NCBI GenBank assembly: GCA_026393905.1
Contig: JAPKZH010000643.1
Coordinates: forward strand, 1-38,922
Direction: 5' to 3'
Length of the DNA: 38,922 nucleotides
Source of the DNA: Candidatus Aminicenantes bacterium
GTDB lineage: Bacteria > Acidobacteriota > Aminicenantia > Aminicenantales > UBA4085
Each line of letters starts with the position of its first letter. Position 1 is the first letter of the stretch. This document shows, one piece after another, positions 1 through 38,922 of this stretch. The position numbers and the translations under genes are program-made. Under the pieces are notes generated by a model. That model ran no database searches. It was not told the origin of the DNA and worked only from the letters and a program-made list of their open reading frames with translations.

Positions 1-508
1 GGCCGATGAGGATGTTGGATTCGTCCAGAAACGCTCCGAAAACACGTTTTTCCCCCTCACCTTCGCTAGGGCTTGAGAACAGGGTGATCCCCTCATAGGT
101 CTTCTCTTCCAGCTTCATGTCCTGCTTTTTGATGGCGGCTAATAATTTATCTTTGTTGTACTTCAGGTTCACGACGCCCACAGCCGAGCTGGCATTTTGC
201 TTCATTTCTCCGGAGACGCCGACCGCGACAAAAAAGACGTCTTTCTGGGGGTCAACCCCGATTTCGTTGATGATTTCCTGGTATTTCTGGTATTCCTTGT
301 TTTCCTTGATCATTTTTTGGGCGAAATCCGTCGTCATAGCCCCGTGGACATCAACCACGACCACTCCACCGGAATTCTTGGGCAGGAGCGTCAGCATATC
401 TTCCGCCGTCGCGGAGCCGGCTTTGGGGAAGGATGGCTTCTTGCTGCAGGCCGAAAAGACAGAAAAGATGAGTATTAAGCTCAATCCTAAAACTGCGAAT
501 TTTTTCAT
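1..508 (-). CDS. Lipoprotein of unknown function, running off the left edge (partial)
   Basis: Not in the ORF track; translated by hand: MKKFAVLGLSLILIFSVFSAC-SKKPSFPKAGSATAEDMLTLLP..., with an FSAC lipobox. SD AGGAGG lies upstream of ATG 508. The frame is open to the window edge. Confidence 0.85.
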   Translation of the reverse strand, partial: MKKFAVLGLSLILIFSVFSACSKKPSFPKAGSATAEDMLTLLPKNSGGVVVVDVHGAMTTDFAQKMIKENKEYQKYQEIINEIGVDPQKDVFFVAVGVSGEMKQNASSAVGVVNLKYNKDKLLAAIKKQDMKLEEKTYEGITLFSSPSEGEGEKRVFGAFLDESNILIG

Positions 509-636
509 AAAGCACCTCCTCTTTGTTATACGAAATTTCTTCCTGAAAGGTTCATTCGTAAATGACTATACCATAAGACCATCCGCAAGTAAAAGAGCTG
601 GATACCCCCAAAATCGCCGAAAGAAACGCCCGACGG

Positions 637-700
637 GGGGAACCGACGGGACTGGTTCCCCGCAGCCCGGGGGGGGCTGCGGGCGGCCTAAGCGCCGCCC
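637..700. repeat. Three abutting GC-rich hairpins in a divergent intergenic region
   Basis: GGGGAACC(637-644)/GGTTCCCC(654-661); CCCGCAGCCC(659-668)/GGGCTGCGGG(674-683); GGGCGGC(681-687)/GCCGCCC(694-700). Confidence 0.6.
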
Positions 701-827
701 GAACAGGGATGTCATTTTAATTATTACGTTGATATTAGAAATGTTTACGGCTGTAAAAATCTTGGTATTTGTTATATAAGAAAAAGGAAAATGGACAAAG
801 CTCTTGTAAGTCGCTTTAGGAGGCAAC

Positions 828-2156
828 ATGAATTTCGCGAGCAAACATCGGATCCGTGCTTTATCTTTAATCGTCGTTTTTTTGACTTTCCTCGCGCCGC
901 TTGGCCGGGCCCAAGAAAAATCCCCCTCGATATTGGGGATGAAGGAGAGGGCCGAGGTCTTTGACCGATGGCTCCGGGTCCGCCTGGACAAGGCGCTCCC
1001 GGAAATCATGCGCCGCGAGAATATCGATATGTGGATCGTCATCTGCCGCGAATACAACGAGGATCCGGTCTATCTGACCTTGGTGCCTTACTCGTCGATG
1101 TCTGCCAGGCGGCTGAGCATGCTCGTCTTTTATGATAAAGGCAGAGAGGGCATCGAACGGGTGACCGTCAGCCGTTACGGGATCGGCGATCTTTATAAGA
1201 GCGTCTGGAATCCTGAGAAAATCGAGCAGTGGAAGGGGCTGGCTGAGGTCATCAAGGAGCGGAATCCCCAGAGAATCGGCATCAACGAATCCCATACCTT
1301 CGCCTTTGGCGACGGGCTGTCCGCCTCGCACAAAGCCAAGCTGGTCGAAGCGCTGGGCCCGGACTTTGCGAAGCGCCTTGTGTCCGCGGAGCGATTAGCG
1401 GTGGGCTGGCTAGAGAGAAGGATTCCGGAGGAGCTCGAAGTCTATCCTCATATTGTGGCCATCGCCCACGCCATCATCGCCGAGGCGTTCTCCAATAAGG
1501 TCATCACACCCGGCGTAACGACAACCGATCAGGTGGTCTGGTGGATGCGGGAGAGAATCGCGGAGCTAAAGCTGGCGACCTGGTTTCAGCCGTCCATTTC
1601 CATCCAGCGGCCGAAGATGGGCGAGGCTAAAGACGGCAGGGTCATCCATCGCGGGGATCTCTTGCACTGCGACATGGGGATCAACTATCTCGGGCTCAAC
1701 ACGGATACACAGGAGCATGCCTATGTCCTTCACCAAGGAGAAGAGGAGGCTCCCAAAGGACTCAAGGATGCTCTTGCCCAGGGAAATCGGCTTCAGGATA
1801 TCTTTCTTGGGGAATTCAAGGAATTGAGGACGGGGAACGAAATCTTGGCGGCGGCCTTGAAGAAAGCCAAGGATGAAGGGCTGAAGCCGAGCATTTATAC
1901 CCACCCGCTGGGTTTTCATGGGCATGCGGCCGGCCCGACCATCGGCCTCTGGGACAAGCAGGGAGGTGTTCCCGGCGAAGGAGATTACCCGCTTTTTTAT
2001 GACACCTGCTTTTCCATCGAGCTCAATGTCAAAGCTTCCGTTCCCGAATGGAACAACCAGGAGGTCCAGATCGCCCTTGAGGAAGATGCCGCATTCACCC
2101 GCGCCGGCCTCTATTTTATCGACGGCCGGCAGACGAAGCTTTATCTAATAAAATAA
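828..2156 (+). CDS. Secreted M24-family (Xaa-Pro aminopeptidase-like) metallopeptidase
   Basis: Signal peptide (..PLGRA-QE); pita-bread metal ligands HCDMG, TDTQ, THPLGFHGH, SIEL, LEED; SD AGGAGG. Confidence 0.88.
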   Translation: MNFASKHRIRALSLIVVFLTFLAPLGRAQEKSPSILGMKERAEVFDRWLRVRLDKALPEIMRRENIDMWIVICREYNEDPVYLTLVPYSSMSARRLSMLVFYDKGREGIERVTVSRYGIGDLYKSVWNPEKIEQWKGLAEVIKERNPQRIGINESHTFAFGDGLSASHKAKLVEALGPDFAKRLVSAERLAVGWLERRIPEELEVYPHIVAIAHAIIAEAFSNKVITPGVTTTDQVVWWMRERIAELKLATWFQPSISIQRPKMGEAKDGRVIHRGDLLHCDMGINYLGLNTDTQEHAYVLHQGEEEAPKGLKDALAQGNRLQDIFLGEFKELRTGNEILAAALKKAKDEGLKPSIYTHPLGFHGHAAGPTIGLWDKQGGVPGEGDYPLFYDTCFSIELNVKASVPEWNNQEVQIALEEDAAFTRAGLYFIDGRQTKLYLIK

Positions 2157-2195
2157 GCTCGCGCGCGGGAACTCCAAAAGGACCGCCCGGTCTAT

Positions 2196-2975
2196 CTATT
2201 TTCCCCCGGTACTGAGGACGGCGTTCTTGAGCCCGGGCACAATGGCGACTTGGTTCGCTTCGGCCCGGCTGATCAAAGTCCTAGCCTCCTCGAGCCGCTT
2301 TTGCATGTAAAGGAGGTTGATCAGGTTGTTGCAGGCATTGGCGTGCCGGGGGTCAATCCGGATGGCGGCCCTGTAGTGGTCCTCGGCTTCCCCATAGTTT
2401 TTCAAGCGGAACAGGCAATTGCCGTGAAAATAGGCGTATTCGGCGGGAACCTGGGAATTGGCCTTGGCCAGCTCCGATTCCGAGTATTTGCTTTCCGCGT
2501 TCAACTTGCCCTCTTTATCCAAAACGATGCCTTGATAGACGCCTTTCATGCAGGTTGTTTGTTGCAAAGCGGCGCTCCAATCTTCGAGCTGCTCCGTGAG
2601 ATCGACTTTTTTGTCCAGCTGTTTTTCAAACTTTTTCTGCTGGACCCGGTCCACGACGCCCTGGAGACGGAGATATCCGGATTCCGCCGAAAGCATTTGC
2701 TCAAGGGCCTTGTCGAATTCTCCACGCTTATACAAAACTTGAGCCATGAAGAAATGGGCTTCGTGGTGGTCAGGGAGGACTTCCAGACAGCCGGCCGCTT
2801 CTTTTTCGCATTTGGCATAGTTTTCTGTCAGGAAATATTTCCTGGCTTTCTCGATCCGTGATTCAAGGGCCTTGTATTTGTTCAGGATGGTCGCATCGTC
2901 CGTCTGGCCCAAGGCCGTCCACGCTAAGGCAGCGCTCCAAGCCATGAGGCCAAATAACAAGATCCCCCTTCTCAT
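2196..2975 (-). CDS. Secreted TPR-repeat protein
   Basis: N-terminal signal peptide; TPR-like segments (HEAHFFMAQVLYKRGEFDKAL; YFHGNCLFRLKNYGEAEDHYRAAIRIDPRHANACNNL); SD GAGGTG. Confidence 0.8.
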   Translation of the reverse strand: MRRGILLFGLMAWSAALAWTALGQTDDATILNKYKALESRIEKARKYFLTENYAKCEKEAAGCLEVLPDHHEAHFFMAQVLYKRGEFDKALEQMLSAESGYLRLQGVVDRVQQKKFEKQLDKKVDLTEQLEDWSAALQQTTCMKGVYQGIVLDKEGKLNAESKYSESELAKANSQVPAEYAYFHGNCLFRLKNYGEAEDHYRAAIRIDPRHANACNNLINLLYMQKRLEEARTLISRAEANQVAIVPGLKNAVLSTGGK

Positions 2976-3106
2976 AGGTCACCTCGTAAAAACCGAAAAA
3001 TCCTCACTCCTATAAAAACCCATCTTCATTATAAATCAGGAGAGCCGGCAGATCAAGTCTTTGCAGGGAGCCGCCCATTTTCTGTACAATGAAGAGAGGA
3101 GGCCCC

Positions 3107-3664
3107 ATGAAGCCGACACCCTTTCAACAGCTCGTCCGCAGCCGGCGCAGCATCCGCCGCTATCTGCCTGAGCCCGTGGAACGGGAAAAGATCCTGGCCT
3201 GCCTGGAGGCCGCGCGGCTGGCCCCTTCGGCCAGCAACGCCCAGGCTTGGAGGTTTCTGGTCATCGATGACCCGAAGGTCAAAAGGACATTTGCCGAGAA
3301 AGCTTTTTCCGGGATCTATTCCCCGACAAAATTCGCCGCTGAGGCGCCGGTGCTCATTCTGCTCCTGGCCAAACTGGACTTCGTTACCCACAGGATCGGA
3401 AGGCAGATCCAGAAGGTCCCTTTTTTCCTGATCGATATCGGGATCGCCGGCCAACACCTCGTTCTTCAAGCGGAAGAATTGGGGCTGGGCACGTGCTGGA
3501 TCGGTTGGTTCCACATGAGAAAGACGCGGACATTCTTCAAGATCCCGCGCAAGTATAAAATCGTCTCGCTCCTGGCCATGGGGTATTATGAGAAAAAAAC
3601 GGTCGGCGAAAAAAAACGGAAGCCGCTCGAGGATATCGCCTGGTTCAATTCTTTCCAAGGCTGA
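3107..3664 (+). CDS. Nitroreductase family protein
   Basis: RRSIRRY, APSASNAQAWRF, LGLGTCWIG motifs. Start moved to ATG 3107, behind SD GGAGG. Confidence 0.9.
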   Translation: MKPTPFQQLVRSRRSIRRYLPEPVEREKILACLEAARLAPSASNAQAWRFLVIDDPKVKRTFAEKAFSGIYSPTKFAAEAPVLILLLAKLDFVTHRIGRQIQKVPFFLIDIGIAGQHLVLQAEELGLGTCWIGWFHMRKTRTFFKIPRKYKIVSLLAMGYYEKKTVGEKKRKPLEDIAWFNSFQG

Positions 3665-3782
3665 TCGGCAGAGGGTTGGGGCAGGTTTTTTCGGTCTTTT
3701 TCCGTCCAAATTCAAACCGATTCTATTCAACTGGCGAAAATTTTGTTTTTAGTTTATATTTCTCGGCTCTGCAGACTGCCGC

Positions 3783-4940
3783 ATGAAAGGCTCAAGCATT
3801 TTTATCTTCCTGGCCATCGTCCTCACCGTTTTTTCGCTGCTCAATTATTATATCATCCGTCGCGGCTGGCAGGCTCTGGCAGGAACGGGCGGCTTCCGGA
3901 CAATCGTTCTCGTCGTCTACGGAGCCTTGACCATATGCTTTTTTGCCGGACGCGCACTCTCCAGGGGCCGGCCCGGGAAATTTGCCGAGTCCCTATCCGT
4001 GGTCGGGTCCTTTTACATGGGGATCCTGATCTATCTTTTTCTTCTCCTGGTCTTCGTGGATGGGCTGCGCCTGATCGATAAGGCTGTCCCTTTTTTTCCG
4101 GCCGTCCTCCGGCAGCACGGCCGGCAGGCGGGCCGGGCCGCCTTTTTCGCCGTGACAGGAATCACTCTGGCCCTGACGATCGGCGGTTTTATCCAGATGC
4201 GATATTTCCGGGTCAAGACCATGGATATCGTGGTCGGCAAACGGGCCGGCGGGATCGAGACCCTGAACCTCGTCCTCCTGGGCGATATCCACGTCGGGCC
4301 TTTCATGCACAATCCGCGGTTGGAGAAAATCGTCCAGACGATCAACAGCCTGAAGCCCGACCTGGTCCTCATCCCCGGCGATATCGTCAATGAGGAAACG
4401 CTCCCGTCGGAGCTGGAAAAAATGACCGCCAGCTTCCGAAAAATTCGCTCCCGGTACGGGATCTTCGCTTCGACGGGCAATCATGAATATTTCGCTGGGA
4501 TCGAAAAGAGCTTGGCCTATCTCAAGAAGAGCGGATTCATCGTCCTCCAGGACGAAGCCGTGTGCGTCGCCAATTCCTTGACGATCGTCGGGCGCATCAA
4601 CCCCAGCTACATCGGACATACCGAACGGCGAAAACCCCTGAAAGAAATCCTGAGCGGCGTGGACCTCAATTTGCCGGTCATCCTGCTCGATCATCAACCG
4701 GTCCATCTCGAGGAATCTCAGATGGCCGGCGTCGATTTGCAGCTTTCCGGCCACACCCACGGGGGAGCGATTTTTCCGATCACGATCATCAACAACCGTC
4801 TTTATGAGATCGGCCAAGGGTACGGCCGCAAGGGGAATACCCAATACTATGTGACCTCCGGCGTGGGAATATGGGAGCCGCCGGCCCGCATCGGGACGAC
4901 GGCCGAGATCGTCCTGATGAGAGTGAAATTTCGCCCCTGA
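3783..4940 (+). CDS. Membrane-anchored calcineurin-like metallophosphoesterase (YkuE-like)
   Basis: About 4 N-terminal TM helices, then DIH, GDIVN, GNHE, H-QP and SGHTHGG motifs. Confidence 0.9.
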   Translation: MKGSSIFIFLAIVLTVFSLLNYYIIRRGWQALAGTGGFRTIVLVVYGALTICFFAGRALSRGRPGKFAESLSVVGSFYMGILIYLFLLLVFVDGLRLIDKAVPFFPAVLRQHGRQAGRAAFFAVTGITLALTIGGFIQMRYFRVKTMDIVVGKRAGGIETLNLVLLGDIHVGPFMHNPRLEKIVQTINSLKPDLVLIPGDIVNEETLPSELEKMTASFRKIRSRYGIFASTGNHEYFAGIEKSLAYLKKSGFIVLQDEAVCVANSLTIVGRINPSYIGHTERRKPLKEILSGVDLNLPVILLDHQPVHLEESQMAGVDLQLSGHTHGGAIFPITIINNRLYEIGQGYGRKGNTQYYVTSGVGIWEPPARIGTTAEIVLMRVKFRP

Positions 4941-5025
4941 GCAGGGCGATGCACCTTTCTGTTGCATAATGAAGAGCTGCGTGATAATTATTAAACAAAT
5001 GAATTGACGGAGTGGAGGGCGAATT

Positions 5026-6093
5026 ATGGCGCGAGAAGATATCTCCATCGAGCCTTTTCGCGGGGACCTGGAAAACCTGGAACGCATGGCCCACCTCTCG
5101 TGGCGGGACGAATATGGGGCCGCTTCTTTTCCAAATTTCTACCGGCCTGCCTTCCTTCGGTTTCTTTTCGACCGCATCAAGGCGGAGGAAAGAGACCACC
5201 TGATCGCCGCTTACCGGGGCCAGGAGATCATCGCCTTCCTGGCCAACCTGCCGCAGCGTTTTCATTACAAGGGCCGGATTTTTCGGGCGATATACAGCTG
5301 TCTGCTCGTGACCCGGAAGGAGTTCCTGCGCAAAGGAATGGCCATCACCTTGATCCAGGAGGCGCTGAAGATAAACCAGAAATACAACTATGATTTTTCC
5401 CTGCTGACGCTCGAGACCGGACACCGCTCGACCAAGATGATGGACAAGCTCAGGAGGGAGGGTCAACGCCTGGAGTGGGTGAGAAAGACGCATGTCATCG
5501 CCCGCATCCTGGACTTGGGCCGCGTCAACTATTCAGAAGGCTTGAAGGGATGGGAAAAAAGCGCCATCAAACTTTTGGGAAGCCACAGGCCTCCCAAAGC
5601 GAAGCCGGGAGTCGCCCTACGGGAATACAAGGCGGAAGACGTTGGCCAGTGCCTGGCTTTGCTCGATCGTTATCAGCAGACCGTTAGCCTGGCCCTGGCC
5701 TGGGACGAGAAGGAACTGGCCTGGGAGCTGGATTATCCGGGTGTTTCCAAGACTCTTGTCTATGAGAAAGAAGGACGCATCCAGGGGATGATCAATTTTA
5801 TTTGGCACGAGCATCTCGGCAAAACCAAGGAAATGTGGGCCTGGATCAACCATGTCGCCTACCCGGAGCTTTCCGGAAAAGAGCGCTTCGGATTCGTCCA
5901 GGCATTCTTAAAATATTGCCGAGAGGCCGGCTGCGTGGGCACGATCGAATGGGCCAGGAAATACTACCCCCTGGGGCCTTTTTACCGCTCGCGGTTCTTC
6001 CCCTATTTTCGCGCGGTGAACCTCGTGAGTTGGACGTTCAACCCGGAGATCTCTCTGGCCAACATTCCCGATGTCTATGAGATCCAGGTTTGA
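5026..6093 (+). CDS. Double-GNAT acyltransferase, N-myristoyltransferase-like
   Basis: GNAT motif A (CLLVTRKEFLRKGMAITLIQEA); second GNAT domain beginning LREYKAEDVGQCLALL; SD GGAGG. Confidence 0.7.
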   Translation: MAREDISIEPFRGDLENLERMAHLSWRDEYGAASFPNFYRPAFLRFLFDRIKAEERDHLIAAYRGQEIIAFLANLPQRFHYKGRIFRAIYSCLLVTRKEFLRKGMAITLIQEALKINQKYNYDFSLLTLETGHRSTKMMDKLRREGQRLEWVRKTHVIARILDLGRVNYSEGLKGWEKSAIKLLGSHRPPKAKPGVALREYKAEDVGQCLALLDRYQQTVSLALAWDEKELAWELDYPGVSKTLVYEKEGRIQGMINFIWHEHLGKTKEMWAWINHVAYPELSGKERFGFVQAFLKYCREAGCVGTIEWARKYYPLGPFYRSRFFPYFRAVNLVSWTFNPEISLANIPDVYEIQV

Positions 6094-6215
6094 AAAATAT
6101 TCAAATAAAACCATCCTATCATGGCCGGGCACCGGGCGCCGCGGCCACCTCACCAGTTCTAAAAAGCTCACTTTTTTGAGATGAAAAAGGAAGATTTTTT
6201 CTAGGAGGGCGAGGC

Positions 6216-8792
6216 ATGATGAAGATAAAACTGGTTTTGATAGCTCTGGGAATGTGCCTGGTCGGCCCTCAGAATATTTTTTCTCAAACGGGATTGATCC
6301 CTCGCTTTGAGCTGGAGCCGTGCGAGATAGGGCTCGAGCGCCCGGCCCAGCCCAATACCTATTTTGACAAGGTCGGCCGGAAGTTCGCCATCCTGGGTTA
6401 TGAGAGCGGCGCTTTCGAGGCCTGGGCTTATCCGCTCAAGCTCGTCCGCAATTTCGAGCTTTCATTTCTGATTGGCTCGAGCACGCGGCCGATCTCAGCC
6501 AAAGAGATCGTCCGCTATGTGTCGGCAACCCCGGCCGCGACGACTTTGACCTATACCTTCCAGTCGTTCACGGTCAAAGCCGTTTTTATCACGTCCATTG
6601 AGGAGCCGGGCGCCCTCATCCTGCTCGCCGTCGACACGACCGAGCCCTTGACCATTGTCTGCAGCTTTCTCGCCGTGCTCCAGCCGATGTGGCCGGCCGG
6701 AATCGGGGGGCAGTATGCTTACTGGGACAACGGGCTCAAGGCGTATCTCATTTCCGAGCCGACCCGGAAAAATCACGGCACCATTGGCTCACCGGCGGCG
6801 CAGGGCATTTCCTACACGCCGGCCCACATGCTCTCGGATTCCCCGAACGAGTTCAAGATCGTTATCGAAAACAAGGACGCCGTCAAGGGCAAATACATCC
6901 CGATCGTCCTGGCCGGCGGCAAAGGGAAACGCGAGGAGGTCCGGAAAACCTACGAGAATCTGGCGGCCAATCCGGAAGCTCAATACAGGGCTGCCGTTGA
7001 GCACTACCGAAAGCTCGAGCAAGACACCCTCCGGGTGCGAACGCCGGATAAAAAAATGAACCTGGCCTTCGCCTGGGCCAAGGTCGCTTACGATAATTTG
7101 ATGGTCGACAATCCCGACCTGGGCAAAGGGCTTGTCGCTGGGCTGGGAACCTCGGGGAGTGGCGGCCGGCCCGGCTTCGGCTGGTTTTTCGGCGGCGACG
7201 CCTTTATGAATTCCCTGAGTCTGACGAGCTACGGCGCCTTTTCCATGGTCAAGGAAGCACTGGTGTTCACCCAGAAATGGCAGCGCCAGGACGGAAAGAT
7301 GGCCCACGAGCTTTCTCAGGCCGCCGGCTATCTCGACTGGTTCAAGGATTATCCCTATGGCTATATCCACGGCGACACGACGCCGTTTTATATCGCAGCC
7401 TGCTATGAGTATTTCCGGCTGAGCGGCGACGCCTCATTCCTTAAACAAAGCTGGCCGTCGCTCCAGCGCGCTTTTGACTGGTGCCTGACGACGGATGGAG
7501 ACGGCGACGGTTTGATGGACAACCGCAAGGCCGGGCTCGGCGCGCTCGAATTCGGGGCTTTGACGGGCATCCAGACGGATATCTATCTGGCCGCGGCCGG
7601 GATCAGGGCGGCCCAGGCGATACAGCAAATCGCTCAAGTTGCCGGCGATATGGACTATGCGAAGCTGGCCGGCGCGCACCTTGAAAAAGCGGGCCGGAGC
7701 TTTCGTTCGAAATTCTGGGACGCGGAGAAAGGCCGGTACACCTATGCTTTCAATGCCGACGGCAAGCAGGTTAAAGAGCTGACGCCCTGGAGCGCCGTGC
7801 CGCTGGTGTGGAAAATCGGGGACGCGGAGCAGAGCGTCCGGACTCTGGAAAATTTCAACTCCGCCGAGCTGACGACGGATTGGGGGATCCGGATGCTCTC
7901 GAACAAGAGCAGTTATTTCGAGCCCCTCAATTATAACTACGGCGCGGTCTGGCCGTTTCTCACGGGATGGGTGGCCACCGCCCTCTTCCAGCATAATTTT
8001 TCGCTTCAGGGGCATGGGTTGTTGACGGCCGCCGTCCGCCACACCTTTGACAATGGGCTGGGCTATGTGACCGAGCTTTTTTCCGGCCATCAGAATATCT
8101 GGCCCCAGGAGGCCGTCTGCCACCAGGGCTTTTCCTCAAGCGGGGTCGTTTTTCCCTTCGTCCGCGGCCTGCTGGGCCTTGACGGCGATGCGGCGAAAAA
8201 GGAGATCGTTTTCAGGCCGCGGTTCCCGGCCGATTGGAACGATGTGTCTATCGAGAACTGCAAAATCGGGGAGGAGGCCTTCTCTCTGCATTTTCGAAGG
8301 CAGGAAGCAAGGCTGAGCCTGGACATCGTCTCCAAGAAAAATAATTCCTATAGAATGATTTTTGGGCCTGCCCTGGGCCTTGGGACCGAAGTGCGGGGAG
8401 CGCGTTTGAACGGCAAATCGGTGCGGCCCCGCATGGATCAGTCCCCGCTGGCCCAGGCCGTTCAGCCGTCCGTGGAATTGAATCTCACCGGCCGGGATAC
8501 CGTCGAAATCGATTTCGAGCCTACCGTCGAGCTTCTTCCGCCCCCCAACGAATCCAAAACCGGCGATTTCAACAAAGGGCTGAGAATCATCAAAATGGAG
8601 CGGACCGGAAAAGCTTTGATAGTCACCGTGGAAGGCCTGGCCGGTCAAACCTATGCCCTGACGGTCACCCAGTCTAAGAGGATTGAATCCGTCAAGGGGG
8701 CTCAGCGATCCGATGAGCAGCTCCTGATCCAATTTCCCCAAGGCCAGGATGGAGAATTCGTCAGACAGGAGATGATCATCAATCTCAGGTGA
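6216..8792 (+). CDS. Secreted (alpha/alpha)6 glycoside hydrolase (amylo-alpha-1,6-glucosidase/GDE-C-like)
   Basis: Signal peptide; RPGFGWFFGGDA, DGKMAHE, DTTPFY, DGDGDGL, YNYGAVWPF and ELFSG motifs. Confidence 0.8.
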   Translation: MMKIKLVLIALGMCLVGPQNIFSQTGLIPRFELEPCEIGLERPAQPNTYFDKVGRKFAILGYESGAFEAWAYPLKLVRNFELSFLIGSSTRPISAKEIVRYVSATPAATTLTYTFQSFTVKAVFITSIEEPGALILLAVDTTEPLTIVCSFLAVLQPMWPAGIGGQYAYWDNGLKAYLISEPTRKNHGTIGSPAAQGISYTPAHMLSDSPNEFKIVIENKDAVKGKYIPIVLAGGKGKREEVRKTYENLAANPEAQYRAAVEHYRKLEQDTLRVRTPDKKMNLAFAWAKVAYDNLMVDNPDLGKGLVAGLGTSGSGGRPGFGWFFGGDAFMNSLSLTSYGAFSMVKEALVFTQKWQRQDGKMAHELSQAAGYLDWFKDYPYGYIHGDTTPFYIAACYEYFRLSGDASFLKQSWPSLQRAFDWCLTTDGDGDGLMDNRKAGLGALEFGALTGIQTDIYLAAAGIRAAQAIQQIAQVAGDMDYAKLAGAHLEKAGRSFRSKFWDAEKGRYTYAFNADGKQVKELTPWSAVPLVWKIGDAEQSVRTLENFNSAELTTDWGIRMLSNKSSYFEPLNYNYGAVWPFLTGWVATALFQHNFSLQGHGLLTAAVRHTFDNGLGYVTELFSGHQNIWPQEAVCHQGFSSSGVVFPFVRGLLGLDGDAAKKEIVFRPRFPADWNDVSIENCKIGEEAFSLHFRRQEARLSLDIVSKKNNSYRMIFGPALGLGTEVRGARLNGKSVRPRMDQSPLAQAVQPSVELNLTGRDTVEIDFEPTVELLPPPNESKTGDFNKGLRIIKMERTGKALIVTVEGLAGQTYALTVTQSKRIESVKGAQRSDEQLLIQFPQGQDGEFVRQEMIINLR

Positions 8793-8977
8793 TGCTTCTG
8801 AGGACAGGCGGCGAGACAGCCCTTCATTCTAAACTCCCGGATCATTAATACTATTCCGGCCAAAAAAACGTTGCGGATGAAACGATTTGACCGCCGCCGC
8901 GATTTAATAATCGTGAGCCGAATTATGTTAAAATAGATGTTTAGGAGCCGGAGATTAACGAAAAAACATCGGAATAT

Positions 8978-9886
8978 ATGGCGAAAGGCGCCATCTTTCT
9001 TGTTTCTTTGATCCTTCATATTGCCGGCTTTAGCGTTGTCCTCCATCTTAAATTCACCTACAAGATTTATGACCTAAAGCAGAAGTCGGTGTCGGCGTTC
9101 ATCGTGCCCAAGGAAAAAATCGTCGCGCCGAGGAGAGACGGGCTGGCCGCCGGAATTCCTGCCGGGGAGGATTTAGGGGGAAAAGAAATCGTCGGCGGAG
9201 CAGGTTCAGGGGCCGGTCGAGCCGCGGTCGGGCAAAAGCCGGCGGAATCGAAGGCCCCTTCCGGAGGTCAAGCCGCAAGGCCGGGGGGAGCCGCCCCGGC
9301 CGTCCAAAGCCCATTCGAGGTCAAAGGGGAAATCAAGGAATCACGGAATTTTTCCTCTGGGTTTGGCCTGCTCATTCCGCCGAAATCCAAGCTCGACCTG
9401 ACAAAAACCAAAGGGAGTCTTGAGGATTCCTATCTTCCCCGGGACAAATACCAGGTCAGGTCGGACATTGATTTCTCCAAATATCTTTATCGAGGCGCGG
9501 CCATTTCAGGCACAACCGGCGGGGGAGGCCGGCCCGGCCGTCCGGGAAAGAAAGGAGCCCAGGCTTTTATCGGAGGCGCCGCGCCCGCGAACGTCCAGAA
9601 ATATAACTTTTCGCCATGGGCCAATGCCGTGATGAATCGGATCCAGAAGAACTGGTCGATTGCCGCTCCCGCTGATTTCGCCTGGAAGGGCGAAGTCGGG
9701 ATTATCGTGGTGATCGGGAAGAACGGGAACCTGACCTTGATCGAAGTGATCGCCTCATCCAAAATCGATGCCTTGGACCAGGCGGCCATTCGGGCGCTCG
9801 AGTTGAGCCTGCCCTTTCCGGCCCTGCCGGCCGATTTTCCCAATTCCAGCCTTGACGTCTACTTTATTTTCCAATATGGCTATTAA
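8978..9886 (+). CDS. TonB/TolA C-terminal domain protein
   Basis: N-terminal TM with S-x3-H motif (SLILH); G/A/P-rich linker; C-terminal 'RIQKNW...SSKIDALDQAAIRAL...PFPALP'. Confidence 0.8.
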   Translation: MAKGAIFLVSLILHIAGFSVVLHLKFTYKIYDLKQKSVSAFIVPKEKIVAPRRDGLAAGIPAGEDLGGKEIVGGAGSGAGRAAVGQKPAESKAPSGGQAARPGGAAPAVQSPFEVKGEIKESRNFSSGFGLLIPPKSKLDLTKTKGSLEDSYLPRDKYQVRSDIDFSKYLYRGAAISGTTGGGGRPGRPGKKGAQAFIGGAAPANVQKYNFSPWANAVMNRIQKNWSIAAPADFAWKGEVGIIVVIGKNGNLTLIEVIASSKIDALDQAAIRALELSLPFPALPADFPNSSLDVYFIFQYGY

Positions 9887-10931
9887 AGAGAAGCTTGCTT
9901 TCATCCTCCTGCTGGCTGTCTCCGTCCAGGCCCTGCCGGCTCAATGGAAGGACGACGTAGCCGGCATTTTTCGGGGGACGCGGGATCTTAAAAGCATCGT
10001 GGAATTGGTCCTGCCCCAGCTCGACAAAATGGACGCCGCCGATAAGGCCGACGCCTCGGGGCTGCTGGCGTTCTGTTTTAACAAGCTGAATGACAAGACG
10101 AACGAGATCAAATGGATCGCCGAGTATTTCGAGACCTACCGGGCCGGGGACTCGGGATACGCCTTTATCGACCTGGTGGGCCAGGCCGAGGTGATCGCCT
10201 TCCTTTCCAGCTGGAAAAGCCGCTATCCGTTCGTTCCGGAAATAGCCCTCATCGCCGGCGTCGGAGGCAACCCGATCATTATTCAAGGCATTCTGCCCCT
10301 CGGGTTCGACCTGACCGCCGATGCCTATTATAAATTTTCCGAGGGATCGACCGTCCTCAAGGCCGGCCTTTTCAAATCCGGCGCGAATATCCTCAGCCTG
10401 GATGCCAATGATCTTTTCTTAAAGCCGGGGAGGCACACGTATTTTCTGGAGCTCAAGGCGGGCGAGCTCGTCCTCAAGAAGGAACTCGACTTAGACATCG
10501 AGGTGTCTTCTCCCTGGAACGAGCCGAAAGCCCCGAGCCTGAAAAGGAAGCCCCTCTATTACAGGCTATCCATGTATGTCGGAGGGGAGCTGGTGATGGC
10601 CAGCCAGAAGATGGAGAATGCCGTGCCCCTCAAGCTGGACGTCAAGCCGAACCAGAATCCGTTCGGCTACAAACCGGACTATTATGTCACGCGCAATAAT
10701 CCCGGAAGGACAGATTACTTCTCGATCTCCACCGCCATCGAGCTGCTCTACCAGCTTTTCAAGGCCCTCCTGAAAAAGAAGGATGCGAAAGCCGAGCCGC
10801 CGAAAATCCAGCTGGTTCAAGAAATGACGATCTCCAACAAGCAAAAGGATGTGGACGGCAATGACCGGGAGACCAAGGTCTCGATCAAGCTGAAGACGAA
10901 AAACCTTCCTTACGTGTTGAGCGTCCCGTAA
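9876..10931 (+). CDS. Secreted hypothetical protein
   Basis: ATG 9876 overlaps the end of the TonB gene; signal peptide MAIKEKLAFILLLAVSVQALPA-QW; 351 aa, no recognised family. Confidence 0.75.
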   Translation: MAIKEKLAFILLLAVSVQALPAQWKDDVAGIFRGTRDLKSIVELVLPQLDKMDAADKADASGLLAFCFNKLNDKTNEIKWIAEYFETYRAGDSGYAFIDLVGQAEVIAFLSSWKSRYPFVPEIALIAGVGGNPIIIQGILPLGFDLTADAYYKFSEGSTVLKAGLFKSGANILSLDANDLFLKPGRHTYFLELKAGELVLKKELDLDIEVSSPWNEPKAPSLKRKPLYYRLSMYVGGELVMASQKMENAVPLKLDVKPNQNPFGYKPDYYVTRNNPGRTDYFSISTAIELLYQLFKALLKKKDAKAEPPKIQLVQEMTISNKQKDVDGNDRETKVSIKLKTKNLPYVLSVP

Positions 10932-12036
10932 GGGAATGGAGAACATCTTCCACCCGGGCCAGGGCGGTGCGCAAGGCCTGCTCTTCGACGCCGAAGCCGA
11001 TTCGAAGAAAACGGTCCATTTCAAAGAGGTCGCCCGGGGCCAGGAAAACGCTTTTTTCGCGGATGATTTTTAAGGCCAGCTCCGTGGAATTTACGGGCAG
11101 GCTATAGCGGACAAACGTGATCGCGCCGGCCTTGGGAGGGATAAAGGCAAACGTGCCGTCCTGCTTTTTGAGCCAGGATTCCAGAATCGCATAATGATGA
11201 GTCAAGATCTCCCGGGTCCGCTTGAGGATGCGGTCGCGGACGCCGGGCGAAAGGGCGGTGCGTGCCAGGCGGTCGCTCAGGGCGCTCGGCGAGATGGTGG
11301 TGTAATCGTGGTAGGGTCCTATCTTTTGGATCGTGTCCATCGGCCCGACGATCCAGCCGATTCTCAACCCGGGCAAGCCGTACGCTTTGGAGAGGCCGTT
11401 GACGGAAATCACCTTGTCGTAGAGCCCCCAGAACGACGGCGTCCTTGGCCCGATCCTTTCTGCGTTCTGATAGACCTCATCCGCCAAGATCCAGGCGCCC
11501 GAGGCTTGAGCCAGGTCGATGATCGTCTTCATCTCATCTTGACTGAGGACCGCGCCGGTCGGATTGTTGGGATTGGTCAGGATAATGAGCTTCGTTTTTC
11601 GGGTGACCTGTTTTTTGAGCTCGTCGAGGTCCGGGGCCCAATGGCGTTCCTCCCGGAGATGGAATGTCTTGACCTTGGCCCCGAATCCGCGCAGCAGCCC
11701 CCACATCTGCATGTAGTTGGGAAGCTCGAAGATGACTTCGTCGCCGGGTTCGATGAGCGCCCACATCAAGAGATAGTTGGCCTCGGTGGAACCAGTCGTC
11801 ACTTGAATCTGTCCCGGGTTTAGGCCCGGGTATGAGGCGGCGATCTGTTCCCGGAGTTCGGGCGTTCCGTTCGTCTGGCTGTAGCCCAAGCCCAGCCTGA
11901 GAATTTCCTGGAGCTCGTCGGCGGGGACGAATTCCTCGAGGGAAAGGGCATGGACGCCGCTTTCGGCGAGGTTGTAATCGACCACGTTCTCCCACGTCGA
12001 CTGCATCCGTTCCAGTTTAAAGACTTCGATGTTCAT
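10885..12036 (-). CDS. Class I/II PLP-dependent aminotransferase
   Basis: NPNNPTG, ADEVY and GLSKAYGLPGLRIGW motifs. Confidence 0.92.
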   Translation of the reverse strand: MNIEVFKLERMQSTWENVVDYNLAESGVHALSLEEFVPADELQEILRLGLGYSQTNGTPELREQIAASYPGLNPGQIQVTTGSTEANYLLMWALIEPGDEVIFELPNYMQMWGLLRGFGAKVKTFHLREERHWAPDLDELKKQVTRKTKLIILTNPNNPTGAVLSQDEMKTIIDLAQASGAWILADEVYQNAERIGPRTPSFWGLYDKVISVNGLSKAYGLPGLRIGWIVGPMDTIQKIGPYHDYTTISPSALSDRLARTALSPGVRDRILKRTREILTHHYAILESWLKKQDGTFAFIPPKAGAITFVRYSLPVNSTELALKIIREKSVFLAPGDLFEMDRFLRIGFGVEEQALRTALARVEDVLHSLTGRSTRKEGFSSSA

Positions 12037-12081
12037 GGCTGAACCTCATAGGATGTTATTCATGAAGGAGATCCTAAATTT

Positions 12082-12909
12082 CTATATTTCCACCTTAAAA
12101 AAGCCCTTCAGGCCGAAGCCGAAGATGATGGACAGGGCGAAGAAGACGATGAGCCAGTGAATATGCCAGCCGAAAAGATTCATGCCTGGGGCGGGATAGA
12201 CCACCTCGACCGATTGGATCCCCAGCTTTTTAAGGAGCGGCCTTTCGCCGGGATTGAACAGCTGGTCAAAAAAGCTCGAACTGGCTTTAACGGCGGAAAT
12301 CTTGGAAAGTCGGTGTTGCTCCACCGCGACTTGTTTGGGAAAGGACTGATTCTCCCATCGGAAGGTAATGGTGTGGACGCCCTTGTCGAGGGCCCGCAGA
12401 CGCCAATCGATTTCCCGGAGTTCTTCGATTCTCAGGGCGGGAGTTTCGACCGAGATGCCGGCGGGCGGTTCGATCGCAATTTCTATCTGGAAAGGATTTT
12501 TGCCTTCTTCGAGCTTGATTTTCAGGACGGCCTCTTGCCCGACATCCAAAGACCGGTACCCGAACCAGAGGTTGAGTTGGATGAGGATGAGAAGGACCGG
12601 AACGATCATGACCAGCATCGGCTTGGCGGAATAGCTGAGGTATTTCAGGTTGGCGAGTAGGATGTGGCCGTAAGCCTTCAAAGACACTCGCATGTTGTCC
12701 TTATAAAGGCGAAGCTCCAGCAGGTGGGCTTTAATCTTGTTTTTGGCCTTTCGGATGCCTTCCTGGTTGGAGGTGTGGCGGAAAATAAAGAGCATCAACA
12801 GGCCTGTCAGGAGAGAGATGAGGATCATCCCGAACCACGGGCTTGCCTGGCGGAACGGCAGAAAAATGATTTCAAAGATCCTGCCGAAGGCCGCGTTAAA
12901 TGTCCACAT
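12082..12909 (-). CDS. Membrane protein resembling the DUF106/EMC3/TMCO1 (Oxa1 superfamily) family, with an inserted beta-rich domain
   Basis: TM1 (PWFGMILISLLTGLLMLFIF), coiled coil (TSNQEGIRKAKNKIK...), TM2 (SAKPMLVMIVPVLLI), ~125-aa soluble insert, TM3 (HWLIVFFALSIIFGFGLK). Start set to ATG 12909 behind GAAGGG. The CDS is secure; the family call is by eye. Confidence 0.65.
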   Translation of the reverse strand: MWTFNAAFGRIFEIIFLPFRQASPWFGMILISLLTGLLMLFIFRHTSNQEGIRKAKNKIKAHLLELRLYKDNMRVSLKAYGHILLANLKYLSYSAKPMLVMIVPVLLILIQLNLWFGYRSLDVGQEAVLKIKLEEGKNPFQIEIAIEPPAGISVETPALRIEELREIDWRLRALDKGVHTITFRWENQSFPKQVAVEQHRLSKISAVKASSSFFDQLFNPGERPLLKKLGIQSVEVVYPAPGMNLFGWHIHWLIVFFALSIIFGFGLKGFFKVEI

Positions 12910-12939
12910 CGTTCCCTTCACTCAAAATGTAAAATGGCA

Positions 12940-13131
12940 TCAGGAGATATATCCCAGCCCCTTTAGTTTTTTCTTGATCTCTTCCTCGGAATCGGACTCT
13001 TCGATCTTGGCGATCTCTTTTTCCAGGCAGTGGGTGATGAACTCCTCTACCGAGGAATATCCGGACATCTCGGCGTATTTCCGAACCTTGTCCATCAGGC
13101 TTTTATCCAGCTTGATCTTCTCTTTGCCCAT
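12940..13131 (-). CDS. Small ribbon-helix-helix (CopG-like) protein with C-terminal EEEIKKKLKGLGYIS motif
   Basis: 63 aa from ATG 13131 (SD GAGGAG); KIKLDKSLMDKVRKYAEMSGYSSVEEFITHCLEKEI fits a beta-alpha-alpha RHH pattern. Confidence 0.8.
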   Translation of the reverse strand: MGKEKIKLDKSLMDKVRKYAEMSGYSSVEEFITHCLEKEIAKIEESDSEEEIKKKLKGLGYIS

Positions 13132-13143
13132 ACGTCCTCTCCT

Positions 13144-13175
13144 CGTCATGGCGAGGCGCTTCGCTCGCGATGACA
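13144..13175. repeat. GTCAT-type palindromic repeat, copy A (head-to-head hairpin)
   Basis: CGTCATGGCGAGGCGCTTCGCTCGCGATGACA; the arms GTCATGGCGAG/CTCGCGATGAC pair with one mismatch. Confidence 0.65.
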
Positions 13176-13179
13176 TCTA

Positions 13180-15168
13180 TCAAAATATCGTTTTCCCGAT
13201 TAAATCCCTGGGCTTTTCGACGCCGAAGACGTCGAGGATCGTCGCCGTGAGATCATAGAGGGCGGGGGCTTCAGCCAGGATCGGGCGATTGGCGACCAGG
13301 ATCCCGGTGAGGATCTCCGCCGCGCCCATGTGGTCGCCGCTCCATTTTCCCTTGTTGTCCTCGAGCACGTTCTTTTCCATTTTTCCGAGCGGCGAGCCGA
13401 AGGAAATGCGATAGCCGCGGTTGAATCCCAGGACGATATCGGGCGCCTCTCCGACAAATGGACCGGAATAGACATCCTTGGCGACATAGGCCTTCAATAA
13501 AACCCTCTGACCCGTCTTGGGATCGACGAATTCTTCCAGCTTTTTTGCGATTTCCCGGACCAGGTTCTCTTTTTCGGCGCCGTCTCCGACGATGCCTTCG
13601 GCCTCCCGGCCCCTCTGATTGATATACAAGCCGTTCAGGCCTACTCCGAAGGCTTTCGTCCTCGACCAGTCCGTGTCGGGAAAAAGATTTCCGGTTTCCA
13701 GTTTGAAGGGATTGGTCAGGACATGATAGCCGTTTTCCTTGAGCCAAGTGTTCAAGCTGAAACTGCGGCTGAAAGGATTGAATCCGTGGTCGGACATGAC
13801 GATGACAATCGTATCTTTGTCGATTTTATCCATGGCCCTGCCCAGGATCGAATCCGCTTCCCTGTAGATGTTTTCGATGACCTTCCCGTATTTGGCGGCC
13901 AGCCCCGCATCATAAGCGGGATGCTTCTCATCGAGCAGCCGCCAGAACATGTGCTGGCGCTGGTCTGTGCTCGAGATGTAATAAAAGAGAAGCCCGGAAT
14001 CAAACCGCCCCAGTTCGTCGTCCAGCATAACCTTGCTTTCTTGAAGGACGAAATCATCCTGTTCTAGGAATTCGCCTTCATCCAGGATGTCATTATCGAG
14101 GGCGCTGGTATCGGCAGGAAGCCCTTTGGTGAAAAACGGGCCGAATCTTTTTTCGAGCTCCGCGGCATAGGCTGACGGGGTGGAAAGGGGAAGGGCAGGA
14201 TCGGCCGGGTCGATGTTGATTGAGGAGACATAGAGCTTGAAGTTGGGCCGGACTTCCTTGAGGTAGAACATGCAGATGCCGCTCACGCTTTGGGTTGGAA
14301 TCAGGGAAAAGCGGACCCTCTTCCAGCCGCTCCATTCTTTTTCTTTTAGGATGAATTCCTGGTCCTGGATGGCGACCTTGGCCACCGGGTTTTGCGGGTC
14401 GAGGAAGACCTTGAACTCGATCTCGGCTTCCGGCCGGTCTTTTTTAAAGGTGTTGGCAGGACCCGGGAGCTTGGAATCCACCCGGTTCCCGATGACATAA
14501 ACCGGATGGACGGATCCTCCGCCGATATCCTCTTTGATCTCTTTAGGCTCAGTTGTGTAATACCTGAAAGAGTTGTAATTGCCCAGGAGATCCGGCGTCC
14601 CCAGTCCGGAAAATGTTTTTTGCTTGGAGGGAACAGGAGGATAGTTGGCGGGCATTTTAAAAATCGCCGCCGGGATGTCGTGCTCCTCCAGGATCTGCCA
14701 GAAAGCTTTGCCCTGGCGGAGGTTCCGGACCTCTCCGCCTTTTATGGGAAGGACCCAGTTTCCGACGCGGATCGTCTTTTTCGCTTCTTCGGTTAAGGCT
14801 GCGGAAAAAACAGGCCAATAGTTTTTGGGATCGCGGTGGATAAAATCGAAAATGCCGTGGCCGCCCGGGTTCGTGCCGGCGATGAAATTGGACCAGGCGA
14901 CGGGGCTCTGGGGCGGGATGCTCGTGCCGAGCCTGCGGAATCCTCCTTGTCCGATGAGACGTTTAAAGGCGGGCAGCTTGCCTTCGCTCATCCAGACATT
15001 CGTGAGATGCGGGTCCATCCCGTCAAACCCGAGTATCAGGACTTTCTTGTTTGTGGCCGTTTTGCCAAAGGTTCGAGTCACAAGATTCGAGCGCGATTCC
15101 AAGGCCAGCAGGGAGGCGGCCCCTAGGCTATATTTCAAAAAATCCCGGCGATGGATCGGCTCGCTCAT
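13180..15168 (-). CDS. Alkaline phosphatase superfamily (type I phosphodiesterase/NPP, COG3379-like) protein with Tat signal
   Basis: HRRDFLK twin-arginine motif; GFDGMD, PPQSPVAW (Ser nucleophile), TDQRQH, MSDHG and WSGDH. Confidence 0.9.
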   Translation of the reverse strand: MSEPIHRRDFLKYSLGAASLLALESRSNLVTRTFGKTATNKKVLILGFDGMDPHLTNVWMSEGKLPAFKRLIGQGGFRRLGTSIPPQSPVAWSNFIAGTNPGGHGIFDFIHRDPKNYWPVFSAALTEEAKKTIRVGNWVLPIKGGEVRNLRQGKAFWQILEEHDIPAAIFKMPANYPPVPSKQKTFSGLGTPDLLGNYNSFRYYTTEPKEIKEDIGGGSVHPVYVIGNRVDSKLPGPANTFKKDRPEAEIEFKVFLDPQNPVAKVAIQDQEFILKEKEWSGWKRVRFSLIPTQSVSGICMFYLKEVRPNFKLYVSSINIDPADPALPLSTPSAYAAELEKRFGPFFTKGLPADTSALDNDILDEGEFLEQDDFVLQESKVMLDDELGRFDSGLLFYYISSTDQRQHMFWRLLDEKHPAYDAGLAAKYGKVIENIYREADSILGRAMDKIDKDTIVIVMSDHGFNPFSRSFSLNTWLKENGYHVLTNPFKLETGNLFPDTDWSRTKAFGVGLNGLYINQRGREAEGIVGDGAEKENLVREIAKKLEEFVDPKTGQRVLLKAYVAKDVYSGPFVGEAPDIVLGFNRGYRISFGSPLGKMEKNVLEDNKGKWSGDHMGAAEILTGILVANRPILAEAPALYDLTATILDVFGVEKPRDLIGKTIF

Positions 15169-17300
15169 GATTTCTTCTCCTTGGCCGCGGGCGCGATTCC
15201 CGGCTTGGTCAGCAAAGACCGGCCGTCCATGTGGGCCGGCGGCTCCAGCCCGAAGAGCTCGAGCACCGTCGGCGCGATGTCCATGATCGAAGGATTTTTG
15301 GCATCGATTTTCCGGCTGCAGAAAAGTACGCCCGGTACCCAGGCCGGGTCGATGCAGTGGTCGCCGCTCCAGGCCTTGGTGTTGTCCTCGAAGACGGCGG
15401 GCGTGATTTTTCCGGTCACGCCTTCCCAGGAAGCCCGGTAGCCGGCATTGTATCCGATGATCAAGTCCGGCGAGTTTTCTTTATAAGGTCCATGATAGAT
15501 TTCGTCCCGGTCATAGACCCGGCTGACGGCTACCACTCCCTTTTCCTCGTCCTTCAGTCCGGTGAGTTTTTTCAGGAGTTCGGCTTTCAGCGCTCTTGTC
15601 TCGTCGCCGGCTCCGACCAGGCCCTTGGCCTCGCGGCCCTTCTCGTTGACATAGAGCCCGCCCAAGCCCAGGGCGTAGGCCTTCGTCCTTTCCCAGTCCA
15701 CATCCCTGAACCACTCCTCGCTTTCGGCCTTGCCGTTTTTCAAGAACAGATAGCCGGTTTTATGGAGCCAGGAATTGAGGTTGACGCCGCGTTTGAACGA
15801 CTTGAAGCCGTGGTCGGACATGATAAAAAGCGCGCTCTTCTCACCCATTTTTTTCCAGAGGCGGCCGACCATCTCGTCCATGTTCCGGAAGAGCTCTTCG
15901 ATGACCTTATCGCTCATCAGGGCCCGGCCGCTTTTGAGCGCCGGGTGGTCCTTGTCCAGGTATCTCCAGAACATATGGGAAATGCTGTCGGTCGTCTCGA
16001 ACACGCAGATGACCAGGCCCTTCTTGGTCTTGGCCAGGGCATTGTCGACCATGGCTTCCCATTCGCGGTGGTTCGAGTAGGTCAGCTCAAGAAAAGCCTG
16101 CTCGCTCAGCGCACCTTCATTGAGCGCCCAGGTGTCGTTGGCTTCCCCGAGGGTGATAAAGCTCCCCAGGAGCTTCGACAGATAGACCGAATAGATGAAT
16201 GGATGGGAGATGGGCAGGGCGGGCTTTTCCGGATCGATATTGAGGGGCGTGAGATACATCTCGAAATACGGCCGAACCTGGGAGACATAAAAACGGCAGA
16301 TGGCCTTGATTTTCATGCCCAGGCCGGGGCGAAATGTCAGGCGAATCCAGGGCGAAAATGTTTCTTTTTTCAGCATGATTTTCTGCCCCGAGACTTCGAT
16401 CCGGGCTTGTTCTTTTTCGGGCTCGATCGAAATCCTCATCGGCAGCCGGATTTCTTCCGCTTTTTTGAGGAGCGAGTTGTCCGGCCCCGAGATGTATGTC
16501 TCGACCCTGTTCCCTTTCACCTCGACGGGAATGGCGATCCCGCCCTCGCGCTTTTTGATCTTATCCGGGTCCGAAGTGTAAAAGGAGAATGTTCCCTGGC
16601 TTCCTTTGAGGTCGGGCGCGCACATCCCGGACAGCAGATGCCCCTTGAATTTTTCAGGCGGAAATGTGATCGGCACCCTCAGGACGGTGCTGAAAATTCC
16701 ATGGTCGCCCAGGATCTTCCAAAACGGAACACTTTTCCGCAGGCCCCTGATTTCCGGCTTGGAAAGCGGGACGTTGTATTTTCCGAGAGAAAAGACTCTT
16801 TTGGGCTTTCCGATCCGGGCTGAGGAGAGGTCGGGAAGATAGGTCTTCGGGTCGCGGCTGAGAAAGTCGAAGATATTATGCTTGGACGGTTCGGAGCCGG
16901 TCATGAACGAAGACCAGGCGACGGGAGAGATAGCCGGGGTCGTCGTTTGGAGACGGGCATAGGCCCCTTCCTGTTTGAGCTTCGAAAGATGGGGCAATTT
17001 GCCATCGGCCATGTATTTTTCGGCGAGCTCCGGGGAGAGCCCGTCGAGCCCGATGATGACCACCTGCTCGACCTGGCTTTTCTTGTACGCTTTTTTCCCT
17101 CTGATCAGGCGAAAAAAGAAGCGGAAAGGCCAGGCCACGAAGGAAAAAATGGCCAGAAAAAAAGTCAGGAAGAGGACGAGAAATGAGGAAAGAAAAGCGA
17201 ATCCGGCTCCCGGGCCGATATAGGCAGCGAGAGGAAGGCCTGATAAGAAGAATAAAAGAATAACCGCTCCGATTTTTGCCAGGCGATTTTTCTTGTCCAT
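15165..17300 (-). CDS. Membrane-anchored alkaline phosphatase superfamily (NPP-like) protein
   Basis: From ATG 17300: signal peptide, AYIGPGAG, TM helix, basic stretch, then GLDGLS, PAISPVAW, TDSISH, MSDHG and WSGDH. The stop overlaps the next ATG (ATGA at 15165-15168). The start is uncertain because the frame is open back to 17480. Confidence 0.88.
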   Translation of the reverse strand: MDKKNRLAKIGAVILLFFLSGLPLAAYIGPGAGFAFLSSFLVLFLTFFLAIFSFVAWPFRFFFRLIRGKKAYKKSQVEQVVIIGLDGLSPELAEKYMADGKLPHLSKLKQEGAYARLQTTTPAISPVAWSSFMTGSEPSKHNIFDFLSRDPKTYLPDLSSARIGKPKRVFSLGKYNVPLSKPEIRGLRKSVPFWKILGDHGIFSTVLRVPITFPPEKFKGHLLSGMCAPDLKGSQGTFSFYTSDPDKIKKREGGIAIPVEVKGNRVETYISGPDNSLLKKAEEIRLPMRISIEPEKEQARIEVSGQKIMLKKETFSPWIRLTFRPGLGMKIKAICRFYVSQVRPYFEMYLTPLNIDPEKPALPISHPFIYSVYLSKLLGSFITLGEANDTWALNEGALSEQAFLELTYSNHREWEAMVDNALAKTKKGLVICVFETTDSISHMFWRYLDKDHPALKSGRALMSDKVIEELFRNMDEMVGRLWKKMGEKSALFIMSDHGFKSFKRGVNLNSWLHKTGYLFLKNGKAESEEWFRDVDWERTKAYALGLGGLYVNEKGREAKGLVGAGDETRALKAELLKKLTGLKDEEKGVVAVSRVYDRDEIYHGPYKENSPDLIIGYNAGYRASWEGVTGKITPAVFEDNTKAWSGDHCIDPAWVPGVLFCSRKIDAKNPSIMDIAPTVLELFGLEPPAHMDGRSLLTKPGIAPAAKEKKS

Positions 17301-17388
17301 GCGAACCGCGGAATGGAGGCCGGCAGATCTGATCTTTTGGATCATTTCGGACCAAGCGCAGAGTCTCCTCTTGCCGCGCGGAAGGCAC

Positions 17389-17422
17389 GAGATTGCCACG
17401 GCCCAAGGGGCCTCGCAACGAC
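17389..17422 (-). repeat. GTCAT-type palindromic repeat, copy B
   Basis: Reverse complement reads GTCGTTGCGAGGCCCCTTGGGCCGTGGCAATCTC, matching copies C-E. A degenerate opposite-facing partner may lie at 17341-17367. Confidence 0.7.
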
Positions 17423-17479
17423 TGCGTCGGATGGCCATAGCCCAAAGCGCCTGGGAACGACGTCTTGTCTGATCTGTCA

Positions 17480-18775
17480 TTAAAAGCGATCCAAAATGAT
17501 CTGGGAAAGATCCGATATCGAGAGGTCCTGTCCGAAATCGTTTTTGGCCAGGAAAAAGGCATCATCCCAGGTGTGCATGCCCTGGAGCCCGGGCGTGCGC
17601 CCGAAGATCTCTTTTTTCTTGACCGAGCCTTTCAAGTCAAAACCCGGCTCAGAAAGGACGATCAGGTCCGGACCTTGAGAAACAAGCGGGCCGGAATAGA
17701 TGTCTTTGGCAAGGAAGACTTTCCGGATGATTTTTTTCCCCTCATACTCCAGCTTTTCCAGCTTCCGGACGATCTCCTCTTTGAGGGATTTCTGCTCCCC
17801 GGCGCGGACCGAGCCGTTGGGAAACTTATCTTTATAATTTAAATAGATGCGGCTGGGATCCAGGGCGAAGGCGATGGACTTGGCGGATATGTCTTCCAAG
17901 CCCTTTGGCGAGGAATTGGCGAACTTGAGGTATTTTTCTTTCTCGAGCCAGGCGTTGAGATAAACTTCCTGTCGGATGCCCGTGAAGCCATGATCGGAAA
18001 GAAAGAAGATATTTTCCTCGTCGCCCGCCGTTTTGCGGAAGGAGGAATATATTTTATTGACGAGCCGGTCGATCTGGCGGTAATAATCGAGAAAATTCTG
18101 GTGGTGAGGGTGGTTCGGGTCCTCATAGGCGTTCCAGAGAAAGTGGTGGAGCCTGTCGGTCCCCGTGATGACGAACTCAAAATAGTCCCATTCCTCCTCC
18201 CAAAAAAGGTTCAAGGCCTTCTGACGGCCCATGAGCGTTTTGATCAGTTCCTGCCAGAGAAAGCCGTGGTTCTCCCGGGCTTTGAGCGTGTCGATATCGA
18301 TCTGGTAGCCCATCTGTTCCAGGTCGACCTTATATGAAGGCGGATAGACGGCCTTGGCCAGCTCGATAGCCACGAACCCGGAGATGAGCACCCCGTTGAT
18401 TTTCCGGGCCGGGTAAGTGGACGGCTGGTTGATGATGATGCATTTTTTGCCTTTTTCGCTTAGGCCGTCCCAAAAAGTCGGCACCTGGACATCTAAAAAA
18501 TTCGGAAAGCGAAGGTCATAGGAGCGGGGTTTTAGGTCGGTAAACCCGAAAATGCCGTGCGTTCCCGGATTGGTACCGGTCATGAAGTTGGTCCAGCTGA
18601 CGGCAGAGATCTCGGGAAGGCTGGCCTTCATTTTATGGAGATGACCGGAATCGATGATCCTCCCCAGAGCCGACATGATCCCCTTCTTGGCCAGGTCGAT
18701 GAGAAGGCCGTAGGGAACGCCGTCCAGGCCGATAACGCAAACGCGTTTTTCATTTTTTTTCTTGAAGATAGACAT
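17480..18775 (-). CDS. Cytoplasmic alkaline phosphatase superfamily (NPP-like) protein
   Basis: No signal peptide; GLDGVP, PEISAVSW, TDRLHH, LSDHG and GMH motifs. Confidence 0.9.
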   Translation of the reverse strand: MSIFKKKNEKRVCVIGLDGVPYGLLIDLAKKGIMSALGRIIDSGHLHKMKASLPEISAVSWTNFMTGTNPGTHGIFGFTDLKPRSYDLRFPNFLDVQVPTFWDGLSEKGKKCIIINQPSTYPARKINGVLISGFVAIELAKAVYPPSYKVDLEQMGYQIDIDTLKARENHGFLWQELIKTLMGRQKALNLFWEEEWDYFEFVITGTDRLHHFLWNAYEDPNHPHHQNFLDYYRQIDRLVNKIYSSFRKTAGDEENIFFLSDHGFTGIRQEVYLNAWLEKEKYLKFANSSPKGLEDISAKSIAFALDPSRIYLNYKDKFPNGSVRAGEQKSLKEEIVRKLEKLEYEGKKIIRKVFLAKDIYSGPLVSQGPDLIVLSEPGFDLKGSVKKKEIFGRTPGLQGMHTWDDAFFLAKNDFGQDLSISDLSQIILDRF

Positions 18776-18820
18776 AAACCGGCCTATTATAGCACCAAAA
18801 GCCGAGTTGTCAATTAAACG

Positions 18821-18911
18821 GGGTCAAAGCTACACATTTGACACATTTTATGGGTGTGGCGCCGGAAAAAGCCCTTTTCCATGGATTTTGTCAGATGTGT
18901 AGCTTTGACCC
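18821..18911. repeat. GGGTCAAA-terminated inverted-repeat element (MITE/REP-like), copy 1
   Basis: GGGTCAAAGCTACACATTTGACA (18821-18843) and TGTCAGATGTGTAGCTTTGACCC (18889-18911), 22/23 complementary. Confidence 0.8.
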
Positions 18912-18941
18912 TGAATTCGAGATGCTTTCGGTCAAAAGCAA

Positions 18942-19631
18942 CTATCGGGGCAAGCTGACGGCTTTGAGCACCTGGGCGAGAAATTCCTCTTCCGGGACGG
19001 CCCCTTCGAAAGAGATGGTCTCGTTGACGACGGTTTTAGGGACTCCGTACACGTTGAATCGATTGGCCAGGTGGGGAAATTCCGTCGACTCCACCATATC
19101 GGCCTTAACCAAAGGAGATTCCAGGGAAAACTGATGTCCCAGACGGACGGCCTTGGTGCAGTAGGGGCAGGTCGGCGTGACAAAGACCTGGATGTGGATG
19201 TCTTTATCGACGGACTTGAGGGCATCTTTGGTTTGAGCGGAAAGCTCGGTTCTTCGCTTTGAGACATCCGCGATGGCTTCGACAAGGCTCGTGTATTCGT
19301 ATCCGGAAGGGATCCCATAGAAGCGTATCCCGTAGTCTTGATCGCCCATGATCACGGTCGCGGGGATCTTGTCGATCTTGTATTCGGCGGCTTTTTCTTT
19401 ATCCGCCGTATAGTCATAGACCAGGAGTTCGATTTTATCGGAAAGAGCTTTGACCTCTTCCAAAAGCTGCTTGGTTTCTTTGCAGAAGAAGCAGGCCTGT
19501 CCTTTGAGCGAGTCGGGATGGACGAGCCGGCTCGGTTCCTGAGTGAAATAGAGGATGGTGACTTTGTTTTCGAGCTCGCCGTCGAATTTTTTCTTGGTGG
19601 CCTCGCGGACTTCTTGGCTGAGGATTTCCAT
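18942..19631 (-). CDS. Protein disulfide oxidoreductase (PDO; two thioredoxin folds, AhpF-NTD-like)
   Basis: CFFC and CPYC motifs; IRFYGIPSGYEY; GVPKT; SD AAGGAG. Confidence 0.9.
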   Translation of the reverse strand: MEILSQEVREATKKKFDGELENKVTILYFTQEPSRLVHPDSLKGQACFFCKETKQLLEEVKALSDKIELLVYDYTADKEKAAEYKIDKIPATVIMGDQDYGIRFYGIPSGYEYTSLVEAIADVSKRRTELSAQTKDALKSVDKDIHIQVFVTPTCPYCTKAVRLGHQFSLESPLVKADMVESTEFPHLANRFNVYGVPKTVVNETISFEGAVPEEEFLAQVLKAVSLPR

Positions 19632-19730
19632 GATATTTCTCCTTTCTCGGCGAAGAGGATTATACCCCGGTTCAGATTGACTTTAAAGCGTGTCGTTGAT
19701 AAAGTGATAGCCCTGAGAAACCGCCCGGCT

Positions 19731-21131
19731 ATGATAAAAATCGACAAGCTTCTCGAGTTCCTGGAAGCTCAATACCGGAAAAAAACAAAGAAAAGCCTGC
19801 AGATTTATCGGCGGGCCCAGCGGGTGATGGTCCAGGGCGGCAGCCATTCCCTGCGCCTCTTTTCGCCCTATCCCTTCATCATCACCAGGGCCAAGGGGCC
19901 CATGGTCTATGATTTCGACCGGAACGCCTATATCGATTACTGGCAGGGCCACTATGCGAATATCCTGGGCCATAATCCCAAAGTCCTGACGGATGAATTC
20001 AAGAGATTCAGCCTGGAAGACGGTTCGTTGCATACGGGGTTCGAAGGGGAGAGCCAGATTAAGCTGGCCGAGCTCCTGCTCAAACAGCTCGGTCATAAGG
20101 ATTACAGGATCCGGTTCACGACTTCAGGCACCCTGGCCACCATGTATGCCGTCATGCTGTCCCAAGCCTACACGGGACGCGATGGCGTTCTGAAAATCGG
20201 CGGCGGCTGGCATGGGGCGTCGCCCTATCTGCTCAAAGGCGTCAAATATTATCCCCAAGCCGGCTTCGAGCAGGCCGAATCGGCCGGAGTTCCCAAGGAG
20301 ATCCTGCGAAAGATCTTTACGACCCGTTTCAATGATGGGGACGACCTGGAAAAAGTTTTGTGGAGAAAGGGCAGTGAGATCGCCTGCTTGATCGTCGAGC
20401 CGTTTTTGGGCGTCGGCGGATTCCTGGCCGCTTCGCAAGAATATCTGGACCTGGCCAGGGCCTTGACGGAAAAATACGGCATCGTCCTCATCTTTGACGA
20501 GATCATCTCAGGATTCCGCTTTTGTCCCTCCGGGGTTCAGAAACTCTATGGGATCGAGCCCGACCTTTCGACGTTCGGAAAGCTGATCGGCGGCGGCCAC
20601 GCCGTCTCCGCGGTGGCCGGCAAATCCGAGATTCTCGAGAAGTGCTTGCCCCAAGGCTCGGCCAAGCTGCGGGTGCTTTTTGAAGGGGGGACCTTTTCTT
20701 CCCATACCCAATATATGAGGGCCGGCTATGTCATGCTGAAATCGCTTGCCGACCAGGCCTCTCGGATCTATCCAAAAATAGCCGCGACAGGGGAAAATCT
20801 TCGGCGTCGCGTCGAAGAGGTTTTCGGCGACCGGGGAATCGAGGTCAAATGCACGGGCGACGGAAACGATGTGGTCAAAGGAAGCTCGCTCTTCATGGTG
20901 AATTTTCCGCTGAAAAGAGTCCGCTACACGAGCGCTGAGGATGTCTGGAATCCGGCCTTATCTCATGTCCGTCTGAAAGAAGAAGTCCTGAAACTGGCTT
21001 TGCTCACGGAAGGCGTCCATGTCGTCCACGGCGGCGGCGCGGCGTCGGCAGCCCATGAAGAGAAACACGTCGAGCAGACGATCGCGGCCTACAGCGAAGC
21101 CGCCAGGCTTTTCAAGAAATATCTTTACTAA
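19731..21131 (+). CDS. Class III PLP aminotransferase, glutamate-1-semialdehyde aminomutase (HemL)-like paralogue
   Basis: ILGH, RFTTSGT, LIFDEIISGFR, TFGKLIGGG and GGTFS motifs. Start moved to ATG 19731 because the longer ORF overlaps the PDO gene in antisense. Confidence 0.85.
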   Translation: MIKIDKLLEFLEAQYRKKTKKSLQIYRRAQRVMVQGGSHSLRLFSPYPFIITRAKGPMVYDFDRNAYIDYWQGHYANILGHNPKVLTDEFKRFSLEDGSLHTGFEGESQIKLAELLLKQLGHKDYRIRFTTSGTLATMYAVMLSQAYTGRDGVLKIGGGWHGASPYLLKGVKYYPQAGFEQAESAGVPKEILRKIFTTRFNDGDDLEKVLWRKGSEIACLIVEPFLGVGGFLAASQEYLDLARALTEKYGIVLIFDEIISGFRFCPSGVQKLYGIEPDLSTFGKLIGGGHAVSAVAGKSEILEKCLPQGSAKLRVLFEGGTFSSHTQYMRAGYVMLKSLADQASRIYPKIAATGENLRRRVEEVFGDRGIEVKCTGDGNDVVKGSSLFMVNFPLKRVRYTSAEDVWNPALSHVRLKEEVLKLALLTEGVHVVHGGGAASAAHEEKHVEQTIAAYSEAARLFKKYLY

Positions 21132-21188
21132 GGGTATCCTCCATTTCAGGCGGGGAAAGATTCTCTGAGCAACGATCCGGAAACGGCC

Positions 21189-23900
21189 TCACTCCCCATC
21201 CGGGTTTTCGACGCCGTCCCCGGATCGTTGCCCCTTTCCCGAAATTTTTTCCAGTCGAAATTGAAAGGCGCCGCTTTGGGTGCTTAAAATGATTCGTCTG
21301 TCTTCGATCCGCTGAAAAGACAGGCCCTCAAGATTCCTGAAGCGCCCGCCTTTTCGCCAGAGGACCTGTCCGCCTTCTTTAAAATCACCGTTTCTCCACA
21401 GCAGCGGAATATGGATTTCGGCTTCGACCCCAACGGGAATCCCGAGGTCGAGCTCGAAGCAATCTTCCTTCCTCCTCCAAGAGACACGGATGTCGCCTCG
21501 AATCGTCTTGAGCGAGGCCGAGGCGGAATCCAGATTCCGGAAGAGCGGCGGCTTGACCAGGATTTTTTTCCAGCCGGGAACCAGGCAGTTCACCCCGGCC
21601 ACGGTTTTATAAAACCAGGCGTCCACGCTGCCCAGCATGATATGGTTGTGGGAGTTCATGCCGCCGCCTGTGATTTTCTCCCAGCGTTCCCAAAGCGTCG
21701 TGGCGCCTTCCCTGACCATATAGCCCCAGCCTGGGTAGCTTTTCTGGGTGGCCACCCGAAAGGCCGTTTCCGCATGTCCATTTTCCGTCAGGACATCGAG
21801 AAGGTAGCGCGTGCCGAGGATGCCGGTATCGAGATGGTAATCCTGGTCGCTGACAACGCTGCGGACAAGCGCATCGAGGACTTTGTTCCTTTTTCTTTTC
21901 GGGACCATGTCCAGATAAAGGGGCAGGACGTTGGATGTCTGGCTGGCTATCTTTTCGACAGGGCTCATCCGGACGGCTTCATAGGCGTCTTGCTTCAGGA
22001 ATCTTTTATTGAAAGCGGTTTTGATGTCCCGGGCCAGACGGGCCAGGCGTTTTTCGTCGTCCGGTTTCTTAACAATACCGGCCATCTTGGAAAGGAAAAG
22101 CGTATCGTGATAGAAGAACCAGGTCGAGGTGAGCTCGACGGTCGTTTTTTTGGGAGGGATGCTTCCCGGGGGACACCAGTCGCCGTATTTGCCCAATTTA
22201 TCGATAATACAGCCTTTGGAACTGCGGTGGAGGAATGACACGTATTTTTTCATGGCTTCAAAGTGCTTTTCCAAAACTCTAGTGTCTCCATAATAGAGAT
22301 AAAGATTCCAGGCGAGCGTGATGTAGGCCGAGCCCCAGGCGGGATCGGCCGGATAGAGGCGGCCGAGATAGGGAGGGACTGTGTCCGGGAGGCTGCCGTC
22401 TTTTTTCTGGGCGTTCTTGATATCTTGAAGATACTTGGTGTAAAAAGCGGCCATATCAAAATTCAGGATGGCCTCTTCCGCCGAGAGATGGGCGTCGCCC
22501 AGCCAGCCGTGCCTTTCATCCCTCTGCGGGCAATCCGTCGGGATGCTCATCAAATTCGAAAGCTGCCCCCACCGGATATTCCGGTGGACGCGGTTGATTA
22601 GACGATTGGCACAGCGAAAATCCCCTCCGGGTTCGACATCCGTATGAACGAAACAGCCCTCGACATCGAGGATCTTCGGCAGTTTGGGAAGGCCGCTCAC
22701 TTCCGCATACCGAAAGCCATGCTGGGTGAAGCGCGGCTCATACCGTTCGGCGCCTTTCCCTTTGAGGACATAGACATCCGTGGCCTCTGCGTTCTGATTG
22801 GGCGACGTGTTCAGCCGTCTGTCCTCATGGATGAGCTCGGCGTGCCTGAGCGTCAGCGCCGTCCCGGCCCGACCTCGAACCGATATTCCGACCCAGCCTG
22901 AAAAATTCTGTCCGAAATCGAAGATGAGGCGTTCCGGTCCCGGGCACCAGGTCTTTTTCGGCTTCAACCTCCGGACGACCTTGATCGGAGGCAGCATCTG
23001 GGAACGGAGCGGCGCGCCTCTCACGCAGACCGCCCGTCCCTGGAATATCTTCGGCTCGAGCCGTCCGTCGCAGCGCTCGCCGAAATAGAGGCCGTTTTCC
23101 ATAAGCGGTCCATGCCCGGATTTCCAGGATTCATCCGTGCCCACGACCTGCCGTTTTCCGTCTTCAAACTCCATTTCGATTTGGGCGATCACCCTCGGGC
23201 TGCCGTAGCCGAAATTGGCGATATGCCGGCCGTTTCCCAGGCTGATGAGGGCCTCGTTTATCGGCTTCAGCATTCTCGTGATGTCAAAAGTCGAATAGAG
23301 AGCCGTCTTGGCGTAATCGGTCTGGGCCGGATCAAGGACATGGTCGCCGACTTTCTGTCCGTTGAGAGACAGCTCATAGAACCCGAGTCCGCAGATATAA
23401 ACCCGGGCCCTTTTAAGCCCCCGCCCCATCCGGAATTCCTTTCCCAAATAGATCGCCCGTGTCTGGACATAATCCCCCCGGAATTTTCCCTGCAACACGG
23501 TCCCCCTGGACCGGAATTCAACGGGTTTTTTCAGGCTGATCCATCGCGCCTGCCAATCCGACTTGTCCAGCAGCCCCATTTCAAAAAAAGCGGTTTTACT
23601 ATAGGCACTGGGACGGCCGTTCTTGTCCCACCAGCGAACGCGCCAATAATAGCGCCTCCGGCTCTCCAACTTTTTTCCGGCGTATTCGATGTGAAAATGC
23701 CTATCTGTATTTATGCGCCCGCTGTCCCAGCAATCGCCGGCTCCCCGCGCCGTCGACGAGACGATGATCTCGTAAGCGGAAGGCTTTTGCCAGCGCTCGA
23801 AGTGGCGGAGAACCCAGGACAAGCGCGGCTTGGGGATATCGATTCCGATAGGATCCTGGAGATATTCACACCTGAGGCGCAGGGGAGGGGGAATGGTCAT
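21189..23900 (-). CDS. GH78 alpha-L-rhamnosidase (no signal peptide)
   Basis: LRCEY..PIGID..PRLSW, DFGQN, IPTDCPQRDER.GWLGD, GATTLWERW and SHNH motifs. Confidence 0.93.
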   Translation of the reverse strand: MTIPPPLRLRCEYLQDPIGIDIPKPRLSWVLRHFERWQKPSAYEIIVSSTARGAGDCWDSGRINTDRHFHIEYAGKKLESRRRYYWRVRWWDKNGRPSAYSKTAFFEMGLLDKSDWQARWISLKKPVEFRSRGTVLQGKFRGDYVQTRAIYLGKEFRMGRGLKRARVYICGLGFYELSLNGQKVGDHVLDPAQTDYAKTALYSTFDITRMLKPINEALISLGNGRHIANFGYGSPRVIAQIEMEFEDGKRQVVGTDESWKSGHGPLMENGLYFGERCDGRLEPKIFQGRAVCVRGAPLRSQMLPPIKVVRRLKPKKTWCPGPERLIFDFGQNFSGWVGISVRGRAGTALTLRHAELIHEDRRLNTSPNQNAEATDVYVLKGKGAERYEPRFTQHGFRYAEVSGLPKLPKILDVEGCFVHTDVEPGGDFRCANRLINRVHRNIRWGQLSNLMSIPTDCPQRDERHGWLGDAHLSAEEAILNFDMAAFYTKYLQDIKNAQKKDGSLPDTVPPYLGRLYPADPAWGSAYITLAWNLYLYYGDTRVLEKHFEAMKKYVSFLHRSSKGCIIDKLGKYGDWCPPGSIPPKKTTVELTSTWFFYHDTLFLSKMAGIVKKPDDEKRLARLARDIKTAFNKRFLKQDAYEAVRMSPVEKIASQTSNVLPLYLDMVPKRKRNKVLDALVRSVVSDQDYHLDTGILGTRYLLDVLTENGHAETAFRVATQKSYPGWGYMVREGATTLWERWEKITGGGMNSHNHIMLGSVDAWFYKTVAGVNCLVPGWKKILVKPPLFRNLDSASASLKTIRGDIRVSWRRKEDCFELDLGIPVGVEAEIHIPLLWRNGDFKEGGQVLWRKGGRFRNLEGLSFQRIEDRRIILSTQSGAFQFRLEKISGKGQRSGDGVENPDGE

Positions 23901-23920
23901 AAGACGTTCTCCTCGGAGGT

Positions 23921-25372
23921 TTATTCGGCCTTGGCCAGGAAGTAGTCGGCCGGCTGGATGCCGTATTTTTCCGCTTCCAGGGATCTCATGATCGTCCGGC
24001 TGAATTTTCTAGTTTCAGGATCGATTTCGGTGAGGTCGATGAGTTCTCCGTCGACCTTGTTCCCATCGGCATCGGCGATGATCTTGACTTTGGGCCTGAG
24101 GTGAAAGGCCGGATGAGGATTCGCCTCGAAGACGATGCCAAGCTCTCCCGTATCCAAAGCGACCAGCGATCCGATCGGGTAGGCCCCGATCATGCTGATG
24201 AACACCTTGAGAATGAGCGGGTCGAACTCTTCGCCGCTTTTTTCCTGCATCAGGCTCAGCGCGTCATCACGGGTGAAGACCTTGGCCCGGTAGACGCGCT
24301 TGGTCGTTAGGGCGTCGAAGTAATCGACAATTTTCACGATCTTGCTGAAAAGATTGGTCGACCTCTTTTTAAAATACTTGGGATACCCCGATAGGTCTGC
24401 CTTGAGATGGTGCTCCAAGGCCACTTGGACAGCCCGGATCGGGATGCGACGCGTGCTTTTGAGCTGGATCAATTTTTCGGCCCCGATATGGACATGGTTT
24501 TCGATGATGGCTCGCTCGGTCGCGTCGAGCTGGGCGGGTTTGTCCAGGATCTCCCTGGGGATGTCCAATTTTCCCAGGTCGTGGAGGAAGGAGCTCACGC
24601 CCAGGTCCGACAGCTCTTCCCGGGTCAGGCCGAGCCTCCGGCCGAGGGCGATGGCCAGGATGCAGACGTTGATGGAATGATTCAGGGTGTATTCGTCGAA
24701 ATTTTTAATGTTGGTCAGGCCGTAGATAAAGGATTCGTCATCGACGATATGGTTGAAGATCGACTGCATCCACCGTTTGGCGAGGTTGAGGTTGAACGTG
24801 CCCGTCGTTTTTTGTCTTTCGAAGACTTCCTTCAGCAGATAGATGCCCGAAAAATACAAGCGGACGGCATTCTTTTCCCGGCTCTGCATGGGCTCGGCCG
24901 GGGCGCTCTTTTCGACGGTGATATGATCGATTTGCTCGACGTCCAGGGCATGGAGGATCTCGTCGTAGGCGGTTTTGGCGTCAAGATCTTTCCTGTTCAG
25001 GATCGACACGAAGCGTTGGATTTCCTCCTGCGTCAGCCCGGGAGAAAAAGCGATGGCTGCCAGCTCTTTCGAGGAGAGCTCGTTTTGGAGGAATTTATAG
25101 ATATGGTAGTTGGAGTAATCGAACTTGATCCTCACGCCTTTCACGTACAGGGCGTTCTGCCGCAGCCTCAGGACGAGCTCGCCTTCCCGTTGAAGAGCAT
25201 TATCGAGAACGGCAATAAACTGCTCCATTTGGTCCAGGACGATCCGGTTGTTCGACTCATAGACCTTGGCGATTTTGAGGACGACCTGCAGGCGCGTCAG
25301 GATATCGACGGATTCTTTCTGGGTCAGTTCCTTTTCTTGATCCGTCAGTTCGGCGTCCATCATCCTTTCCAT
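23921..25372 (-). CDS. HD-GYP domain protein (putative cyclic-dinucleotide phosphodiesterase)
   Basis: DEYTLNHS, LHDLGK, HHLKADLSGYP, DYFDALT and FDP motifs. Confidence 0.88.
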   Translation of the reverse strand: MERMMDAELTDQEKELTQKESVDILTRLQVVLKIAKVYESNNRIVLDQMEQFIAVLDNALQREGELVLRLRQNALYVKGVRIKFDYSNYHIYKFLQNELSSKELAAIAFSPGLTQEEIQRFVSILNRKDLDAKTAYDEILHALDVEQIDHITVEKSAPAEPMQSREKNAVRLYFSGIYLLKEVFERQKTTGTFNLNLAKRWMQSIFNHIVDDESFIYGLTNIKNFDEYTLNHSINVCILAIALGRRLGLTREELSDLGVSSFLHDLGKLDIPREILDKPAQLDATERAIIENHVHIGAEKLIQLKSTRRIPIRAVQVALEHHLKADLSGYPKYFKKRSTNLFSKIVKIVDYFDALTTKRVYRAKVFTRDDALSLMQEKSGEEFDPLILKVFISMIGAYPIGSLVALDTGELGIVFEANPHPAFHLRPKVKIIADADGNKVDGELIDLTEIDPETRKFSRTIMRSLEAEKYGIQPADYFLAKAE

Positions 25373-25373
25373 T

Positions 25374-27134
25374 TTATGAGGCGTTTTTTCCGAGCGTTTT
25401 TTCCGGCACTTTCCGGCAGGCCTCGGCGACTCTTTTATTCGAGCTTTTCATACCCTTGCCAAGAGCTTCGAAGGCTTCGGGCGTGGCCAAGGTCTCGAGA
25501 GCCTGCACGGCGCACAGTTGGGTTTCTTCATATTTGGCTTTGGAGAAAGGGCTGGATTTTCTGAGAGCTTTGGACAGGGTGTCCAGGGCTTCCGGCGTCT
25601 TGGTCCTGGCTAAGTAATTGAAAATGGCGCTTTGTTCCTTGGAGCTTTTTTTATAGAAACGCTTGTTCGTAGCCAGCCGGACAACCTGTTCCAGCGTGCT
25701 TTTATCGTGCATCCATTGGAGTTTTTCGGCGGCCGCGATGCGGATGTCTTCCTCGTTATCGTAAAAGAAGCCGAGGATGATCTTGTTGGCCATCTTGTCG
25801 CCAAAACGGTTGAGGCCTTCGATGGCCTCGAGCTTGATGTCTTTGTTTTGATAGGTATAGAGCGTGGCAAAGTAGGGCAGGACTTTTTTGTCTCCTGTCC
25901 GGCTGAGGAAGGAGATGATGCCCTTGGAAAGGATGGGCTTTCCGTCCTGGAGCTGGTTGGCCAGGACCTCGATATTCCCCCGGCCTGTTTCCGTAATATA
26001 ATCAAAGGCCAAATTCCGGAATTCCGGATTGTCGGTGCTCTCCAGCAGCTCGGCCGCCAAGGGGATGGATCTGGGTCCGATGAGCCTGAGATAATCAAAA
26101 AAGGCCAGGATGGAATCGATGTCGCCGTGCTCAACAGCTTCCCGGACAAGGGCGATCGTGCGTCCTTCCTTGAGGGAGTTCAGGAATTTTTCGAGCTCGG
26201 CCGCCTTGGCGGGATGCTGAGAGGTAAAAATGTTCTTCAATTCCTGGATTTGCCTCAAGAACTGACCGGCATGGGTAAATTTTCCTTCCTGGAGGAGTTC
26301 CTTGTGGTGTCGATCCAGGAAGCCTAGAATGGGGACGAACTTTTCGACCTGGTCTTCCATGTAAAGAAGCTCGAAAATCATGTCGAGGAACTCTTTTTCG
26401 GGGGAGATCTGCCGGGCCGACCCGACCATGGCTTCGATGCTGTGGAGATCCTTGTCGTCGAGCATCATGACCAACTCGGCATAGTCCTTCTTTTCTTCGT
26501 CTTCGAGCAGGCCGAGGCCGACGCGCTTGGTCACGATCCCCTGCTTGTCCTCGGCGGCCAGTTCGATATGGCCGTTGTAGAGCTGCTTTTTGTCGACAGA
26601 AATCCCGAACTGCTGTTTTTCGAAGATGGCGATTTTCGACAACAGGTAGTCATCCGGCGCCGTGATTCGGATGTTCGCAAAATCTTTTTCCCAGATGGAA
26701 ATGACGATGTCGCTCTCGTCAGGGGGAAGGAGCGAGTCTTTTTTGATGACATCGAGAAAATCTCTGAGCTCGGCCATATCGATGTCCCTGAGGATGGCAA
26801 ACCTCTGCATGCCATCCTTGTAGAAAAGATAGGGCAGGCTTTTGATGAGGTTTTCTTCCTTGTAGATTTTTTCTCCGTCCAGGTAAAAAGCGCTTTCGCC
26901 GATGCCGGCCTCAAGCTCCAGGCGATGTTCAAAATAGGCTTTGAGCTTGGCCAGGAGCTCATCCACGAATTTTTGGATGGTGGAATGATGGGAAGGGAAA
27001 AGCTTCAAGGACGAAACGGTATGGGCCAGGATATGAAAGATCTCTTTGACGCTTTCAAGCGTAGCCTTGTCCGGCCCCCCGCTGGGAGCAGCGCCCGCCT
27101 CGGGCTGCCGGCTTTGGTTTTCTTTGGGTTCCAT
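25374..27134 (-). CDS. HEAT-repeat protein
   Basis: C-terminal HEAT-like repeats (DIKLEAIEGL, DIRIAAAEKL, LCAVQALETL, RVAEAC). The N-terminus (LKLFPSHH) parallels the N-terminal domain of the neighbouring HD-GYP protein. Start placed at MEPKEN (27134). Confidence 0.8.
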   Translation of the reverse strand: MEPKENQSRQPEAGAAPSGGPDKATLESVKEIFHILAHTVSSLKLFPSHHSTIQKFVDELLAKLKAYFEHRLELEAGIGESAFYLDGEKIYKEENLIKSLPYLFYKDGMQRFAILRDIDMAELRDFLDVIKKDSLLPPDESDIVISIWEKDFANIRITAPDDYLLSKIAIFEKQQFGISVDKKQLYNGHIELAAEDKQGIVTKRVGLGLLEDEEKKDYAELVMMLDDKDLHSIEAMVGSARQISPEKEFLDMIFELLYMEDQVEKFVPILGFLDRHHKELLQEGKFTHAGQFLRQIQELKNIFTSQHPAKAAELEKFLNSLKEGRTIALVREAVEHGDIDSILAFFDYLRLIGPRSIPLAAELLESTDNPEFRNLAFDYITETGRGNIEVLANQLQDGKPILSKGIISFLSRTGDKKVLPYFATLYTYQNKDIKLEAIEGLNRFGDKMANKIILGFFYDNEEDIRIAAAEKLQWMHDKSTLEQVVRLATNKRFYKKSSKEQSAIFNYLARTKTPEALDTLSKALRKSSPFSKAKYEETQLCAVQALETLATPEAFEALGKGMKSSNKRVAEACRKVPEKTLGKNAS

Positions 27135-27216
27135 TCGTAGTATCCCCGCTTTATTAGGCCTTTTTAACAATAGAATAAAAGAAAAAAAATATCAACGAAA
27201 AATTATGGATTCGGTC

Positions 27217-29007
27217 TCATTTTCTCAGAAGACCTTCCAGGCGGGCCTTGATCCGCAGGGCCGGCTCCCATCCCGGAGCCAATTCCAGGACTTTCCGGTT
27301 GAGGGACAAAGCCTCTATCAGGTCCCCTTTTTTGGCGGACAAAATGGATTGGCTGTGGAGAGCCTCGACGCTTTTTGGATTGATGGCCAGCGCCCGTTCC
27401 AAGGCCGCTTCGGCCTCGGGGATTTTTCCGAGTGTAATATAGACGTTGGCCATGTTGATTTGAGCGCCTTCGAGCCTGGGTTCGAGGGCCGCCGCCTTTT
27501 CATACCATTGGAGGGCCTGCTGCCAACGGCCTTGATTGGCTTCAATGATACCCAGATTGAGACAGGAAAGAAAATCCTTCGGATTATCATTCAAGGCTTC
27601 GCGGTAATGGCGGGCCGCCTCCTGGATATCTCCCTTCTGGTCATAGATGACGCCCAGGTTATAGTGGACCAGGTCCATCCGGGGCTTGAATGAAGCGGCC
27701 ATGGGTGCGGCAAAAGCGACCGCTATTCCGGCAGCGAGGAGAGCGGCCACAGGTTTTTTCCGCTGCTTGAGCGCGTCGAAAAAACGGATAAAGGGCTGAG
27801 AAGCAAGAAGGAGCAGGCAGGGCACCGCCGGAAGTCTGTAACGAGAAAAAAGGAAGAAGGCGATCGTGGAGACCAGCCACGCCGCCAGAAAAATGAGCAC
27901 GGGCGAGAAGCCGCCAACCCGTTTTCCAAGAAGGACAAGGCCGAGGGCGGCCAAAATGCTCAACGTGCCGAATCCGATCGCCAAGTATCTAAAGACCCAG
28001 GATTTTTGTCGGACATAATAATAGTCCACCGTATCCGGCCATTCATACCAGCTCCAGAACATGATCAGTTTTTTAAACTGGAGCTTCGCGTAGTCCCAAG
28101 GTTTCTGCCGGATCCAGGACAGCGATTTCTTGAGCCAGAAGCGCGAAACCTGGGCTGGCGTGAGCGTGCGCCCGGTTTCTTGTTCAGCCAGACGGACCGG
28201 TTCCGTGCGCTCATAATAAGGAATCTCTTTTCCCGGGACGATGGATTGGTATGTGCCGGTGGCGCGAGCATTGTTGCCGATGTAAAAGTTGACTCCGCCT
28301 TGAAATGTGGTCGGAAGGAAGCTCCCGCCGACGACTCCGTTCCTCAAGGCAACGGGCGCCAAGACAAGGAATACGCCGAGGATAAAAGCGCCGGCGCTCT
28401 TGATAAAGAGGCCGGCCCGGGACTTTGAACGAAAAGCCAGGATGAGCAGGAAAGGCGCGACGAGCAGCGCGTTTTCCCTGAGCAGGCTGAGAAGTCCGCA
28501 TAGAACACCGGAGAGGAGCCACAACCGGAATTGTTGATTTCGACGCGCCTCGGCAAGAACCCACAACAGGAAGCAGACGATCGTGACCGCCAGTGATTCT
28601 TTTTGGATCTGGACATCATAGAAGAGAAATCCGCCGTAGAATGTGGCAAGAGCGGCGGCCCACAAGCCCGTTTTTTCGTCGGAAAGGGTCTTTCCCGCCC
28701 TGTAGAGGGCATAAATGCCGGCGACAGCACCGGCGATCTGAAAAAGATAGACGATGTCAAGGACATGCCCGAAAACCTTATAGAGGACGGCCAAGATGTA
28801 GGGATAGAGCGGCGCCTGGAAAAAAACTCCCGTCCCCGCCCAATTCCCGGCCGCGATTTCCCGAGCCCACCGGTCGTATTCCTGGCTGTCCATGGCCAGT
28901 TGGGCGAAAAAGGGCTCATTTCTAAGGGCCAGCCAATGGAGGATCCGCAGGAGAAGGGCCGCGGACAGAATCGCGAAGAGCAGGTACGGCGGCTTCTTCT
29001 GTTTCAT
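27217..29007 (-). CDS. GT-C fold glycosyltransferase (GT39/PMT_2/ArnT-like) with C-terminal TPR repeats
   Basis: Multi-TM N-terminal domain with MDSQEY and QAPLYPY; C-terminal TPRs (HYNLG, CLNLG, QINMA). ATG 29007 overlaps the rhaA stop (ATGA). Confidence 0.85.
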   Translation of the reverse strand: MKQKKPPYLLFAILSAALLLRILHWLALRNEPFFAQLAMDSQEYDRWAREIAAGNWAGTGVFFQAPLYPYILAVLYKVFGHVLDIVYLFQIAGAVAGIYALYRAGKTLSDEKTGLWAAALATFYGGFLFYDVQIQKESLAVTIVCFLLWVLAEARRNQQFRLWLLSGVLCGLLSLLRENALLVAPFLLILAFRSKSRAGLFIKSAGAFILGVFLVLAPVALRNGVVGGSFLPTTFQGGVNFYIGNNARATGTYQSIVPGKEIPYYERTEPVRLAEQETGRTLTPAQVSRFWLKKSLSWIRQKPWDYAKLQFKKLIMFWSWYEWPDTVDYYYVRQKSWVFRYLAIGFGTLSILAALGLVLLGKRVGGFSPVLIFLAAWLVSTIAFFLFSRYRLPAVPCLLLLASQPFIRFFDALKQRKKPVAALLAAGIAVAFAAPMAASFKPRMDLVHYNLGVIYDQKGDIQEAARHYREALNDNPKDFLSCLNLGIIEANQGRWQQALQWYEKAAALEPRLEGAQINMANVYITLGKIPEAEAALERALAINPKSVEALHSQSILSAKKGDLIEALSLNRKVLELAPGWEPALRIKARLEGLLRK

Positions 29008-30269
29008 CTTTTGTCCAGGACTTCTTTTTCGTACTTTTGAATATCCGTGATCCAATCTGTTCCTTGGGGAACGCTCGTTTGAAGGCAGTGATAATCCCAC
29101 ACCGCGCCGTAGGGCATAGCCTTGGCTTCTTCCCGAAGGGCGAGGCGTTCAAAGTTGTTCCCGGCTTGTTCGGCGGCCCTGAGCCGTCCCTCCGGTTGAA
29201 GCAGGGCCACCAGGAACGCTTTCAGCGCGGCGCGCGCCCCGGCCACCCAGGCGCCGACCCGGTTCAGGCTGGCGTCGAAGTAATCCAGGGCGATATGGAC
29301 TTTGTCCAGCGCCTGGCAACGGATGATTTCCTCGGCTAAAGCCTGGATCTCGTCATTGAGGATGACGACGTGGTCGCTGTCCCAGCGGATGCCGCGGCTG
29401 AGATGGAAAACGATCCCCGGCGAAAATAGGAGAATGGCCGAGATCTTGTCGGCGACGGATTCTGTGGGATGGAAGTGGCCAAGGTCGAGGCAGACCATTT
29501 TTCTCTTGCTGAGGGCATAGGCCAGGTAAAATTCGTGAGAGCCCGTCACGAAAGATTCGGAGCCGATGCCGAAGAGCTTGCTTTCCAGCGAATCCTTCAT
29601 CTGCTGGGGGCTGTACTCGGCCTCGTAGATCTCGTCCAGGGATTCCTTGAGCAGCCGACGGTATTTCCAGCGGTCGGTGGGCGCTTCTTTGGACCCGTCG
29701 GGGATCCAAAGGTTGTGAAGGCAGGGACTCTTGAGTTCGCGGCCCATGAAAACGCTGATCTTGCGGCAGCGTTTCACGTGTTCGATCCAGAATTTGCGGA
29801 CGGCTTTCTCCGGGCTGCTGAGGGTAAAGCCGGAGGCCGCTTTGGGGTGGGAGAAGCATGTCGCGTTGAAATCCAGCTTCAGCTCTTCCCGATTGGCCCA
29901 GTCGACCCAGCCCTTGAAATGCTCGGCGCTGATTTCGTCCCGGTCCACGGGCTTCCCGCCGAACTCGCCGTAGATGGCGTGGAGGTTCAGCCGGTGCGAT
30001 CCCGGGATCAGGGCAAAGGCCTGATGGAGGTCCAGCCGCAGCTCTTCCACGGTTCGCGCTTTTCCGGGATAGTTCCCTGTCACCTGAAGCCCGGCCCCGG
30101 AAAGGACGGCATCAGGTTTTTCAAAACCGCCGACATCATCCCCCTGCCAGCAGTGGAGCGAAATGGCGATTTTTTTCAGCTGGCTCAGGGCGTGTTCCGT
30201 GTCCACGCCGAATTCCGCGTAGAGCTCCTGGGCCAGCCGGTAGGCTTTTTCAATCTTGCCGGGATTCAT
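29004..30269 (-). CDS. rhaA: L-rhamnose isomerase
   Basis: SLHCWQGDDVGGFE, TGNYPGKAR, NLHAIY, WIPDG, ESKLFGIGSES, GHFHPTE and RWDSDHV. Confidence 0.96.
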   Translation of the reverse strand: MNPGKIEKAYRLAQELYAEFGVDTEHALSQLKKIAISLHCWQGDDVGGFEKPDAVLSGAGLQVTGNYPGKARTVEELRLDLHQAFALIPGSHRLNLHAIYGEFGGKPVDRDEISAEHFKGWVDWANREELKLDFNATCFSHPKAASGFTLSSPEKAVRKFWIEHVKRCRKISVFMGRELKSPCLHNLWIPDGSKEAPTDRWKYRRLLKESLDEIYEAEYSPQQMKDSLESKLFGIGSESFVTGSHEFYLAYALSKRKMVCLDLGHFHPTESVADKISAILLFSPGIVFHLSRGIRWDSDHVVILNDEIQALAEEIIRCQALDKVHIALDYFDASLNRVGAWVAGARAALKAFLVALLQPEGRLRAAEQAGNNFERLALREEAKAMPYGAVWDYHCLQTSVPQGTDWITDIQKYEKEVLDKR

Positions 30270-30284
30270 GCCGTCCTCCGTCTG

Positions 30285-31760
30285 TTATTTATCAACAATG
30301 GTCTTGAAGCGGTCATAGGCCGCTTGCCAAGCGGTTGTCTCTCGCGGCTCGTATGTCTGAAGCTCAGAGGAATGGGCGATGATCGCCCGGATCTCCTCAA
30401 GCGACCGGACATAGCCGAGCGCCAGGGCCTGTCCCATGATGTTGCCGATGGCCGTCGCTTCAACCGGGCCGGTGATGACCGGAAGCGATGTCGCGTCGGC
30501 CGTGAATTGGCAGAGGGTGATGTGTTGGCTTCCGCCGCCGATGATGTGGATCTTCTCGATCGGGTGAGGGGAGACCTGCCTCAGTTCCTCAAGGACCATT
30601 CGGTATTTCAGGGTCAGGCTTTCGATGGCGCAGCGGAGGATCTCTCCAGGAGTTGAAGGAACGGGCTGGCCGGTTTTCCGGCAGAAATTTTGGATGGCTG
30701 CGGGCATATCGGGAGGGTTGAGAAAATCCGGAGCGTCCGGGTCGATCATGGCTTTGAACGGCGTCGCTGATGCCGCCATGGTCCGCATCTCTTCATAGCT
30801 CAGCGGGCGATCCGAGCTCCATTTTTTCCGGCACTGCTGGACGAGCCAGAGGCCCGTGACGTTTTTCAGAAATCGGGTTGTACCCGCCATTCCGCCTTCG
30901 TTTGTGAAATTGAGCTGGAGCGTCCGAGGCGTGATGAGCGGCTGCGGCGATTCGATCCCCATCAGGGACCAGGTCCCGGAGCTGATGTAAGCCCAATTCT
31001 TGCCGAGAGCGGGGACGGCGGCGACGGCTGAGCCCGTGTCGTGGCCGGCCGTGGCGACCGCGGGGACGTCACCGAGGCCCGTCTCCTGGGACACGGCGGG
31101 CAGGATTGATGCGACGACCGTGCCGGGACGGAGAGGGCTTTGCATGATGGATCTGGAGATGCCGAGGGCCGAGAAAAGCTCTTCATTCCAACTTCCTTGG
31201 CGCGGATTATAAAGCTGGGAGGTCGAAGCGATGGTCGCTTCGGTCGTTTTCACTCCGGTCAGAAGATATGTGAATAGGTCCGGCATGAAAAGCAGGTCGG
31301 TTGCGGACTTGAGAAAAGGGGAATTGTCGATAACGAGGGCGTACAGTTGAAACAGCGAGTTGAACGGCATGAACTGGATGCCGGTGAGCTCGTAGATTCT
31401 TTCTTTCGGGAATATCGCGAGGAATTTTTTCATGGCCTGGACGTTTCTCGGGTCGCGGTAGGCATAAGGCAGACCGAGAATGCTCCCGTCGCCGGCGAGC
31501 AGTCCGAAATCGACCCCCCAAGTGTCCACGGCCAGGCTTTCGAGCCGGGCGGTGATCTCCGAGGCGCAGATTTTCATGCCTTTCTTGATGTCCTCGAAGA
31601 GGTTGAAGATATTCCAGTGCAGGTGTCCGAAGAGCGAGAGGGGGGCGTTCGGAAATCGGTGGAGCTCCCGGATGCTGATGATCTCGTTTTCAAGGGTGCC
31701 GAGGACCGCCCGGCCGCTTTCCGCGCCCAGGTCAAAGGCCAGAAAATACTGCCGACTCAT
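30285..31760 (-). CDS. rhaB: Rhamnulokinase
   Basis: DLGAESGR, DTWGVDF, YRDPR, GHDTGSA, SSGTWSL and NEGG motifs; adjacent to rhaA; start MSRQ behind AAGGAG. Confidence 0.92.
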   Translation of the reverse strand: MSRQYFLAFDLGAESGRAVLGTLENEIISIRELHRFPNAPLSLFGHLHWNIFNLFEDIKKGMKICASEITARLESLAVDTWGVDFGLLAGDGSILGLPYAYRDPRNVQAMKKFLAIFPKERIYELTGIQFMPFNSLFQLYALVIDNSPFLKSATDLLFMPDLFTYLLTGVKTTEATIASTSQLYNPRQGSWNEELFSALGISRSIMQSPLRPGTVVASILPAVSQETGLGDVPAVATAGHDTGSAVAAVPALGKNWAYISSGTWSLMGIESPQPLITPRTLQLNFTNEGGMAGTTRFLKNVTGLWLVQQCRKKWSSDRPLSYEEMRTMAASATPFKAMIDPDAPDFLNPPDMPAAIQNFCRKTGQPVPSTPGEILRCAIESLTLKYRMVLEELRQVSPHPIEKIHIIGGGSQHITLCQFTADATSLPVITGPVEATAIGNIMGQALALGYVRSLEEIRAIIAHSSELQTYEPRETTAWQAAYDRFKTIVDK

Positions 31761-31785
31761 TCCGTCTCCTTTAATACCACGATTC

Positions 31786-31883
31786 GGGGTCAAACCTCAA
31801 CATTCAACAAAAGGACCGGGGTCAAACCTACTCGTTACGCATGTTCCCCTGGAGTATTGTGCGTAACGAGTAGGTTTGACCCC
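31786..31883. repeat. GGGGTCAAA-terminated inverted-repeat element, copy 2, plus an extra end
   Basis: Perfect 24-bp IR GGGGTCAAACCTACTCGTTACGCA (31818-31841) / TGCGTAACGAGTAGGTTTGACCCC (31860-31883); extra GGGGTCAAACCT at 31786-31797. Confidence 0.85.
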
Positions 31884-31950
31884 ATAAACTTATCCTCTTT
31901 TCCTCGGCGTCTATTTTTTGTATGATTATGCCGCGATTAGGAGTCCATCC

Positions 31951-32370
31951 ATGAAAATCATCAGCGATTCCGTAAGCTTCTCGACCGAGGGCTTTAATGA
32001 CATAAAAGACTTGACGGGCCTCGTGGAAAAGCGACTCATGGCCAATCGGCTCAAAGACGGCATCGTCAATATCTTCGTTCCCGGCTCCACGGGCGGTGTG
32101 ACGACCATAGAATACGAGCCCGGCCTGGTCGAGGATTTTTCCCGGTTGATGGAGAAGCTTGCGCCGAGCAACATCCCCTACAATCATGATAAGCGGTGGG
32201 GCGACGGAAACGGATTCTCCCACGTTCGGGCCGCCCTGATCGGGCCGTCCATGAACGTCCCTTTTTCGGACGGAAGGCTCAGCCTGGGCACATGGCAGCA
32301 GATCGTCTTCGTGGATTTTGACAACAGGGCGAGGACCCGGACGGTCCTGCTTCAGTTTATGGGAGTGTAA
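31951..32370 (+). CDS. yjbQ: UPF0047/YjbQ family protein (secondary thiamine-phosphate synthase)
   Basis: GNGFSHVRAALIGPS and LGTWQQIVFVDFD motifs; SD AGGAG before ATG 31951. Confidence 0.9.
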   Translation: MKIISDSVSFSTEGFNDIKDLTGLVEKRLMANRLKDGIVNIFVPGSTGGVTTIEYEPGLVEDFSRLMEKLAPSNIPYNHDKRWGDGNGFSHVRAALIGPSMNVPFSDGRLSLGTWQQIVFVDFDNRARTRTVLLQFMGV

Positions 32371-32377
32371 GCAGCCA

Positions 32378-33721
32378 TTGGGCACGAATATCGACGATAA
32401 ACTCAAGCGCCTGAAAAAAGAGCGGGCGCTGCGCTCGCGGGTTTCGAAGACCCGGCCTGGCGCGATCGAAGACACCTGGGAGAAGATCAATCGGGCGGAA
32501 GCACTATCGGTCAAAGAAAAGCTTCAAAAACTCATCGACCTGACCGGGGCCCAGAAAGAGAAGAAGCCCGCCAAAGCGGCGTTCGAGCCGGTCCCGCGCG
32601 AGCCGCTGCTGTTCTATGAAAATCCCTATCCTCTTCAGACGAAATACGGAAAAAATATCCTGGCCGAGGGCCTGAAGATCAAGGGCGATGTCCTTTATTT
32701 TTTAGGGCGGGACAGCGCCTTCGAAGCCCTCGATCTATCGACGGCGCTTTTTGTGGACCTCGAAACGACGGGCTTGTCCGGCGGCACGGGGACGGTGCCG
32801 TTCCTCGTCGGCATGGGCTATTACCGGGACAATCGATTCAACGTCGCCCAATATTTCCTGGGCGAGCTCGGCGAGGAAGAGCGGATGATCAAGGAGATCG
32901 GCCGTTTTTTTTCCGAGATGAATTTCCAATCCGTCGTGACGTATAACGGGAAGGCTTTCGATATGCCTCTGCTCGAAACGCGGTTTATAATGTACAGGCG
33001 GCCTTTCCCGATGTCCGACCTCCCGCATCTGGATTTGCTCTTCTCCGCACGAAGCCTCTGGAAGCACAAGCACGAAAGCTGCCGTCTTTTTCATCTGGCC
33101 CAGCAGATCGTCGAGGCGGAGCGCGCCGAGGACATCCCTTCCGCAGAAATACCCTCCAGGTATTTTGAGTTTTTGAGGACGGGGAATTTTTCCCTGATGG
33201 AGCCCGTCCTCTACCACAATCAGGAGGACATCCTTTCGCTCCTGGGCCTGCTCATCGCTGCGTCCAAGCTCTTCTTGGAGGGACGCGAACCGCCGGATAG
33301 CGAAGATTTCGATGCCATGGATCTGATCGGCGTGGGTAAGGTCTTCGAGAGCGCTGGCCACGTCGAGAAGTCCATGGAGCTATTCCAGCGCGCCCTAGAA
33401 GGTGATCTGCCCCAAGAGCTGGCCCTCAACATCAAACGCAAGCTTTCCTACCATTTCAAGAAAAACGAGGACTGGGAAAAGGCCATCTCGCTCTGGCAGG
33501 ACCTATCCCGGGAGGACCAGTTGTTTTGTTATAAAGAGCTGGCCATGTATTTTGAGCATAAGACCGGGAAATTGGAAGATGCCAAACGAATGGCCGAGGA
33601 AGGCCTGACCATATCCATGAATGTTTCGCTGAACTTCCAGAGGGATTTTGAACACAGGCTGGAGAGGCTTAACGATAAAATCCGAAGGCTGCAGGCGAAG
33701 GCCAAGAAAGGCCGGCCGTGA
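32378..33721 (+). CDS. YprB/MrfB-like DEDD exonuclease (RNase H-like domain) with C-terminal TPR-like helices
   Basis: FVDLETTGL, TYNGKAFD and YHNQED motifs. Probable TTG start at 32378, just after the yjbQ stop. Confidence 0.85.
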   Translation: MGTNIDDKLKRLKKERALRSRVSKTRPGAIEDTWEKINRAEALSVKEKLQKLIDLTGAQKEKKPAKAAFEPVPREPLLFYENPYPLQTKYGKNILAEGLKIKGDVLYFLGRDSAFEALDLSTALFVDLETTGLSGGTGTVPFLVGMGYYRDNRFNVAQYFLGELGEEERMIKEIGRFFSEMNFQSVVTYNGKAFDMPLLETRFIMYRRPFPMSDLPHLDLLFSARSLWKHKHESCRLFHLAQQIVEAERAEDIPSAEIPSRYFEFLRTGNFSLMEPVLYHNQEDILSLLGLLIAASKLFLEGREPPDSEDFDAMDLIGVGKVFESAGHVEKSMELFQRALEGDLPQELALNIKRKLSYHFKKNEDWEKAISLWQDLSREDQLFCYKELAMYFEHKTGKLEDAKRMAEEGLTISMNVSLNFQRDFEHRLERLNDKIRRLQAKAKKGRP

Positions 33722-33763
33722 AGAATAAGCAGTAATACGGTCGTCGAAGGCCATCATTTTTTT

Positions 33764-33795
33764 GTCATTGCGCGCGCGGCGAGCCTGGCAATCTC
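33764..33795 (+). repeat. GTCAT-type palindromic repeat, copy C
   Basis: GTCATTGCGCGCGCGGCGAGCCTGGCAATCTC. Confidence 0.65.
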
Positions 33796-33811
33796 GTGGG
33801 AGAACGAGCCA

Positions 33812-34810
33812 ATGAAAGCGATGATCTTAAGGCAATTCGGGCCGATTGAAAAAAATCCTTTGGAGCTCGCCGAGATGCCGGCGCCTCAGCCCGGCGCTGA
33901 GGACATTCTTATCAAAGTCAATGTCTGCGGGGTTTGCCATACAGACCTTCATACGGTTGAAGGAGAACTCCCTGAAGCTGTGCTGCCCGTCATTCCCGGG
34001 CACCAGGTCGTGGGAATTGTGGAGGGGGCGGGGCAGGGGACTGGCCGCTTTAAAAAAGGGGATCGTATCGGCGCGGCATGGCTGCATTACGCCTGTGGCA
34101 AATGCGCCTTCTGCTTAAGCGGGCGGGAGAATTTGTGCGAAAACGGCCGCTTCACCGGCTATCATGTCAACGGCGGGTACGCCGAATACATGACCATCCC
34201 TGAGAAATTCGCCTATGCCATTCCGGAAATCTTTACTGACGAGGAAGCTTCGCCGCTCCTGTGCGCTGGAATTATCGGCTACCGCGCCTTGAGGCTGAGC
34301 AATATCAGGCCGGGAGGATGCCTGGGATTATATGGATTCGGAGCGTCTGCGCATGTGGCGATCCAGGTCGCCGTGCATTGGGGATGCCGCGTTTATGTGT
34401 TTTCGAGGAGCAAGAAACATCAGGACCTCGCCCGAAAGCTGGGCGCGGCATGGACGGGAACGGCCCAAGAAGTCCCGCCGAAGAAAACGAACAGCGCGAT
34501 CATCTTCGCACCGGCCGGGCCGCTGGTTCTCGACGCGCTGTTGAATACGGAGAAGGGCGGAACGGTCGCCTTGGCCGGGATTTATATGACTCCGATCCCG
34601 GAAATGGATTACCAGAAATATCTCTATCACGAGCGTACGCTGCGAAGTGTTGCCAATGCCACCCGCCAGGACGGAGAAGAGCTGCTCAAGATCGCGGCCG
34701 AAATCCCGATCCGGACCACAACCCGAATTTTTCCTTTGGCTGAAGCGAACAAGGTATTGTGCCTTCTCAAGGAAGGCCAGATCAGCGGCTCCGCCGTCTT
34801 GAAAATATAG
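33812..34810 (+). CDS. Zinc-dependent alcohol dehydrogenase (MDR family)
   Basis: CGVCHTD, PGHQ, structural-Zn C-x2-C-x2-C-x7-C, LLCAG and GFGASA. Confidence 0.93.
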   Translation: MKAMILRQFGPIEKNPLELAEMPAPQPGAEDILIKVNVCGVCHTDLHTVEGELPEAVLPVIPGHQVVGIVEGAGQGTGRFKKGDRIGAAWLHYACGKCAFCLSGRENLCENGRFTGYHVNGGYAEYMTIPEKFAYAIPEIFTDEEASPLLCAGIIGYRALRLSNIRPGGCLGLYGFGASAHVAIQVAVHWGCRVYVFSRSKKHQDLARKLGAAWTGTAQEVPPKKTNSAIIFAPAGPLVLDALLNTEKGGTVALAGIYMTPIPEMDYQKYLYHERTLRSVANATRQDGEELLKIAAEIPIRTTTRIFPLAEANKVLCLLKEGQISGSAVLKI

Positions 34811-34843
34811 TGTCAGCGCCTATTGCAGTCTTGAAAAAATAAG

Positions 34844-34937
34844 GTCATCGCGAGGCGCTTTGCGCCGTGCCGTGCAGATTGGTGTCAAAGCTATACATGG
34901 CATGTCATCGCGAGGCGCTCTGCGCCGTGGCGATCTC
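34844..34937 (+). repeat. Two tandem GTCAT-type repeats (D truncated, E complete) around a half copy of the GGGTCAAA element
   Basis: GTCATCGCGAGGCGCTTTGCGCCGTG (34844-34869); GGTGTCAAAGCTATACAT (34881-34898); GTCATCGCGAGGCGCTCTGCGCCGTGGCGATCTC (34904-34937). Confidence 0.75.
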
Positions 34938-35010
34938 ATCATTCTGCGATTTCTCAAAAAGGCTTAATAATTTCTCTGAAATCTGGCATAATAAGGCCCG
35001 ATCACCTGGC

Positions 35011-35084
35011 GCGCCAGTAGCTCAGTTGGATAGAGCGCCTGACTACGAATCAGAAGGTCGGAGGTTCGAGTCCTCTCTGGCGCG
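35011..35084 (+). tRNA. tRNA-Arg (anticodon ACG), CCA not encoded
   Basis: Acceptor GCGCCAG/CTGGCGC; D arm GCTC-AGTTGGATA-GAGC; anticodon loop CT-ACG-AA; T arm with GGTTCGAGTCC. There is one C-A mismatch at the first anticodon-stem pair. Confidence 0.95.
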
Positions 35085-35153
35085 CTTCCTTTTCCCCCCA
35101 TATAACCCTTTGGAATCAGCGCTTTATGAGAAAACTCTCCAAAATCGCCGCAT

Positions 35154-35250
35154 AGCCGAATAAAGCCAAAAAGAGCCAAAAAAAGCCCAAAAGACCCGGC
35201 AAAACGCTATGCACAATTTGAGCGAAACGATAGGAATTATAAAAGGACGG
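35154..35250. repeat. ~97-bp direct repeat, copy 1 (att-arm-like)
   Basis: Aligns without gaps to 35844-35940 (about 80% identity by hand count); identical 28-bp core GCACAATTTGAGCGAAACGATAGGAATT at 35211-35238. Confidence 0.9.
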
Positions 35251-35289
35251 GAGCCGAAAAATAGGCGGGGGGGGCTTAGGTCCTGGGAG

Positions 35290-35757
35290 TCATTTAATCT
35301 TTTCTGTGACCCTCTTATAAACTTCGGCCTCTAATGCACCCTTTGAGACGCAGGGGAATGTTTGCACGCCGCCACTATAGAAGACGGCCGTCTCGAAGAC
35401 GGAATTTATTTTCATCTCGCAGTTTTTCTCATCGGTTTTCTTGACGAAGACGTTGAATTTTCCCCGGCGTGTTTTTTGGTTGAAAGCCAATGCAGACAAG
35501 TCTCCACAATCCATATACGAATAGACCTTTGAACTATCAAACGAAATCCAATCCGTGACGATAAGTCCCGATGCTTTTTCGATGTTTATAATCGGAAGAC
35601 TCAATTCAGAAAAGACCTCGATGACGGCCGTCCATACCGCGTCAAAAGGCTTCTCGATTTGAAAACTATTTTGAATTTGACGCGGTTTCGGTGGCGTCGG
35701 CATACATGAAGCTAGAATCAAACAAAGAAAAAAGATGATTAATTTTTTGCCTTTCAT
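35290..35757 (-). CDS. Lipoprotein, BamC/NlpB-like helix-grip fold
   Basis: LASC lipobox; PFDAVWTAVIEVF...IEKASGLIVTDW pattern; SD GGAGGG. Confidence 0.8.
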   Translation of the reverse strand: MKGKKLIIFFLCLILASCMPTPPKPRQIQNSFQIEKPFDAVWTAVIEVFSELSLPIINIEKASGLIVTDWISFDSSKVYSYMDCGDLSALAFNQKTRRGKFNVFVKKTDEKNCEMKINSVFETAVFYSGGVQTFPCVSKGALEAEVYKRVTEKIK

Positions 35758-35843
35758 TTTCCCTCCCTCGAAGCTATTTTTTCATACCATAGGATTCATT
35801 GTCAATAGATTACAGATAGAGGCCGGGGGAGGCCCGGATCCGC

Positions 35844-35940
35844 AGCCGGATAAAGCCATAAAGAGTCAAAAACAGCCCTTCGGACGTGGCAAAAGACGTG
35901 GCACAATTTGAGCGAAACGATAGGAATTGTAAAGGGCGGG
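35844..35940. repeat. ~97-bp direct repeat, copy 2 (att-arm-like)
   Basis: Core at 35901-35928; contains tandem GACGTGGCA (35883-35891 and 35895-35903). Confidence 0.9.
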
Positions 35941-36047
35941 TGTATTCAAGATTGACTTCTAAGGCAAAAAAAGGCCGCTGGCGTTGACGCTAAGAATTTT
36001 TTATAATAAAAACAAAGTTTTTTGGGCTGTCGCCCGAAGGAGAAGGG

Positions 36048-36221
36048 ATGAAAAAGATTAAAATTATGGGGACTATTCTTGCCATAATTGTTTTAGGGCT
36101 AATGGCTTATAGTTCTACTTGGGTCGTAGTAGTAGCGCCGGAAAGGGGAATATATCGAGTTAATAAAATTACCGGAACGTGCCGCCTGGCTCATTCTCTT
36201 GCACCTTATTATGTGAAGTAA
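36048..36221 (+). CDS. Small (57 aa) single-TM or secreted protein
   Basis: Below the ORF-track cutoff; hand translation MKKIKIMGTILAIIVLGLMAYSSTWVVVVAPERGIYRVNKITGTCRLAHSLAPYYVK*; SD AAGGAG. Confidence 0.65.
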   Translation: MKKIKIMGTILAIIVLGLMAYSSTWVVVVAPERGIYRVNKITGTCRLAHSLAPYYVK

Positions 36222-36241
36222 ATTAACGTTAGGAGGTTAAA

Positions 36242-36439
36242 ATGCGTGTATGTCCTTTGCTTTTGCGCGCTATCAAATCCGGTCTTGGAGGGATAATTAG
36301 CAATCCCCAAAAGGGCGAGGCCGAATGTCTGGGAGAAGCTTGCGCCTGGTATGTATGGCCATCCGAGGGCCCGGGGGTTTCTAGAAGGACCCCGGGCGCG
36401 GGCGAATGCGCCATTAATAGAATCGCCGTCAAAGCTTAG
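36242..36439 (+). CDS. Small Cys-rich protein (65 aa), putative metal-binding
   Basis: Strong SD AGGAGG; four Cys in the pattern CPLL...C-x4-CAW...CAI. Confidence 0.7.
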   Translation: MRVCPLLLRAIKSGLGGIISNPQKGEAECLGEACAWYVWPSEGPGVSRRTPGAGECAINRIAVKA

Positions 36440-36460
36440 GTCTCGTAAAATAACGGAGGC

Positions 36461-36481
36461 GCGTTCCTGAAGCTGGAACGC
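36461..36481 (+). terminator. Possible hairpin terminator after the two small ORFs
   Basis: GCGTTCC-TGAAGCT-GGAACGC; no clear U-tract. Confidence 0.3.
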
Positions 36482-36624
36482 CCCTAGTAATCTGGCTTGC
36501 TTGACGTCAGCGAAATTCGGACAGGGATTGATTTCTCCTAAGCTATGGTTTCCAATAACAAATAGGGCGTCACGAAACTCATTGAAGAGTTAGGTTGGGA
36601 AGGAACGATTTCACATAGCGGATT

Positions 36625-37101
36625 TTATCCTCGTAACCCAGCCGATGAGCGGTCGACAACCTCATGATCGCTCAGGACGACTCTTTTCCACTCCCGATTG
36701 GCCCGGTACTTCTTAAAGTACCCGTAGGCGTTGCCGTACGGAGGACCGATCCTTCCCACCTTCACAGGGACATAAAAAATCTCCGGAGTGAGGCCGTGAC
36801 GGAAAGCGATGTCGAGCCACGACATCCCGCCGATCCGGAGATCGAGAACGACAGAAGGCTTGATCCGGGCCTGAGCGGCGAGAAAGAAAGCGACGGGCAG
36901 CTCCTCGTCACGGAGGCGGTAGCGCTCCCGGACGAGCATCACATCCCGCTGCGGAACGCCATAATAATCCCCGACGGCCAGATAGTAACCCTGGAGTTTT
37001 CCGTCGGCGAGGGACAACCCGAGATCGACCTGATTGACATGCGCTGCTGTCCATCCCGGAATCAGAAGAAGAAGCACTAAAACGATGGATTTTCTCATCA
37101 T
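36625..37101 (-). CDS. Secreted hypothetical protein, possibly C-terminally truncated
   Basis: SD GAGGAGG before MMRKSIVLVLLLLIPG (signal peptide); GPPYGNAYGYFK motif; ends abruptly with ..HEVVDRSSAGLRG*. Confidence 0.65.
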   Translation of the reverse strand: MMRKSIVLVLLLLIPGWTAAHVNQVDLGLSLADGKLQGYYLAVGDYYGVPQRDVMLVRERYRLRDEELPVAFFLAAQARIKPSVVLDLRIGGMSWLDIAFRHGLTPEIFYVPVKVGRIGPPYGNAYGYFKKYRANREWKRVVLSDHEVVDRSSAGLRG

Positions 37102-37523
37102 GCGAGCCTCCTCGACGGCATCCTCCCTTACTTGGGGAAGACCGCACTTTCGCTCATTATTCATCGGATGAATCACAAGGATCAGTGTGAAACGGACTTC
37201 GAACCGAGTCAATCGCCGCTAAGGATGATTCGGAGGGTAAGGGGAACGACCGGACGGCTAATCCAGGAGACTTGGATTTTAAGGAATTCATGAGGCGGGG
37301 GAAGGCCATTCCGGCGCAGGGACTAAATTTGTAAGAATTTGGTTTTTTGGCTGCACTGGCCGAGTGAACATCCTTGTCTCCATTCTCCCATCCAACCATC
37401 GTGTGGGATTGTAGCTTAGGACTCGAAAAGGTGTCAAGAACATCTGGAAAACACAAGAAAGTATCCCGGAAGCCGTTCGAAGCACCGGATTAGACGAAAA
37501 TTGGCCGGACCACTTATACCCCC

Positions 37524-37548
37524 TGTCCAGTTTTTGGGGAGTAGCTCA
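37524..37548. mobile_element. Isolated IS3-family-like terminal inverted repeat
   Basis: Reverse complement TGAGCTACTCCCCAAAAACTGGACA resembles IS3-family ends (5'-TG..., CCCC-AAAA-x-TGGACA). No transposase ORF or partner end was recognised. Confidence 0.5.
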
Positions 37549-37574
37549 CCTCAAGAACAAGGCCTACATCGAGA

Positions 37575-38177
37575 TCAAGTTCGAATCCGCTCTTTCACGA
37601 CCGCCCACAACCGGTCCCGCCCCTCGCCCGTCACCGACGAGTAAGGAATAAAATCGTCGTCGGCGACCAATCCCAGCCCTTCCTGCAGCCGACGAAGCGC
37701 ACTGACGCGCTCGCTCATTTTTAACTTGTCCACTTTCGTCGCCACCACGATGGGAGATCGTCCGACGGACGAGAGCCAGGCGATCGTCTGACTGTCTTGT
37801 TTGCTCAGCACCCGGCTTTCCACCAACAACACTACCGCGCGCAGCTGTTCACTCCCGTCGAGATACTGCTCGATCAATGGCGCCCACTGAGCCCGCAGCG
37901 CTTTCGACACCTTCGCGTATCCATACCCGGGCAAATCCACCACCACGAATCGCGCCAACCCAGGATCGTCGCTGGTGACTCGAAAGAGATTGACCAAGCG
38001 CGTCTTTCCCGGCGTGCGGCTCACCTTGGCTAGCCCCTTGCGCTGCAAGAGGGAGTTGATGAGAGAGGACTTTCCGACGTTCGACCGTCCGATAAAGGCG
38101 ACTTCCGGGAGTTCACCTTTCAGAAACTGTTCCGGCCCCGCACAACTTCTGATAAACTCTGCCGTGAGGATTCTCAT
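37575..38177 (-). CDS. engB: Ribosome biogenesis GTP-binding protein YihA/YsxC
   Basis: GRSNVGKSS, PGKT, DLPGYG and TKVD motifs; start set at MRILTAEF. Confidence 0.95.
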   Translation of the reverse strand: MRILTAEFIRSCAGPEQFLKGELPEVAFIGRSNVGKSSLINSLLQRKGLAKVSRTPGKTRLVNLFRVTSDDPGLARFVVVDLPGYGYAKVSKALRAQWAPLIEQYLDGSEQLRAVVLLVESRVLSKQDSQTIAWLSSVGRSPIVVATKVDKLKMSERVSALRRLQEGLGLVADDDFIPYSSVTGEGRDRLWAVVKERIRT

Positions 38178-38518
38178 GCCGCACCCATCCACCTATCAGA
38201 TACCATGTTATTGACACAGAATGGAAGCTCGATTCTCGAAGGGGGTGAACAGACTCAAGAGTGCGGAGGCAAGCCGGGGAACCGGGTTTTTGGTTTTACT
38301 CGTCCCGGCTTTTCTCATGGTCTTTAATCCTGTTGTCGAATCAGGCGGGCCCTCCGCATTTTTATTGGGTCCAAATATAAATACGAAACCGGTTTCCAAA
38401 ATGTTCCTTGACGAAAAAAAGATTCCCGGCCGGGAAGAGTTTTTCCTCATCTATGGTATTATTTGATCCGACGAGCCATGAGTACCCCTATGTCATCTTT
38501 CAACCGGTCTTGATCAAG

Positions 38519-38922
38519 ATGGAAAAGTATTCGCTGGTCGTGATCGGTGGCGGGCCGGCCGGACTCTTCTGCGCCTTGAGGGCGGCGGGAAACGGGCGAA
38601 AAATTCTGATCGTTGAAAAAAAGCCCCTGCCGGGCCGGAAGCTCCTCCTCTCCGGTTCGGGGCAGTGCAATATCACCCATGAAGAGGAAATCGGATCATT
38701 TCTTTCCCATTATGGAGACAACGGCTGGTTTCTCAAACCCGCCCTGATGAATTTCCAAAATCGGGATTTGATTTCGTTCTTCACAGAACGGGGACTGCCG
38801 CTCATCACGGAGCCCGGCGGAAAAGTGTTTCCCCTGTCCCGGAAGGCGTCCGGGATTTTGGATATTCTGGTCAAGGAATGTACGGCCGCCCATGTGGAGA
38901 TTCGATGTGGGGACCCGGTCTT
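38519..38922 (+). CDS. HI0933/BaiN-family NAD(P)/FAD-dependent oxidoreductase (partial, runs off the right edge)
   Basis: Not in the ORF track; hand translation MEKYSLVVIGGGPAGLFCA...GRKLLLSGSGQCNITH...GKVFP. Confidence 0.9.
   Translation, partial: MEKYSLVVIGGGPAGLFCALRAAGNGRKILIVEKKPLPGRKLLLSGSGQCNITHEEEIGSFLSHYGDNGWFLKPALMNFQNRDLISFFTERGLPLITEPGGKVFPLSRKASGILDILVKECTAAHVEIRCGDPV

Follow-up and report, generated by a model that had tools for sequence, protein, structure and literature searches.

The window analysed here is a stretch of 38,922 nucleotides from a Candidatus Aminicenantes bacterium. It carries, on one strand, the genes for three phosphodiesterase paralogues (NPP_A, NPP_B and NPP_C), a 63-aa RHH protein and DUF106L, a DUF106/Ylp1-like membrane protein that is the subject of this analysis (Table 1). 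Residues of DUF106L are given in the numbering of the 275-aa protein. The ORF as listed is slightly longer than this, running over 12082..12921 (-) and encoding 279 aa from a GTG. A Shine-Dalgarno-like AAGGGA at 12918-12913 lies ahead of the ATG at 12909, and nearly all relatives of DUF106L are 275 aa long. For both reasons 12082-12909 is the likely gene, as had been proposed in a first-pass annotation of this DNA, and the GTG at 12921 is unlikely to be the start. A promoter-pattern scan returned 10 sites against 4.4 expected; the site at the other end of the gene cluster, just upstream of NPP_A, is the sole perfect one, and it is a pattern match only.

Table 1. Features of the DUF106L locus, with positions counted along the window and residues along the 275-aa protein.
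Feature	Positions	Strand	Basis or remark
Class I/II aminotransferase, 45 nt downstream of DUF106L	10885..12036	(-)	PF00155 E=4.8e-52
DUF106L, DUF106/Ylp1-like protein CDS	12082..12909	(-)	275 aa plus stop
DUF106L residues 251-275: H251-W252, TM3 (H5), K268, short tail	12085..12159	(-)	hydropathy
DUF106L residues 118-250: Ig-like beta-sandwich, h4h5 position	12160..12558	(-)	AF2 strands; Foldseek
DUF106L residues 97-117: TM2 (H4), 'KPMLVMIVP' from K96-P97	12559..12621	(-)	hydropathy
DUF106L residues 47-96: basic cytoplasmic helical hairpin (CH1/CH2 equivalent)	12622..12771	(-)	AF2 helices 49-68, 73-96
DUF106L residues 24-46: TM1 (H1)	12772..12840	(-)	hydropathy
DUF106L residues 2-19: amphipathic peripheral N-helix (H0/EH1 equivalent)	12853..12906	(-)	AF2 helix; hydrophobic moment 0.97
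63-aa RHH protein	12940..13131	(-)	RHH_1 E=8.7e-4; ORF open from 13176, relatives start MGK...
NPP_C, 662-aa type I phosphodiesterase/NPP, predicted periplasmic	13180..15168	(-)	PF01663 E=1.1e-31
NPP_B, about 711 aa	15165..17300	(-)	PF01663 E=2.6e-33; ORF open to 17480
NPP_A, 431 aa, first operon gene, predicted cytoplasmic	17480..18775	(-)	PF01663 E=2.8e-34; no signal, no TM
Sigma-70-type promoter-like site, TTGACA-16-TATAAT, just upstream of NPP_A	18786..18813	(-)	12 of 12 with TG

DUF106L is the last conserved gene of a five-gene operon (NPP_A, NPP_B, NPP_C, RHH, DUF106L). The first-pass annotation had called the protein operon-dedicated, a description that gains support from strict synteny in 80 loci, all from Aminicenantes-type genomes (45-87% identity). 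Among loci with enough flank, the RHH gene was found directly upstream of DUF106L in 74/74, often with a gap of only 0-30 nt, while NPP_C was present in 60/60, NPP_B in 55/55 and NPP_A in 48/50, all in the same order and on the same strand. The aminotransferase is a facultative neighbor, directly downstream in 37/63 loci. We saw no gene for an EMC6/Elp1-like partner of DUF106L, and PADLOC found no match among the five operon proteins. A toxin-antitoxin pair, formed by an RHH antitoxin and a membrane toxin, was considered and rejected: in none of the 80 loci does the pair occur without the NPP genes, and tblastn against plasmid and phage collections gave no match.

The length of the RHH protein is highly uniform: its ORF was found in 76 loci, and 71 of them encode 63 aa. 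The RHH_1 domain was matched in 11/33 of its relatives, and a profile of the protein retrieved nothing significant from the PDB (NikR at E=1.8). Its C-terminal acidic-basic tail, 'SEEEIKKKLKGLGYIS', ends in KGLGYIS and is almost invariant. Elsewhere in the window, the tail motif LGY[ILVM] gave chance matches only.

All three NPP paralogues keep the GLDG, S57, TD..H, SDHGF and G.H motifs and look catalytically intact; none of the three found a PDB sequence at E<=1e-3. The paralogues differ in their N-termini. NPP_C has a twin-arginine signal (RRDFLK) that scores 16.9 bits with TAT_signal, below the cut-off, and its RR is kept in 8/8 of the relatives listed. The N-terminus of NPP_B (17031-17300) begins with a variable signal-like helix ending in PLxA, followed by a loop of about 7 residues, an invariant TM that reads 'YIGPGAGFAFLSSF...WPFR' and a basic stretch, with basic residues flanking the TM. 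Its catalytic domain is predicted to be cytoplasmic. The operon is thereby predicted to place its NPP paralogues in three compartments, namely the cytoplasm, the membrane and, by Tat export, the far side of that membrane. Among the four operon proteins other than DUF106L, TM segments are predicted only in NPP_B.

We next consider the architecture of DUF106L itself. The AF2 model of the full-length protein has a mean pLDDT of 97.1 and a pTM of 0.90, with block-mean pLDDT values of 96-98 for the helices at 2-19, 49-68 and 73-116. Kyte-Doolittle windows mark exactly three hydrophobic segments, at 25-43, 98-116 and 253-271. An N-helix, TM1, a basic coiled coil, TM2, a beta-rich insert and TM3 had all been described from the letters of the sequence, and every one of them is present in the AF2 model or the hydropathy profile. 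The KPM..P motif described for TM2 is there as well (P97...P104), but its spacing is KPM-x5-P and not KPM-x4-P.

Conservation is concentrated at particular positions of these elements. F12 and P18-F19 are conserved in the N-helix, with P18 kept in 88% of relatives. TM1 has a conserved face made of S32-T35-G36-M39-L40-F43 (S32 in 90% across relatives), and its predicted cytoplasmic end carries S47-N48-Q49 ('FRHTSNQ'), where S47 is found in 96% and Q49 in 97% of relatives. The hairpin that follows contains 11 K/R against 3 D/E in DUF106L, and in 104/104 aligned relatives it is exactly 50 aa long with a net charge of +1 to +9. Conserved residues of the other two TMs are P97 (98%), P104 (92%) and Q111 (77%, plus H in 15%) in TM2, and W252 (99%), S/T260 (95%) and K268 (85%) in TM3 ('W..FF..SIIFG..LK', from W252), beyond which a short, predicted cytoplasmic tail of 8 aa closes the protein. 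Every TM has a single conserved face with polar residues (S32/T35, Q111 and S260, respectively); together with S47-N48-Q49, these may line a hydrophilic groove open to the lipid. Positive charge gathers in the TM1-TM2 loop, and the insert between TM2 and TM3 is near neutral. The positive-inside rule predicts an N-out/C-in topology, which fits both the net positive hairpin of all aligned relatives and the near-neutral insert. The insert is predicted to lie on the extracytoplasmic side.

This insert is 133 aa long in DUF106L and 128-138 aa across the family. In the AF2 model it consists of 11 strands of at least three residues and one short helix, and W169-R170, G177, K192, P220 and Y238 are conserved within it. 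When the full model was searched with Foldseek, the best matches were domains 4-5 of the S-layer protein SbsC (4uid, E=1.2e-4), and further PDB matches included filamin repeats and cyclomaltodextrinase. A Pfam search with the insert alone found no family at E<=10.

A predicted extracytoplasmic domain joined to a basic cytoplasmic hairpin could be read as a signal transducer: the Ig-like domain would detect a ligand or the condition of NPP_C, and the RHH regulator, with its acidic tail, would be held back or set free by the hairpin. The unfailing adjacency of the RHH gene, often within 0-30 nt of the DUF106L start, would suit such a role, as would the near invariance of the RHH tail and the net positive charge of the hairpin in every aligned relative. 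We consider this reading very unlikely all the same. No sensor-type domain is present, the RHH assignment is weak (E about 1e-3, in a third of the relatives searched), and the Oxa1-like TM features described below are conserved in a way that a mere tether would not need.

The only Pfam family matched by DUF106L is PF01956 (EMC3_TMCO1/DUF106), and the match lies below the curated cut-off: the full-length protein scores 16.8-16.9 bits (E about 0.006) and residues 1-120 score 18.7 bits, against a gathering cut-off of 27.1 bits. No NCBIfam model matches the protein. Among 104 diverse relatives, 9 match PF01956 at E<=0.01, the best at 4.8e-8, and a few relatives carry a precomputed PF01956 assignment, that is, one above the Pfam cut-off. 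Two profiles were then searched against 177,635 PDB sequences. The family profile retrieved archaeal MJ0480 (5c8j) at E=2.4e-7 (33.5 bits, 8-119 to 9-124), and a profile of the N-terminal core without the insert retrieved the same protein at E=1.2e-8 (38.4 bits). In both searches MJ0480 was the sole significant match, the next one standing at E of at least 0.56. Over about 112 residues the two align collinearly, through the N-helix, TM1, the polar hairpin and TM2, and a weak second HMMER stretch on TM3 pairs residues 245-272 with MJ0480 170-197. The conserved P18, Q49, P97, P104 and W252 coincide with matching residues of MJ0480, P18 pairing with the Pro of its 'FMPI'.

At the profile level, these results support homology of DUF106L to the DUF106/Ylp1 type of the Oxa1 superfamily. 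The first-pass annotation had suggested a DUF106/EMC3/TMCO1 architecture, which is borne out at this level by PF01956 in the relatives and by 5c8j with and without the insert. Because the PF01956 score of DUF106L falls below the cut-off while relatives match, the protein is filed here as a putative divergent sister family of PF01956 and not as a scored member. Structure searches were led by other folds. With the whole model against the PDB, Foldseek returned Ig-like and beta-sandwich domains first and no Oxa1-superfamily entry among the 50 matches listed; since the Ig-like domains dominate, this search is uninformative on the TM core. A fragment model of residues 1-120, which lacks TM3 and is of moderate quality (pLDDT 80, pTM 0.54), gave 0 matches at E<=1e-3 and again no Oxa1-superfamily entry among the 50 listed, its matches being generic helical hairpins (Vipp1, ABC-transporter helices, ESCRT-III) with E of 0.8-3.

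One could therefore ask whether DUF106L stands outside the Oxa1 superfamily, its likeness to DUF106 being compositional or convergent, as may arise when a three-TM protein has a charged loop. Such a view could cite the sub-threshold PF01956 score, the want of Foldseek support for the TM core and the silence of NCBIfam. We find it extremely unlikely, as two profiles single out MJ0480 from the entire set of PDB sequences, the alignment takes in the polar hairpin and the matching Pro, Gln and Trp residues, and some relatives pass the PF01956 cut-off.

DUF106L is no chance ORF and belongs to a very large family. At E<=1e-3, 2323 representative clusters (50% identity) match it, 504 of them at E<=1e-30; among the 150 best cluster matches the alignment mostly spans almost the entire length of ~270-285 aa. 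Named relatives come from Aminicenantes, Thermoanaerobaculia, Vicinamibacteria and Acidobacteriota, along with one from Gemmatimonadetes. In the ESM Atlas, whole DUF106L found clusters of its own kind and a lead, at 0.85, to a cluster from Planctomycetota, 17% of whose members have PF01956; residues 1-120 gave no usable match to named clusters. Some relatives are already labelled 'DUF106 family' or 'DUF106 domain-containing protein' by the JGI and NCBI pipelines, and recognising a DUF106 domain in such proteins is not new in itself. In the accessible portions of the literature on DUF106, Ylp1 and PF01956 we met no account of a bacterial DUF106 clade, and we found no literature joining Aminicenantes with YidC or with phosphodiesterase.

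Comparison with known members of the superfamily places DUF106L closest in layout to the archaeal type. MJ0480, the DUF106/Ylp1 protein of M. jannaschii, has the same order of N-helix, TM1, cytoplasmic hairpin, TM2 and TM3. Both proteins have only three TMs and a short C-tail, and they have in common a Pro in the N-helix, a Gln after TM1, P-x6-P in TM2 and a Trp at the start of TM3. They part between TM2 and TM3, where MJ0480 has a linker of ~45 residues and the DUF106L family has its Ig-like domain. The short peripheral h4h5 element (EH2) that the Ylp1 type has at this place is missing from DUF106L, which is also, unlike archaeal Ylp1, bacterial and embedded in a dedicated NPP operon. The H0-H1-H2/3-H4-h4h5-H5 scheme, as laid out in PMC8675477, matches the element order of DUF106L, and h4h5 is called hypervariable there, so the Ig-like insert can be regarded as a variant feature and not as grounds for exclusion.

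The eukaryotic proteins EMC3, TMCO1 and GET1/WRB are likewise described as three-TM cores with a cytosolic coiled coil, and they share PF01956 with the archaeal proteins. Each of these cores has a small TM partner, namely EMC6, OPT1/C20orf24 and GET2 (PMC13261788 and PMC8675477). A large folded domain separating TM2 from TM3 is not known in any of them (PMC8675477). No direct sequence or fold match of DUF106L to EMC3, TMCO1 or GET1 was found in the PDB profile searches or among the Foldseek matches listed.

The bacterial YidC/Oxa1/Alb3 proteins (PF02096) are assigned to the same superfamily by the literature and share their cell compartment with DUF106L. The core of YidC has five TMs, and a TM hairpin fills h4h5, whereas DUF106L has three TMs and an Ig-like domain at that position. 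Diderm YidC does have a large periplasmic beta-domain, P1 (PMC8675477), but it precedes the core, while the beta-domain of DUF106L interrupts it. PF02096 did not match DUF106L at E<=1, nor any of the 104 relatives at E<=0.01. That DUF106L is nonetheless a general housekeeping insertase, one that replaces or duplicates YidC and sits in the operon incidentally, is a reading to which we give very little credence. The size of the family speaks for it, as do its place in the Oxa1 superfamily and a basic hairpin like that of ribosome-binding members. The C-terminal tail has a ribosome-binding role in such proteins, however, and the 8 aa of DUF106L offer no such tail; its operon context, invariant in 80 loci, is also unlike that of housekeeping biogenesis genes. 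YidC is regarded as universal in bacteria.

We favor, tentatively and at slightly less than even chances, a model in which DUF106L is a dedicated insertase and assembly platform of the NPP module. Within the Oxa1 superfamily, this inner-membrane protein would belong with the three-TM DUF106/Ylp1 type and not with the five-TM YidC type. Its groove-forming TM bundle would insert, and may then retain, the procoat-like N-terminus of NPP_B, handling the signal-like helix, the short translocated loop and the invariant TM helix, while the periplasmic Ig-like domain would dock NPP_C or another envelope component. We infer the groove, the insertase activity, the client and all contacts of DUF106L from the features set out above. 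The obvious candidate for a client or partner appears to be NPP_B, whose anchor resembles the classic YidC-only substrates, namely hairpins in which the translocated loop is short. Three-TM Oxa1 cores are also reported to act normally with a small TM partner (PMC13261788 and PMC8675477). When a complex of DUF106L with the 90-aa NPP_B anchor was predicted, two runs, made without controls, each scored 0.01 where the mark is 0.32, a result that argues in neither direction on binding. If the cell has a housekeeping YidC, as may be presumed, that protein could insert the NPP_B anchor by itself, which would leave the need for a dedicated insertase unexplained, and a pure insertase model provides no necessary role for the Ig-like domain or for the extremely conserved RHH protein.

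Alternatively, DUF106L could descend from an insertase but have lost the ability to insert anything, and serve as a passive scaffold or anchor. Its TM bundle, Ig-like domain and basic hairpin would then keep NPP_B and NPP_C, possibly joined by NPP_A or the RHH protein, in one trans-membrane enzyme complex. The added periplasmic fold is of a protein-interaction type, its length is conserved and it bears invariant surface-type motifs (WR, PGE and YP); DUF106L also co-occurs strictly with all three NPP paralogues. The invariant TM helix of NPP_B resembles a stable partner more than a transient client, and stable pairing with a TM partner is described for three-TM Oxa1 cores (PMC13261788 and PMC8675477). 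It is nevertheless the TM helices and the hairpin that are most conserved, and the polar residues kept inside the membrane are of the kind expected in a working groove; we judge a purely passive scaffold to be unlikely.

A working groove might also serve something other than a protein. As a scramblase-like conduit, DUF106L could carry the polar head of a lipid or lipid-linked polymer that contains a phosphodiester through the membrane, and so pass the substrate between NPP_B on the cytoplasmic face and periplasmic NPP_C. Insertases, among them YidC, Oxa1 and Get1/2, are reported to scramble lipids through the same groove (PMC11047089). At this locus, intact-looking phosphodiesterase paralogues are predicted on both sides of the membrane. 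The idea is purely inferential. The NPP paralogues have no PDB sequence relatives at E<=1e-3, and scrambling is a side activity of insertases; we think the idea quite unlikely. No Oxa1-superfamily member is known to be dedicated to scrambling. It is similarly doubtful, and in our view decidedly improbable, that a co-opted groove forms with NPP_B and NPP_C a trans-envelope machine for flipping or handing over a phosphodiester-linked lipid or polymer. If true, DUF106L would be the first case of an insertase-superfamily protein given over to a task other than protein insertion.

Whatever its function, DUF106L does not follow the usual division of the superfamily. In the literature consulted, the three-TM DUF106/Ylp1 form belongs to archaea and eukaryotes, and bacteria are represented by the five-TM YidC; PMC8675477 explicitly sets aside non-archaeal PF01956 sequences as EMC3/TMCO1. 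DUF106L and its relatives add a large family of three-TM proteins from bacteria. At the hypervariable h4h5 position they show a third solution, a folded Ig-like domain, and the gene is locked into an operon that supplies the candidate client or partner. If the dedicated-insertase mechanism were confirmed, DUF106L and NPP_B would be a naturally minimal insertase-client pair, open to reconstitution. They would also provide a data point on the ancestral insertase core, for which the choice between three and five TMs is stated as an open question in PMC7618853. A bold reading would make the family an old three-TM lineage native to bacteria, not one acquired from archaea, and would then have consequences for the number of TMs, three or five, in the ancestral YidC. 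Apart from the insertase question, the locus draws attention to a phosphodiesterase module of Aminicenantes-type genomes that spans three compartments and is so far uncharacterised.

The first-pass annotation placed the gene for DUF106L, the membrane protein under study, at 12082-12909. The reading frame, on the minus strand, can be followed from a GTG further upstream, but we assign the gene to 12082-12909 as well, because AAGGGA at 12918-12913 stands ahead of an ATG at 12909 and because almost all relatives are 275 aa long and begin with the equivalent Met; residue numbers refer to this 275-aa form. Kyte-Doolittle windows delimit exactly three hydrophobic segments (25-43, 98-116 and 253-271), and an AlphaFold2 model built on an alignment of 104 diverse relatives is very confident (mean pLDDT 97.1, pTM 0.90), with the elements listed in the table. 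The loop at residues 47-96 carries 11 K/R against 3 D/E, and the insert at residues 118-250 is neutral, with 17 charged residues of each sign. In each of the 104 aligned relatives, the hairpin measures exactly 50 aa and has a positive net charge (+1 to +9, median +5); the insert spans 128-138 aa, and its net charge has a median of 0. By the positive-inside rule, a positive hairpin and a neutral insert point to an N-out/C-in topology, in which the hairpin would be cytoplasmic and the beta domain would lie outside. Hydropathy, model and charge counts thus bear out the three-TM layout with a basic hairpin and a beta-rich insert noted at first pass. The strings quoted there (FRHTSNQ, KPMLVMIVP and W..FF..SIIFG..LK) are all present, and the only slip concerned the TM2 motif, given as KPM-x4-P where the sequence reads KPM-x5-P. 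Each TM has one conserved face bearing polar residues (S32 in 90% of relatives, T35 in 61%, Q111 in 77% with H in a further 15%, S/T260 in 95%), and S47-N48-Q49 lies at the cytoplasmic end of TM1.

Features of the window and structural elements of DUF106L (nucleotide positions unless residues are stated)
Feature	Position	Strand	Details
TonB C-terminal-domain protein	8978-9886	+	
359-aa protein	9852-10931	+	no Pfam family
Class I/II aminotransferase	45 nt downstream of DUF106L	-	
DUF106L ORF from GTG	12082..12921	-	279 aa
RHH small protein	12940-13131	-	directly upstream of DUF106L
NPP_C	13180-15168	-	PF01663 E=1.1e-31; N-terminal RRDFLK
NPP_B	15165-17300, ORF open to 17480	-	PF01663 E=2.6e-33
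NPP_B N-terminal anchor	17031-17300	-	four parts
NPP_A	17480-18775	-	431 aa; PF01663 E=2.8e-34; no TM
Sigma-70-like site, perfect	18813-18786	-	pattern match only
Thioredoxin-like protein	18942-19631	-	229 aa
Rhamnose-utilisation group	21189-23900, 29004-30269, 30285-31793	-	
tRNA-Arg (anticodon ACG)	35011-35085	+	sole RNA gene found in the window; Rfam and ARAGORN agree
DUF106L helix	residues 2-19		AlphaFold2 model
DUF106L TM1 helix	residues 24-46		AlphaFold2 model
DUF106L hairpin running into TM2	helices 49-68 and 73-116		AlphaFold2 model
DUF106L beta domain	residues 121-250		AlphaFold2 model
DUF106L TM3 helix	residues 252-266		AlphaFold2 model

The sole Pfam match of DUF106L is PF01956 (EMC3_TMCO1), at E=0.0059 and 16.8 bits, under the curated cut-off of 27.1; it spans residues 30-121 of the 279-aa form and profile positions 17-113 of 169, and residues 1-120 alone score 18.7 bits. 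When 104 diverse relatives were scanned singly, nine matched PF01956 at E<=0.01 (best 4.8e-8), and no NCBIfam model matches DUF106L. Against 177,635 distinct PDB sequences, the profile of the 104-sequence alignment had one significant match, the Methanocaldococcus jannaschii DUF106 protein MJ0480 (5c8j; E=2.4e-7), in which profile positions 8-119 align with chain residues 9-124 and a weak second stretch pairs positions 245-272 with residues 170-197, that is, TM3. A second profile, restricted to residues 1-120 of 43 closer relatives and hence free of the insert, again had MJ0480 as its sole significant PDB match (E=1.2e-8, runner-up E=0.56). The conserved P18, Q49, P97, P104 and W252 align with Pro, Gln, Pro, Pro and Trp of MJ0480, and the order of elements agrees with the H0-H1-H2/H3-H4-h4h5-H5 scheme described for the Oxa1 superfamily in the part of Lewis and Hegde covered here (PMC8675477). 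At the level of sequence profiles, the DUF106-type architecture proposed at first pass is therefore upheld. Structure comparison was silent on this point: Foldseek matches listed for the whole model were Ig-like domains only, and a moderate model of residues 1-120, a fragment that lacks TM3 (pLDDT 80.1, pTM 0.54), had no match at E<=1e-3 and no Oxa1-superfamily entry among the 50 matches listed. The rival reading, that the likeness to DUF106 is due to chance, has to be set against two profiles that each single out MJ0480, and we consider descent from the Oxa1 superfamily very probable. Because PF02096, the bacterial YidC family, matches neither DUF106L nor any of the 104 relatives, the protein is, judged by sequence, not a five-TM YidC; we read its family as a divergent bacterial sister family of DUF106/Ylp1, the archaeal three-TM YidC-like type, within the Oxa1 superfamily.

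The insert (118-250) sits exactly at h4h5, between TM2 and TM3, and has no Pfam match at a cut-off as loose as E<=10. Its predicted fold is Ig-like: the best Foldseek match is to domains 4-5 of the S-layer protein SbsC (4uid, E=1.2e-4), and cyclomaltodextrinase entries, filamin repeats and similar sandwiches rank next. W169-R170, G177, K192, P220 and Y238 are near-invariant. As modelled, a folded periplasmic domain at h4h5 is a third solution for that position; the term periplasm fits the source organism, since a TonB protein encoded in the window implies a diderm envelope.

The family is large and its named members are bacterial. A phmmer search of 1.84 billion representatives returned 2323 clusters at E<=1e-3, of which 1572 reach E<=1e-10 and 504 reach E<=1e-30, and most of the best 150 align across nearly their full length (~270-285 aa), which argues that the insert is part of the family design. 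A word-index search retained 1008 proteins at E<=1e-3 out of 1932 candidates. Close relatives carry the source name Candidatus Aminicenantes; names around a member with only 34% identity to DUF106L include Thermoanaerobaculia, Vicinamibacteria, Acidobacteriota and one Gemmatimonadetes, and there is a weak Atlas lead to Planctomycetota (score 0.85). The plasmid and phage collections gave no match. The DUF106 domain call is not new, as automatic annotation already labels part of the family: a few relatives in a large protein collection have precomputed PF01956 matches, a number bear the JGI name 'uncharacterized membrane protein (DUF106 family)', and one is a 'DUF106 domain-containing protein' at NCBI. 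In the portions of the literature covered, DUF106/Ylp1 figures as an archaeal protein from which eukaryotic members descend, and the form assigned to bacteria is YidC (PMC7618853, PMC8675477), and one study excluded non-archaeal PF01956 sequences as EMC3/TMCO1 (PMC8675477). In the passages covered, we found no account of a bacterial DUF106 clade, the Ig-like insertion or the NPP operon; a bacterial clade whose h4h5 element is a folded domain and whose gene belongs to a dedicated operon is, as far as could be seen, undescribed.

Species-representative genomes were scanned; of 404 matched stretches, 272 were relatives, and the best 80 loci (L001-L080; 45-87% identity to DUF106L) were kept. Requiring the same strand and order, and counting only loci with enough flank, we found RHH, a small ribbon-helix-helix-like protein, in 74/74 loci and the type I phosphodiesterase/NPP paralogues NPP_C in 60/60, NPP_B in 55/55 and NPP_A in 48/50 (44 automated and four by hand; absent in L034 and L049). 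An aminotransferase lies directly downstream in 37 of 63. By these counts, the conserved unit is NPP_A, NPP_B, NPP_C, RHH and DUF106L. This strict operon context speaks against the rival reading of DUF106L as a general insertase; we consider a role tied to the NPP module probable. No PADLOC model matches any operon protein. Record labels are mostly Aminicenantes or Acidobacteriota, with many 'uncultured Eubacteriales' (L002, L005, L007 and many others) and, more rarely, Clostridiales (one), Candidatus Desulfaltia (one), 'uncultured bacterium' and 'Bacterium'. The Eubacteriales, Clostridiales and Desulfaltia labels seem doubtful, given that the operon proteins in these records share 50-99% identity with their counterparts from Aminicenantes-labelled records.

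NPP_A, NPP_B and NPP_C alike retain the metal and nucleophile-type motifs GLDG, P..S.V.W, TD..H, SDHGF and G.H, which we take to be catalytic, as in the alkaline-phosphatase superfamily; none of the three paralogues has a relative among PDB sequences at E<=1e-3. They are predicted to occupy three compartments: the cytoplasm, the cytoplasmic membrane face and, via Tat, the periplasm. Relative to NPP_A, NPP_B and NPP_C have an additional region spanning roughly 110 aligned residues. Among the four other operon proteins, only NPP_B carries predicted TM segments. Its N-terminal anchor opens with a short basic stretch and a variable, signal-like hydrophobic helix that ends in PLxA; the almost invariant YIGPGAGFAFLSSFLVLFLTFFLAxFSFLSWPFRF follows, and then a basic RLIRGQKAYKKS. 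Residues Y27, G29-P30-G31-A32-G33-F34-A35-F36, S38-S39-F40, W57-P58 and R60 are invariant. The invariant helix reads 'YIGPGAGFAFLSSF...WPFRF', and its conservation is far above the needs of a simple membrane anchor. With basic flanks on both sides and a loop of ~7 residues, the catalytic domain should stay cytoplasmic; cleavage of the first helix at the putative PLxA site is possible. This layout of signal, short loop and TM resembles that of phage procoat, the textbook YidC-only substrate. NPP_B is a candidate client or partner of DUF106L. Three-TM Oxa1 cores (GET1, EMC3, TMCO1 and archaeal YidC) pair with a small TM partner via the free face of the last helix, according to the parts covered of PMC13261788 and PMC8675477. 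The NPP_B frame is open for 60 codons upstream of the relatives' start (17301-17480, adjoining the NPP_A stop), an extension that is probably untranslated because it is common only to the closest relative, L002.

RHH is the most conserved operon product, 63 aa long in 71 of the 76 loci where its ORF was found. It matches RHH_1 weakly (E=8.7e-4), as do 11 of 33 relatives at E<=0.01. In 33 aligned relatives, the tail SEEEIKKKLKGLGYIS and the residue pair H34-C35 vary little or not at all, a pattern that may reflect a metal site or a partner under very tight constraint; the tail itself is not accounted for by any PDB or Pfam match. In many loci, 0-30 nt separate its stop codon from the DUF106L start. 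One rival reading takes DUF106L as a sensor that sequesters the RHH regulator.

We favor a model in which DUF106L would be a membrane-biogenesis or assembly component dedicated to the three-compartment phosphodiesterase module. Its TM bundle would insert, and perhaps retain, the NPP_B anchor, and its periplasmic Ig-like domain would engage Tat-exported NPP_C or the envelope. The architecture, the homology to archaeal Ylp1 at the level of profiles, the large size of the family with its bacterial named members, and the strict operon context are direct observations; this insertase or platform mechanism, as stated, is tentative, a little short of an even chance. DUF106L could alternatively be a scaffold and nothing more, its insertase activity lost, or it could act as a conduit or scramblase for a lipid or polymer that bears phosphodiester bonds, a reading prompted by the abstract of PMC11047089, according to which insertases scramble lipids through the same groove.

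Just upstream of the promoter-like site lies a protein with two thioredoxin-like regions (Thioredoxin_3, E=3.5e-21), which the neighbor screen lists upstream in four loci (L001-L003 and L034). The TonB protein and the 359-aa protein that follows it lie on the strand opposite to the operon and are found downstream in six loci (L001-L003, L014, L019 and L039) in the same screen. The loose rhamnose-utilisation group comprises a GH78 alpha-L-rhamnosidase, the L-rhamnose isomerase RhaA (E=1.9e-183) and an FGGY sugar kinase, with HD-domain, HEAT-repeat and PMT_2+TPR proteins encoded between them.

Follow-up and report, generated by a model that had tools for sequence, protein, structure and literature searches.

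A conserved Acidobacteriota gene module of NPP-type enzymes, an RHH-like protein and a DUF106/Ylp1-like membrane protein, with a probable link to sulfate-ester chemistry

The window, meaning the whole 38,922-nucleotide stretch of DNA that was analysed, contains five co-directional minus-strand genes at 12082-18775 that encode three PF01663 paralogues (NPP-type, alkaline-phosphatase superfamily; here NPPa, NPPb and NPPc), a small RHH-like protein and a DUF106/Ylp1-like membrane protein. We propose that they form one operon for a membrane-centred enzyme module conserved in Acidobacteriota, a PAPS-fed sulfo/phospho-ester module active on both membrane faces. Taken jointly, the single operon, the arrangement set out below and the sulfation role strike us as evenly balanced between right and wrong; a tie of the module to sulfate-ester chemistry is probable. 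Conservation, family membership, topology signals, the predicted interface between the RHH-like protein and NPPb, and the sulfation gene context were computed, while the chemistry as a whole, the identity of the substrate and any transmembrane passage, including the putative 'relay', are our inferences.

Gene layout and conservation of the unit

The open reading frames, all on the minus strand, are NPPa (17480-18775, 431 aa), NPPb (15165-17480, 771 aa), NPPc (13180-15168, 662 aa), the RHH-like gene (12940-13176, 78 aa) and the membrane-protein gene (12082-12921, 279 aa). The NPPb stop and NPPc start share a 4-nt ATGA overlap at 15165-15168. A candidate promoter on the same strand (18786..18813), with TTGACA, a 16-nt spacer and a TG-extended TATAAT (12/12 hexamer matches), has its 3′ end 11 nt upstream of the NPPa ATG; it is the sole perfect site within 11800-19800, as a consensus match only.

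The identical five genes occur in identical order in 20/20 fetched Aminicenantales loci, so the cluster is not a chance arrangement. In 40 further Acidobacteriota loci, which were fetched around the membrane-protein gene, the core NPPb-NPPc-RHH-DUF106 was traced with NPPb in 37, NPPc in 39, RHH in 36 and DUF106 in 40; such locus counts overstate the support, because loci from related genomes are not independent. NPPa orthologs adjoin the core in 20/20 Aminicenantales loci versus 8/40 others, and NPPa is outside the universal core. The membrane protein is present in 39/41 relatives and in 88/301 sampled Acidobacteriota genomes (a tally including one unpublished genome, G089), and its gene has a stop/start overlap with the RHH gene in 6/20 relatives (L009, L011, L012, L018, L021, L028).

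The preliminary description had recognized five co-directional genes, three of them for alkaline-phosphatase-superfamily paralogues, with the ATGA overlap, and this layout was confirmed. Its idea that they form one conserved unit, for which it suggested a gene-neighbourhood search, is borne out within the order, all five being kept in order; outside the order the five-gene version gives way to a phylum-wide core that NPPa seldom adjoins. It knew of no characterised pathway with such an architecture, and our literature search likewise found no described system matching the module.

The enzymes, their partners and their predicted placement

All three enzymes match PF01663 far above its cut-off of 23 bits: NPPa at 119.7 bits (E 2.8e-34, profile 1-342), NPPb at 116.5 (2.6e-33) and NPPc at 111.1 (1.1e-31). 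NPPb and NPPc are 39% identical over 627 aa. The nucleophile position holds Ser/Thr, not formylglycine, and the family is one of phosphodiesterases, not sulfatases, which counts against the sulfation role. The metal-ligand motifs and Ser nucleophile, earlier noted as intact-looking, are indeed conserved among orthologs: D86-G87, S125, D438..H442, S495-D496-H497-G498 and D647-H648 are invariant over 19 aligned NPPb sequences, as are D49-G50, D402..H406, S459-D460-H461-G462 and D612-H613 over 17 of NPPc, where S88 is at least 90% conserved (T in one ortholog). The NPPa translation has the same motifs; the ligand role of each residue is presumably that seen in NPP structures. A sequence-level search of solved structures gave no match for the NPP-type enzymes. 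At the level of fold, only the NPPc model (AF2; pLDDT 74.7, pTM 0.79) was run through Foldseek; among 163 matches at E <= 0.001 the best were SPAP 5xwk (2.3e-7), NPPs, PafA and PhnA, the top rows all belonging to the NPP/PafA/PhnA group, with TM-scores kept low (about 0.36 of query) by the insert and low-confidence loops.

The N-termini predict three different locations, as first proposed, with one change of side. NPPa (17480..18775, minus strand) has neither a signal peptide nor a large insert and is predicted to be cytosolic. The NPPb frame is open up to 17480, and ortholog comparison places the start of its conserved part at M61 (17300), giving 711 aa (15165..17300, minus strand) and leaving a 60-codon Arg-rich extension that is kept within the genus only. 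It comprises an N-terminal membrane anchor, a catalytic domain that is predicted to be cytoplasmic, and a beta-rich insert. From the conserved start, a variable signal-like hydrophobic segment with an invariant Ala at its end (17223-17300, minus strand) precedes the invariant membrane segment Y27-R60 (17121..17222, minus strand; 24 invariant columns in 19 sequences), which reads YIGPGAGFAFLSSF...WPFR and is followed by a Lys/Arg-rich stretch; a strict motif search found this anchor in 14/20 loci of the first phylum-level set. With the basic stretch behind the anchor, the catalytic domain should lie on the cytoplasmic face with or without cleavage of the first segment, by sequence rules only. 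The enzyme first described by its signal peptide plus TM anchor would thus have its catalytic domain on the cytoplasmic side, not outside.

NPPc (13180..15168, minus strand; beta-rich insert at about residues 200-315) is the predicted exported enzyme. Its twin-arginine motif RRDFLK (residues 7-12; 15133..15150, minus strand) has R7, R8 and F10 invariant in 17/17 orthologs, and this consensus, the hydrophobic stretch and a TatC encoded in the genome together mark a likely Tat substrate, although Pfam TAT_signal stops at 16.9 bits, below its cut-off of 22.7. In many other lineages the NPPc N-terminus, read by eye, looks like a lipoprotein-type signal (a hydrophobic stretch, then Cys). The two-sided topology therefore appears to be kept by different means, Tat here and a lipoprotein-type signal elsewhere.

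The membrane protein starts at M5 (12909) by ortholog comparison, which gives 275 aa (12082..12909, minus strand). It was first described as Oxa1/EMC3-like, and it proves to be an Oxa1-superfamily (DUF106/Ylp1) relative: a 19-ortholog profile has MJ0480 (5c8j) as its sole PDB match (E 2.5e-9, query 7-124 on chain 8-133), a match also obtained from the single sequence at E 0.0026. Pfam EMC3_TMCO1 (PF01956) gives 16.8 bits, below its cut-off of 27.1; relatives P0077 and P0100 have a precomputed PF01956 match, and the JGI label on relatives is 'DUF106 family'. The AF2 model (pLDDT 86.5; helices 24-46, 49-68 plus 73-116, 252-266) predicts the order TM1, cytoplasmic coiled-coil hairpin, TM2, periplasmic domain, TM3. 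The domain between TM2 and TM3 is an Ig-like beta-sandwich (about residues 120-250, strands 126-250; 12160..12552, minus strand), predicted to be periplasmic; it is the only part of the model with Foldseek matches, which include S-layer SbsC domains (4uid_B at E 2.7e-4) alongside further Ig-like folds. The best-ranked VIA match is 7tut_8, a 177-residue chain of the multipass translocon which we take to be TMCO1; it aligns 135 residues over model range 19-275 at Z 8.0 and is tied with unrelated helical rows. A normal YidC is also encoded in the genome.

The RHH-like gene probably starts at M16 (13131) by ortholog comparison and would then encode 63 aa (12940..13131, minus strand). RHH_1 (PF01402) matches the window's protein at 18.8 to 19.6 bits, below the cut-off of 20.5, and is matched at E <= 0.05 by 7/19 orthologs; a PDB sequence search with the protein gave no significant match. 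Within the predicted ribbon strand, K5 and K7 are invariant, which would be compatible with DNA contact. The protein ends in an acidic stretch and an invariant C-terminal LKGLGYIS tail, the 'LGY tail' (EEEIKKKLKGLGYIS; 12943..12987, minus strand), of which K54-Y61 are invariant in 19/19 orthologs. By a strict pattern, the tail ends a small RHH-type ORF beside the core in 13/20 and 15/20 distant loci of two sets; the motif is also C-terminal in sulfatase-family proteins and, in L125, ends an ORF running on from a cysC match.

Whereas none of 3 controls exceeded 0.02, complex prediction paired this protein with NPPb at ipSAE 0.76 in all three runs. That mark, the model's own confidence and not a measurement, is reached by 58/80 solved complexes versus 2/110 mismatched pairs, a calibration only roughly valid here because our own alignments and 2 partner copies were used. 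Contacts agree between runs by at least 91%, and partner pLDDT is at least 77. The predicted interface joins invariant G24, Y25, S27, E30, F31 and H34 and tail residues 54-63 of the RHH-like protein to H442 of the D-x3-H motif and to residues 647 and 649, which flank H648, on NPPb. We therefore predict that the protein is a bound partner of NPPb through its invariant tail. Of its earlier casting as the operon's regulator, autoregulation stays probable, but the protein would be more than a regulator.

In the arrangement that we propose, NPPb and NPPc would be paralogous two-metal NPP-type enzymes, one at each face of the cytoplasmic membrane: NPPb tethered at the inner face by its invariant anchor, NPPc exported, here by Tat. 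As membrane partner they would have an Oxa1-superfamily protein of the archaeal type, with three helices and an Ig-like domain in the periplasm; this protein most likely inserts or holds the NPPb anchor and may also dock NPPc. The RHH-like protein would sit on the NPPb catalytic domain, its tail reaching the active-site region, and would probably regulate its own transcription as well. By analogy with RHH antitoxins, whose layout it resembles, it would be expected to gate NPPb or to present a substrate tyrosine to it.

Sulfation gene context and competing readings

The earlier guess of a phospho/sulfo group gains support from gene context: 28/40 non-Aminicenantales loci have a sulfotransferase, sat, cysC, PAPS-synthase fusion or cysQ no further than about 10 kb away. 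A sulfotransferase homolog (PF13469/PF00685) is found in 23/40 and directly flanks the core in many (e.g. L111, L114, L115, L117, L118, L124, L134, L137, L139, L145), and sat, cysC, PAPS-synthase fusion or cysQ in 10/40. In 5 genomes of 3.4-8.7 Mb the PF13469 background is 1 to 6 matches per genome, an undercount because known adjacent copies were missed. NPPa (8/40) and the sulfotransferase are mutually exclusive (0/40 loci with both), and in 5/8 NPPa loci outside the order sat/cysC lies directly upstream of NPPa on the same strand. Some loci have PF00884 sulfatase-family genes and a glycosyltransferase on their flanks.

No sulfotransferase, sat, cysC or cysQ was found within about 10 kb in any of 21 Aminicenantales loci, the window included, and tblastn found no ortholog of the cluster-associated sulfotransferase in this genome (91% complete). 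The sulfation link of this operon is therefore indirect, and the module may work with sulfation without the operon itself being a PAPS cassette. A second RHH-LGY gene lies elsewhere in the genome, on contig C263, where it accompanies a cytosolic PF01663 paralogue and the genes run RHH'-sat-NPP'-cysC. In the relatives, all 19 NPP' loci have cysC alongside; sat adjoins in 16 of them and RHH' in 17, and contig ends truncate both loci that lack RHH'. The role we favour would be PAPS-fed sulfation acting on a substrate directed to the envelope, through transfer or hydrolysis of a sulfate ester or phosphosulfate. In this lineage cytosolic NPPa would fill the slot that the sulfotransferase has in most others.

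A plainer explanation, unlikely in our view but worth taking seriously, is that three ordinary phosphodiesterases/pyrophosphatases turn over organic phosphate with no cross-membrane coupling and no sulfate link, NPPc scavenging outside, the DUF106-like protein serving only as insertase for the NPPb hairpin and the RHH-like protein only as transcriptional repressor. PF01663 membership and the fold matches to NPPs, PafA, SPAP and PhnA suit it, as do the missing sulfation genes around this operon and the invariant K5 and K7. Tat export is usual for metal-loaded phosphatases, which fits too. The two-helix hairpin of NPPb, with its 7-residue outer loop, is a typical Oxa1-type insertase substrate, simple substrates of such insertases being described in the available portion of PMC5868721. 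Against this stand the sulfotransferase/PAPS genes flanking the core elsewhere and the paralogue between sat and cysC in this genome, with cysC adjacent to it in 19/19 relatives' loci as well; moreover, scavenging explains neither a cytoplasmic-face paralogue nor the phylum-wide invariance of the NPPb anchor, the predicted NPPb interface takes in invariant RHH residues that lie outside the ribbon, and no Pho-type genes were seen in the window.

Rather improbable is a phospho-group transferase for an envelope lipid or polymer, in which the role of NPPb and NPPc would be to transfer a phospho-headgroup or to hydrolyse a pyrophosphate linked to lipid, each in its own leaflet, with the Oxa1-like protein as scramblase; additional sulfation of that same polymer would account for the nearby sulfation genes. 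The alkaline-phosphatase superfamily does include membrane-associated transferases such as LtaS, EptA and OpgB, and the predicted inside/outside pairing, the modelled Oxa1-type fold and the PF00884 and glycosyltransferase genes beside some loci are consistent with such a role. However, NPPb and NPPc have no multi-helix membrane domain like that of LtaS, EptA or OpgB, genes for lipid or polymer synthesis are not a conserved feature of the core's surroundings, and the docking of the RHH tail at the active site is left unexplained. A toxin-antitoxin-like or defence module, with NPPb as a harmful nuclease or phosphodiesterase checked by an RHH antitoxin, is very unlikely despite the antitoxin-like RHH domain and tail, given that PADLOC matched 0/5 proteins, the chromosomal position is stable with vertical-looking conservation across order and phylum, an exported paralogue and a membrane protein are encoded alongside, and no mobile-element context was seen in the window.

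Within the sulfation reading, a more specific and distinctly doubtful version is an activated-sulfate route across the cytoplasmic membrane. PAPS-derived sulfate would be loaded in the cytoplasm by the sulfotransferase, or here by the AP-fold NPPa, onto the invariant tyrosine of the LGY tail or a lipid carrier; handling at the inner face would fall to NPPb and passage through or alongside the membrane to the archaeal-type Oxa1-like protein, and the exported paralogue NPPc would use the sulfate outside. AP-fold enzymes with a Ser nucleophile would then be sulfuryl transferases, and the LGY tail, shared by the RHH-like protein, the sulfatase-family proteins and the L125 ORF, would be a new portable, active-site-directed tag.

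If NPPa does replace the sulfotransferase, it would represent a new enzyme class for sulfuryl transfer. The module is defined across Acidobacteriota, a phylum dominant in soils and sediments, and makes the sulfation of extracytoplasmic molecules in a PAPS-free compartment testable with few proteins. Its short C-terminal motif (…L-K/R-x-L-G-Y-I/L-x) links otherwise unrelated proteins to alkaline-phosphatase-superfamily enzymes.

Comparison with known systems

The cluster enzymes share with Xanthomonas NPP, ENPP1-7, PafA, SPAP and PhnA the PF01663 domain, the conserved two-metal motifs and, for the NPPc model, fold matches at E about 1e-7 to 1e-5. Unlike these, they have Ser rather than Thr as nucleophile and a predicted small protein partner, and NPPb and NPPc carry a beta-rich insert of ~190 aa and form a predicted inside/outside paralogue pair.

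In RHH antitoxins a DNA-binding dimer carries an enzyme-binding tail. The RHH-like protein resembles RHH type II antitoxins and CopG-type repressors in its N-terminal RHH-like domain and in a C-terminal tail predicted at its partner's active-site region. Here, however, the partner is not a known toxin but an alkaline-phosphatase-superfamily enzyme, the gene stands fourth among five and is often translationally coupled to the membrane-protein gene, and the tail motif recurs on proteins outside the RHH group, sulfatase-family members and the cysC run-on among them.

Cassettes of PAPS supply and sulfotransferase are known, e.g. of the NodPQ-NodH type, and sat, cysC, cysQ and sulfotransferase likewise stand beside or inside the cluster in related genomes. 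In this genome sat/cysC are instead on contig C263, and the conserved four-gene core has no counterpart in those cassettes.

The known proteins closest to the membrane protein are archaeal Ylp1/MJ0480 (DUF106, PF01956, COG1422) and eukaryotic EMC3, TMCO1 and GET1; it has profile homology to MJ0480 over TM1, coiled coil and TM2, and its model has the three-helix core and cytoplasmic helical hairpin. DUF106 is described as archaeal and eukaryotic in the available portions of PMC5868721 and PMC5898192, and relative to the branch as treated there the module would be the first functional setting for a bacterial DUF106/Ylp1-type Oxa1 protein. The protein differs from the Ylp1/MJ0480 branch in its bacterial host, in the extra Ig-like domain (about 130 aa) that separates TM2 from TM3, in its coexistence with a normal YidC, in a score below the Pfam cut-off, and in being encoded with enzymes rather than beside secY or ribosomal genes.

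Layout, conservation and range of the operon

The preliminary description placed five co-directional genes at 12082-18775, with an ATGA overlap at 15165-15168. Five minus-strand ORFs were confirmed there, and their coordinates bear out the overlap. Three encode paralogues with a PF01663 domain (type I phosphodiesterase / nucleotide pyrophosphatase, alkaline-phosphatase (AP) superfamily) in Pfam searches: NPPa (17480-18775, -; 431 aa; E 2.8e-34), NPPb (15165-17480, -; E 2.6e-33, two matched stretches) and NPPc (13180-15168, -; 662 aa; E 1.1e-31, two matched stretches). The other two are a small RHH-like protein (12940-13176, -; 78 aa) and a membrane protein (12082-12921, -; 279 aa), with sub-cut-off Pfam matches to RHH_1 and EMC3_TMCO1, respectively. 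Gene starts were revised by comparison with 20 orthologous loci, which moved three of them: to, probably, M16 (13131) for RHH, leaving 63 aa, to M5 (12909) for the membrane protein, leaving 275 aa, and to M61 (17300) for the conserved part of NPPb. The 60 codons upstream of the conserved NPPb start (17301-17480, -) form an Arg-rich open extension whose ATG (17480) shares one base with the NPPa stop. Conserved in same-genus genomes only, this stretch may extend the NPPb N-terminus or serve as a spacer.

A sigma-70-type site of perfect consensus, TTGACA, 16 nt and TG-TATAAT (extended -10), lies at 18786-18813 (-). Only 11 nt separate the end of this promoter-like sequence from the NPPa ATG (18775), so a leaderless or almost leaderless operon mRNA is possible. 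Terminator-like sites showed no excess over shuffled sequences (16 observed, mean 12.6 in shuffles).

The claim of a conserved unit was upheld, as all five genes, in the same order, were found in 20/20 loci fetched from the order Aminicenantales. Apparent frameshifts in these loci affect NPPa (L014) and NPPc (L009, L025). Frequent neighbours within the order are a class I/II aminotransferase (10885-12036, -), separated from the membrane gene by 46 nt on its downstream side, a 359-aa ORF without Pfam match (9852-10931, +) that is convergent and overlapping with the aminotransferase gene, and a two-domain thioredoxin-like protein upstream of the operon (18942-19631, -); none of these three was retained outside the order. 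A rhamnose-utilisation set (alpha-L-rhamnosidase, L-rhamnose isomerase and FGGY kinase; 21189-31793, -), in a region that also encodes HD-domain, HEAT-repeat and PMT_2/TPR proteins, looks unrelated to the operon.

The membrane protein was present in 39/41 relatives, and its profile gave full-length matches in 88/301 sampled Acidobacteriota genomes, a tally that counts one unpublished genome (G089). Forty loci around such matches outside the order were fetched and screened by tblastn and with a pattern for the RHH tail described below. NPPb was found in 37/40, NPPc in 39/40 and RHH in 36/40, while NPPa adjoins the cluster in 8/40 (L112, L125, L126, L135, L136, L144, L149 and L150). NPPb is missing from three loci (L119, L128 and L152), which lack RHH too, a joint absence that counts as a single event since all three are from one family; in L122, NPPb and RHH are present and NPPc is absent. 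A search of 1.84 billion representatives yielded 3100 clusters at E <= 0.001, of which 1096 also reached E <= 1e-30. A protein of an NCBI-labelled Phycisphaerae MAG (47% identity to a divergent member) and one Atlas cluster labelled mostly Planctomycetota (score 0.85) are only leads to a reach beyond Acidobacteriota. A scan of genome contigs gave 293 relatives, of which 80 loci were kept; most are titled Aminicenantes or Aminicenantales, the others Acidobacteriota/Acidobacteria, 'uncultured Eubacteriales', 'uncultured bacterium' and, in one case, 'Clostridiales'.

Enzymes and membrane topology

All three PF01663 enzymes have the intact metal-enzyme motifs attributed to them earlier. NPPb and NPPc are close paralogues (39% identity over 627 aa, a common insert included); NPPa is more distant (28% identity) and has no insert. 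Neither NPPa nor NPPc as single sequences matched the PDB at E <= 0.01, nor did the NPPc profile at E <= 0.001, and an NCBIfam search gave far sub-threshold rows only. PF01663 matches fall at 24 places on ~15 contigs of the genome carrying the window (G000), so the family is strongly expanded there.

The N-terminus of NPPb, with 24 invariant columns among 19 aligned sequences, has four parts: it begins with a basic part, which is followed by a hydrophobic, variable segment, then by the invariant YIGPGAGFAFLSSF...WPFR and finally by a Lys/Arg-rich stretch. A cleaved signal peptide, as proposed earlier, is compatible with the Ala that ends the hydrophobic segment in all 19 sequences; alternatively, that segment may form the first arm of a hairpin. 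In both cases the positive-inside rule predicts a cytoplasmic catalytic domain. NPPc carries R7-R8-x-F10, invariant in 17/17 orthologs, and TatC is encoded in the genome; NPPa has no signal. The differing localisation proposed for the three enzymes thus agrees with these predictions from sequence. Outside the class, a true RRxF[LIV] motif was seen by eye in ~10/40 NPPc orthologs and most have no twin-arginine; many others show, again by eye rather than by a predictor, a hydrophobic stretch followed by Cys that resembles a lipoprotein signal. The NPPc export signal is lineage-dependent: Aminicenantia and some relatives have the twin-arginine type, many other lineages the lipoprotein-like one. 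The NPPb anchor motif is retained phylum-wide. Since topology is retained by differing signals and the anchor is conserved, the system seems to require one inner and one outer enzyme.

A profile of 19 orthologs of the membrane protein had a sole match, MJ0480 (5c8j; E 2.5e-9), an archaeal YidC-like DUF106 protein to which it is homologous over TM1, the coiled coil and TM2. The AF2 model (pLDDT 86.5) consists of TM1, a cytoplasmic helical hairpin, TM2, a beta-sandwich (126-250) and TM3. Foldseek returned Ig-like folds only; the top row of a full VIA-align search was a multipass-translocon chain (7tut_8; Z 8.0; 135 residues aligned over model range 19-275), which ties with unrelated helical rows. 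A standard YidC is also encoded in the genome.

The RHH protein and its tail

Among 19 RHH orthologs, invariant positions are K5 and K7 in the predicted ribbon strand, G24, Y25, S27, E30, F31 and H34, and the C-terminal K54-K55-L56-K57-G58-L59-G60-Y61. The RHH profile gave nothing significant against the PDB, and PADLOC gave no match for any of the five proteins. Two RHH copies were modelled in complex with the catalytic domain of NPPb (residues 66-700), alongside three controls. This complex scored 0.76 in each of three runs (best control, 0.02), with at least 91% of contacts agreeing and a partner pLDDT of at least 77. The same mark was reached by 58/80 solved complexes and 2/110 mismatched pairs, a calibration that is only rough here, given that the alignments were our own and the partner was supplied in two copies. 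The predicted interface comprises RHH residues 21, 23-27, 30, 31 and 34 and tail residues 54-63, and on NPPb H442 of the D-x3-H motif, 647 and 649 flanking H648, and 386, 390-391, 232-237, 604-606 and 688-690. The modelling supports binding of RHH to NPPb with the tail near the metal site.

The tail pattern, L-[KR]-x-L-G-Y-[ILVM], was searched in ORFs of at least 40 aa in G000 and occurs in nine. Two are RHH and RHH', a small protein with the same end (33% identity over 70 aa, E 0.006); four are sulfatase-family proteins (PF00884) in which the motif follows the catalytic domain and, in two of them, forms the extreme C-terminus; one is next to a PF01663 match on contig C469 (1.5 kb); those on contigs C60 and C94 look like chance matches. 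The sulfatase-family carriers are on contigs C456, C479, C223 and C357 (loci L130-L133), and similar proteins occur at L111, L112, L116, L125, L126, L136, L137, L144 and L145; their ...L-[KR]-x-L-G-Y-[ILV] is C-terminal or directly precedes a TPR domain, and T-L-P-S-H replaces the usual Cys/Ser-x-Pro-x-Arg signature. Such tail-ended sulfatase-family genes lie within ~10 kb of the core (NPPb, NPPc, RHH and the membrane protein) in 9/40 loci outside the order. At L125 (~855-1450, +), a tail ends an ORF that begins immediately past a tblastn match to cysC (855-1370, +) and continues from it, and by coordinates only it looks like a C-terminal extension of this APS kinase; at L110 a second small tailed ORF adjoins cysC. 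The CysC of G000 itself ends ...LKEFGYL, and 267-291-aa ORFs ending ...QKLRSLGYM lie near NPPa-type clusters at L136 (~17928) and L149 (~17600).

Sulfation context and the proposed module

RHH' heads a cassette on contig C263 (locus L129; 6830-10358) in the order RHH'-sat-NPP'-cysC, encoding the small tailed RHH-like protein, ATP sulfurylase, a 457-aa PF01663 enzyme and APS kinase, with an epimerase and a UDP-sugar dehydrogenase downstream. Across the 19 loci examined in relatives, cysC is a neighbour in all 19, sat in 16 and RHH' in 17; both loci without RHH' are interrupted by contig ends.

For the distant loci, 41 of the 140 listed flanking ORFs were run through Pfam, a selection made because greedy ORF picking took antisense frames in high-GC loci. 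Those selected beside distant cores included PF13469/PF00685 sulfotransferases, PF00884 sulfatases, a CysQ-like gene and a sat-cysC fusion. By tblastn, a sulfotransferase homolog was found in 23/40 loci, sat, cysC, a PAPS-synthase fusion or cysQ in 10/40, and any of these in 28/40; as background, each genome has 1 to 6 PF13469 matches, an undercount. NPPa and a sulfotransferase occur together in 0/40 loci (hypergeometric ~3e-4 if loci were independent, but they are not), no NPPa ortholog was found in five sulfotransferase-type genomes, and sat/cysC is directly upstream of NPPa on the same strand in 5/8 NPPa-type loci. Assignment of the flanking sulfotransferase to the tyrosyl-protein type was dropped, its sole PDB sequence matches being weak ones to cytosolic SULT2B1 (E 0.006), which give no support either way.

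Two results count against a sulfation reading: no sulfation genes were found within ~10 kb in the 20 Aminicenantales loci or in the window, and no ortholog of the cluster-flanking sulfotransferase in G000. A plain phosphodiesterase accompanied by an insertase and a repressor is rather unlikely. A role as phospho-group transferase, acting for an envelope lipid or polymer, is quite improbable.

The reading that we prefer, evenly balanced as a whole, is that the module, supplied by PAPS, would act at both membrane faces on a sulfate or phosphosulfate ester, with NPPa taking the place of the sulfotransferase. By analogy with RHH antitoxins, RHH would gate NPPb or offer it the tail tyrosine, and is probably a repressor of the operon as well. 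The DUF106-like protein would insert or hold the NPPb anchor and may dock NPPc. The computed features behind this reading are the conserved unit, intact PF01663 motifs, the inside/outside pair, an Oxa1-superfamily partner bearing an Ig-like domain on its outer side, the predicted RHH-NPPb complex and the recurrent sulfation context. Sulfate chemistry has a precedent in the AP superfamily: one of its arylsulfatases is reported to act on caerulein and estrone sulfate, desulfating both (PMC12421950).

The preliminary description knew of no characterised pathway of such architecture, in agreement with our literature searches, which, judging by titles and abstract starts, gave no published work on the cluster or on bacterial DUF106 proteins. 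The available text of three papers describes DUF106/COG1422 as archaeal and eukaryotic (PMC5868721; PMC8662606; PMC5898192), whereas the membrane protein here is bacterial; members from archaea and eukaryotes reportedly bind a small partner via the last helix (10.1101/2020.12.20.422553, preprint). New here are the bacterial DUF106 branch, the Ig-like insert, the motifs of the NPPb anchor and of the tail, an AP-fold enzyme as predicted docking partner for an RHH protein, and the mutual exclusion of NPPa and sulfotransferase. Each component is from a known superfamily, and their combination matches no described system.
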